From Macrostomum lignano (Eukaryota), in contig NIVC01001520.1 in the NCBI GenBank assembly GCA_002269645.1, positions 1-64,000 of the forward strand: a stretch of DNA of 64,000 bases. Reading direction: 5' to 3'. Within the stretch, counting starts at the first letter, position 1, and every line of letters begins with the position of its first letter. The position numbers and the translations under genes are program-made. Shown here piece after piece: positions 1 through 64,000 of the stretch. The notes under the pieces were generated by a model. That model saw nothing but the letters and a program-made list of their open reading frames with translations. It was not told the origin of the DNA and searched no databases.

Positions 1-1292
1 TTGAATGGTTGTAACATTACTACGACAGGAGAGCGTTCTGCTACATAGAACAGTGCCTTGAGCATTTTCTAAGAGACACGTCTGTATCGAAGAAATTGCT
101 TCTTATCTATGACGTTGGTAAGTGCATCTTTTGCATACTATGTCCGTATAATTTAGCGGGATCAAAATAAAGTACATACATTTTTCTCACATCTCACTGC
201 AGGCTGCCGCGTTTCAGCTCGCGTACAATCCGCAGTTACTAATCTGGTGCTAACGTACAGGCCTCTTCATGTGCCATCAATGCATTCCACGCACCTTGGC
301 CACAAACCAAGCTGCCAAAGAAGGTTCTCTGTGCGTGTCACTCCTGGAGCGGGCTTGTGTGATGGCGAGAAACACAGAGAGAGCTTGGGCACAACTTCGC
401 CATATGGGCATTCACTAAAGTACATGCGACCTGATCGTAGGAGCACCTGTATGTCTCAAATTCTGTTTCATTTCAATGCGAATCAATTGTTTAACACACG
501 CCCAGTGGTTCCAGCAACGTCTCAGACTTTTGGACAGTACGATAAAAAACATGTCTTCGGAAATGAACTCACTTCTTGATGATGCACGAATACAGCAAGC
601 TTCCGGAATTTTAGACGGAAGCTTAGTACTTTCGGAGTTCAAATTCGGAATCTCGGCCGTCAGTGGCATCAGAACTCTCTTATAGGCGCAGTAGAAAACT
701 CTGAAAACGACCTTCTATCTAATATTCGTTCGCTTGCAGTTCTCAGAGAACATTGGCTGCGACAGTCTGGACTAAATATGGGCCAAGGTCATAACAGAGC
801 TTGCTTGCGCCGTGTACAAGGTTTGACTTCAGAAATGAAAGCTGATATTAATCGTCTGCCGGAAGAGACCCGGGTTCTTTTGATCAGTATCGGAAGCCAA
901 ATAGTTCAAAGTACGATGGTTTATCTGAATCAGCTACTTCTGTCCGTTTCCGTCGGCGTGCAATCGATCTCTATCATAAGTACGACAGAGTGAATGAGGA
1001 ACTGCATATCGTATCTGAGGAATGGTATGACTTTATTGTAAAAATGGACATGGTTTGCAAGAGTCTAGATAATCAGGCTGGTTTGGCGGCTCAGTTTCGA
1101 AAACTATTTCGATCAATTTTAGAAAGAGTTGTAAATCTTGACGTTCCAGCAAGGGCAGAATATTTTCGACTCATTTTGGGCGGCGCAGAACAAAGCATTG
1201 AAAATGTTCCTCCTATTAGCAACGACTCGCCAACTGAGTCGGCGACTGAGTCTTCAGCGTCTGAATCGGATGATTCAGAAGATACTTTTTGA
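1..1292 (+). mobile_element. KDZ (Kyakuja-Dileera-Zisupton) transposase, C-terminal part; interrupted by about eight 1-nt frameshifts and an intron at 118-202; the 5' part lies outside the window
   Basis: Joining frames gives LNGCNITTTGER(F)CYIEQCLEHF...LLLIYDVGC, then CAINAFHA(L)GHKPSCQRRFSVRVTPGAGLCDGE, then TERAWAQLRH, GHSLKYMRPDRR, and later RAIDLYHKYDRVNEELHIVSEEW. This order (GE-x2-Y; YDxGC; FH-x2-H-x3-CQ; GxGxxDGE-x2-ER-x-W) matches the KDZ transposase core. Intron GTAAGT(118)...CTGCAG(202) keeps the YDV|GC frame. Confidence 0.8.
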
Positions 1293-1816
1293 GCAAGTTT
1301 AAATTTTTTAGTTAGCTGAACACTTCAATTACACAGTGATTTATTGTGTCGGCTGTTTCCAAAGCACTTGCAATAAAATTATTCAAAAATTGCTGTGCCA
1401 ATAGATGTCATTTTTAACCTCACTTGCACACAATAGCTCAAGTGTGCTGTGAATTCGCTGCTCAGCTGTATCATTCCTGGGTCCATGTGCTCTGCTTACA
1501 CGTAGCGGACCTGTTAACGTTAATTAATTCAGTTTAATGCAGTGATGAACTGTCACTCAGTTTATAAACTGGCGCTAAATTGTTTTGATTAACGGAGCCA
1601 AAGAGCACTTATTTATTTCGTTACCTTTTATACTACACTTCATTGCATGAAAATTAAACTGCCGTTAAGTTGACATTTTCGCCCGTTATGGTGTTATTAA
1701 ACGATATGTTGGTTGCTTTTTCTCATTTTTAAGTCGTCAATATTAGTTAGGACTCAGTTTTCGATCCCGATTGCCATTCTCAAATCCATAGAATCGACTC
1801 AAGACCCTAGCTGTAG
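1246..1816 (+). repeat. Direct repeat copy 1 (last ~47 nt of the transposase CDS, AATAAA at 1372-1377, and spacer)
   Basis: 1246-1798 reads identical to 3078-3630 (offset 1832); similarity continues to about 1816/3662. Confidence 0.95.
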
Positions 1817-2013
1817 TCCTAAGTTTTTAGTATCACAAAGATTTAGTACTCAATCAATCTGTCTTTCATGTCGACATGTGTCCACCTTTTTACAGATTTC
1901 TTATTGAAATCCGAAAGTGATTGTGTTATCTGAAACGAGTCGGCAAAAATCAATTAATTTACTCTTTTTGTGGTAATAATCTATCAATCTTTGGCTACGA
2001 TCACAAATCTACC

Positions 2014-3012
2014 ATGACGACTGAAAAGTACGAGTGCCCTCTGTGTCTTCCTGGTTTAAGTACCTATAGTGCTCGAGCTGATCGACTTCTTTTGCATGCA
2101 ACTAAAAAGCATGCTTTAGACGCTAAAAGAGCAAGTTGCATAATTCAATATCTTCGTTGGTCCAGAAAGTCAGATGTAAAATTATGCGCGCTATGTGATC
2201 AGTTTGCTGTAAATTTGCGAGATCACTACGCTAAATGTCATGCGGGCGATTACAGGCGTCTTAACTCCTTATTAACTGGACAACCAGCTATCAGGTTGGC
2301 GAGAAAACGTGCTCTGCGGCGATTCGGAGAACTGTACTGGTGTTTTATTGCCGACCAGCCTTTGCCACGGTATCCGGATTCAAGTTACGAGAACGAAAAA
2401 CAGGGATTGCACGAGAGGTGAGTAATGTTATTGCCTATCCTGCTTTTCAAGATTTGATCAGACATGTAAACGGTTGTATAAACCTAAAAATATCTTTGTA
2501 TATCCTCCCACAGAGAACAAGAGTCGCGGGCTGGTAAACAGTCTTGTCTCCGAATCTATACAAAAGCCTCAAAACTTCTTCCGGCAAAAGTTACAGTTCA
2601 GTTAGCGGGTGAGAAGGGTTATGGACTGTTTTCTGATGAGAATATCAAGGCGAAGTCATTCGTCTGTTTCTATGGTGGAGCAGTTTTATCCAAAAAAGAA
2701 GGGGCGGCTAGGGAAGAAAAGCGATCTCGCGAAGGAGATTCGCCCGCATTCGCCTTTTTCTATTTTTATGGTTCAAAATCATTATGCGAAGACGCTACCC
2801 TCACTGATTCTGTAGGTCGCTATATTAATCATAGTCGACTGAACCCAAACTTGGTTCCTAGTGTCATATCACCTTGCAAAGACATTGGACGCCACACAAG
2901 CCGAATAGGATTTTTTGCATTACATAATATTCCCAAGGGAATTGAGTTGCTTTATGATTATGGTGAACGAGATGAAGAGTGTTTGCAAAAGTTTCCGTGG
3001 CTAAACTCTTAA
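2014..3012 (+). CDS. C2H2-like zinc-finger + SET-domain lysine methyltransferase, PR-Set7/SETD8-like; exons 2014-2417 and 2514-3012; 300 aa
   Basis: Exon 1: MTTEKYECPLCLPG...HATKKH and CALCDQFAVNLRDHYAKCH. Phase-2 intron GTGAGT(2418)...CCACAG(2513) joins in frame. Exon 2: GEKGYGLF...FVCFYGG...CEDAT...VGRYINHSRLNPN...ELLYDYGERDEECLQKFPWLNS*. The NHS, ELLYDYG and terminal PWL motifs are SET8-family hallmarks. The ORF track missed exon 2 because it has no early start codon. Confidence 0.88.
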
Positions 3013-3077
3013 TTTTTTCGCATGTCGTTCGCACTGTCTACATTCCTAGGTTACTGTCCTTCGCACATCTGCTTTAC

Positions 3078-3662
3078 CTGAGTCTTCAGCGTCTGAATCG
3101 GATGATTCAGAAGATACTTTTTGAGCAAGTTTAAATTTTTTAGTTAGCTGAACACTTCAATTACACAGTGATTTATTGTGTCGGCTGTTTCCAAAGCACT
3201 TGCAATAAAATTATTCAAAAATTGCTGTGCCAATAGATGTCATTTTTAACCTCACTTGCACACAATAGCTCAAGTGTGCTGTGAATTCGCTGCTCAGCTG
3301 TATCATTCCTGGGTCCATGTGCTCTGCTTACACGTAGCGGACCTGTTAACGTTAATTAATTCAGTTTAATGCAGTGATGAACTGTCACTCAGTTTATAAA
3401 CTGGCGCTAAATTGTTTTGATTAACGGAGCCAAAGAGCACTTATTTATTTCGTTACCTTTTATACTACACTTCATTGCATGAAAATTAAACTGCCGTTAA
3501 GTTGACATTTTCGCCCGTTATGGTGTTATTAAACGATATGTTGGTTGCTTTTTCTCATTTTTAAGTCGTCAATATTAGTTAGGACTCAGTTTTCGATCCC
3601 GATTGCCATTCTCAAATCCATAGAATCGACACCTTAGAATCGACTTAAGACCCTAGCTGTAG
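3078..3662 (+). repeat. Direct repeat copy 2
   Basis: Starts 66 nt after the SET stop codon. Identical to 1246-1798, then a short TAGAATCGAC duplication. Confidence 0.95.
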
Positions 3663-4017
3663 GCCTAAACTTTGCGCTATCTATAAGAAGTCAGCATCGA
3701 ATACTTGATCAGTCTTGATGTCATACTTGATACGGACCCCTCAGCCAGGAGTGCTGTTATCTTTTCTCCAGGCCATTCAGTCATACTAATCTCTTTTTGT
3801 ATAATGGTACCCTATGGTTATTTAGTTATACTTACTAATATTATACAGTGCAACCCTGTCCCCATAATTCAATCAGCTTTAACTAGATGTAACTTTTGCT
3901 ACTGACTTTCTTCAGTTACTAAAAAAACAATGCTATACTTATTTCAGCTAGCCACTCGACGCATTGAAATTAAGTCTTCTAAAACACCAATCCAATTATT
4001 CAACAACTGTTTTAGCC

Positions 4018-4836
4018 ATGCCTAATAAACACGCAAAAATCTGTTGCTTTTTGTGCTCATGGACTGGTAGAACGTACCAATTGTGGCGACATCGGGAAAA
4101 GTTTCACCCTACCACAACTGATGAGCAGATTCAGGCCATGATTGATCTGTCTAAAGCCAATTCGAAGGCCAAGTCTGTGGCTCTCTGCCCTCTCTGCCAG
4201 GATATGATTTCTTGCCCTAGAATGCACTTTCGAAACAACCATGCTTCCGAATTTCAAACTCCAAGTCGTAGAAAAGACCTGGCAGGTCGGGCTGCTACTA
4301 AGCGAATGAGAAAACAAGCTTCCGTACGTCTGGCAGAGCTTCGCGACTTGGCAGTTGTAAAAGAAGTGCCCATCCACTATGCTCCATTCGATCAAGTAGT
4401 CCTGGACATTCAACATCTGGTTTATAATTACGAAATAAGCGAGACAGACAACGTTGCTCCACTCCGTGCAGCTTCACAACCTGTTGCAGCCTCAACTTCT
4501 ACTGCGGCATCTAGTCCTAAGCAATCTGATCGGCATTGCACATTTTCTGGGTGCAACTGTGGTGCACCAAGACTGCCTTGTGCTACATCAACAAAAGAAA
4601 TTGCCAATTGTATTCCTAGATGCTCACTAGGAAATTTAAAAAAATCTCCAGGAAAAAAATTCCCCGCTGCAATCGGCCCAGTTCCTATTCCTCTCAAGCC
4701 TAAAGCAATTGTTCCTCTCACAATAGTTCCACAACCCGTTATTCGCAGACGGAAATCGTCACATGAAGTTAAAGTAACTAAATTTGATCCAAACCTGGTG
4801 TCCTCTTCCCCAAAAAGCAATCGATTTGCTGATTAG
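4018..4836 (+). CDS. Double C2H2-like zinc-finger protein with a low-complexity Pro/Lys-rich tail (272 aa from ATG 4018)
   Basis: Open frame. CFLCSWTGRTYQLWRHREKFH and CPLCQDMISCPRMHFRNNH have the same two-finger layout as the N-terminus of the SET gene, followed by a basic helix. Confidence 0.65.
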   Translation: MPNKHAKICCFLCSWTGRTYQLWRHREKFHPTTTDEQIQAMIDLSKANSKAKSVALCPLCQDMISCPRMHFRNNHASEFQTPSRRKDLAGRAATKRMRKQASVRLAELRDLAVVKEVPIHYAPFDQVVLDIQHLVYNYEISETDNVAPLRAASQPVAASTSTAASSPKQSDRHCTFSGCNCGAPRLPCATSTKEIANCIPRCSLGNLKKSPGKKFPAAIGPVPIPLKPKAIVPLTIVPQPVIRRRKSSHEVKVTKFDPNLVSSSPKSNRFAD

Positions 4837-4978
4837 ACCTTTTAATAGTCCTTGAACCCCGACCCCTTCTCCTACTCACTGTAATGGCAATCTCTGAGCG
4901 AGCAGAAATACAAAATTAATTTAACAGTTTATTCTCAAGCACTTGCAATCATTAAAATTATCGTATAAAGTGGTAATT

Positions 4979-5228
4979 AAAAATTGCTGTGCCAATAGAT
5001 GTCATTTTTAACCTCACTTGCACACAATAGCTCAAGTGTGCTGTGAATTCGCTGCTCAGCTGTATCATTCCTGGGTCCATGTGCTCTGCTTACACGTAGC
5101 GGACCTGTTAACGTTAATTAATTCAGTTTAATGCAGTGATGAACTGTCACTCAGTTTATAAACTGGCGCTAAACTGTTTTGATTAATGGAGCCAAAGAGC
5201 ACTTATTTATTTCGTTACCTTTTATACT
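4979..5228 (+). repeat. Direct repeat copy 3 (partial)
   Basis: Matches 1385-1634 with about two substitutions (AAACTG/AAATTG; TTAATGG/TTAACGG). Confidence 0.9.
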
Positions 5229-5589
5229 TTTGTTATTGATTATTTTTCAATCAGGTGTACTTCCATTTAGATCACTGTTTGTTGACAGTTTATCGTTCCA
5301 TTTTCTACTAAATACACGTTGTTATAATTAAGTTATAGTTTACTTTAACGACTTCATTGTGTATTGCATTTGTTTTCTTCTTTTACACACTTATTGCAAT
5401 GTTAACATTTGACAATGACTTATGATTTTACTTAGATTCGCCCGTCTAGATTTGCTCTTTTACAATTGCCCATCCAGAATCACCCTTTTTATCACACCCT
5501 CCTCCAGGTCATTCAGTCATGCTACTTTCACTGTGTATCTCTATTTTATGTCCTATCTACTCTTCTTTGTTGTATGACTCAATCATTAG

Positions 5590-5892
5590 TAATGTCCATC
5601 GCCGCGAAGCTGTTCAACCGGCTCCTGCTTACCCCGTTGCAGCCCGTGCTGGATCCCTACCTGCGGACCGAGCAGAACGGGTTCCGGCCAAGACGCGGCA
5701 CTGTTACGCAGATCCTGGCCCTTCGGTGAGTCATCGAGCAGGCGCGCACTCGGCGGTATCCGGACTGCCTGCTGGCCGATGCTGGCGCCCCCGACCAGGC
5801 CGGTGGACCGGCCTTTCTCCGCTCCCGTGCTCTGGGGCGCGACCTGTGATGCCCAACCTCGACCCTGGGGCGTAACTTGTTGTTGTTGTCAG
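5590..5892 (+). mobile_element. Non-LTR retrotransposon (RTE-like) reverse transcriptase remnant
   Basis: SIAAKLFNRLLL...DPYLRTEQNGFRPRRGTVTQILALR*VIEQA is the conserved LINE RT segment (Q-x-GFR). It has an in-frame stop and ends near a (TTG)n tract at about 5877-5890. Confidence 0.75.
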
Positions 5893-6591
5893 TCATTAGT
5901 CGCCAAGATTTCGCGCCATCTTGACATTTAGTGTTTAACAATGCCAATATGACAATGTCGATATGTAAACTGTAGCATACTTGATCCCTGATAAACCGTT
6001 TTGCATTCAACGCAACACTGATTTTTAGTATCTGTAAAATCGGTTCTTAAACTTCTTCCAATATTTTGTATCTGGAAATTTTCTATTTCTCATTCTATTC
6101 TATTACGTTCTATTCCATTGTATTCTAAGACATTCTATTTTCTATTTTTGCGGCAGGGGCGGCAGCTGCAGCACTAAAGTTAGCAGGTTCCATCTGGAAA
6201 AGAAATCGGACGTGTGAGTGGAAAAGGACCATTTCTTCGGGCCATCTTTAAAATATAATGATGAATTGCGACCTTACAACATTATGCTAGTGTATGTCCC
6301 TAAACTATAGTGCACATGTTTCGCTCATACTACTTTTAGTATCCTACTAGAGATCCTACTATCTACTATCTAACTACTACTAACTACTAACTAACTACTT
6401 TCCGGATATACGAGTTGTACAAAAAATGATGAATTAATAAAGATATACTACGCTCTAAAAGCAAAATGTTATTAGCTGCTAAGGGCCATTCAGTCATTTA
6501 TAAAAATAGACTATTTTATACCAGTTTTGTTACCATTTTCTTCAGTTTAAATTAAAGCTTGTAAGTGGAAATTTGTCTATATACAATGAGG

Positions 6592-6722
6592 CCTGTGGCG
6601 CAAAAATGAGTGGCTGCGGAGCTAAAAATGAGTGGCTGCGGAGCTAAAAATGAGTACCTGTGGCGCTAAAATGAGTGCCTGCGGCGCTAAAATGAGTACC
6701 TGCGGCGCTGAAATGAGTGCTG
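6592..6722. repeat. 21-22-bp minisatellite, about 6 copies
   Basis: Unit approximately AAAATGAGTACCTGCGGCGCT. Confidence 0.85.
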
Positions 6723-6976
6723 ACAACACGGATTCTGATAGTAATGTACGTGTAGGAATTTCGTCGTGTACATTTACATGTAGTAGAAATCTTGGCTTTG
6801 TCACCCACCATAAAATCCATGGCGACGAGCCTGAGTGCATAACTACAACACCGAGTTGCTTTAAATATGCATTTACGCGGCTATCATGTGCCAGCAGGGG
6901 CGCATCCAGAGGCTACAGGATGTTGCATGGGGCTCAGTAAAAATCGAGTTTCTTTTCTTAATTGTTGTAAAAGCAG

Positions 6977-9477
6977 AGAGCAGAGAAGTAGAAAGATCAA
7001 GGGATCTTTGAGTTGTGGGGTAAGTTTTGGAGATATATGGCACATGGCACCTTTTTCGAGATGCAAGATAGACTGCATGGTCTGGTCAGCTATCAATTTA
7101 TAAGGCATGAGAGTGGAACTGATGTGCAGGTATACCCAGCTTTTGCTAATGTTTTGCCAATTTCTTAATCTCAAGCTCAAATTCTTATTCCTGATTCCTC
7201 ACGTTGGGGTAAATATGAGATCAGAGTGCAGGCGAGGGGATAGAAAAGAATACATATAACATATCAGATACATCAAGTACATATTGAAAGATGAGAGAGA
7301 GATCGAGAGAAGATGACACGAGAGAAGAGTGCGTGCTATATAGTAAAGGAGAAATGAGAATTGAGAGCAGAGAAGTAGAAAGATCAAGAGATCTTTGAGT
7401 TATGGGGTAAGTTTTGGAGATATGTGGCACATGGCACCTTTTTCGAGATGCAAGATAGACTGCATGGTCTGGTCAGCTATCAATTTATAAGGCATGAGAG
7501 TGGAACTGATGTGCAGGTATACCCAGCTTTTGCTAATGTTTTGCCAATTTCTTAATCTCAAGCTCAAATTCTTATTCCTGATTCCTCACGTTGGGGTAAA
7601 TATGAGATCAGAGTGCAGGCGAGGGGATAGAAAAGAATACATATAACATATCAGATACATCAAGTACATATTGAAAGATGAGAGAGAGATCGAGAGAAGA
7701 TGACACGAGAGAAGAGTGCGTGCTATATAGTAAAGGAGAAATGAGAATTGAGAGCAGAGAAGTAGAAAGATCAAGAGATCTTTGAGTTATGGGGTAAGTT
7801 TTGGAGATATATGGCACATGGCACCTTTTTCGAGATGCAAGATAGACTGCATGGTCTGGTCAGCTATCAATTTATAAGGCATGAGAGTGGAACTGATGTG
7901 CAGGTATACCCAGCTTTTGCTAATGTTTTGCCAATTTCTTAATCTCAAGCTCAAATTCTTATTCCTGATTCCTCACGTTGGGGTAAATATGAGATCAGAG
8001 TGCAGGCGAGGAATAGAAAAGAATACATATAACATATCAGATACATCAAGTACATATTGAAAGATGAGAGAGAGATCGAGAGAAGATGACACGAGAGAAG
8101 AGTGCGTGCTATATAGTAAAGGAGAAATGAGAATTGAGAGCAGAGAAGTAGAAAGATCAAGAGATCTTTGAGTTATGGGGTAAGTTTTGGAGATATGTGG
8201 CACATGGCACCTTTTTCGAGATGCAAGATAGACTGCATGGTCTGGTCAGCTATCAATTTATAAGGCATGAGAGTGGAACTGATGTGCAGGTATACCCAGC
8301 TTTTGCTAATGTTTTGCCAATTTCTTAATCTCAAGCTCAAATTCTTATTCCTGATTCCTCACGTTGGGGTAAATATGAGATCAGAGTGCAGGCGAGGGGA
8401 TAGAAAAGAATACATATAACATATCAGATACATCAAGTACATATTGAAAGATGAGAGAGAGATCGAGAGAAGATGACACGAGAGAAGAGTGCGTGCTATA
8501 TAGTAAAGGAGAAATGAGAATTGAGAGCAGAGAAGTAGAAAGATCAAGAGATCTTTGAGTTATGGGGTAAGTTTTGGAGATATATGGCACATGGCACCTT
8601 TTTCGAGATGCAAGATAGACTGCATGGTCTGGTCAGCTATCAATTTATAAGGCATGAGAGTGGAACTGATGTGCAGGTATACCCAGCTTTTGCTAATGTT
8701 TTGCCAATTTCTTAATCTCAAGCTCAAATTCTTATTCCTGATTCCTCACGTTGGGGTAAATATGAGATCAGAGTGCAGGCGAGGGGATAGAAAAGAATAC
8801 ATATAACATATCAGATACATCAAGTACATATTGAAAGATGAGAGAGAGATCGAGAGAAGATGACACGAGAGAAGAGTGCGTGCTATATAGTAAAGGAGAA
8901 ATGAGAATTGAGAGCAGAGAAGTAGAAAGATCAAGAGATCTTTGAGTTGTGGGGTAAGTTTTGGAGATATATGGCACATGGCACCTTTTTCGAGATGCAA
9001 GATAGACTGCATGGTCTGGTCAGCTATCAATTTATAAGGCATGAGAGTGGAACTGATGTGCAGGTATACCCAGCTTTTGCTAATGTTTTGCCAATTTCTT
9101 AATCTCAAGCTCAAATTCTTATTCCTGATTCCTCACGTTGGGGTAAATATGAGATCAGAGTGCAGGCGAGGGGATAGAAAAGAATACATATAACATATCA
9201 GATACATCAAGTACATATTGAAAGATGAGAGAGAGATCGAGAGAAGATGACACGAGAGAAGAGTGCGTGCTATATAGTAAAGGAGAAATGAGAATTGAGA
9301 GCAGAGAAGTAGAAAGATCAAGAGATCTTTGAGTTATGGGGTAAGTTTTGGAGATATATGGCACATGGCACCTTTTTCGAGATGCAAGATAGACTGCATG
9401 GTCTGGTCAGCTATCAATTTATAAGGCATGAGAGTGGAACTGATGTGCAGGTATACCCAGCTTTTGCTAATGTTTTG
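6977..9477. repeat. 387-bp tandem repeat, about 6.5 near-identical copies
   Basis: AGAGCAGAGAAGTAGAAAGATCAAG recurs every 386-387 nt; the ORF track repeats the same peptides at this period. Confidence 0.97.
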
Positions 9478-9577
9478 GTATGTCATAGTATTCTGGTCAT
9501 AGTATTCTGGTCATAGTATTCTGGTCATAGTATTCTGGTCATAGTATTCTGGTCATTGTATTCTGGTCATTGTATTC
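9478..9577. repeat. 14-bp minisatellite (GGTCATAGTATTCT)n
   Basis: About 7 direct copies. Confidence 0.9.
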
Positions 9578-10147
9578 ATCAAAAGTGCGTAGGAAAAAGC
9601 CAGCTATAAAATGGATGGACTTGAAGCCGCAGACTCCGGAAAAGTTTAACCCGTGTTCCAATCAGCAGCTGACCATTGCCGGATGAGCGCACACAGTTCT
9701 AGCCATAAAAACACGGGAATGCCACACAAGACCAAGTTCTGAGTGCGCAGAACCTCACATGTCGGCGGCATGCACTTCAGGCGTCCACGGTTTTGCTGCC
9801 GATTGTGCACCAAGTTTTCGGTGGCCACGCTGATGTGGCTGACGCTTGTCTCGGCTTGCCGTCTGTTGGTTCTGCCGCCGAAGGCGGAGAAGACGCCCGC
9901 TGCGGTAACGCCGCTGATGCTCACGACGAAGCTGACGACGACTTCTTGGCCGACGCCGATGACGACAGTGTCGAAGAAGACAGCGACAACGAAAGGATCA
10001 GCGCCTGCAAGAACAACTGACGGCGGCGACCGACGATGGAGACGGCGGAGGCGGCGGCCGCGACCGCAGTTGCTTGAAAAGTCTTCTGGAATCGGACTGA
10101 CTGGCGTCAATAGTGGGGTTTATTGGGTTGTCGTGTGATGGTGCGCC

Positions 10148-10498
10148 TAGAAACAGAGATTGGGTATCTAGAGACAGAGATTGGGTATCTAGAGACAGAG
10201 ATTGGGTATCTAGAGACAGAGATTGGGTATCTAGAGACAGAGATTGGGTATCTAGAGACAGAGATTGGGTATCTAGAGACAGAGATTGGGTATCTAGAGA
10301 CAGAGATTGGGTATCTAGAGACAGAGATTGGGTATCTAGAGACAGAGATTGGGTATCTAGAGACAGAGATTGGGTATCTAGAGACAGAGATTGGGTATCT
10401 AGAGACAGAGATTGGGTATCTAGAGACAGAGATTGGATATCTAGAGACAGAGATTGGGTATCTAGAGACAGAGATTGGGTATCTAGAGACAGAGATTG
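10148..10498. repeat. 21-bp minisatellite (GAGACAGAGATTGGGTATCTA)n
   Basis: About 16 nearly perfect copies. Confidence 0.97.
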
Positions 10499-11764
10499 AG
10501 CAGCTAAATAAGTAATGAACTAATTCTAAATCAAATAAGCTCAATCCTAACTAATGATAAACTAATGTTTAAAAATACATTTGACAGCACATCGACATAT
10601 AAATCATACATATGGATTGGGGACACACTCGACATTGTTTCTTTTAATTGTCATCATCGATTTGATAACTTTTTTAATGCTCATGTACTCATCATTAATA
10701 TGCTCAGACTGTATAAAATAGAAAAAGGTACACATATTCCTTGCATGCAATATTTCTTGTCATGCCAATCGGTTCATTGCATGCTGTTTCTTATTACAAT
10801 ACACATATATACGGTCAATATATCGTAGTCATTTCACGTCTGTTCATTTCATTTTACGAGCTCGTAATCAAAACAGTTTGTTCACGCTAATACACAGTTT
10901 TCCGGAATTAGTTCCGCCGGCCGGACCTGTTCACCGTGGCCAGCAGTCGTTGGTCGGCCTCCCCAGTTTTGAAGCGTCTATCCGTCCCAGGCGCCTTTTT
11001 TGCCCAAGCGCCGCCGCTGAAGTCACCCCAAGGCGACCTTTTCGATCTGGGCGTCCCGGACAGGAGGTGGCCTCGCGAGTCCGCTATAGGCCTACTGCCG
11101 CCGGACCTGGCAGCTGGCATCTTTGGATGGAAAAATATTCCGGGTTTGATTATAACGTAAATTATCGAAATCCGTGAAATCTGTAAAACAGGCGCATTGT
11201 TAACTACCTTTGGTGGAGGCTTTGTCAGTATAGGCCTGTACCTTGGCTGATAGGCGTGCTCGTACTAAAATTTTTCGAGATTAAAGTCTTCATAATCAAA
11301 AGTTAAATAGAAAATAGAAATAGAAGATTTAAGTAGGTATTTAGGTTTACCTGATTAGCTGAATAGTTGGCTGCCATTCTCGTTGCAGCACTCTGCTTTT
11401 CAATACAAAACGTTCACGTACTGCACTGTACTCGTTTGCAAAGCAAACGCACGGCGAACTAAAGAGCAGACTGACTATTTACATTTTTAAACTAAGATGA
11501 AAGTTTTTTCCTTTAAAGAAAAGTCAATTAACTGCATTTAACTGGTTACCATAGAAACTGTCGTGATATTTTGTTTTACTTTGTATTTTGTTTAAACGGT
11601 AGCGTTAAAAGAAATAGGCACTGATTTAAAATCTGAGGCATGAAACTGTTTGCCGATTTAAGCTTATCTGGCGATTGCAATAACAGTGTTCATTGAGCCA
11701 CACAATCTTTGATTAATATTCTATGAATAGCTGTAACATACGCTGCGGCAGAAAAACATTCTCC

Positions 11765-30263
<18,499 letters not shown>

Positions 30264-30354
30264 AACTGCGTGCTTGAAGGGATTCGGGAGTTTTACCGAT
30301 ATCAGGAAACTCACTTACATGTAGTTAAATATTTGCTACATGATCCTGCTTTTG

Positions 30355-33300
30355 AAATTATGAGAATGATGATCAGAATGATGGGAATGAGGATCAGGAT
30401 GAAGATGGGAATGAGGATCAGGATGAAGGTGGGAATGAGGATCAGGATGAAGATGGGAATGAGGATCATGATGAGGATGGGAATGAGGATCATGATGAGG
30501 ATGGGAGTGAGGATCATGATGATGATGGGAATGAGGATCAGGATGAGGATGAGGATGGGAGTGAGGATCAGGATGAAGATGGGAATGAGGATCGGGATGA
30601 GGATGGGGATGAGAATTAGGATGAACATGGGAATGAGGATCAGGATGAAGAAGGGAATGAGGATCATGATGAGGATGGGAGTGAGGATCATGATGATGAT
30701 GGGAATGAGGATCATGATGAGGATGAGGATGGGAGTGAGGATCCAGGATGAAGATGGGAATGAGGATCGGGATGAGGATGGGGATGAGAATTAGGATGAA
30801 CATGGGAATGAGGATCAGGATGAAGATGGGAATGAGGATCAGGATGAAGATGGGAATGAGGATCAGGATGAAGATGGGAATGAGGATCAGGATGAAGAAG
30901 GGAATGAGGATCATGATGAGGATGGGAGTGAGGATCATGATGATGATGGGAATGAGGATCAGGATGAGGATGAGGATGGGAGTGAGGATCCAGGATGAAG
31001 ATGGGAATGAGGATCGGGATGAGGATGGGGATGAGAATCAGGATGAAGATGGGAATGAGGATCATGATGAGGATGGGAGTGAGGATCAGGAAGAGGATGA
31101 ACATGGGAATGAGGATCAGGATGAAGATGGGAATGAGGATCAGGATGAAGATGGGAATGAGGATCAGGATGAAGATGGGAATGAGGATTAGGATGAGGAT
31201 GGGAATGAGGATCAGGATCAGGATGAGGATGGGAGTGAGGATCCAGGATGAAGATGGGAATGAGGATCGGGATGAGGATGGGGATGAGAATCAGGATGAA
31301 CATGGGAATGGGGGTCAGGATGAAGATGGGAATGAGGATCAGGATGAGGATGGGAATAAGGATTATGATTCAGATATAGAATTTTAGGATTGGGAGATAG
31401 ATGTGAGAATGAGGATCAGGATGTTGATTGGGATGAGGGTCAGGATGATGATGGGCATGAGGATCAGGATGAAGATGGGAATGAGGATCAGGATGAAGAT
31501 GGGAATGAGGATCATGATGAGGATGGGAGTGAGGATCATGATGATGATGGGAATGAGGATCAGGATGAGGATGAGGATGGGAGTGAGGATCCAGGATGAA
31601 GATGGGAATGAGGATCGGGATGAGGATGGGGATGAGAATTAGGATGAACATGGGAATGAGGATCATGATGAGGATGGGAGTGAGGATCAGGATGAGGATG
31701 AACATGGGAGTGAGGATCATGATGAGGATGGGAATGAGGATCAGGATGAAGATGGGAATGAGGATCATGATGAGGATGGGAGTGAGGATCATGATGATGA
31801 TGGGAATGAGGATCAGGATGAGGATGAGGATGGGAGTGAGGATCCAGGATGAAGATGGGAATGAGGATCGGGATGAGGATGGGGATGAGAATTAGGATGA
31901 ACATGGGAATGAGGATCAGGATGAAGATGGGAATGAGGATCAGGATGAAGATGGGAATGAGGATCAGGATGAAGATGGGAATGAGGATCAGGATGAAGAA
32001 GGGAATGAGGATCATGATGAGGATGGGAGTGAGGATCATGATGATGATGGGAATGAGGATCAGGATGAGGATGAGGATGGGAGTGAGGATCCAGGATGAA
32101 GATGGGAATGAGGATCGGGATGAGGATGGGGATGAGAATCAGGATGAAGATGGGAATGAGGATCATGATGAGGATGGGAGTGAGGATCAGGATGAGGATG
32201 AACATGGGAATGAGGATCAGGATGAAGATGGGAATGAGGATCAGGATGAAGATGGGAATGAGGATCAGGATGAAGATGGGAATGAGGATTAGGATGAGGA
32301 TGGGAATGAGGATCAGGATCAGGATGAGGATGGGAGTGAGGATCCAGGATGAAGATGGGAATGAGGATCGGGATGAGGATGGGGATGAGAATCAGGATGA
32401 ACATGGGAATGGGGGTCAGGATGAAGATGGGAATGAGGATCAGGATGAGGATGGGAATAAGGATTATGATTCAGATATAGAATTTTAGGATTGGGAGATA
32501 GATGTGAGAATGAGGATCAGGATGTTGATTGGGATGAGGGTCAGGATGATGATGGGCATGAGGATCAGGATGAAGATGGGAATGAGGATCAGGATGAAGA
32601 TGGGAATGAGGATCATGATGAGGATGGGAGTGAGGATCATGATGATGATGGGAATGAGGATCAGGATGAGGATGAGGATGGGAGTGAGGATCCAGGATGA
32701 AGATGGGAATGAGGATCGGGATGAGGATGGGGATGAGAATTAGGATGAACATGGGAATGAGGATCACGATGAAGATGGGAATGAGGATCATGATGAGGAT
32801 GGGAGTGAGGATCATGATGATGATGGGAATGAGGATCAGGATGAGGATGAGGATGGGAGTGAGGATCCAGGATGAAGATGGGAATGAGGATCGGGATGAG
32901 GATGGGGATGAGAATCAGGATGAAGATGGGAATGAGGATCATGATGAGGATGGGAGTGAGGATCAGGATGAGGATGAACATGGGAATGAGGATCAGGATG
33001 AAGATGGAATGAGGATCAGGATGAAGATGGGAATGAGGATCAGGATGAAGATGGGAATGAGGATTAGGATGAGGATGGGAATGAGGATCAGGATCAGGAT
33101 GAGGATGGGAGTGAGGATCCAGGATGAAGATGGGAATGAGGATCGGGATGAGGATGGGGATGAGAATCAGGATGAACATGGGAATGGGGGTCAGGATGAA
33201 GATGGGAATGAGGATCAGGATGAGGATGGGAATAAGGATTATGATTCAGATATAGAATTTTAGGATTGGGAGAAAGATGTGAGAATGAGGATCAGGATGT

Positions 33301-33720
33301 TGATTAGGATGAGGGTCAGGATGATGATGGGCATGAGGATCAGGATGAAGATGGGAATGAGGATCAGGATGAAGATGGGAATGAGGATCAGGATGAAGAT
33401 GGGAATGAGGATCAGGATGATGCTGAGAGTAAGGATTATCGTTCAGATATATAATTTTAGGATTGGGAGAAAGATGTGAGAATGAGGATCATGATGTTGA
33501 TGGGGATGAGGATCAAGATAATGATGGGGATGAGGATCAAGATAATGATGGGCATGAGGATCAGGATGAAGATGGGAATGAGGATCAGGATGATGCTGAG
33601 AATAAGGATCCGGACGATGGGAATGAAGATCAGGATGATGATGAGAATAAGGATTATGGTTCAGATATATAATTTTAGGATTGGGAGAAAGATGTGAGAA
33701 TGAGGATCAGAATATAGATG
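30355..33720. repeat. GATGAG/GGGAATGAGGATCAG-rich satellite with a 1101-bp higher-order duplication
   Basis: Identical ORF peptides recur at +1101 (30748/31849, 30959/32060, 31370/32471). The punctuation motif CAGATATAGAATTTTAGGATTGGGAG recurs about five times. Confidence 0.95.
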
Positions 33721-34186
33721 GAAATGCTTCTATGTAGTTTTTAATGAAGATAAATTTTATGTGCAAGCTGAGTGATGAAGTGAAGCAATACCGCATGCCA
33801 TGTTATGCATGGCTATTGAAGTACGTGTTTGCACTTTGTAATTGCAATATCAAAGAAATATGATAGTCTGCGCTTCGTTGCGCAAAGATGGGCCAATTAG
33901 TGAACACTTTCTAATTGCTGGTCATATCCACTTTGATGCTGCTTGCTTGATAACTTATTGCTCCGTTAATTAGCGCATGCTGCTCTGCTGATCAAAGTAT
34001 TGCTGTTTTGTAAATGCTAATATTACTAGTATACAGCAGCACAGCTCCATATGTGAACTGTCGCACTCGAGCTTACCAAGTGCGGCGCCATGCTTGAAGC
34101 AAAAAGCCTGCATGGATTTTTCTTTCACTTTCTTATTGACTTGTGAAACAAAGGGCGATTCGAAGCTTGCTTAGGTCAGAGCGTTA

Positions 34187-34905
34187 GATGGGATGGGATG
34201 GGATGGGATGGGATGGGATGAGATGGGATGGGATGGGATGGGATGGGATGGGATGAGATGGGAGGGAATGGGATGAGAGGAGATGGGATGGGATGGGATG
34301 GGATGGGATAGGATGGAATGGAATGGAATGGAATGGAATGGGATGGAATGAGATGGATGCGATGGGATGGAATGGGAGGGAATGGGATGAGAGGAGATGG
34401 GATGAGATGGGATGGGATGGGATGGGATGCGATGGGATGCGATGGGATGGGATGGGATGGGATGAGATGGGAGGGAATGGGATGAGAGGAGATGGGATGG
34501 GATGGGACGGGATGGGATGGGATGGAATGGAATGGAATGGAATGGAATGGGATGGAATGAGATGGATGCGATGGGATGGAATGGGAGGGAATGGGATGAG
34601 AGGAGATGGGATGAGATGGGATGGGATGGGATGGGATGCGATGGGATGCGATGGGATGGGATGGAATGGGAGGGAATGGGATGAGAGGAGATGGGATGAG
34701 ATGGGATGGGATGGGATGGGAGGGGATAGGATGAGATGGGATGGGATGGGAAAGGATGGGATGAAATGGGATGAGATGGGATGGGAGGGAATGGGATGAG
34801 ATGGGATGGGATGAGATGGAATGTTATATGGAATTGGATGAAAGGATGGGATGGGATGGGATATGATATGATTGGGTGAGATGGGATGAGATGGAATGGG
34901 ATGGG
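34187..34905. repeat. (GGGAT)n/(GGAAT)n pentanucleotide satellite
   Basis: Direct reading. Confidence 0.95.
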
Positions 34906-35225
34906 AGAATTCACAGATAATACTTGAGTTTGTCGGTATTTAGTAATTATAGCTCGTAGATTAAAAAGTACATTGGAATTCAGCGTTTTAGTTAGTTGCC
35001 TTTGTTCGAAGCAATATTGAGTCCACGTGCCCGTTGGCTTAATACAAATAAGCCTAGCAGGGTAACAATTTATGAAACTACAAAAATAAACGGCAAAAAT
35101 ACTTTTTAATAAATCAGAAACATACATTTAATTGTATGTTAAGTGAAGATTTGGCACAATCGCTAACTCGTAGAAATGTATTTCTGCATTTTGGTACTAC
35201 ACAGCATTTTGCAATATTTCTCAGG

Positions 35226-37018
35226 CTAGTTAACTTCATCGTCACTCCTGCCCCAAAAGTACAAAGAGTCGACCGCTGCCTCCCAGCTTGGCTGGCAGAC
35301 CAACTGAACGCAGAGGATGCCAAACTCTGTGACGCTCAGTTCCATCCGCAGGCCGCCGCCGCCAACGACACCGCGGCAGAGGTTCGCCGCTCCAGGACAG
35401 ACGGGCAGCCAGGGCGGCGCGCGGACTGCCAGGCAGGCCAGCCGAGGAGGGCACCACCGGGGCCAGCGGGCCGACACCAGCGGCAACGCCAGCTCGCCTG
35501 GCTGACATCTCGTCGGAGGCACCGACGGGCAGGGCGGAGCTACAGGCGGCGTCGGAATCGACGGCGGCTGCGGCGGCGGCGGAGTCGGTGTCAGTGGAGC
35601 TAGCAGCGGCTCGCAGACGACAGTCTGGCGCTGCGCCGCCGTGCAGTCGTCGATGTAGTCGACGGCAGCAGCGCCATGTTCAACTATAACGCTGACTGTG
35701 CCAGTCGGGCAAGTTGAAACTGTTAGCAAACAGGCCGTTGTTAAGTCGGTGGTGCTGTTGCTGCTGATGCTTGTGGCATTCGCTGCCACTGCTGGAATAT
35801 TGGGATGTGACCCAATTTTCGCTTGTATTTGTACTTTTCTGCGCTTATCTAGGACGGGGTGGACAAGAGGGAGCTGTATCGGATGAGATGAGATGGAATA
35901 GAAGTGATGGAGTTTAAGAGGATAGAGGATAGAATGGTGTGGGATAGTAGTGAAGAAAATAAGATGGATGGGATGCAATGGGATGGGATGGGATGGGATG
36001 GGATGGGATAGGATGGGGATGGGGATGGGATGGGATGGGATGGGATGGGGATGGGATTAGATGGGATAGGATGGGGATGGGGATGGGATGGGATGGGATG
36101 GGATGGGATGGGATGGGATGGGGATTGGATTGGATGGGATTGGATGGGATGGGATGAGATTGGATAGGATGGGATAGAATCTGATAGGATAAGATCGGGG
36201 AATAGAATAAGATAGCCTGTTTAAGTGCCACTAAGCTTTCACGGTGGCCACATGAAAATTTGACGCAAGCCTATTCTCAGCCGCGCAATTAGATACTAAC
36301 CGGAGCCAAATCTGCTTAACTTTCACAATGCAGAGGAATCCTCACCCATCGGGCAGCTGTACACCGGGCAGTCGACCCCGGAGTCCCGGATCAGCCGCTC
36401 CGGCGCCACGTCGGGCCCGCAAACGGGCGGCGGCGGGCAGCGGCTTGTTCGTCGAAGGCGGCTCCGCAGGCGGCACTCGACCAGCAGGCGGCAGCCGGTG
36501 GGCTTCTCAACAGCGAACACCGGCTCGGTGCGGCCGTCCGCCATGCAGGCCGTCGCCGCTTCGTCTGGATCCGGACAGGCGCAGCGCCAGCTCTGACACC
36601 AGCCGGGTCTCCGGCGTTCAAGCACGGTTTTGACTACCTGAGAGCCCGGACAGGTGGCCGACGAGAGGCTGGCCGGTTCCGGACAACCAGTTATCTGATC
36701 CGTAGTCTCCGATTGGCGCTCCTCGGAGGATTCATCGGACAGTTTGACAGCAGCGGCTGCTTCGCAGCGGTACAGCGGACAACCGGTAGGCGGCAGCAGA
36801 GTCAGGCGGAAACCCTCAGCGCAATCGGGCGGCCGGACATTCGCCGGACAGTCACCGCCGAGTCCGGCAAAAGCGATGGCCGGAGACTGTTTTTGAGTCG
36901 CTACAGGTGTCGCCTGCTCACTGATTGACGCTGATAGCGTTGTCAAGGCCGGAGCCGCAGGCAGCAACTGCGGCCATGTCGAAATCAGCAGCAGGAGAAG
37001 AAGATCCAAGCTATGCAT
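35226..37018 (-). CDS. Secreted cysteine-rich repeat protein; predicted exons 37018-36346 and 35848-35226; about 431 aa
   Basis: Signal peptide MHSLDLLLLLLISTWPQLLPA. Seven four-Cys modules, e.g. CPANVRPPDCAEGFRLTLLPPTGCPLYRC, CPPPPVCGPD...DCPVYSC, CPSVPPTRCQPG...WCPPRLAC. Phase-1 donor ATG G|GTGAGG matches the acceptor CCTAG|AT AAG. Confidence 0.68.
35965..36200. repeat. (GGGAT)n tract in the intron of the Cys-rich gene
   Basis: Direct reading. Confidence 0.92.
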
Positions 37019-37774
37019 GCCCTACCTGTGATTTCGTGGCGCCTAATTCAGCGATTTCTGTACATTTCCAGCTAATTGATGTGTTAATTAGATAAGTAAA
37101 GTTGACCAGAGTTTGGGTTGTAAAAATTTCTCAGTTTTGGTTAATTATATCAGAGTAAAGGTTAAAAAGTTTTGAGGCTATAAATATGAAGGGGTGAGGC
37201 GAGAGGGTCGTTTGTGCGACCACTGCAACACAGCTTTTACATGTACAAATGTACAGATTTTTTCGTCGCTTTGTGTACATTGCTTTGTACATGTAGCTTA
37301 GCCTATTTAATATTTTTCTTCACCTGTGTACTGTGTTGTCTGAGTTAGATTGAATAGTCAATTAAAAGTTGGAGCTCACAAAACTGTCATAAAAAGTAGA
37401 GAGAATTGCTCTCACTCGTCGGGCCAGGCCGTAGCCAGGATCCCCATTGGAAGGGGGATCTTTCAGACGTTTGCCATCATTTTTGCCTCCACAGTGGCAG
37501 AACTCTACTAGTACACTCAAGAGAACTGCTGCCCCTTGTCTATAGTCAAAAAGTTTGTTGCTGATCTGTAGGTAAGAGAACGATGGTAAGCCTTGAGCAG
37601 ACATGAGCGGACTAAGTTAATCTTTGATCACCAATGAAACTTTTGTCTTGAGTGTAGCGTTGTCACTCTGGATTAAGTCAACTGCTTTTAAGCTTAAACT
37701 GATTGCAAAGAAGCTATACTTCTTAGAGCAAGAATCTATAATTCATTCTTGAAATGTCTATTGCTTTTGTATTT

Positions 37775-38160
37775 CAAGTTGATAATCAAGCCGATCAAGT
37801 GGAGAGTCGCCATTCGCTGCAGCACTCGGCCATAGACAATAAAGTCAATCAATTTGATAATCAAGCCGATCAAGTGGAGAGTCGCCATTCGCTGCAGCAC
37901 TCGGCCATAGACAATAAAGCTAGTCAAGTTGATAATCAAGCCGATCAAGTGGAGAGTCGCCATTCGCTGCCGCACTCGGCCATAGACAATAAAGCTAGTC
38001 AAGTTGATAATCAAGCCGATCAAGTGGAGAGTCGCCATTCGCTGCCGCACTCGGCCATAGACAATAAAGCTAGTCAAGTTGATAATCAAGCCGATCAATT
38101 GGAGAGTCGCCATTCGCTGCAGCACTCGGCCATAGACAATAAAATCAATCAAGTGGGATA
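37775..38160. repeat. 75-bp tandem repeat, about 5 copies
   Basis: GATAATCAAGCCG at 37781, 37856, 37931, 38006 and 38081. Confidence 0.95.
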
Positions 38161-38879
38161 GCTTGAGACTCCAAGCTGCACTCTCCCACAGACTCAAAGC
38201 CAAGCTAGCTGTTGAAGGCTCTTCAATATCCTCGATCCTCGATATGTACTAATCAGCTCTTCAACTAATTATGTTCATGTTTGTTGAAGGTTGCATAAAA
38301 AAGCATCAAAACACATTAAAATTCCAAGCAGGTGGTAAAACTCGGCGAAAGAATTTTAAAAAAGTTTAAAGACACAGACACAGTTTCGATTGCAATTATT
38401 TTATAATTTAATTATATGAACCTAGAGTGCAATTTATATTAGAAGCGGTGAGGAGAACGTTAGAAAAGCGTCAGTAATAAAGTTAGCAGTTAATATTTCC
38501 TACTTATTAATAATAAGTATGCTGCTTCTTTGCGCGAGTGCACAAGGGTCGCTGGGGACGGGGTGTCCCCCAGGCGCAGAGGGCTTTCTCTAAATCTAAA
38601 TTTCTTCCATTAACAAGCGACTGACTCACGGATTCGCCTCAGCGCCCGGGGAGTTCCACAGAGAAAAAAAAGAGAAAGATCGGTCAAGGTCAGGCGGCTA
38701 GGAGGGGAAGGGGGCTGGCGAAAGAAGTAGCGGCGGCTGCGTCAGGTCGGCAGCCGCTGCGCAGGGCGAAACGGCGGCAGAGTAATAGAAGAGAAAAATG
38801 TATGCGCATGAAAACAGAGTAAGACAGACAGACGCAGACAGAGTCTTCAGGACAGTTTACTGGCCCAGTTAGCCGAAGT

Positions 38880-39350
38880 TTACACCTTCGGCCCGGCCTG
38901 CACCTTCTTGATGAAGTCCTCGTACTTGACGTTGCCGTCGAGGTCTTCGTGCGTGTCGGTGAACTTCATAATCACGTCGACGTCGCTGTCGTCAAGCCGT
39001 TCGCCGTAGCTGGTGAGCACGTGGCGCAGCTCGGCGGCCGAGATGTAGCCCTGGCCTTCGCGATCGAACGTCTTGAAGGCCTCCATGAAATCGGCGAAGG
39101 TGCCCTCCTCCTTGGCCTTCATGACCTCCTGGTAGATCGGCAGGAACTCCTCGAACTTGTAGCCCTTCTCGCCCATCTTCTCCGTGCCGCCGTGCTTCAG
39201 GCAGGTGGCGATGGTCGGGTTCATGCCGACGCAGCGCAGCAGGTCGGCCACCTTGGCGGCGTCGACCTCGCCGTCGCGGCCGTCCCAGAAGTCGAATAGG
39301 TCGAAAACTTCGCGAATATCCTCGATTTCGCCTTTGCTTAGTCCGGCCAT
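38880..39350 (-). CDS. Myosin essential light chain (EF-hand), intronless CDS, 156 aa
   Basis: [34 protein letters not shown]...FEEFLPIY...[25 protein letters not shown]...[19 protein letters not shown] at 39350 (the ORF track extends the frame upstream). Confidence 0.95.
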
Positions 39351-40189
39351 GTCTAAACTATTCGGGGGAAAAACGGTTGCTGAGGGCTGGGGCGAAGGAC
39401 AAGAGAGCAGCGGTCTGTCTGCCTGGTGGGTCGGTCGAAATAGCGCGAGCGGTCGTGCGGCCTTTTCCCTGGGCAGCCGGGCACGGGGCTTTTTTATCCT
39501 TTTCTCCTTTCGGCCACCGCTGCTGCTGCTGCCCCAAGCCGAGCCATCCTGGCCGCCAATCGATCGAATCTCCCCCTGCTGCACATCCTGCGTTCGCTGC
39601 GTGCGCTGGAATGCAGGCAGGTACGGAGAAACCTAGCTAAGGGGGTTGGCAAATCTTCAAATTAAAATGGCGCGGCCTTCAGACTCTGTCGGGCAGGGGC
39701 TCGTGAAGGACGGGGCGGTTGCCAGGGGGTTGCCTGGCTGTGCAGCTGGACTGCAGGATCAGGGCGGGCCTTGGTAGACAGCTGAATGAAACAGAGAGAA
39801 GGAATCCTATATAGACCGAAATGCCACTGCATTCGATAGTTACTGGGAAGGGAAGGGAATAGAAACCCAGGTGTACTTGCGCTTCCTCTGTCTGTGCAGT
39901 CCGAACACACAGACATGAGGTGTACAAGCCGCATGAAGTCTTTTTCTATCCAGGAAACTTTTCTAAGATTTACTTATTTAGCTAATTTAATTAATTCGTT
40001 TCGATGAGAACTAGCACCGTTTTATTTTATGAGCCTTGCAAGGATTCTTCATTCATGAGGGCGTCGTTTCACTGTCGTTTCACGTAGTGCCACTGTCGGA
40101 ATGATAGCGTCGTTTTCTGTATGATGATGCCATTTTGTGTACGACGGTGCCATTTTCCTTATGATGGTTCCATTTTTTGTATGACGGTG

Positions 40190-40460
40190 ATTGGGCCATT
40201 TTTAGTGATTGTGCCATTTTTAGTGATTGTGCCATTTTCTGTATGATTGTGCCATTTTTAGTGATTGTGCCATTTTCTGTATGATTGTGCCATTTTCTGT
40301 ATGATTGTGCCATTTTCTGTATGATTGCGCCATTTTCTGTATGATTGTGCCATTTCTTGTATGATTGTGCCATTTTCTGTATGATTGTGCCATTTTCTGT
40401 ATGATTGTGCCATTTTCTGTATGATTGTGCCATTTTCTGTATGACAGTGCCATTTTCTTT
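40190..40460. repeat. 20-bp minisatellite (ATGATTGTGCCATTTTCTGT)n
   Basis: About 13 copies between the divergent light-chain and USP genes. Confidence 0.92.
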
Positions 40461-40709
40461 TTGAGAGCGCCGTTTTCTTACCCCCGAGTAGCAGAATCGA
40501 GTCAAGCCCAGAAGTGCGCGTCAGCTATTAGCTAAGCAGCCAATTACCAAATGGAACTTGACTGTCCCGAGCCAAAGGAACAGTGTTCAAGCGGCAGAGA
40601 GCAAGACTGAGAGGGGGTTAAGAGAGCCGGTTGACTCGAGCGGCGCTAGAAATCTGGTTAACGAACAGCTGCAAAAAATAGTTTCTTGGGACGCAAAATT
40701 CGCTAAGCA

Positions 40710-41171
40710 ATGTGCCGAATAATGGTTGCTATGGACGGCAGCGAGCACAGCAATCGAGCCCTGGACTGGCTGGCCGCCAACCTGCTGTCGCCGGAGGATC
40801 TCATTCTAGTCGTCATGGTGGTGGAGCCGCGAGTCGCTCGAAGCTCCAGCCTGACGCCGGCCGAGGCGCCAAAATACTTCTCGGATCGAATGAGCGAAGC
40901 CATGCAGGCCGGCAGGGACATTGTTGACGGCGTGCGCCAGCGCTGCGCCAGTCTTGGCATTCGCAACGAGCTGCAGTTCGTCGAGAAAGTGTCCAGCTCG
41001 CCTGGCGCCGCTATTGTTGAGGCGGCCAACGAGGAGCGAGTTGATCTCATCGTGATGGGGAACCGCGGCCTAGGGAAGCTGCGCCGCACTTTTCTTGGCA
41101 GCGTGTCCGACTATGTGCTGCATCACGCGCATCGGGCGGTTGCTGTGGTGCCGCCTGTGAGGGCTGCCTAG
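40710..41171 (+). CDS. Universal stress protein (UspA family), intronless, 153 aa
   Basis: RIMVAMDGSEHSNRAL...AAIVEAANEERVDLIVMGNRGLGKLRRTFLGSVSDYVLHHA: complete USP fold with the G-x2-G-x9-GS ATP-binding motif. Confidence 0.95.
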   Translation: MCRIMVAMDGSEHSNRALDWLAANLLSPEDLILVVMVVEPRVARSSSLTPAEAPKYFSDRMSEAMQAGRDIVDGVRQRCASLGIRNELQFVEKVSSSPGAAIVEAANEERVDLIVMGNRGLGKLRRTFLGSVSDYVLHHAHRAVAVVPPVRAA

Positions 41172-42039
41172 CAACGGTTCTAGCAACGGCCCTAGCAACC
41201 ATCCTAGCAACAGCCTGACAATATATCAATATTATAAAGTACAATTCACTGTGCGCTCGTATTCCCTAGAGTTTAATCAGTTCACCCGTAATAAAAATTT
41301 AATCAATCGTGATACAAGCTATGATTTGAAATACTCGTATATTAATCAAATCTACAGTAGTTATAGTTTAGTATATAATACTAACAATACTAAATACAAA
41401 ATCAATACAGGTAACTGTTGATTTACACCAATGAAGCCATTTTCGATTCAAAATTTAAACGTGTTTCTTCTCAATTATTGTTTATAACTGAATACCAAGA
41501 TTAAACTAAAGCAATAATATTTATTCGTGTTTGACCTCAAATTTCCTGTCCAATGCTTACATAGTTAGTCAATCAACAGTCTTAGTCACTTCGCACTTTC
41601 CCAATGACACACTGCTGTTTTTCCAGTTTAAACAAAATAAAATACATGCATAATTCGTCACCCAAGGCTGCTGATAAGAAATCAGTATGCAAATAAATTT
41701 CCAAAAAAAGTCGAGCTTCCCAAAGCAGCGCTGCTATTCTGCAATTCAAATTTCGCTCTGAAGGTGGTAAAAATGAACTACAAAAAATACTTAACGACCA
41801 CGTGCGACGAAGTTGTCAAACTTTTTTTCATTTTGTAGAAAACCGCCCCAGTCAAGCCACCCAATCGAACCATTGTGCGCGATAGCAGGAAAGTGTTGCA
41901 GCAGTCAGATAAGCGGCAGATTGTGGCAAAAGAACACTGAAAAATAAGAAGATAAAAGCGGCGAAAATTAAGTGGAGAAAACGTGCAACAGGTTTCTCGG
42001 GTCGAACTGCTTTAGCTTTGAATTGCTCAACTCGCTGAC

Positions 42040-42989
42040 ATGTCCACTCACCGCCGAGTCCTCATCGCCATAGACGGCAGCGAGAACAGCTTCATGGCGT
42101 TGAGCTACTACGCCCAGACTGCGCACAGAGAATCGGATCAGCTGATTTTCGCTTACGCCGCCGAGCCGCCCAGCCTGCCGAGGGGCACCGGCGCCAGCCT
42201 GCTGGCCGAGACCGAGGCCTACGCCGGCATGATGCGCGAGGCCGTGGAGCGGGGCAAAGAGCTCGGACAACGAATTCGATCCAGGTGGCTATATGATAAT
42301 GGCATGCATAATTGCGCTCTGAATAGTTTACTACGCTACATATCGTCGTTCATTCAGAGTCTAAGAATTAGACAAACAATAGAAATACGCTGTCAGTAGG
42401 TCTGAAAACTACATAATTCCAAGCTGGTAATCAAGGTGCTCAGGTAGAAAACTCGATCCAAGTATATGATTTCTCCTGCATTCAAAATTGCCCTCTGAAA
42501 GGTTTATTACGCTACATATCGGCACTCATTCAAGAAACTAGAATAGAATAACACATTCAGGTCAGTGATGCCTTCAAGATTAATCTAACGGACAAGATTT
42601 ATAGAAATTTATAGAAATCGATAGATTGACGCTACGCAAAATATTGTTTAAATTAAAAGATTCGAACCTTCCAAATATTCGATTTACCCAGGTGCCAGCG
42701 GCTTGGCCTCCACAATGCCACAAAGTTCGTTGAGAAGCTAAGCAGTCAGGCCGGACCGGTCATTGTTGATGTCGCCAAAGACGAGTCCGTGGATCTCATC
42801 TTGCTGGGCAGCCGGGGCCACGGTACGCTGAGGCGCACCATCCTTGGCAGCGTGTCGGACTATGTGCTGCATCATGCCCACCTGCCCACCATCGTGGTCC
42901 CCTTTTCCGAAGGCAGTCGGAAGAGTTCCACTGCCAGTCGGAAGAGTTCCACTGCCAGTCGGAAGAGTTCCACTGCCAGTCGGCACTGA
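42040..42989 (+). CDS. Universal stress protein paralog; exons 42040-42284 and 42692-42989
   Basis: RRVLIAIDGSENSFMAL... Phase-2 intron CCAG|GTGGCT...TTACCCAG|G gives RSRCQRLG...DLILLGSRGHGTLRRTILGSVSDYVLHHA, ending in (SRKSSTA)x3. Confidence 0.9.
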
Positions 42990-43339
42990 GGCGACCATCA
43001 AATATGGAACTTGTGTAATTTTCAAGCAGATAGAGCAGACAGTTATGAGTATCTCAAAGAAGAAAGTCTAAATTCCACCTTGTACAGTTTATTACTTCAG
43101 AATTAACCTCTTGCAATTTTTTCATAGATGGGCTACAGAAACTTCCTTATTTGGCATTCGGAATATCTGCTGCAGTTGCGCTTCAATTTGTCCATCTGTT
43201 TTATTTCTCAATTGTAGCTTTTAGCATCTACCAAATCAAATAAATTCGATCTGATCTGGTCAAAGTACAGCCGTGCTCTCATTGCAGGGGGAAAGATCTA
43301 GCTTTTTGAATAAAGTTTGACAAGGGTTTTACCATAGAC

Positions 43340-43400
43340 CAGGGTCTGCAAACTCGGGCCCGTGGGTCAAATACGACCCTCTCTTTATCCGGCCCTCGGT
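43340..43400 (+). mobile_element. Possible hAT (Charlie-like) transposon left end
   Basis: CAGGGTCTGCAAACTCGGGCCCGTGGGTCAAATACGACCC resembles hAT-Charlie termini; I found no matching right end. Confidence 0.4.
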
Positions 43401-46400
43401 CCTTTGGAACTTCACAATAGCAATCTGGCTCGCTCAGGGCTTGTGGCTCTTCTCAGCTCTCTTCTCAAATATACTTTTTTTCTCTTTTCTCTCGTCTCAA
43501 TCTAATCTCATCTCCTTCTCTTCTCTTCTCTCCTCTCCCTTCTCCCCTCTCTCCTCTCCCTTCTCTCCTCTACTCCCTTCCCCTCTCCCTTCCTCTCTCC
43601 CTTCCCCTCTCCCCCTCATATTTCATCCCTCCTCTTGTCTCGTCTCTTCTTCATTGTACCATGACCTTTGTGCCCGCTGGGAACTTATTCTTGCCTCCGT
43701 CGGAAGTCCGTCGTATTGTGAGACAGCCGATTCATGGCTGCGTCCAGCAGATTGATGAGTTACAAATTCCAATTCATCAGCTACAGCTACTACAGCAAAA
43801 AATCTTATTTCGTGTTTTGTCTATGGCTTTTGGTGGGGCTTCGCCCCACACCCCCTTTCTACTCGTATTTTCTGTCCCACTTTGTCAAGGAAACAAATGT
43901 CTATGGCACAATAATAGTAATACCCATGCTTTAAGGGCGTTAATGGGAAAATCAGAGGGCTATTATTCGATCCCTTACATCTCCTTTCTCGTTTCTTCTT
44001 TCCATGCGGAAGAATTCGTTACATTATATGAAGCATTCTTCTAAGTGCATCTGGAAGCCACCTGTAGCAGCTTTACTTTGCAACTGTTAATGAAAATCGT
44101 CACGGGCGACCAGAGCCACGAATTTCCTATTTCTGTCTGCACAGCGATATGTAACTAAGGAGAAATGTTGCAAGCTAACAGGGACTGAAAGCATTGCAGC
44201 GTTGAAAAAATGCGCGCAATTCTCACTGGATTTTAGTTGGGCTTCTTGCTTGAAATTGGAATCTCTTGACGCGCTTGACTGCGTTTCGGGTGGCAGGCAG
44301 CAATTCGTTATTCCGTTGCTATTTGGGATCCACTTTTACTGCACCGCTCAGCTAGCCTGCAGAGCAGCAAAAACTTTAGTTTCTATTTTGACTTTTCAGT
44401 TCTATATTTTGAAAAGAAAAACTTGGCTAAATTATTCTAAAAACGCATTTTATTGAGTGGTTTAGCTGGTTTAATTTAGGATAACATGCAGGAATGTTTA
44501 GCTGATAGCCTGATACTGTACATAGGCTGCTTGACATTTTCAATGGAAAAAAACCATGTAGAAATGGCTTCGAATTTTCAGTAGAATTAATTGCCCATCA
44601 ACCGATTCAACTTAAATGTAGTAGCACACGCAGTAAGTTAACTGCTCCGAATTGCAAGATATCTAAAAAATTAGCCTCAAAAATAGCTCAAACAATTAGG
44701 TCGATAATTGTAGGATCCCTGATTCACTCGTACGTCGATACAAAACTTATTTGTCTGAAGATTTTCCTACCATATACCGAATACTTCACATAGAATTCCA
44801 GCTATCGCTATTCGCACTAATTTCTATGGAAGATATTCCGTTCGGAAAATCTCTCCGGAGAAAAATGTCCGCTTGTAAAACTCCGGCGAAAAAACACGGA
44901 AAAAATCTATCGCGACAAATCTTCATGGTGGCAAAGTTCGGTGAATTCGTCGGCAAGCATTTCTCGCTCTCATTGTACGTGTATTCAATACTATGAATTT
45001 TAATAAGCTTAGAAACAAATCGAACAAATAAAATACTGTAATTTAGTATGATATACATATATGTTATATGTATGTCTGATGTAGAATAGTATAGAATAAT
45101 ATACATCCGTACGATTTTACCATGTCAGAAAGTAGTCTTTGCACAAGTAAGAAAGTAATTGTGTAATAAAAATGTAGTTTGTTTTTCAATGCGGGACACA
45201 GACTTCAAATCGAATCACCTATTTCGATGGATGTTCCTTTGTTTTATTTTAGCGTGAAAATAGAGTGCTATTGTTTAAAAAACGTCTAGCTTTCCATGAC
45301 AGTGGGTCGTTCGCAAATTCTAGGAGGAGCAAAAATTTTAACAATTTTCCGAACATTTACTATTGTTACTGCCATATTGAAAATAATAGGACACTTTTAT
45401 CTGTGAATAAAGATAATTTTTGGGTTAAACTTTATCATGCAAAAGTGTTTTTTAATCATCTGGCGGTATTAAGCGATAATTAGCGATGAAAAAATTCAAA
45501 TTCAATCATTTCACCGATGTTAATTTTTGGTACTACAAGATGTCTGTAGCTAAAAAAAAGTTGTTGTTGTGTTGAAACCTTGCTATATTACATTTAAAAT
45601 TAAAGCTTATATAAATTTAATTTAAGATTTTTTTTAAAGCTCAATAAACTGCACTATAAATGATTTTATAGACGCTTAACTGTACGCCTAGCATTTCCGG
45701 TGGGATAGCCTCTTTGCGTCTCACAAAATGTATTTTTTCAGCTGACGTCTAGAATGTGCGCTTAAAATGATACATTTTGATGCAGATAATTAGAAAAACA
45801 TGTCTTTTTATCTTTTTGTAAAAAATTGTTATGAAATAGAGCACTATTGTTGATAAAAATAATTAAAAGCAACCATGCATCGCAATAAACTCCTACTTTG
45901 AAGCACAAAATAAATATCCTGTAACCACACTAGCATTCTCCATGGAGCACCTTTTGAGCTGAAATTTTACACAGATATCCAGTAAAGTAAACTGAGCAAA
46001 TGATTTTTTTTGTTTTTGAAAATACTTCAATTTGGCTATGTATCAGTTAGTACATTGGACATATTTATTATATTTTTATTAAAATCCTTGTAACCAAGCT
46101 ACAGAGAAACATGTGCAAAACTGGACCTTGAAATTTGACCTGAATGATCAGCAAATGTGTATCTCGAAATGATTTTTTTTGTTTTCATCAAGTCATTCTA
46201 TGCTAATTTTTTCTGAAGGTAAAGATACCATATATTTAGAGTCAATAGGGGAAGCATTTAGACTTATTCAATAGTCATTAAAATTGCAACTATATTATTA
46301 TAATATAGTAATAATATTATACATGTATTATATAGTAATATTAACTTCTAAGATGCCCTTATAAATTTAAGTAAAGACAACAGGCCTTAATTAATTAATC

Positions 46401-49400
46401 AGCATTTTGAAGAAACTGACCTTATACAGATGGGCCCCAAGCTAAGAAATGAATGTAGAGCTTATTTCGTGTAAGGTATAAAAATCAATTTATTAAAATA
46501 TTAAATACTTCTAATAAATTGGTTAAATTAGTTATTTACCTTGAATTAATTTAATTTTAATAATTAAATATATAAATTTGTTTCACTTCTTACTGCATTT
46601 AAATAGAGTACCTCTCTACTATACTATAGAAGTATAGTAAAAGTACATGGTAAAAAAGTATAGTAAAAAATTTTCTTTGGTTTAATCCCAGCTTGCCTCA
46701 GTTTTTTAGTCTTAATACGAGCTAGATAGTAAGTGTTGATTAATTTGCTCCATCACCTTTTGCCACGGAAACAGCACATGTCGGACATGCAACACTCTTC
46801 CTGATCCCTGGATTCAAGATGACTGCTTCTGCTTCTTCAATGCTTGAAAACTGAGCTCATGGAGCTTTAGGTTATGCTGTCAGAGTGCTGCTGCCGGTGC
46901 TGTGTGTGTATGTGTGTGTCTTCTGCGGGTAGGTTCCATGTCCCTCAGTTTAGCCACTGTTGTGGGCTAACTGGAGGAATTGCCGTTGTCGGTGCTGCAG
47001 GTGGCACTGCATGGTAGTATTGACGCTGTCAGTGACGCTGGCAAAGGCTTGGACGAAGCTAGGTGCCGTCATTGTCAGAAGGACATGCGTGTGCTGCTTA
47101 GACCAGTGCGCACATTCGACTGGACTCGTATCTGGTGCAGTCTGGTGTATTCACTGAGATTGTGTGGATCTGCCTCCTCGCATCACCTCAACCAGGCTCA
47201 ATTTCTTTTGTAGAATTTTCGTGCGCTGCTTAACTGCATCTTGTGCCTGCTGAGTGATGCCAAGAATTGTGCCACACAATAATTTGGCCCATAAACTACT
47301 CGTATATTATACATATGTATGCACAGCACACACACACGCAGTTCATTCATATTAAATGTACTAGTTAATGGAATTCTCATCTCATGAGCTCTAGTCTATG
47401 GACAAACCTGAAATTACTAGAATATCTAGATAGATCTAAACTTCTTTGAGCAGCGCGTTGCGCTGCGAGCAAAATACATGTAGATTCCTTAGCGCAACTA
47501 ATTAATAGTGTAGTACAGTCTACAGCCTGAAGTAGCCTGTGTAAGATGCGGAGGGATGATTTTTGCATAGGAAGCCACTACGGTAAGGTTGATGGAACTA
47601 TGGGGAGGTGAGAGATTCAAAGCGAGGGACGGAAGCCATGCATAGTTCGATCATAAGTTTGATTATTCCATGAGTCTGGGGATGCATTAACGAGAGGCGG
47701 ACGAGAGCATAGAAATAAAGCGGGCTAAATATATTAATACACAAAATTACATGTACTAGCTAGTAATTTCAGAATGGTCAGCGACTCCTCCGATTTGTAT
47801 CCGCGACCGCGTGCCCACAAATCCCCCGGCAGACCCTGTCGCAGTTGGTGGTTGTGCACAGAATACAATGTTAATTTTCGAGCTTCTCTGCAAAAAATGC
47901 GTGATGCACTCAAGATGCGTGCTATAGTCTACTTCTTTGATTGATGGCTGGGTTTTGCCTTTTCGCTTGTGATCATCAAAAGCTTGGGCGTCATTGCTAC
48001 TGGTGTTTCAGTGTGCGCATTATGTCTGGTTATCATATTATGTGCATGTGCAGTGTCTTTTACCTACATTTTTGTTTGTCTCTGTTTCCTGCATGCTCTT
48101 TCGCATTTTTACACCTCGCACACCCTCATTTTTCTCAATTAACAAGTGAAATCTTTTTTTAAAGACTAACTGCTATTTTAGTTAAGCTAGTAGGTTTTTG
48201 GTAATTAAATAATTCAATTTTGTCTATTTTCCAAAAAGTTTCAAAAAATGAATTGATTAAAATAAATTTGAATTATTTTAAGTTAATTGGAGTAAAATGT
48301 CTAATAAGTAACTATAATTTTTTATTTTAAGTACATGCAGCTTTGGTATAAGTATTAATGTAATAAGTACTTAAAGTAAAATCAAGCAAGTTATAGTTTT
48401 CAGAAATTATGCTACAAATAATCAAATATATACTAGAATCCGAATTCCTTTATTAAGGAACATGCAGTTGATATTAAATCCACAATGTGCTTTTTGGTGT
48501 TCAAGGATAGTTCCCTGACTTTTTCTATTATTAGTTAGATTTTATTATATTTAATGTAAAAATGAACAATTCTATTCACCGTAAAAATGAACATTCTTTA
48601 TTTGTCGAATCATCTTGACTTTGAAAAGATACATAGTGAAAACTTGATTTTTAATTCAACTTTTCAAGACTTATTTAGACTTCTTAATTCAGTGATTAGT
48701 TAAACTGATCGAAGTCCTTTCGAGTGCATGCTATAATAATTTCGCACTTTTTCGCACACGATAATTTTAAATGTCTGGGATTTAGAGCAGAGTAACAAAA
48801 TGCTGTGCTCAAAAACATTTCCTTTGTCAATTTCTTGTTCTTTTATTTTTGCAAAAGAAATTTAACTGCATATTTAAAATAAAAATAGAAGAAAATTTTA
48901 TTTTCTCTTTAATATTTTTGCCGTTTATTTTCCGCAACAAAGAATAACAAATAGCCTTGATTTCTTCTCAATTTCAAGTTTTCTTGTGGTTTTAGTAGCA
49001 GCTTCTTACAGAAATTGTCGAAATAATTTTTTTTGTACGATTATTGGTCGATGTATAAACTTTTTTTGCAATAACAAAAAGTTGTGACCTAGCTTTGAGA
49101 ACGACCCCAGTCTGCGGGGAACTCTTATAAAACGGTAGAATGGACAGAAACGATCTGATAATGTTTGTTCTAAATTCTTTCTTATGCAGGTAAAAATTTT
49201 AAAAAGATGATATTTTTAAAGAGTTAGTAGAAATAATCCTGTTAGCTATTGTTCTTTTAAAGAGATGAAATTAGCCTATGGGGCTATGCTATGTTAATGG
49301 CAAAAATATGGTCGAGTCATAGGATATTTACCACAAAATTCTGAGTGGTAGAAACTGTCTCTTTTATGATCCTGTTCTGACATCCTTTTAGTGACTAACA

Positions 49401-50014
49401 AAGTTGACGTTTTTAAGAGCAAAATGTTTAGCTAAAGTTTTAAAAAAAATTATAGCTTTAACATTTTATAGTCTTGCATCTTAAATACAAAAATCAAGAA
49501 AATTGCTGCTTACTGGCAACTGACACTGATTTGTTGGTTTCTCATGCATAATTTTGTTGAATTCGAAATGAATTTTTTGTTTTCAATTTACCCATAGAAT
49601 ATATTTTTTTTCAAATCCAATCCTAAATTTATTTAGTATTAGGCACTTAGCATATGCCAACCATAGCTATTTATTTTTTAAATTAGCATTGCATATTTGT
49701 TTTAATCTATCATAAAAGTGTCAAGAATTTAGGGAGGGATAAGTGATAAGAAAAAGTAATTATAAATTTCTTTTAACTACAGTACATTATTGCAATAATT
49801 TTGAGCTATTTAGTATATTTTCTAAAAAGAACACAATGGAATAGGTCATGGTCAATCAGGAGAAAATCAAAAAGCTACTTTATTGAATCTTTATTTTAAT
49901 TGTACATTTTGCTTTGATTCATCTTAATTGCTCTATATCCAATTATAAATATTTATTATTTATAAGCATTATATGAGTTTTGCTTTATTTTTTATTCCAG
50001 ATATTATTGGCACT

Positions 50015-53000
50015 ATGAAATTTGCTGAACATCTCCAAGCTCACCTTACACCAGAGTGGCGAACTCAATATATAAAATATGATGTAATTTTTATTTAAGC
50101 TTCTGATTTTTTATGATTACTGTAACTTAGCTTTTTAATATTAAATTTAATTGGTTTCAGGATCTCAAGGAATTTCTATACAAGTGTGCAAATGAAATTT
50201 CTGAAGAACTAGGTAAAGTAGTTATTGTCTGTCATAATTTTACAGAGTTGTGTCATATAAAACTACCTTCGAAGTATCAACCTTTCACTCATGCACTCCC
50301 AGATGAGGAAACCCGCCAAGCCTACTTCATATCCAAAGACGAAGAATTCTACAACGTGTGCAACGACGAGCTTATCAAAATCAACGACTTCTTTGAAGAG
50401 AAAGTAGCGGAGGCCAAGCGCCGGTTAAAAGACTTGGAGCAGGAGCTGGCCGAGTACAAACAGTTCAAGCAGCAGCTGGCAACTCAGAAGCTCCAGGCTA
50501 ACGGCGTCGACGCTGTGCTGCCAGGCGCCATGATTCGCCGGTACCGCGACATGAAGAAGCACCGCGGCCGGGTTCGCAAACTCCAAGAGATCAAATTGGC
50601 CTTCCAGGAGTTCTATTTGAACCTCATACTGTTGCAGAACTATCAGGCATTGAATTTCACCGGATTTAGAAAGATACTTAAGAAACATGATAAGGTAAGA
50701 TATTACTCCTTCTCCCACACCCAGTCCCGCTCTCCTATTCCCCTTTCCCAATCTCCCTCTCCCAGTCTTCCTCTTCCAGTCTACCACTTTCAATCTCCCT
50801 TTCCCCTCTCCCAGTCTCCATCTCCCTCTCCCAGTCACCCTCTCCCATTTCCCTCTCCCAGTCTTCCTCTTCCAATCTCCCTCTCCCAGTCTCCCTCATC
50901 CAATCTCCCTCACCCAGTCACCCTCTCCCAGCCTCCCTCTCCCACTCCATTCTCTCATCCATCCATCTCCTAACCTCCCTCTCCCAATCTCCTTCTCCGA
51001 TATCTATATCCCGGTCTCAATCTCCCTTATTCGAAAGAAAAATTTTGCTTTAAAAATTTGTGAGTAAAATCTATATAAAAATAAATAATTGAATAAATAA
51101 AATCCTGATATGGTACAAAAAGCCAGGTTTTGGGTAGGTGTTTTAGAATTATGAATAATAGCTTAATTAGCTAATCTGATGCTTCTTTGTCAATACTCTC
51201 TGCTCTCTTATCTCATTTCTTATCCACGCCTCGATCCCATTAGTTAAAATAGTATAATCTGCGCTATATAATGACAGCCATTACATAGTCACACTCATAA
51301 GTTCTTTGTTAGTATTACACAAGAAAAACTGTCAAGTACTCGTGTGTTGCCAATCGGGGAAATGCTGTTTCCTGTTCTTCTTCTGCGGCAGCAAGCCAAT
51401 GGCATGCAGTAGCACTGGTACTTCTTTACTTTCCTGGATCTTTTCAGAGCCGTTGTTTTGTGCTTTACTAATTAAGTTAAATCTATACTGGAGGCATTTG
51501 GGTATTTTTAGGTCAGCTGGCATCACGAATCCGTGTTTTGACTTAGCTATTTGATAGGCTAGCTAATGTCAAGCACGACTGTTGAAAAGTACACAGGGGT
51601 TTCCACGCCTGATTCAATTTCACTTTTGCTCTCTTTTCTTCTTTTTTTAGAGGCTAGAGCGGAGAAAATGAAGGGGTGAGAGAAGGGAAAGGGAATGGGT
51701 GAGAGTATGGAGAGGGAAGGGCTGAGAAGAGGGAGAGAGAAGGGCTGAGAGGAGGGAGAGGGAAGAGCTGAGAGGAGGGAGAGGGAAGGGCTGAGAGGAA
51801 GGAGAGGGAAGGGCTGAGAGGAAGGAGAGGGAAGGGCTGAGAGGAAGGAGAGGGAAGGGCTGAGGGTATGGAGAGGAAGAGCTGAGAGGAGGGAGAGAGA
51901 AGGGCTGAGAGTATGGAGAGGGAAGAGCTGAGAGGAAGGAGAGAGGAGGGCTGAGAGTATGGAGAGGGAAGAGCTGAGAGGAGGGAGAGAGAAGGGCTGA
52001 GAGTATGGAGAGGGAAGAGCTGAGAGGAGGGAGAGAGGAGGGCTGAGAGTATGGAGAGGGAAGAGCTGAGAGGAGGGAGAGAGAAGGGCTGAGAGTATGG
52101 AGAGGGAAGAGCTGAGAGGAAGGAGAGAGGAGGGCTGAGAGTATGTAGAGGGAAGAGCTGAGAGGAGGGAGAGAGAAGGGCTGAGAGTATGGAGAGGGAA
52201 GAGCTGAGAGGAGGGAGAGGGAAGGGCTGAGAGGAGGGAGAGGGAAGGGCTGAGAGGAGGGAGAGGGAAGGGCTGAGAGGAGGGAGAGGGAAGGGCTGAG
52301 AGGAGGGAGAGGGAAGGGCTGAGAGGAGGGAGAGGGAAGGGCTGAGAGGAGGGAGAGGGAAGGGCTGAGAGGAGGGAGAGGGAAGAGCTGAGAGGAGGGA
52401 GAGGGAAGGGCTGAGAGGAGGGAGAGGGAAGAGCTGAGAGGAGGGAGAGGGAAGAGCTGAGAGGAGGGAGAGGGAAGGGCTGAGAGGAGGGAGAGGGAAG
52501 AGCTGAGAGGAGGGAGAGGGAAAAAAGAGGGTAAAAAAGAGGGAACAGTGGAATCATATATAACATGTTAACAGCCAATAAAGCTTGCCGCATTGTGTAA
52601 CTATTTACTACAATTGAATATGCCTAATATTGCTGGCACTCCCTGCCACTCCGCCAGATATTCGGACTCTCATCCGGCTATCAGTGGCGCGTTAGAAACG
52701 TAGAATCGGCCAGATTCAATGTCAGCAAAGACGTGGCGGAGTTTATCGACCGAGTTGAACAGGTGTACATTGGCGACTTGGAGCGGGGCGACCGGCACAC
52801 GGCTATGAAGCGGCTGAGGGTGCCGCCACTTACTGAGAGGGTAATTTACTAGTTACCTGAATAGTTTTGTTGCAGTAAAGTACAATTGAAGTTCGTTAAA
52901 AGTAAAGTAGATCAACAGCGTCACAGGGTCTCCCTTACCCAGTCTCCCTCACTCTGTCTCCCTCACCCAGTCTCCCTTACCCAGTCTCCCTCACCCAGTC

Positions 53001-56000
53001 TCCCTCACCCAGTCTCCCTCACCCAGTCTCCCTTACCCAGTCTCCCTTACCCAGTCTCCCTCACCCAGTCTCCCTCACCCAGTCTCCCTCACCCAGTCTC
53101 CCTCACCCAGTCTCCCTCACCCAGTCTCCCTCACCCAGTCTCCCTCACCCAGTCTCCCTCACCCAGTCTCCCTCACCCAGTCTCCCTCACTCAGTCTCCC
53201 TCACCCAGTCTCCCTCACCCAGTCTCCCTCACTCAGTCTCCCTCACCCAGTCTCCCTCACCCAGTCTCCCTCACCCAGTCTCCCTCACCCAGTCTCCCTC
53301 ACCCAGTCTCCCTCACTCAGTCTCCCTCACCCAGTCTCCCTCACCCAGTCTCCCTCACCCAGTCTCCCTTACCCAGTCTCCCTCACCCAGTCTCCCTCAC
53401 CCAGTCTCCCTCACCCAGTCTCCCTCACCCAGTCTCCCTCACTCAGTCTCCCTCACCCAGTCTCCCTCACCCAGTCTCCCTCACTCAGTCTCCCTCACCC
53501 AGTCTCCCTCACCCAGTCTCCCTCACCCAGTCTCCCTCACCCAGTCTCCCTCACCCAGTCTCCCTCACCCAGTCTCCCTCACCCAGTCTCCCTCACTCAG
53601 TCTCCCTCACCCAGTCTCCCTCACCCAGTCTCCCTTACCCAGTCTCCCTCACCCAGTCTCCCTCACTCAGTGTCCCTCACCTAATCTCCCTCAGCCGCGT
53701 GAATGTGCTGACAGTGAATGTTGGCCACTTGGCTAGTGACGCTAGAACTGGAACTCTCACCTGCCCCTTCTCTCACCCCCAAATGAGCAGGAAAAGCCGG
53801 GTACCACATTTCTAGTTGGCTTTCTATTCGGCATATTCTCAATGCAATCGCTGTCAGTAACGCTCGCCATTGTGTACCTCGGTCCCGGGATCGAGCCTTG
53901 GCAGCCAGGCCTGCGGCTATTCCGAGCGTCACTATTAGTGCCGCTGTTCATCTGCCTGCTAGGCGTGAACACCTACGGTTGGCGCGGGGCCGGGGTTAAT
54001 CACGTGCTAATATTTGAAATCGATCCCAGGCACCATCTAAATCATATGGAGATTCTCAAAGCTGGCGGTATATTGGCTGTGACCTGGTGCGCCGCACTGC
54101 AGCTGTTTGTGTTCTCCGGCTGGCTGACCGGCATGCCGCCCTTCGCCGCGCCCTTTCTCTACTGGGCATTTATGCCCATTTATCTGTTGAATCCGCTGCC
54201 AGTCTGTCAGCACAAGTCCAGGCGGTGGCTCTGCCGGATTCTGGTAAATTATATTTTTTATATAGCGGTGCGCGATCATTTGGGACAGGGTATGGCAGGG
54301 AGAAGCGAAAAGGGAGGGCAGATGAGGGAGGAATAGAGAGGGCGAATCTATGTGCTGAGAGGAAGTAAGCGAAAATGAGGAATAGCGGAGAAAATGGAGA
54401 GTGAGTGGAAAAAGTGAATAGGAGGGGCGGAATGGAGGGGGCGTTAACGTAGAGGGAGGAGCGGAGCGGAGATAAGCGGAGAGAGCAGAGAAGAGCGGAA
54501 AGGAGCGGAGAGAAGCGGAGAGAGCAGAGAAAAGCGGAAAGGAGCGGAGAGAAGCGGAGAGAGCAGAGAAGAGCGGAGAGGAGCGGAGAAGAGCGGAAAG
54601 GAGCGGAAAGGAGCGGAGAGAAGCGGAGAGAGCAGAGAAAAGCGGAAAGGAGCGGAGAGAAGCGGAGAGAGCAGAGAAGAGCGGAGAGGAGCGGAGAAGA
54701 GCGGAAAGGAGCGGAGAGGAGCGGAAAGGAGCGGAGAGGAACGGAAGAGGAGCGGAGAGGAGCGGAGAGAGGAACGGAAGAGGAGCGGAGAGGAGCGGAG
54801 AGGAGCGGAGAAGAGCGGAGAGGAGCGGAGATAAGCGGAGAGGAACGGAAGAGGAGCGGAGAGGAGCGAAGAGGAGCGGAGAGGAGCGGAGAGGAACGGA
54901 GAGGAACGGAAGAGGAGCGGAGAGGAGCGGAGAGGAACGGAAGAGGAGCGGAGAGGAGCGGAGAGGAGCGGAGAGGAGCGGAGAAGAGCGGAGAGGAGCG
55001 GAGAGGAACGGAAGAGGAGCGGAGAGGAGCGGAGAGGAACGGAAGAGGAGCGGAGAAGAGCGGAGAGGAGCGAAGAGGAACGGAGAGGAGCGAAGAGGAA
55101 CGGAGAGGAGCGGAGAGGAGCGGAGAGGAACGGAGAGGAAAGGGCGGAGAAAAATCAAAGAGAATATCGCATCTAATATCTACGCTCGTATGCAGAGAGA
55201 AAATGCTCTCTTCATAGCTCCACAGAGTGGTATAAAATTTCTAAATAAAAAACCTTTAAGCCTTTCCAGCCCGCACTGTTCGCTTTCTCGCTAGACGCTA
55301 CTGCACACTTGATTGATAAGTGGAATGCCAAATTAGTTCAATAAATCGAAGCCTCACTTCCTGCCCAGTACTCTGCGTCAAGAAAATTGAAGTACTATTG
55401 GAGAGCGTACGTATGAAGACAAGCAAAGATATTGTAGTTTCATAAGCTGCCTAGTTGAATGCTTGGCCATCACTTCAATGTAAAGGACTCTGTTGGAGAG
55501 AACGGAAGTGTTAGGTACTTTTACTTTCCGCTTCTTTGAAGCGGCAAACAGCTTATCATAAAGTCACGAACTTAATGTACTCGGAACTGCGTCATTGTCC
55601 ACGCGATTTGTTAAACCATTTCCAGACGCTACAGTTAAACCCCTACTGCGCAATGAGAATAATCAATCTAGTCTAATAATCCCAAACTAAAGTCTAAGAA
55701 TCCCAATCAGAAATCTACGAATCCCAATCAGAAATCTAAGAATCTCAACCTGAAATCTAAGGATCCCAATCAGAAATCTAAGAATCCCAACCTGAAATCT
55801 AAGAATCCCAATCAGAAATCTAAGAATCCCAATCAGAAATCTAAGAATCTCAATCAGAAATCTAAGAATCCGAATCAGAAATCTAAGAATCTGTGGTGTA
55901 TCGCACACTGAGATGCACTATAGTTTATATAAGTTCAAGTTCGTTATTCTATGCCGTTTGTTTGCACTAATCGCCTCTAAGCATTCTATCGCTACAGTTT

Positions 56001-59000
56001 CTTCTATGGTAATTAACCCAGCCCAAAGTTCCTAGAGCTCACCCTTCTGATCTCTTTCAAATAAGAAATATAAAGAATCTTAAGCTCATGAGTTAAATAC
56101 TTCAGCCGGAGTTCAATTCACAACAATGGCGTCGCAGCTCGGCGAACTGCCGCTGGATAAACCTGACCGAGCACAGGTTTGGCTGACTGCCTTTCAAGCG
56201 CTGGCCAGAGCAAAAGGCTGGTCTGATTCAACCGAAAAAAAACGATCGCTGACAACTTTCTCGCTATCTGTGGACTCACCGCGCTTGAAAAGCTGCAGAG
56301 TCTGGTGTCGCCACGCCCACTCACGGAGCTCTCATTCGAGGATATTCAGACGACATTTGTCACGTATCTGCGCCCCAAAGAGAAACTGATAATCGCTGAG
56401 CGCGCGCGATTCTTCAAGACGCAACAACTGCAAGGAGAAAGCATTTCTGATTTCGTCAGTCGTCTCCGCCAGGCGGCCACTGACTGCAAGTTCGACGACC
56501 TCAAGGCATGCAGAAGCCCTTCCGAGGAGCTAATCAGTACGGCACTCATCGCAGGACTGCGCGATAGCCGGGAGCAGCAGCGCGTACTCGAAGCAATGCA
56601 GCTGAAACTGATGTCCGTCTCAGAAATCACGGACTTCATACGCAACCTAGAGCAAGTCGATGGCTTCGTCGCCAGGCAGATGGACAAGGCAACCGGCCAA
56701 TCTAAAACACCATGCACCTACGAAGCCACCCTTCATTACGCTCAATCCGGTCGGCCTGAGACATCGCAGCATGCAAGCTCTCGTCGCACAATCAGCGCCT
56801 GTCGGTACTGTGGCAAGTCACACCCTGAAGGCAGATGCCCGGCTTTCGGAAAAAGCTGCTCCAAGTGTGGAAAGAAAAACCACTTCAGTACTGTTTGTAA
56901 GTCTCGATCCATGCACTACACGACTACTTGTGAGGAGGATTCAGATTCCGCCCAACAAAAAACAGACGTACTGCATCTCATCGATGCGCTCAATTCGATT
57001 GAAGTATCTATGGAGACTGTGCCCATCAACGATAAGCCCTTCAAAATGCAGATCGACACGGGAGCATCGGTCTCCGTGCTCTCCAGTGCGCAGTGGGCTC
57101 TACTGGGTAAGCCACCACTCATGCGTTCCAATCGGCGCTTGGAGGCCTTCGACGGGCACGTCATGAAATCGCTTGGCAAAGTGACTGCAACTGTGGAGCT
57201 ACGAGGACGCCTTCAACCAGTGGAACTGATTGTAGTCTCTTCGGAAAAGACGTACGGGTTGCTTGGCCGCGACCTCCTCGAGTCTGACGGTGTCTTCCAT
57301 GCCAGCGATGTTCAAGCAGAAAAAACTGCCATCGAACCTCTGCCCTGTATCCGAGGCGTTAAGGCCCGAATGGAACTGGTGGACGGTGCTAAACCACAAT
57401 TTTGCCGCGCTCGTGCTGTGCCACTCGCCCTAGAAAGCCAAATCAGCGCAGAACTGGATCGCCTCCACCAGCTTGGTGTCATCGAGCCAACAGAGGGTCC
57501 GGTTAGTAACGCTTCACCCGTAGTGTGGGTAAAGAAGAAGGATGGAACTCTCCGCATGTGCGCGGACTACAGCGTGCACGTCAATTCGAAGATCAAATCA
57601 GACTCATATCCCATTCCACACATCGAGACCATGTTCTCCAAGCTAAAGAACGCCAAAACTTTCGCCACAGTCGATCTACGTTCGGCGTACTGGCAGATCG
57701 AGCTTGATGAAGCCGCGAGAGACCTATCGGTAATAAACACGTCCCGCGGGCTCTATCGTGTCAACCGGCTGCAAATGGGGATGAAGAACGCCTCCTTCAT
57801 CTTCCAACGCACCATGGAATCCATTCTAGGAGACATCAAAGGACTGCTTATCTACCAAGACGACATTCTCATTCACGCGCCAGACAAACCCACGCTGGAG
57901 AAGCGCCTCGCTGCTGTGCGAACGCGTCTATCTGAGAAGCGCGTGACTATCAACGAAGCGAAAAGCATCAGCTATTGCGATTCGGTTTCGTTCTTGGGCT
58001 TCCGAATATCCGCGGCTGGTATTCAGCCCGATGATCGCCTAGTGGAGAAAATTCGCCATGTGTGCCCGCCAGCAAATAAACCAGAGCTCGCTCACTTTCT
58101 TGGCTTGGTAAACTTCTTCGGCCGCCTCATCCCAAACTTTGCAGGCAAAACTGCACCGCTTAATAGACTACGACAAGCAAGCGTTCCGTTCGTGTGGTCG
58201 GAGGAGTGTTCCAAAGCGTTCGAGAGCCTAAAGCTGGAAATCGCTTCAGCGCCTGTGGTCCAGCCCTACAGCTTGACAAAGGAACTGACGCTGACCACTG
58301 ATGCTTCCAAAGGAGCCCTCGCCGCCGTGGCAACACAAGATGGCCATCCCGTGATATACGTGTCACGTAGCCTGTCCTCCGCTGAATCCAATTATTCTAA
58401 CATCGAGCGGGAGGCCTTGGCTATTGTTTGGGCCATCGCACGCTTGAAGCACTACTTCCATGGCCGACCATTCACAATACGCACAGACCATCAACCGCTC
58501 ATCCGACTTTTTGGCTCCGGATCCGGCGTCCCAGTGGATGCCTCAGCCCGAATCGGACGCTGGGCCTTGTACCTGATGCAGTTTGATTACCGAATTCAGT
58601 ATGCACGTGGCAGTAGCATTCCACACGTAGATGCCTTATCCAGACTCAGATTCGATGACAGCTCATCAGACGACAAGGCCACATTCGAGACGATTAATTC
58701 AATCGCATTTGAATCACCTGTGATCGACGCTAAACGAATCACAGCGGAGATGGAGTTAGACGCGCTCACCCAGAGAATTCTCAATCGCGTCCGCCAAGGC
58801 GATTGGCGAAACTGCAGCCAGGCAGAAGCGCAGTTCAAAAAAGTCTCAAAAAAACTAACGCTAGAAAATGGACTACTCTACATGCAAAGAAGAGTCTTCA
58901 TTCCACCAAGACTGCGCAAGGCCGCGTTCGATGCCATTCACGACACGCACACGGGCATGCATGCAGCGCACAGTCTAATGTCTACCAGCTGCTGGTGGCC

Positions 59001-62000
59001 CGGAATGCAACAGGACGTTGCCCAGTTTGTTCGACGCTGTCCAGACTGCTGCAGGCTTCGGCCTCAACTCGGCCACGACAGGGATCGCTGGCCTCCATCA
59101 ACGTATCCGTTCCAGCGCGTACACATGGACTGGGCATACGTAAAAGGCGCTGGAAACATCCTGGTCATCGTGGATTCCTTTTCCGGCTGGATAGAAGCAT
59201 TTCCTTGCCGCGATCGCACAGCTGATTCAGTCATTCAGTGCCTGCGTACCGTATTCACACGGTTCGGCGTCCCCGAGCTGGTGGTTTCGGACAACGCCCC
59301 AGAGTTCACCACTGAAGTGCTCACATCGTGGCTCCGCGCCAATGGTGCCAAGAAGCTCGAGTCACCCACCTATTACCCGCAGGCGAATGGAGCCGCAGAA
59401 AGGGCCGTTCAGACCGTCAAGTCCGCACTAAGGGCCTGGTCTGAAAAAATTACGCACATGGAGTTTAGCCGCTTCTTGCAAAAGGTCCTCCTGCACCACA
59501 GAAACTCAGCCTCTTCGCGGGGCTGCTGCCCAGCCGAAATTCTTTTTGGACGGCGACTCAGAGTCCCGGTGGTGACCAACTTCGAACAGGGTGACAGCGT
59601 GATCTATGCGCCAAGCAGCTCCTCAGTCGGCAACCCGGCAAAGTTCGTGATGACGGCAGGTCAAAACACGGCATGGATCCTCGCTGACGATGGGCTTCGC
59701 CTTGCAAGCACGAATCAACTTGCCCCAATGGCCACCCGGCCATCGGAATTCAAGATGGAGGACGAAGATGAGACTAACAGCGTGCCAGAAACCGGAAACG
59801 AGCCAGTCGCAGGGATTCAGACACCCGTGCCTGAAGAAGCCGTTCAGCTGAGAAGGAGCCTCAGAAACCGATCCGCTCCTGAGCGCTTTGTGCCTTAAAC
59901 TGGTATCCGAGGAGGGTTGAAAAAAAACGCGAAACTAATGAAACGACATGAAACGACTTCACTGTTCCAATTGACATCTTCTGAATATAGGGAGGGGCAT
60001 GTGGTGTATCGCACACTGAGATGCACTATAGTTTATATAAGTTCAAGTTCGTTATTCTATGCCGTTTGTTTGCACTAATCGCCTCTAAGCATTCTATCGC
60101 TACAGTTTCTTCTATGGTAATTAACCCAGCCCAAAGTTCCTAGAGCTCACCCTTCTGATCTCTTTCAAATAAGAAATATAAAGAATCTTAAGCTCATGAG
60201 TTAAATACTTCAGCCGGAGTTCAATTCACAACAGAATCCCAATCCGAAATCGAAGAATCCCAATCAGAAATCTAAGAATCCCAATCCGAAATCGAAGAAT
60301 CCCAATCAGAAATCTAAGAATCCCAATCAGAAATCTAAGAATCCCAATCAGAAATCTAAGAATCCCAATCTGAAATCTAAGAATCCCAGTCAGAAATCTA
60401 AGAATCCCAGTCAGAAATCTAAGAATCCGAATCAGAAATCTAAGAATCCCAATCAGAAATCTAAGAATCCAAATCAGAAATCTAAGAATCCCAATCAGAA
60501 ATCTAAGAATCCCAACCTGAAATCTAAGAATCCCAATCCGAAATCGAAGAATCCCAATCAGAAATCTAAGAATCCCAATCAGAAATCTAAGAATCCCAAT
60601 CTGAAATCTAAGAATCCCAGTCAGAAATCTAAGAATCCCAGTCAGAAATCTAAGAATCCCAGTCAGAAATCTAAGAATCCGAATCAGAAATCTAAGAATC
60701 CCAATCAGAAATCTAAGAATCCCAACCTGAAATCTAAGAATCCCAATCAGAAATCGAAGAATCCCAATCAGAAATCTAAGAATCCCAATCTGAAATCTAA
60801 GAATCCGAATCAGAAATCTAAGAATCCCAGTCAGAAATCTAAGAATCCGAATCAGAAATCTAAGAATCCCAGTCAGAAATCTAAGAATCCCAATCAGAAA
60901 TCTAAGAATCCCAATCAGAAATCTAAGAATCCCAACCTGAAATCTAAGAATCCCAATCCGAAATCGAAGAATCCCAATCAGAAATCTAAGAATCCCAATC
61001 AGAAGTCTAAGAATCCCAGTCAGAAGTCTAAGAATCCCAGTCAGAAATCTAAGAATCCCAGTCAGAAATCTAAGAATCCCAATCCGAAATCGAAGAATCC
61101 CAATCAGAAATCTAAGAATCCCAATCAGAAATCTAAGAATCCCAATCAGAAATCTAAGAATCCCAATCTGAAATCTAAGAATCCCAGTCAGAAATCTAAG
61201 AATCCCAGTCAGAAATCTAAGAATCCGAATCAGAAATCTAAGAATCCCAATCAGAAATCTAAGAATCCAAATCAGAAATCTAAGAATCCCAATCAGAAAT
61301 CTAAGAATCCCAACCTGAAATCTAAGAATCCCAACCTGAAATCTAAGAATCCCAATCAGAAATCTAAGAATCCCAATCAGAAATCTAAGAATCCCAATCT
61401 GAAATCTAAGAATCCCAGTCAGAAATCTAAGAATCCCAGTCAGAAATCTAAGAATCCCAGTCAGAAATCTAAGAATCCGAATCAGAAATCTAAGAATCCC
61501 AATCAGAAATCTAAGAATCCCAACCTGAAATCTAAGAATCCCAATCAGAAATCGAAGAATCCCAATCAGAAATCTAAGAATCCCAATCTGAAATCTAAGA
61601 ATCCGAATCAGAAATCTAAGAATCCCAGTCAGAAATCTAAGAATCCGAATCAGAAATCTAAGAATCCCAATCAGAAATCTAAGAATCCCAATCAGAAATC
61701 TAAGAATCCCAATCAGAAATCTAAGAATCCCAACCTGAAATCTAAGAATCCCAATCCGAAATCGAAGAATCCCAATCAGAAATCTAAGAATCCCAATCAG
61801 AAGTCTAAGAATCCCAGTCAGAAGTCTAAGAATCCCAGTCAGAAATCTAAGAATCCCAGTCAGAAATCTAAGAATCCCAGTCAGAAGTCTAAGAATCCCA
61901 ATCTGAAATCTAAGAATCCGAATCAGAAATCTAAGAATCCCAATCAGAAATCTAAGAATCCAAATCAGAAATCTAAGAATCCCAATCAGAAATCTAAGAA

Positions 62001-64000
62001 TCCCAACCTGAAATCTAAGAATCCCAATCAGAAATCTAAGAATCCCAATCAGAAATCTAAGAATCCCAATCAGAAATCTAAGAATCCCAATCTGAAATCT
62101 AAGAATCCCAGTCAGAAATCTAAGAATCCCAGTCAGAAATCTAAGAATCCCAGTCAGAAATCTAAGAATCCGAATCAGAAATCTAAGAATCCCAATCAGA
62201 AATCTAAGAATCCCAACCTGAAATCTAAGAATCCCAATCAGAAATCGAAGAATCCCAATCAGAAATCTAAGAATCCCAATCTGAAATCTAAGAATCCGAA
62301 TCAGAAATCTAAGAATCCCAGTCAGAAATCTAAGAATCCGAATCAGAAATCTAAGAATCCCAGTCAGAAATCTAAGAATCCCAATCAGAAATCTAAGAAT
62401 CCCAATCAGAAATCTAAGAATCCCAACCTGAAATCTAAGAATCCCAATCCGAAATCGAAGAATCCCAATCAGAAATCTAAGAATCCCAATCAGAAGTCTA
62501 AGAATCCCAGTCAGAAGTCTAAGAATCCCAGTCAGAAATCTAAGAATCCCAGTCAGAAATCTAAGAATCCCAATCCGAAATCGAAGAATCCCAATCAGAA
62601 ATCTAAGAATCCCAATCAGAAATCTAAGAATCCCAATCAGAAATCTAAGAATCCCAATCTGAAATCTAAGAATCCCAGTCAGAAATCTAAGAATCCCAGT
62701 CAGAAATCTAAGAATCCGAATCAGAAATCTAAGAATCCCAATCAGAAATCTAAGAATCCAAATCAGAAATCTAAGAATCCCAATCAGAAATCTAAGAATC
62801 CCAACCTGAAATCTAAGAATCCCAACCTGAAATCTAAGAATCCCAATCAGAAATCTAAGAATCCAAATCAGAAATCTAAGAATCCCAATCTGAAATCTAA
62901 GAATCCCAGTCAGAAATCTAAGAATCCCAGTCAGAAATCTAAGAATCCCAGTCAGAAATCTAAGAATCCGAATCAGAAATCTAAGAATCCCAATCAGAAA
63001 TCTAAGAATCCCAACCTGAAATCTAAGAATCCCAACCTGAAATCTAAGAATCCCAATCAGAAATCGAAGAATCCCAATCAGAAATCTAAGAATCCCAATC
63101 TGAAATCTAAGAATCCGAATCAGAAATCTAAGAATCCCAGTCAGAAATCTAAGAATCCGAATCAGAAATCTAAGAATCCGAATCAGAAATCTAAGAATCC
63201 CAATCAGAAATCTAAGAATCCCAACCTGAAATCTAAGAATCCCAATCAGAAATCGAAGAATCCCAATCAGAAATCTAAGAATCCCAATCTGAAATCTAAG
63301 AATCCGAATCAGAAATCTAAGAATCCCAGTCAGAAATCTAAGAATCCGAATCAGAAATCTAAGAATCCCAATCAGAAATCTAAGAATCCCAATCAGAAAT
63401 CTAAGAATCCCAATCAGAAATCTAAGAATCCCAACCTGAAATCTAAGAATCCCAATCCGAAATCGAAGAATCCCAATCAGAAATCTAAGAATCCCAATCA
63501 GAAGTCTAAGAATCCCAGTCAGAAGTCTAAGAATCCGAATCAGAAATCTAAGAATCCCAGTCAGAAATCTAAGAATCCGAATCAGAAATCTAAGAATCCC
63601 AATCAGAAATCTAAGAATCCCAATCAGAAATCTAAGAATCCCAATCAGAAATCTAAGAATCCCAACCTGAAATCTAAGAATCCCAATCCGAAATCGAAGA
63701 ATCCCAATCAGAAATCTAAGAATCCCAATCAGAAGTCTAAGAATCCCAGTCAGAAGTCTAAGAATCCCAGTCAGAAATCTAAGAATCCCAGTCAGAAATC
63801 TAAGAATCCCAGTCAGAAATCTAAGAATCTCAAAATCTAAAGCGAACAGTCTAAATCCACATTCGTATTTGCAGTTCCGCATATTCGCTGCCCCGTTTCG
63901 TCCGGTGGCATTCTCAGATTTCTGGCTGGCCGATCAGCTGAATAGCATGTCAGTATTTTTTATTGACTCGGCCTATGGAGTCTGCTACTATGCCAGCGGC
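50015..64000 (+). CDS. XPR1: SPX-EXS phosphate exporter XPR1 homolog, 3'-partial. Exons 50015-50083, 50161-50212, 50303-50694, 52658-52840, 53791-54243, 63875-beyond 64000
   Basis: [23 protein letters not shown]|DLKEFL; [19 protein letters not shown]; [10 protein letters not shown]; [23 protein letters not shown]; [25 protein letters not shown]. All splice junctions are GT-AG and phase-compatible. Confidence 0.95.
51670..52525. repeat. Polypurine ~23-bp minisatellite (GCTGAGAGGAGGGAGAGGGAAGG)n in XPR1 intron 3
   Basis: Direct reading. Confidence 0.9.
52925..53690. repeat. 14-bp minisatellite (CTCCCTCACCCAGT)n in XPR1 intron 4
   Basis: About 50 copies. Confidence 0.95.
54440..55150. repeat. 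(GAGGAGCGGA)n-type purine-rich satellite in XPR1 intron 5
   Basis: Direct reading. Confidence 0.92.
55686..55891. repeat. 21-bp satellite, left arm (AATCAGAAATCTAAGAATCCC)n
   Basis: Same unit as 60234-63835; separated from it by the LTR element. Confidence 0.95.
55892..60233 (+). mobile_element. Full-length Ty3/Gypsy LTR retrotransposon (Mag-like), 4342 bp
   Basis: 234-bp LTRs at 55892-56125 and 60000-60233 (TG...CA, identical by eye). GAATC 5-bp TSD. PBS-like TGGCGTCGCAG at 56127. PPT AGGGAGGGG just before the 3' LTR. Confidence 0.97.
56126..59898 (+). CDS. Gag-Pol polyprotein (2 CCHC knuckles, protease, RT, RNase H, integrase) with one frameshift at about 56234-56241
   Basis: [13 protein letters not shown] and [14 protein letters not shown]; QIDTGAS; YQDDILI; TTDAS; HDTHTG...CPDC; HMDW, VDSFSG, SDNA, AERAV. 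Order PR-RT-RH-IN. The N-terminus MASQLGELP... joins [10 protein letters not shown]... across an A8 run. Confidence 0.93.
60234..63835. repeat. 21-bp satellite, right arm, about 170 copies with recurring variant blocks
   Basis: Unit AATCAGAAATCTAAGAATCCC with variants CCCAGTC, CCAACCTG, CCGAAATCG and AGAAGTC in repeating order. Confidence 0.98.

What the first reader, a model, noticed from the sequence alone, without database searches (positions are those of the whole stretch)
1..5228. KDZ transposon apparently carrying a PR-Set7/SETD8-like histone methyltransferase
Seen: a KDZ transposase remnant is followed, co-oriented and within 0.7 kb, by an intact spliced ZF-SET gene and a second ZF gene. 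All three are tied together by repeats that include the transposase's own 3' end. Established: fungal KDZ transposons are linked to TET/JBP DNA-modifying genes, and SET8 enzymes methylate H4K20. Inference: this is an animal KDZ element with chromatin-writer cargo that could mark its own copies or target sites (anti-silencing or targeting). I do not recall this association being described, but I could not check the literature.
Basis: partly seen in the sequence, partly recalled or inferred. Interest (0 to 1): 0.88.

Follow-up and report, generated by a model that had tools for sequence, protein, structure and literature searches.

The report
Flatworm KDZ transposon carrying SET8-like gene
A young, multi-copy KDZ "cut-and-paste" transposon of the flatworm Macrostomum lignano carries, besides its transposase, a zinc-finger protein fused to a SET8-like lysine methyltransferase and a second zinc-finger protein. 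A second, diverged family of the element keeps the same three genes, so this mobile element appears to bring its own chromatin-writing enzyme.

Summary
The window starts at a contig start, inside a KDZ transposase gene of Macrostomum lignano. The "remnant" look comes from that truncation plus eight single-base indels unique to this copy. Eight other copies agree with each other at those sites, and the C103 copy encodes an intact 808-aa, two-exon KDZ transposase (Pfam KDZ E=1.6e-31).

Downstream lie an intact spliced ZF-SET gene (300 aa, annotated Mlig001681g4) and a ZF-only paralogue. Each of the three genes is followed by the same 3' module, R.

The block is a mobile element:
- at least 14 near-identical 5' ends;
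- one sharp 5' terminus (CAGTTTATGG...) next to six different flanks;
- shorter relatives that share the backbone on both sides of the genes.

A second family (transposase 56% identical, SET about 40%) has the same three genes on at least 9 contigs.

The SET domain is closest to SET8/KMT5A in sequence and predicted fold, and its conserved motifs are intact. It is not the host orthologue, which lies elsewhere (55-56% identical to human).

The 3' terminus and target-site duplication were not found, and function is untested. SET genes in transposons and TET/JBP genes in KDZ elements are known. I found no report of KDZ with a SET8-like gene in an animal.

The parts
1..117 (+). End of KDZ transposase exon 1. 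The gene is cut by the contig start; about 1.2 kb of exon 1 lies outside the window in other copies.
   Evidence: The C103 copy continues upstream as a 445-codon exon 1. The window lacks one G at w35 relative to 9 other copies.
118..202 (+). KDZ intron (GT...AG)
   Evidence: Read from the sequence. Splicing gives a continuous KDZ domain and equals annotated protein Mlig001681g7.
203..1292 (+). KDZ transposase exon 2 (stop at 1290-1292). In the window it carries seven of the eight copy-specific 1-nt indels; the eighth is in exon 1.
   Evidence: The intact 808-aa protein from the C103 copy matches Pfam KDZ 3-216/217 at E=1.6e-31.
1246..1822 (+). R1: shared 3' module. It holds the last 47 nt of the KDZ CDS, a 3'UTR with AATAAA at 1372-1377, and an intergenic stretch.
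   Evidence: 553/553 identical to R2.
2014..2417 (+). ZF-SET exon 1: two C2H2-like fingers (CxxC-x16-HxxxxH and CxxC-x9-HxxxxH)
   Evidence: Homologous to the ZF2 N-terminus.
2514..3012 (+). ZF-SET exon 2: SET8-like SET domain ending in FPWLNS, then the stop codon
   Evidence: Pfam SET E=2.5e-16. Best PDB matches are SETD8/KMT5A. AF2 model pLDDT is mostly >90 over about residues 160-300; TM 0.79-0.80 to human SET8.
3078..3668 (+). R2: second copy of the 3' module, after ZF-SET
   Evidence: An R1/R2 recombinant copy without ZF-SET exists at C1431:70000-73465.
4018..4836 (+). ZF2: 272-aa protein with the same double-finger module and no SET domain
   Evidence: Five 100%-identical copies, and 33%-identical homologues inside family B elements.
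4975..5228 (+). R3: partial third copy of the 3' module, after ZF2
   Evidence: 98.8% identical to R1/R2.
5226..5315 (+). Backbone block shared (85-90%) with a shorter, gene-less relative family that has the same 5' terminus
5316..6975 (+). 3' backbone region 'X', identical in all copies read. It includes an RT-like ORF piece at about 5436-5729; the RT assignment is by eye only.
   Evidence: Partial homology in the short family. Pfam found nothing in the RT-like ORF.
6976..9477 (+). 387-bp satellite array (6.5 units) belonging to the repeated unit. The window copy departs from the other copies at 9477/9478.
   Evidence: From w9482 onward there are 93% homeologues on C274 and C1346, where no element match was reported.

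Best explanation
The window holds the 3' two-thirds of one copy of a recently amplified, autonomous KDZ-superfamily DNA transposon of Macrostomum lignano. About 21 kb of the element were traced.

Anatomy, 5' to 3':
- a sharp 5' terminus, CAGTTTATGG..., with three ~25-nt subterminal direct repeats;
- a 5-6 kb array of a 20-bp motif;
- a spacer;
- a two-exon gene for an 808-aa KDZ transposase;
- two accessory genes;
- a 3' backbone with a 387-bp satellite.

The accessory proteins share an N-terminal module of two C2H2-like fingers. ZF-SET adds a C-terminal SET8/KMT5A-like lysine methyltransferase domain with intact conserved motifs. ZF2 is the finger module alone. Each of the three genes ends in the same 3'UTR/terminator module, R. 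Recombination between R copies can remove a cassette, and perhaps reorder the genes.

Shown: the gene models, the multi-copy state, the 5' terminus with different flanks, retention of the gene trio in a second diverged family, and non-orthology to the host SETD8.

Inferred mechanism: the shared finger module binds repeated motifs of the element (the 20-bp array or the subterminal repeats) or its target DNA. ZF-SET would then methylate nucleosomes there, most likely H4K20me1, or a protein at the transposition complex. This would tune the element's own chromatin state, or the repair of transposition breaks. ZF2 would act as the non-catalytic DNA-binding partner or competitor.
For: Organism and gene models:
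- P0001 is 100% identical to Mlig001681g4/g17.
- The KDZ model is 100% identical to Mlig001681g7.

Intact transposase:
- Pfam KDZ E=1.6e-31, full length.
- Nine copies other than the window show no substitutions over 1.3 kb; the only differences are 1-nt indels in contig-end copies.

Mobility:
- w1-5300 occurs at about 100% identity on at least 10 contigs.
- The 4 kb upstream is 100% identical in at least 8 copies.
- There are 14 5' termini at 99% or more, plus at least 14 at 96%.
- The boundary is identical, CAGTTTATGG, next to six unrelated flanks: C737/C176, C1431a, C1431b, C3965, C3704, C103a.
- Homeologous contigs C355/C3838 (91%) carry the C737 flank without the element.

Genes lie inside the element:
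- Short relatives share the 5' terminus, the 20-bp array, block w5226-5315, region X and a sat387-like array, but lack the genes.

Conservation:
- Family B has a transposase (P0171) 56% identical, a SET about 40% identical and a ZF2 33% identical. It carries KDZ, ZF2-like and ZF-SET on the same strand within about 6 kb on 9 contigs.

SET domain:
- The best sequence and fold matches are SET8; the top 16 Foldseek hits are SET8, at TM 0.79-0.80 and rmsd 1.4-1.5 A.
- All invariant and near-invariant columns of 48 homologues are present in this protein, including the RxxNHS and ELLYDYG motifs and the C-terminal PWL.

The host orthologue lies elsewhere: three loci at 55-56% identity to human SETD8, against 33% for ZF-SET.

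R variant: the C1431a copy lacks ZF-SET exactly between R1 and R2.
Against: - No 3' terminus, TIR or target-site duplication was found.
- The copies end their 387-bp array differently. The window joins unique DNA; C103 and C737 run into an inverted duplication.
- 'Inside the termini' therefore rests on backbone homology and conservation, not on two mapped ends.
- M. lignano has hidden polyploidy, and the assembly holds near-identical duplicate contigs. Copy counts overstate independent insertions; C737 and C176 share one flank.
- ZF-SET paralogues exist on contigs with no detected KDZ (C1811/C3652, C12, C349 and others). Other KDZ families have no detected SET.
- No direct expression, DNA-binding or enzymatic evidence was available.
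- The finger region is modelled at low confidence (pLDDT 32-65).
Confidence: 0.72

Rival explanations
1. Passenger capture. ZF-SET and ZF2 are host genes of a lineage-specific expanded family. A KDZ element picked them up, as in transduplication, and they do nothing for it.
For: ZF-SET paralogues sit on contigs with no detected KDZ. Many KDZ families lack SET. R-flanked cassettes suggest easy gain and loss.
Against: Two element families with only 56% transposase identity both keep open ZF-SET and ZF2 genes. In family A the SET motifs are intact. Pure passengers normally decay or are lost over that divergence. Gene order differs between the families, yet the gene content is kept.
Confidence: 0.15
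2. Not a transposon unit. The near-identical copies are haplotigs, homeologues or segmental duplications of one locus where a KDZ gene happens to sit beside ZF-SET.
For: The genome is a hidden polyploid with many duplicated contigs. Many copies sit at contig ends. C737 and C176 share a flank. The downstream structure is complex and satellite-rich. No TSD or 3' end was found.
Against: Six unrelated 5' flanks abut the same base. Homeologues lack the element. Related gene-less elements with the same terminus lie at more than 14 further places. A second family repeats the gene trio on 9 contigs. Homeologous DNA here differs by 7-12%, while the copies show no substitutions in the stretch aligned.
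Confidence: 0.05
3. Same element, different job for the SET. The enzyme acts on a non-histone substrate or on the DNA-damage response rather than marking element chromatin. For example, it could methylate the transposase or p53/PCNA-type targets, or promote H4K20me-dependent end joining at excision and insertion breaks.
For: From established knowledge: SETD8 methylates p53 and PCNA as well as H4K20, and H4K20 methylation recruits 53BP1. The SET domain of SETMAR supports end joining (PMC4593633, abstract seen). The fold and motifs are SET8-like.
Against: A DNA-binding finger module, shared with a second element protein, points to a DNA-tethered activity. No data bear on substrates.
Confidence: 0.2
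4. ZF-SET is simply the host's SETD8/PR-Set7 gene next to a transposon.
For: Best PDB matches are SETD8.
Against: Three other loci (C550, C757, C1007) are 55-56% identical to human SETD8 (E=1e-40). ZF-SET is 33% identical to human and 35% to those loci. ZF-SET is multi-copy and linked to KDZ.
Confidence: 0.01

Closest known systems
Fungal KDZ (Kyakuja/Dileera/Zisupton) transposons carrying TET/JBP dioxygenase genes (PMC12730594 and the work it cites)
   Same: A KDZ-domain transposase plus an accessory gene for an enzyme that writes or edits an epigenetic mark. The 5'-CA start and lack of TIRs resemble Kyakuja-1/2_LB as described in that paper.
   Different: The host is an animal (flatworm). 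The cargo is a SET8-like protein lysine methyltransferase fused to zinc fingers, plus a ZF-only paralogue, not a DNA-base dioxygenase. No TET/JBP match was found in the proteins scanned. The Kyakuja 7-bp TSD and ...TG 3' end could not be verified.
SET-encoding DNA transposons: HarbingerS and Phytophthora MuDR families (Kojima & Jurka 2014, cited in PMC12730594)
   Same: A DNA transposon that has incorporated a SET histone methyltransferase gene as a separate gene.
   Different: Different transposase superfamily (KDZ, not Harbinger or MuDR). The SET type here is SET8-like, with an N-terminal double finger. A ZF-only paralogue accompanies it. I could not read the Repbase Reports, so their SET subtypes are unknown to me.
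Human SETD8/KMT5A (PR-Set7), the H4K20 monomethyltransferase
   Same: Closest sequence and fold match. The SET domain lies at the extreme C-terminus and ends in PWL. The RxxNHS and ELLYDYG motifs are conserved.
   Different: Only 33% identical. It is not the host orthologue. The N-terminus is a double zinc finger rather than the SETD8 N-terminal region. Substrate is unknown.
SETMAR/Metnase (primate SET-mariner fusion)
   Same: A SET methyltransferase and a DNA-transposase domain linked in one genetic unit.
   Different: SETMAR is a host gene that captured a dead transposase. Here a live transposon carries the SET as a separate gene. The SET clade and the transposase superfamily both differ.
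Two-protein DNA transposons with subterminal repeat arrays (En/Spm TnpA/TnpD; VANDAL VANC anti-silencing factors). Comparison from my own knowledge; VANDAL is also mentioned in PMC12730594.
   Same: An accessory element-encoded protein besides the transposase, arrays of short repeats near the end, and a proposed role in controlling the element's own epigenetic state.
   Different: No sequence relationship. Binding of ZF2 or ZF-SET to the 20-bp array is only inferred.

Membership tests
KDZ (Kyakuja-Dileera-Zisupton) DNA transposons | Transposase with the KDZ domain (Pfam PF18758) | tested here: met
   The 808-aa protein from the C103 copy scores E=1.6e-31, 110 bits, over profile positions 3-216/217. 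The window fragment alone scores E=6e-7.
KDZ (Kyakuja-Dileera-Zisupton) DNA transposons | N-terminal cysteine cluster (CxC domains) associated with KDZ transposases | tested here: inconclusive
   CxC1 scores E=0.005, 17 bits, below the cut-off. There is B-box-like Cys/His clustering at residues 112-149.
KDZ (Kyakuja-Dileera-Zisupton) DNA transposons | Repeated unit with a defined terminus next to unrelated flanks | tested here: met
   Met for the 5' end: the same first base has six different flanks, and there are 14 + 14 copies. The 3' end was not located.
KDZ (Kyakuja-Dileera-Zisupton) DNA transposons | Target-site duplication (8 bp in Zisupton, 7 bp in Kyakuja-1/2_LB; PMC12730594) | tested here: inconclusive
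   With no 3' end, searches for flank 7-9-mers downstream found nothing.
KDZ (Kyakuja-Dileera-Zisupton) DNA transposons | Termini: TIRs (Zisupton), or 5'-CA..TG-3' without TIRs (Kyakuja-1/2_LB) | tested here: inconclusive
   The element starts with 5'-CAG. No inverted copy of the terminus was found in the window or near other copies. This fits the Kyakuja-like pattern and not the Zisupton pattern, but the 3' ...TG is unverified.
SETD8/KMT5A (PR-Set7) H4K20 monomethyltransferases | SET fold closest to SET8, with the domain at the C-terminal end of the protein | tested here: met
   phmmer's best hits are SETD8 (E=4e-13, aligned to the last residue). The top 16 Foldseek hits are SET8, at TM 0.79-0.80.
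SETD8/KMT5A (PR-Set7) H4K20 monomethyltransferases | Cofactor and catalytic motifs (GxG, RxxNHS, ELxYDYG tyrosines, C-terminal PWL) | tested here: met
   G170, G172, Y188, R237, N240, H241, S242, E279, D283, Y284, P296, W297 and L298 are all present and lie in invariant or near-invariant columns of 48 homologues. G285 completes the ELLYDYG motif and was near-invariant in the 29-sequence alignment. See also the alignment to human SETD8.
SETD8/KMT5A (PR-Set7) H4K20 monomethyltransferases | Orthology to the host's SETD8 gene | tested here: not met
   The host has three loci 55-56% identical to human SETD8 (E=1e-40). ZF-SET is 33% identical to human and 35% to those loci. It is therefore SET8-like, not the SETD8 orthologue.
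SETD8/KMT5A (PR-Set7) H4K20 monomethyltransferases | Monomethylation of histone H4 lysine 20 on nucleosomes | not testable with these tools
   Needs an enzyme assay.
Transposon-borne SET genes (HarbingerS, Phytophthora MuDR) | SET gene lying within the mobile unit | tested here: inconclusive
   ZF-SET lies between backbone parts shared with gene-less relatives and is kept in two families. The 3' terminus is unmapped.
Transposon-borne SET genes (HarbingerS, Phytophthora MuDR) | Harbinger or MuDR transposase | tested here: not met
   The transposase is KDZ.
KDZ elements with TET/JBP cargo (fungi) | TET/JBP dioxygenase gene in the element | tested here: not met
   Pfam scans of the ORFs in w1-5228 and of the three proteins gave no TET/JBP match.

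The most novel reading that the evidence does not exclude
A lineage of animal DNA transposons encodes its own sequence-targeted histone H4K20 methyltransferase, together with a non-catalytic paralogue of its DNA-binding module. It uses them to write a chromatin mark on its own copies or insertion sites. That could control silencing, replication-coupled transposition or break repair. On this reading, the host's ZF-SET genes outside elements are domesticated descendants.
Probability: 0.3. Interest if true: 0.85.

Novelty: new variant of a known kind. Interest (0 to 1): 0.62.

Why it matters
Transposons that carry enzymes acting on epigenetic marks are rare and informative. Examples are TET/JBP in fungal KDZ and other elements, and SET in HarbingerS and oomycete MuDR. 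They show the element manipulating the host's silencing machinery rather than only suffering it.

This case differs in three ways:
- The cargo is a SET8-like enzyme fused to a DNA-binding module, with a ZF-only partner.
- The trio is kept in two diverged families of the element.
- The copies are so alike that the family looks recently active.

The host is also a tractable animal: published methods for M. lignano include transgenesis (PMC5730564). The idea that a transposon writes a histone mark for its own benefit could therefore be tested directly.

There is a practical point too. The element breaks the assembly at many places and has produced fused or chimeric gene models in public annotation (P0172, P0002).

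Tried and rejected
- TIR search. The reverse complement of the 5' terminus and its subterminal motif are absent from the window. No inverted terminus lies near other copies.
- 3' boundary by comparing copies. Copies stay identical to w9477, inside the 387-bp array, then differ. The short family also gave no boundary within 1.5 kb.
- 3' boundary by empty site. The homeologue of the C737 flank has an empty site. Its downstream flank maps to C103:597825-599209. That bounds the inserted material only to about 50-67 kb, and it is inconsistent with C103a's own 5' flank, so this stays unresolved.
- TSD searches with flank 7-9-mers, including a genome-wide pattern for the window's putative 3' flank, were all negative or on the wrong strand.
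G000 loci are not available to scripts. I therefore made no tree of M. lignano SET paralogues and no dN/dS estimate.
- Context of the nearest non-Macrostomum SET hit (P0003) is ordinary host genes with no KDZ. P0006 lies on a 1.7-kb contig from run SRR19430222 with nothing else on it.
- The AF2 model of the finger region is low-confidence, so I made no fold-based assignment of the ZF module.
- Rejected ideas: that ZF-SET is the host SETD8, and that the KDZ gene is a pseudogene.

Full report
**What is there.** The window is the first 64 kb of contig C1520 of a 764-Mb, 5,269-contig assembly. The organism is Macrostomum lignano: the spliced ZF-SET product is 100% identical to BOX15_Mlig001681g4/g17.
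- A KDZ match lies at w157-579.
- ZF-SET has two exons, w2014-2417 and w2514-3012, with a GT/AG intron.
- A second ZF gene, ZF2, lies at w4018-4836. Its N-terminus is homologous to that of ZF-SET (29% over 99 aa, E=2e-5).
- Three copies of a repeat, R, are present: R1 w1246-1822, R2 w3078-3668 and R3 w4975-5228. R1 and R2 are identical over 553 bp.
- R1 begins 47 nt before the transposase stop and contains AATAAA at w1372-1377. Each of the three genes is therefore followed by the same 3'UTR/terminator module.

**The transposase is not a remnant.** The contig starts inside the gene. I aligned w1-1300 with nine other copies. The window differs from eight of them only by eight single-base indels in its first ~880 nt, with no substitution. 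C176, which ends inside the element, has its own private indels. This is the pattern of consensus errors at contig ends. The C103 copy gives exon 1 (445 codons) and exon 2 (362 codons) without any stop. The 808-aa product matches Pfam KDZ over positions 3-216 of 217 at E=1.6e-31. It is 100% identical to the annotated protein Mlig001681g7.

**It is a mobile, multi-copy unit.**
- w1-5300 recurs at about 100% identity on C1431 (twice), C103, C3704, C737, C3965, C4421, C306, C176, C859 and C1155. Many of these sit at contig ends, so the repeat breaks the assembly.
- The 4 kb upstream of w1 is 100% identical in at least eight copies.
- About 11.3 kb upstream of w1 the copies share a sharp boundary, CAGTTTATGGCCGCCCGTTAGCGG.... 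Before it, six unrelated flanks were read: C737/C176, C1431a, C1431b, C3965, C3704 and C103a.
- Fourteen such termini exist at 99% identity or more, and at least fourteen more at 96%.
- Homeologous contigs C355 and C3838 (91% identical) carry the C737 flank without the element.
- The terminus holds three ~25-nt direct repeats and a 21-nt inverted repeat. It is followed by a 5-6 kb array of about 280 copies of a 20-bp motif.

**The genes lie inside the backbone.** The 96% family is short: 1.9-4.5 kb from its terminus to the homologue of w5221-5290. It lacks the three genes. It does share the terminus, the 20-bp array, block w5226-5315, parts of region X and a sat387-like array. This is the relation expected between an autonomous element and internally deleted relatives. 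Downstream of R3, all copies read stay identical through w6300. C103 and C737 stay identical to w9477, inside the 387-bp satellite.

**The 3' end is unresolved.** At w9477/9478 the window leaves the satellite for DNA that has 93% homeologues on C274 and C1346. No element match was reported on those contigs. In C103 and C737 the array runs on into a short unique centre and an inverted copy of region X plus satellite. No TIR and no TSD were found. Kojima (PMC12730594) reports that Kyakuja-1/2_LB have 5'-CA..TG-3' termini, no TIRs and 7-bp TSDs, and that Zisupton has TIRs and 8-bp TSDs. A 5'-CAG start without a TIR is compatible with the Kyakuja pattern. This is a resemblance, not a test that was passed.

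**The gene trio recurs in a second family.** A genome-wide protein search with ZF-SET found a set of loci with a 40-41% identical SET exon and a 41% identical ZF exon on C191, C910, C1892, C1944, C2504, C3083, C3192, C5220 and C4217.
- Each locus lies 3-5 kb downstream of, and on the same strand as, a KDZ gene.
- Each has a ZF2-like ORF (33% identical) between them. On C191, for example: KDZ 5668-6463, ZF2-like 8494-8832, ZF 9438-9722, SET 10953-11387.
- The transposase of this family B (P0171, Mlig022522g1) is 56% identical to that of family A. Its ZF-SET is Mlig022522g3.
- Gene order differs: KDZ-ZF2-ZFSET in family B, KDZ-ZFSET-ZF2 in family A. The gene content is the same.

Keeping three open genes across this divergence is the main argument that ZF-SET and ZF2 serve the element. 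Against a strict one-to-one link, other KDZ families have no detected SET, and other ZF-SET paralogues (C1811/C3652, C12, C349 and others) have no detected KDZ on their contigs. Genes have therefore moved between elements and host, in an unknown direction.

**What kind of SET.** The best PDB sequence matches are SETD8/KMT5A (E=4e-13), aligned through the last residue. A full HMMER scan of 1.84 billion representatives found 275 proteins at E<=1e-10. Most of the listed hits carry the SET domain at their extreme C-terminus, as SET8 does. An AlphaFold model from 48 homologues is confident over the SET domain (pLDDT mostly above 90 for about residues 160-300). Its top 16 Foldseek hits are SET8 structures (TM 0.79-0.80, rmsd 1.4-1.5 A). 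The finger region is poorly modelled. All invariant and near-invariant columns of that alignment are kept in this protein, including R237, N240-H241-S242, E279, D283-Y284 and P296-W297-L298.

The host's own SETD8 is elsewhere. C550, C757 and C1007 are 55-56% identical to the human SET domain (E=1e-40). ZF-SET is 33% identical to human and 35% to those loci. ZF-SET is therefore SET8-like in fold and motifs, but it is not the SETD8 orthologue.

**R repeats and variants.** R occurs only within this element family. The copy at C1431:70000-73465 has KDZ, one R, ZF2 and R3, with ZF-SET missing exactly between R1 and R2. This is the expected product of R1 x R2 recombination, or else the state before a cassette was inserted. 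The C737 copy carries a nested 4.8-kb LINE (RT and RNase H by Pfam, plus an upstream endonuclease-like ORF assigned by eye) in R2. In both families the annotation gives the transposase and ZF-SET the same Mlig cluster number. I infer that the shared, transcribed R sequence causes this. UniProt holds a fused KDZ+SET model for family B (P0172) and a chimeric model joining the array, the KDZ 5' region and ZF-SET exon 1 (P0002). These are predictions, not evidence of fusion proteins.

**How it probably works (inference).** The shared double-finger module suggests that both accessory proteins bind the same DNA. The obvious candidates are the element's own repeated motifs. ZF-SET would then methylate nearby nucleosomes, with H4K20me1 the default expectation from its SET8-like pocket. 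Alternatively it could methylate a protein in the transposition complex. ZF2 would act as partner or competitor. I cannot tell whether the outcome is anti-silencing, self-restraint, targeting or help with break repair. The repair or non-histone alternative is listed as a rival.

**Novelty.** Full-text searches found no paper linking KDZ elements with SET genes, and none describing KDZ elements in M. lignano. Kojima 2025 states that SET genes have been incorporated by HarbingerS and Phytophthora MuDR families, and that TET/JBP genes lie in KDZ and ten other lineages in fungi. The principle is therefore known. The combination here appears to be a new variant: a KDZ element, a SET8-like enzyme fused to fingers, a ZF-only paralogue, an animal host and retention in two families.

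**Limits.** The 3' terminus and TSD are missing. Copy numbers are inflated by polyploidy and duplicate contigs. No tree or selection test could be made, because further genome sequence could not be fetched. Nothing here bears directly on expression or activity.

Noticed in passing
window 1-880: Eight single-base indels are unique to this copy, at about w35, 242, 294, 370, 401, 500, 637 and 871, with no substitutions against eight other copies. These are probably consensus errors at the contig start. C176, which ends in the element, has its own set.
   Followed up: yes
window 6976-9477; L033:4100-4700 (C103): A 387-bp satellite (6.5 units, 99% alike) belongs to the repeated unit. In C103 and C737 the array runs into a ~250-bp centre and then an inverted copy of region X plus satellite (a large palindrome). 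The window instead joins unique DNA at 9477/9478.
   Followed up: partly
window 5436-5729 (+): A short ORF reads like the start of a non-LTR reverse transcriptase (…NGFRPRRGTVTQILALR), embedded in the element's 3' backbone. Pfam gave no significant match.
   Followed up: partly
window 56227-59898 (+): An uninterrupted 1,223-aa ORF of a Ty3/gypsy-type LTR retrotransposon pol (aspartyl protease, RT, RNase H, integrase). It lies between a 21-bp repeat array at 55672-55891 and the array at 60233-63833, which has the same repeat unit.
   Followed up: partly
window 38883-39632 (-) and 50131-50970 (+): Host-like exons: an EF-hand protein (resembling a myosin light chain by eye) and an SPX-domain protein. 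The DNA beyond w9478 therefore includes ordinary genes.
   Followed up: partly
window 12610-13023, 13717-14628, 23475-24472, 30380-33654, 52928-53693, 60233-63833 and others: The rest of the window is unusually rich in micro- and minisatellite arrays (periods 4-95 bp). The 21-bp array at 60233-63833 has 171 units.
   Followed up: no
L041:1-4800 (C737:14070-18872): A 4.8-kb non-LTR retrotransposon (RT and RNase H by Pfam; an upstream endonuclease-like ORF by eye) is nested in R2 of the C737 copy, with a short duplicated piece of the SET 3' end at the junction.
   Followed up: partly
proteins P0172 and P0002 (UniProt M. lignano models): P0172 fuses the family-B KDZ with ZF-SET in one 1,347-aa model. 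P0002 joins a translated 20-bp array, an alternative frame of the KDZ 5' end and the end of ZF-SET exon 1. These are either read-through or alternatively spliced transcripts, or annotation artefacts.
   Followed up: no
L024, L028, L023, L029, L030 (about 490 bp, columns ~95-585 of alignment A7): The short relatives carry a nested insertion bounded by inverted repeats CTCAGCAACATTGAAAAGTCGCCA / TGGCGACTTTTCGATGTTGCTGAG (MITE-like). It is absent from the window's family.
   Followed up: no
L032:100-215 (C103:648985-649078): A solo, 83%-identical copy of the 5'-terminal region of a related family lies about 200 bp outside the 5' end of the C103a copy. A second, short element starts 17 kb further up, at C103:666031.
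   Followed up: partly
C1149:88638-103888 and C3426:7195-23790: A KDZ fragment with an in-frame stop and a SET8-like ORF (about 41% identical to ZF-SET) lie on the same strand, 15-16 kb apart. This may be a third, older family, or coincidence.
   Followed up: no
C1811:266082-278909 and C3652:17649-30477: Two ZF-SET paralogues lie in tandem, about 11 kb apart, on contigs with no detected KDZ. They are candidates for host or domesticated members of the family.
   Followed up: no

What the first reader, a model, noticed from the sequence alone, without database searches (positions are those of the whole stretch)
2014..3012. Zinc-finger-fused SET8-like enzyme with catalytic residues intact
Seen: FYGG, RYINHS, ELLYDYG and FPWL are all present and the frame is clean. 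Established: canonical SETD8 has a disordered N-terminus with PIP motifs rather than zinc fingers, and the first Tyr of LLYDY is the switch that restricts it to monomethylation; that Tyr is kept here. Inference: a monomethyltransferase that two C2H2-like fingers may target to DNA or protein. The single intron lies between the finger region and the SET region, consistent with exon shuffling.
Basis: partly seen in the sequence, partly recalled or inferred. Interest (0 to 1): 0.72.

Follow-up and report, generated by a model that had tools for sequence, protein, structure and literature searches.

The report
Transposase-linked zinc-finger SET8-like methyltransferase gene
The flatworm gene is a real, transcribed SET8-type protein methyltransferase with two zinc fingers, and it is one of three linked genes led by a KDZ-type transposase, so it looks like a chromatin enzyme carried by, or inherited from, a jumping gene.

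Summary
Window 2014-2417 + 2514-3012 (GT..AG intron of 96 nt) encodes a 300-aa protein with all four motifs. It is 100% identical to a transcript-derived GenBank model of Macrostomum lignano. The C-terminal half is a SET domain (Pfam 7.6e-16). Its best sequence and fold matches are human SET8/KMT5A, and Y188, Y282 and Y284 align with Y245, Y334 and Y336. The N-terminus holds two C2H2-type fingers whose eight ligands are invariant in five relatives.

The gene is the middle one of three co-oriented genes: a KDZ (Kyakuja-Dileera-Zisupton) transposase, the finger-SET gene, and a finger-only gene with the same two-finger module. A second M. lignano locus is so diverged that synonymous sites are saturated (35-50% protein identity). 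It keeps all three genes, a near-identical repeat after the KDZ and SET stops, and an upstream array of the same 20-bp unit.

I read the gene as an accessory chromatin-modifying gene of a KDZ transposon-type module, analogous to TET/JBP genes in fungal KDZ elements. Mobility is not shown. No terminal repeats were found, and the "copies" are substitution-free duplicated blocks, so dN/dS across copies cannot be computed. Enzyme activity, substrate and finger target remain inferred.

The parts
1..1294 (+). 3' part of the KDZ transposase gene. It is cut by the contig start; the full gene of 808 aa is seen in the sister copy L001 at 6767-8102 + 8188-9278.
   Evidence: L001 position 7985 corresponds to window position 1, at 99.8% identity. 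The gene model carries PF18758 KDZ. The spliced protein was rebuilt and equals P0166. The window copy carries 8 one-base indels relative to L001 and L002, all within the first 900 bases of the contig.
1246..1822 (+). Copy 1 of a 553-590 bp direct-repeat cassette. It starts in the last 47 nt of the KDZ CDS and carries an AATAAA at 1372.
   Evidence: Self-BLAST shows 97% identity to 3078-3668.
2014..2417 (+). Exon 1 of the finger-SET gene: aa 1-135, with two C2H2-type fingers (C8/C11/H28/H33 and C58/C61/H71/H76) and a basic stretch ARKRALRR.
2418..2513 (+). Intron of 96 nt, GT..AG, phase 2.
   Evidence: The spliced product is identical to the transcript-derived GenBank model.
2514..3012 (+). Exon 2: linker plus the SET8/KMT5A-like SET domain (aa 160-300) with Y188, N240-H241-S242, Y282, Y284 and F295-P-W-L; stop at 3010-3012.
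3078..3668 (+). Copy 2 of the direct-repeat cassette. It begins 66 nt after the SET stop, includes a relic of the KDZ acidic C-terminal coding tail, and has an AATAAA at 3204.
4018..4836 (+). Finger-only ORF of 272 aa from the first ATG (the ORF opens at 3964). It has the same two-finger module as the SET gene and is not annotated in GenBank.
   Evidence: Pairwise BLASTP to the SET N-terminus gives E 9e-6. All eight ligands are invariant in the 5-sequence alignment. A homologous ORF lies in the second locus at L004 9071-9385, tblastn E 8e-9. No Pfam hit.
4840..5228 (+). Copy 3 of the cassette, degenerate at its start (64% identity) and 99% identical over 4979-5228.

Best explanation
The gene encodes a catalytically competent SET8/KMT5A-type lysine methyltransferase. 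The kept switch tyrosine predicts a monomethylase. Its usual regulatory N-terminus is replaced by a two-finger C2H2 module.

It is not a stand-alone host SETD8 variant. It is the accessory gene of a KDZ (Kyakuja-Dileera-Zisupton) transposon-type module made of three co-oriented genes: KDZ transposase, finger-SET, and a finger-only protein that shares the same finger module. Each gene or gene pair is followed by a near-identical 3' cassette. An array of a 20-bp unit (GGCGCCAATTTGAGCTTTCC) lies about 2.7 kb upstream.

Proposed mechanism (inferred): the three genes are transcribed from one unit. The shared fingers bring the SET enzyme and the finger-only protein to the same DNA, with the 20-bp array or the cassette as candidate targets. 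The enzyme then monomethylates a histone tail, most likely H4K20-like, or an element protein. In that way the element sets its own chromatin state or guides transposition, as proposed for TET/JBP genes carried by fungal KDZ elements.

Shown: gene structure, domain identities, the conserved three-gene linkage at two diverged loci, and transcript-based models.
Inferred: activity, substrate, DNA target, co-transcription and present-day mobility.
For: - Enzyme: Pfam SET scores 7.6e-16. The best PDB sequence hits are SETD8/KMT5A, aligned to the very C-terminus. The AF2 SET part has pLDDT above 90, and the 19 best Foldseek hits are all human SET8, with target-normalised TM 0.67-0.87. G170, Y188, G190, H241, E279 and Y284 are invariant in 51 relatives. 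The nearest relatives are named SETD8 or H4K20 methyltransferase by their sources.
- Fingers: eight ligands are invariant in 5 sequences. The finger profile hits CTCF, ADR1, ZBTB7A and Zif268 fingers, best E 1e-8. The paralogue has sub-threshold C2H2 Pfam hits.
- Linkage: a KDZ gene (PF18758, 1.6e-31) lies directly upstream on the same strand in L001 and L002. The second locus, L004, has KDZ (47% identity), finger-only and finger-SET (35-41% identity).
- Constraint between loci: pS is 0.76-0.83 (saturated) against pN 0.34-0.45 for all three genes.
- Shared architecture: both loci have an internal direct repeat after the KDZ and SET stops. Both have an upstream array of the same 20-bp unit, ending 2.7-2.8 kb before the KDZ ATG. 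That unit is absent from the 64-kb window, although the window holds more than 20 other satellites.
- Transcription: the GenBank models are RNA-seq derived. KDZ and SET share a transcriptional-unit prefix at both loci (Mlig001681 g7/g4 and Mlig022522 g1/g3). A UniProt model even merges KDZ and SET.
- Precedent: fungal KDZ elements carry TET/JBP genes; Harbinger, MuDR and proto-Helentron elements of Phytophthora carry SET genes.
Against: - No terminal inverted repeats or target-site duplications were found.
- The four places encoding the identical protein are collinear duplicated blocks, satellites included, with no substitution in 7 kb. They are explained by the known redundancy of the DV1 assembly and not by transposition. 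Only two independent loci are known, so the family is low-copy and may be immobile or domesticated.
- The locus passed the annotators' repeat filter.
- No KDZ or finger module lies next to SET8-like genes in 80 metagenome loci, in P0003's contig, or in six long SET8-like proteins.
- The finger fold could not be modelled with confidence.
- The three finger-SET proteins do not group together in a crude tree of the SET domain.
- Activity, substrate and DNA binding are untested.
Confidence: 0.6

Rival explanations
1. Domesticated module: the KDZ gene, the finger-SET gene and the finger-only gene are an old, immobile host locus, duplicated once long ago and again by the recent chromosome duplication. 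It now serves a host function, for example heterochromatin or satellite regulation. The SET enzyme is a host chromatin writer targeted by its fingers.
For: Only two diverged loci are known, each kept intact with pN far below the saturated pS. The copies are collinear duplicated blocks without substitutions. No TIRs were found. The genes passed the repeat filter of the GenBank annotation. The locus lies in a satellite-rich region.
Against: Intact transposase ORFs of 808 and 830 aa with a full-length KDZ domain are equally what active low-copy elements show. Kyakuja elements are reported to lack TIRs (PMC12730594), so their absence is uninformative. The conserved upstream 20-bp arrays and the internal cassettes look like element cis-sequences.
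Confidence: 0.3
2. Ordinary host SETD8 paralogue that lies beside a transposase by accident, with no functional tie to it.
For: The SET domain is a typical KMT5A-type domain. SET8-like genes elsewhere sit in ordinary host contexts.
Against: The same neighbourhood (KDZ upstream, same strand, plus a finger-only paralogue) recurs at a locus whose synonymous sites are saturated. Both loci share the cassette and satellite architecture and the transcriptional-unit names.
Confidence: 0.07
3. Inactive relic: the reading frame is open only because the duplication is young, and the protein has no function.
For: The copies are too similar to test selection. The KDZ part of the window copy carries frameshifting one-base indels.
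Against: The catalytic motifs and all eight zinc ligands are kept between loci with saturated synonymous divergence, and in a third relative, P0006. The gene model is transcript-derived. The indels are confined to the first 900 bases of the contig and are absent from L001 and L002, so they are probably assembly errors.
Confidence: 0.03

Closest known systems
Human SET8 / SETD8 / KMT5A (PR-Set7), the H4K20 monomethyltransferase
   Same: The SET fold, including the C-terminal flanking helix ending in PWL, and no post-SET cysteine cluster. Y245, Y334 and Y336 correspond to Y188, Y282 and Y284. The NHS motif and the ELLYDYG[DE]R motif are present.
   Different: Only about 23-28% identity in the structural alignment. 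The N-terminus is a two-finger C2H2 module, not a disordered region with PIP degrons. F295 stands where the wild-type human chain has His. The gene is linked to a transposase.
Fungal KDZ (Kyakuja/Dileera/Zisupton) transposons that carry TET/JBP dioxygenase genes (Iyer et al. 2014; PMC12730594)
   Same: A KDZ transposase gene is accompanied by a separate gene for an enzyme that edits an epigenetic mark, and the pairing is kept across diverged lineages.
   Different: The passenger is a histone-type lysine methyltransferase, not a DNA-base dioxygenase. The host is an animal (a flatworm). A third, finger-only gene is present. Copy number is low and the ends are undefined.
SET-encoding DNA transposons of Phytophthora: HarbingerS and MuDR (Kojima and Jurka, Repbase Reports 2014, cited in PMC12730594) and proto-Helentron (PMC4067079)
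   Same: A SET-domain methyltransferase is encoded inside a DNA transposon as an extra ORF.
   Different: Those belong to other transposon superfamilies and live in oomycetes. The proto-Helentron SET resembles Clr4 (H3K9 type), not SET8. No C2H2 module is reported there.
SETMAR (Metnase), primate SET-mariner fusion
   Same: A SET methyltransferase is combined with a transposon-derived, sequence-specific DNA-binding function.
   Different: SETMAR is a host SET gene fused to a domesticated mariner transposase in one polypeptide. Here the SET enzyme and the transposase are separate genes, and the targeting module is a C2H2 pair.
PRDM proteins (PR/SET domain plus C2H2 fingers)
   Same: A SET-related domain and C2H2 fingers occur in one protein.
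   Different: PRDM fingers are C-terminal arrays and the PR domain is a separate SET branch. Here the PRDM2_PR hit is below threshold, and only in the paralogue (19.8 bits against a cut-off of 27), while SET8 is the clear best match.

Membership tests
SET8/KMT5A-type SET methyltransferases | SET domain detected above the curated threshold | tested here: met
   PF00856 scores 58.9 bits against a cut-off of 22.4, E 7.6e-16, over aa 170-285.
SET8/KMT5A-type SET methyltransferases | Closest solved relatives by sequence and by fold are SET8, with the alignment running to the C-terminal PWL helix | tested here: met
   phmmer top 12 hits are SETD8/KMT5A, query 162-299. Foldseek top 19 hits are all SET8, target-normalised TM 0.67-0.87, mostly 0.83-0.87. 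The margin over EZH2 and MLL by sequence is modest (4e-13 against 4e-11).
SET8/KMT5A-type SET methyltransferases | Catalytic and cofactor residues: GxG, Tyr245, NHS, Tyr336 | tested here: met
   G170-x-G172, Y188, N240-H241-S242 and Y284 are present. They are invariant or nearly invariant in 51 relatives.
SET8/KMT5A-type SET methyltransferases | Phe/Tyr switch residue is Tyr (Y334), the monomethylase state | tested here: met
   Y282 aligns with residue 334 of the 352-aa isoform, from the ungapped C-terminal alignment. The Y334F structures hold dimethyl-lysine. The relative P0006 has Phe at this position.
SET8/KMT5A-type SET methyltransferases | N-terminal PIP-box degron coupling the enzyme to PCNA/CRL4-Cdt2 | tested here: not met
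   No Q-x-x-[ILMV]-x-x-[aromatic]2 motif, nor a looser form of it, occurs in the 300 aa.
SET8/KMT5A-type SET methyltransferases | Monomethylation of histone H4 Lys20 | not testable with these tools
   Needs an enzyme assay with mass spectrometry.
KDZ (Kyakuja-Dileera-Zisupton) DNA transposons | KDZ transposase domain in an intact ORF within the unit | tested here: met
   PF18758 at 1.6e-31 (808 aa, L001) and 4e-34 (830 aa, L004), covering nearly the whole profile. The window holds only the 3' part.
KDZ (Kyakuja-Dileera-Zisupton) DNA transposons | Defined termini (TIRs or CA..TG ends) with 7-8 bp target-site duplications | tested here: inconclusive
   No convincing inverted repeats in L001 4000-15000. 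The boundaries cannot be set because all copies are collinear far beyond the genes. Kyakuja elements are reported to lack TIRs.
KDZ (Kyakuja-Dileera-Zisupton) DNA transposons | Multiple insertions at unrelated sites (mobility) | tested here: inconclusive
   Four contigs carry the identical protein, but the three read are one duplicated block with 0 substitutions in 7 kb. One further diverged locus is known. No whole-genome census was possible with these tools.
KDZ (Kyakuja-Dileera-Zisupton) DNA transposons | Catalytic acidic residues of the transposase intact | not tested
   Only the full-length Pfam domain match was checked.
Classical C2H2 zinc fingers | Cys-x2-Cys ... His-x3-5-His ligand pattern conserved among relatives | tested here: met
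   C8, C11, H28, H33 and C58, C61, H71, H76 are invariant in 5 sequences. Finger 1 of the window protein has a 4-residue insertion (16-residue spacer, against 12 in P0005 and P0006). Finger 2 has a 9-residue spacer.
Classical C2H2 zinc fingers | Match to C2H2 profiles or to solved fingers | tested here: inconclusive
   The family profile hits CTCF (1e-8 summed; single fingers about 0.2), ADR1, ZBTB7A, Zif268 and the GAGA factor. Pfam C2H2 models stay below their cut-offs: P0005 zf-H2C2_5 scores 24.4 against 27, and the window protein shows only zf-Di19 at E 0.049.
Classical C2H2 zinc fingers | Beta-beta-alpha fold | tested here: inconclusive
   AF2 places helices over both His pairs (19-33 and 60-75), but pLDDT is 36-69 there, and mean pLDDT is 61 for the module modelled alone.

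The most novel reading that the evidence does not exclude
An animal KDZ transposon that carries its own histone-type lysine monomethyltransferase. A C2H2 module aims the enzyme, and a second element-encoded protein shares that module. Both recognise the element's own 20-bp repeat array, so the element writes a chromatin mark on itself, or on its target sites, to control its silencing or transposition. This would be the first such case in Metazoa and the histone counterpart of the fungal KDZ-TET/JBP partnership.
Probability: 0.3. Interest if true: 0.75.

Novelty: new variant of a known kind. Interest (0 to 1): 0.55.

Why it matters
Transposons that encode enzymes editing epigenetic marks are rare. 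They bear directly on how mobile DNA escapes or exploits host silencing. The KDZ superfamily is known for carrying TET/JBP DNA-base dioxygenases in fungi. SET genes inside transposons have been noted only in oomycete Harbinger, MuDR and proto-Helentron elements.

A KDZ-linked, finger-targeted SET8-type methyltransferase in a flatworm would extend this theme to animals and to a histone H4K20-type writer. Transgenesis and RNA-seq resources are described for Macrostomum lignano (PMC5730564), and RNAi is available by my own knowledge. The case also comes with concrete candidate cis-targets: the 20-bp array and the 3' cassette.

If the module is instead domesticated, it is a new example of a transposase co-opted together with its accessory chromatin genes. 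For genome annotation, it shows that "hypothetical protein" BOX15_Mlig001681g4 is a SET8-like enzyme and that an unannotated finger-only gene lies next to it.

Tried and rejected
1. Profile search of the 5.8-billion-protein database with the finger-module alignment A1: nothing at E <= 0.01.
2. Word-indexed searches with the full protein and with the KDZ protein: only M. lignano proteins and one ENA protein were returned.
3. dN/dS across the near-identical copies: impossible, because there are 0 substitutions in about 7 kb. Between the two loci, synonymous sites are saturated, so only pN < pS can be stated.
4. Search for terminal inverted repeats around the three genes: only short, weak pairs.
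5. Looking for the same linkage elsewhere:
   - P0003's contig is an ordinary host context.
   - Six long SET8-like proteins have no KDZ domain.
   - 80 metagenome loci with SET8-like genes have no match to the finger region, the KDZ protein or the finger-only protein.
6. A neighbour-joining tree of the SET domains is star-like. It does not group the three finger-SET proteins, so it is uninformative about a single origin.
7. AF2 of the finger module: low confidence. I did not run a fold search on that model.
8. The organism of SRR19430222 (P0006, L005) could not be identified. Only simple-repeat matches to the M. lignano loci were found.
9. Iyer et al. 2014 (PNAS) is not held in the library. 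Whether it mentions SET genes with KDZ elements could not be checked.
10. No paper mentions Mlig001681 or Mlig022522. The M. lignano transposon paper read does not mention KDZ.
11. The bacterial-type promoter/terminator scan is not meaningful for this eukaryote.

Full report
**1. What is in the sequence**

The window is the first 64 kb of contig NIVC01001520.1 of the Macrostomum lignano assembly GCA_002269645.1.
- An ATG at 2014 opens a frame that runs to 2417.
- A 96-nt GT..AG intron (2418-2513) has a stop codon immediately if left unspliced.
- The frame resumes at 2514 and ends with TAA at 3010-3012.
- The spliced CDS is 903 nt and encodes 300 aa. It contains FYGG (aa 187), RYINHS (237), ELLYDYG (279) and FPWL (295).
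- The protein is 100% identical over its whole length to GenBank BOX15_Mlig001681g4, a "hypothetical protein".
- The GenBank models of this assembly are derived from an RNA-seq transcript assembly (PMC5730564).
- There is only one such gene in the window.

**2. The enzyme half**

- Pfam finds a SET domain at aa 170-285 (E 7.6e-16).
- Against the PDB, the twelve best sequence matches are all human SETD8/KMT5A. The alignment covers query 162-299 and runs to the last residues of the chain.
- An AlphaFold2 model built on 51 relatives has pLDDT above 90 over nearly all of the SET part. Its 19 best Foldseek matches in the PDB are all SET8, with target-normalised TM 0.67-0.87.
- The alignment to the 352-aa isoform (219-351 against 162-299) is ungapped in the relevant blocks. 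Y188, Y282 and Y284 therefore correspond to Y245, Y334 and Y336.
- PDB entries 3F9W-3F9Z document Y245F and Y334F as the product-specificity mutants. Dimethyl-lysine is seen in Y334F.
- G170, Y188, G190, H241, E279 and Y284 are invariant in the 51 relatives.
- The nearest relatives that carry names are called SETD8 or [histone H4]-lysine(20) N-methyltransferase. They come from choanoflagellates, ichthyosporeans and a trematode.
- There is no PIP-box-like motif.

The "SET8-like, catalytic residues intact, switch Tyr kept" part of the finding stands. Activity and substrate remain predictions.

**3. The finger half**

The exhaustive representative search gave 1,906 hits. Only two relatives share the N-terminus:
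- P0005, another M. lignano protein of 409 aa, BOX15_Mlig022522g3;
- P0006, 349 aa, from an unidentified sequencing run.

These two, the window protein, and two finger-only ORFs described below were aligned. C8, C11, H28, H33, C58, C61, H71 and H76 are invariant in all five.

A profile of this alignment hits classical DNA-binding C2H2 fingers in the PDB: CTCF (summed E 1e-8), ADR1, ZBTB7A, ZFY, Zif268, and the GAGA factor for finger 2. Pfam C2H2 models stay just under their thresholds. AlphaFold2 puts helices over both His pairs, but at low confidence.

I accept "two C2H2-type fingers" on the ligand pattern and the profile matches. The fold itself is not verified.

**4.

In the sister copies of the locus (L001, L002), an 808-aa gene with a full-length KDZ transposase domain ends about 720 bp upstream of the SET gene, on the same strand (PF18758, E 1.6e-31). 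The window begins inside that gene: L001 position 7985 is window position 1.

Downstream, at 4018-4836, lies an unannotated ORF of 272 aa. Its N-terminus has the same two-finger module (pairwise E 9e-6).

The unit is therefore KDZ transposase, then finger-SET, then finger-only, all on the + strand.

**5. A second, old copy of the whole unit**

P0005 lies on another contig (L004, NIVC01000910.1). There an 830-aa KDZ gene (47% identical) is followed by a finger-only ORF (35% identical over 91 aa, E 8e-9). Then comes the finger-SET gene (35-41% identical). These are the same three genes, with the last two in swapped order.

Between the two loci, synonymous differences are saturated (pS 0.76-0.83). 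Nonsynonymous differences are 0.34-0.45 for all three genes alike. The three genes have thus diverged together and under constraint.

Two non-coding features are also shared in kind:
- **A repeated 3' cassette.** In each locus a near-identical direct repeat follows the KDZ stop and the SET stop. In the window these are 1246-1822 and 3078-3668 (97%), plus a partial third copy after the finger-only gene. In L004 they are 8092-8386 and 12070-12364 (99.7%). The window cassettes carry an AATAAA on the + strand at 1372 and 3204.
- **An upstream satellite.** Both loci are preceded by an array of the same 20-bp unit, GGCGCCAATTTGAGCTTTCC, in higher-order repeats of 138, 158 and 296 bp. The array has the same orientation in both and ends 2.7-2.8 kb before the KDZ ATG. 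It is 79% identical between loci, although the spacers show no similarity. The unit does not occur in the 64-kb window, which holds more than twenty other satellites.

**6. Transcription**

In the naming scheme of the annotation, transcriptional units clustered at 95% identity share a prefix, and genes cut out of them get g-numbers. About 7% of the units are precursors that encode several proteins.

KDZ and finger-SET share the prefix at both loci: Mlig001681 g7/g4 and Mlig022522 g1/g3. A UniProt model of the older assembly merges KDZ and SET into one 1,347-aa protein.

This suggests co-transcription, but it is an inference from names, not from reads.

**7. Is it mobile?**

This is not shown.
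- The identical protein is encoded on four contigs. The three I could read are collinear over 9.5-18 kb, flanking satellites included. They differ by no substitution in the 7-kb gene region.
- The DV1 assembly is known to hold 180 Mb of duplicated blocks because of extra chromosomes. These are therefore copies of one locus.
- No terminal inverted repeats were found. Kyakuja elements are reported to lack them (PMC12730594).
- Only two independent loci are known to me.

The unit may be a low-copy active element or a domesticated module. I give these readings about 0.6 and 0.3.

**8. Comparison with what is known**

- KDZ transposons of fungi carry TET/JBP dioxygenase genes.
- SET genes have been recorded in HarbingerS and MuDR elements (Repbase Reports, cited in PMC12730594) and in a proto-Helentron of Phytophthora (PMC4067079).
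- SETMAR fuses a host SET gene to a mariner transposase.

I found no paper that combines KDZ with a SET gene and none that mentions these M. lignano genes. SET8-like genes sampled elsewhere show no KDZ or finger neighbour.

The finding is therefore a new variant of a known kind: a transposon-linked epigenetic enzyme.
- As an enzyme, it passes every sequence and fold test for the SET8 branch except the PIP-box N-terminus.
- As a KDZ element, it passes the transposase test, while the tests for ends and mobility are inconclusive.

**9. Verdict**

The most likely function is a finger-targeted lysine monomethyltransferase acting for, or descended from, a KDZ transposon. The shared finger module and the 20-bp array are testable leads for its target.

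Interest is moderate to good (0.55). The case is not categorically new, but it is unreported in the papers I could search and can be tested in a laboratory model animal.

Noticed in passing
window 1-900: The KDZ coding part of the window copy differs from the sister copies L001 and L002 only by eight one-base indels that break the frame. All lie at the very start of the contig, so they are probably assembly or polishing errors and not real decay.
   Followed up: partly
L001 1-4085; L002 45-4085; L004 594-2314: An array of a 20-bp unit GGCGCCAATTTGAGCTTTCC (higher-order periods 138, 158 and 296) lies 2.7-2.8 kb upstream of the KDZ gene at both diverged loci. It is 79% identical between them, although synonymous sites of the genes are saturated. 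It is a candidate cis-element of the unit.
   Followed up: partly
window 1246-1822, 3078-3668, 4840-5228; L004 8092-8386, 12070-12364: Each locus has its own near-identical direct repeat placed after the KDZ stop and after the SET stop. The window version begins inside the KDZ acidic C-terminal coding tail. Its origin (duplication or gene conversion) and its role (shared 3' end, or an element terminus) are unexplained.
   Followed up: partly
window 6976-9477: A 387-bp satellite of 6.5 copies at 99% identity. The sister copies show more units, and some in inverted orientation (L001 14959-18005 and 19369-20999).
   Followed up: no
window 56305-59898: An intact 1,197-aa ORF with aspartyl protease, reverse transcriptase, RNase H and integrase domains (Ty3/gypsy-type pol). 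It lies between two stretches of one 21-bp satellite (55672-55891 and 60233-63833), as if inserted into that array.
   Followed up: partly
window 30380-34906: Several kilobases of G-rich repeats, (GATGGG)n in 24-bp units and (GATGG)n, give a GC skew of 0.65-0.71. Most of the window beyond 6 kb is a mosaic of more than 20 different tandem repeats.
   Followed up: no
window 5466-5729: A short ORF ending in ...NGFRPRRGTVTQILALR looks like a reverse-transcriptase fragment of a non-LTR element, but it has no Pfam hit.
   Followed up: partly
L004 10721-11015 and 11113-11418: The linker of the paralogue P0005 contains an internal tandem duplication of about 300 bp (84% identity). It repeats a Pro/Ala-rich segment between the fingers and the SET domain.
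   Followed up: no
P0168 (UniProt A0A1I8J3S..., M. lignano): A gene model from the older assembly merges the KDZ transposase, the finger-SET gene and downstream exons into one 1,347-aa protein. It is either a prediction artefact or a trace of a read-through transcript.
   Followed up: no
P0004 (Holothuria leucospilota KAJ8048607.1): The second-best hit in the representative search is a 799-aa sea-cucumber model made of about eight tandem C-terminal halves of a SET8-like domain. It looks like a tandem array of gene fragments.
   Followed up: no
P0006 / L005 (Logan SRR19430222): A third finger-SET relative has Phe at the switch position (ELLFDYG) and no intron. Its organism is unknown. A tRNA-like stretch and an (ATAGA)n repeat lie upstream of it.
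   Followed up: partly
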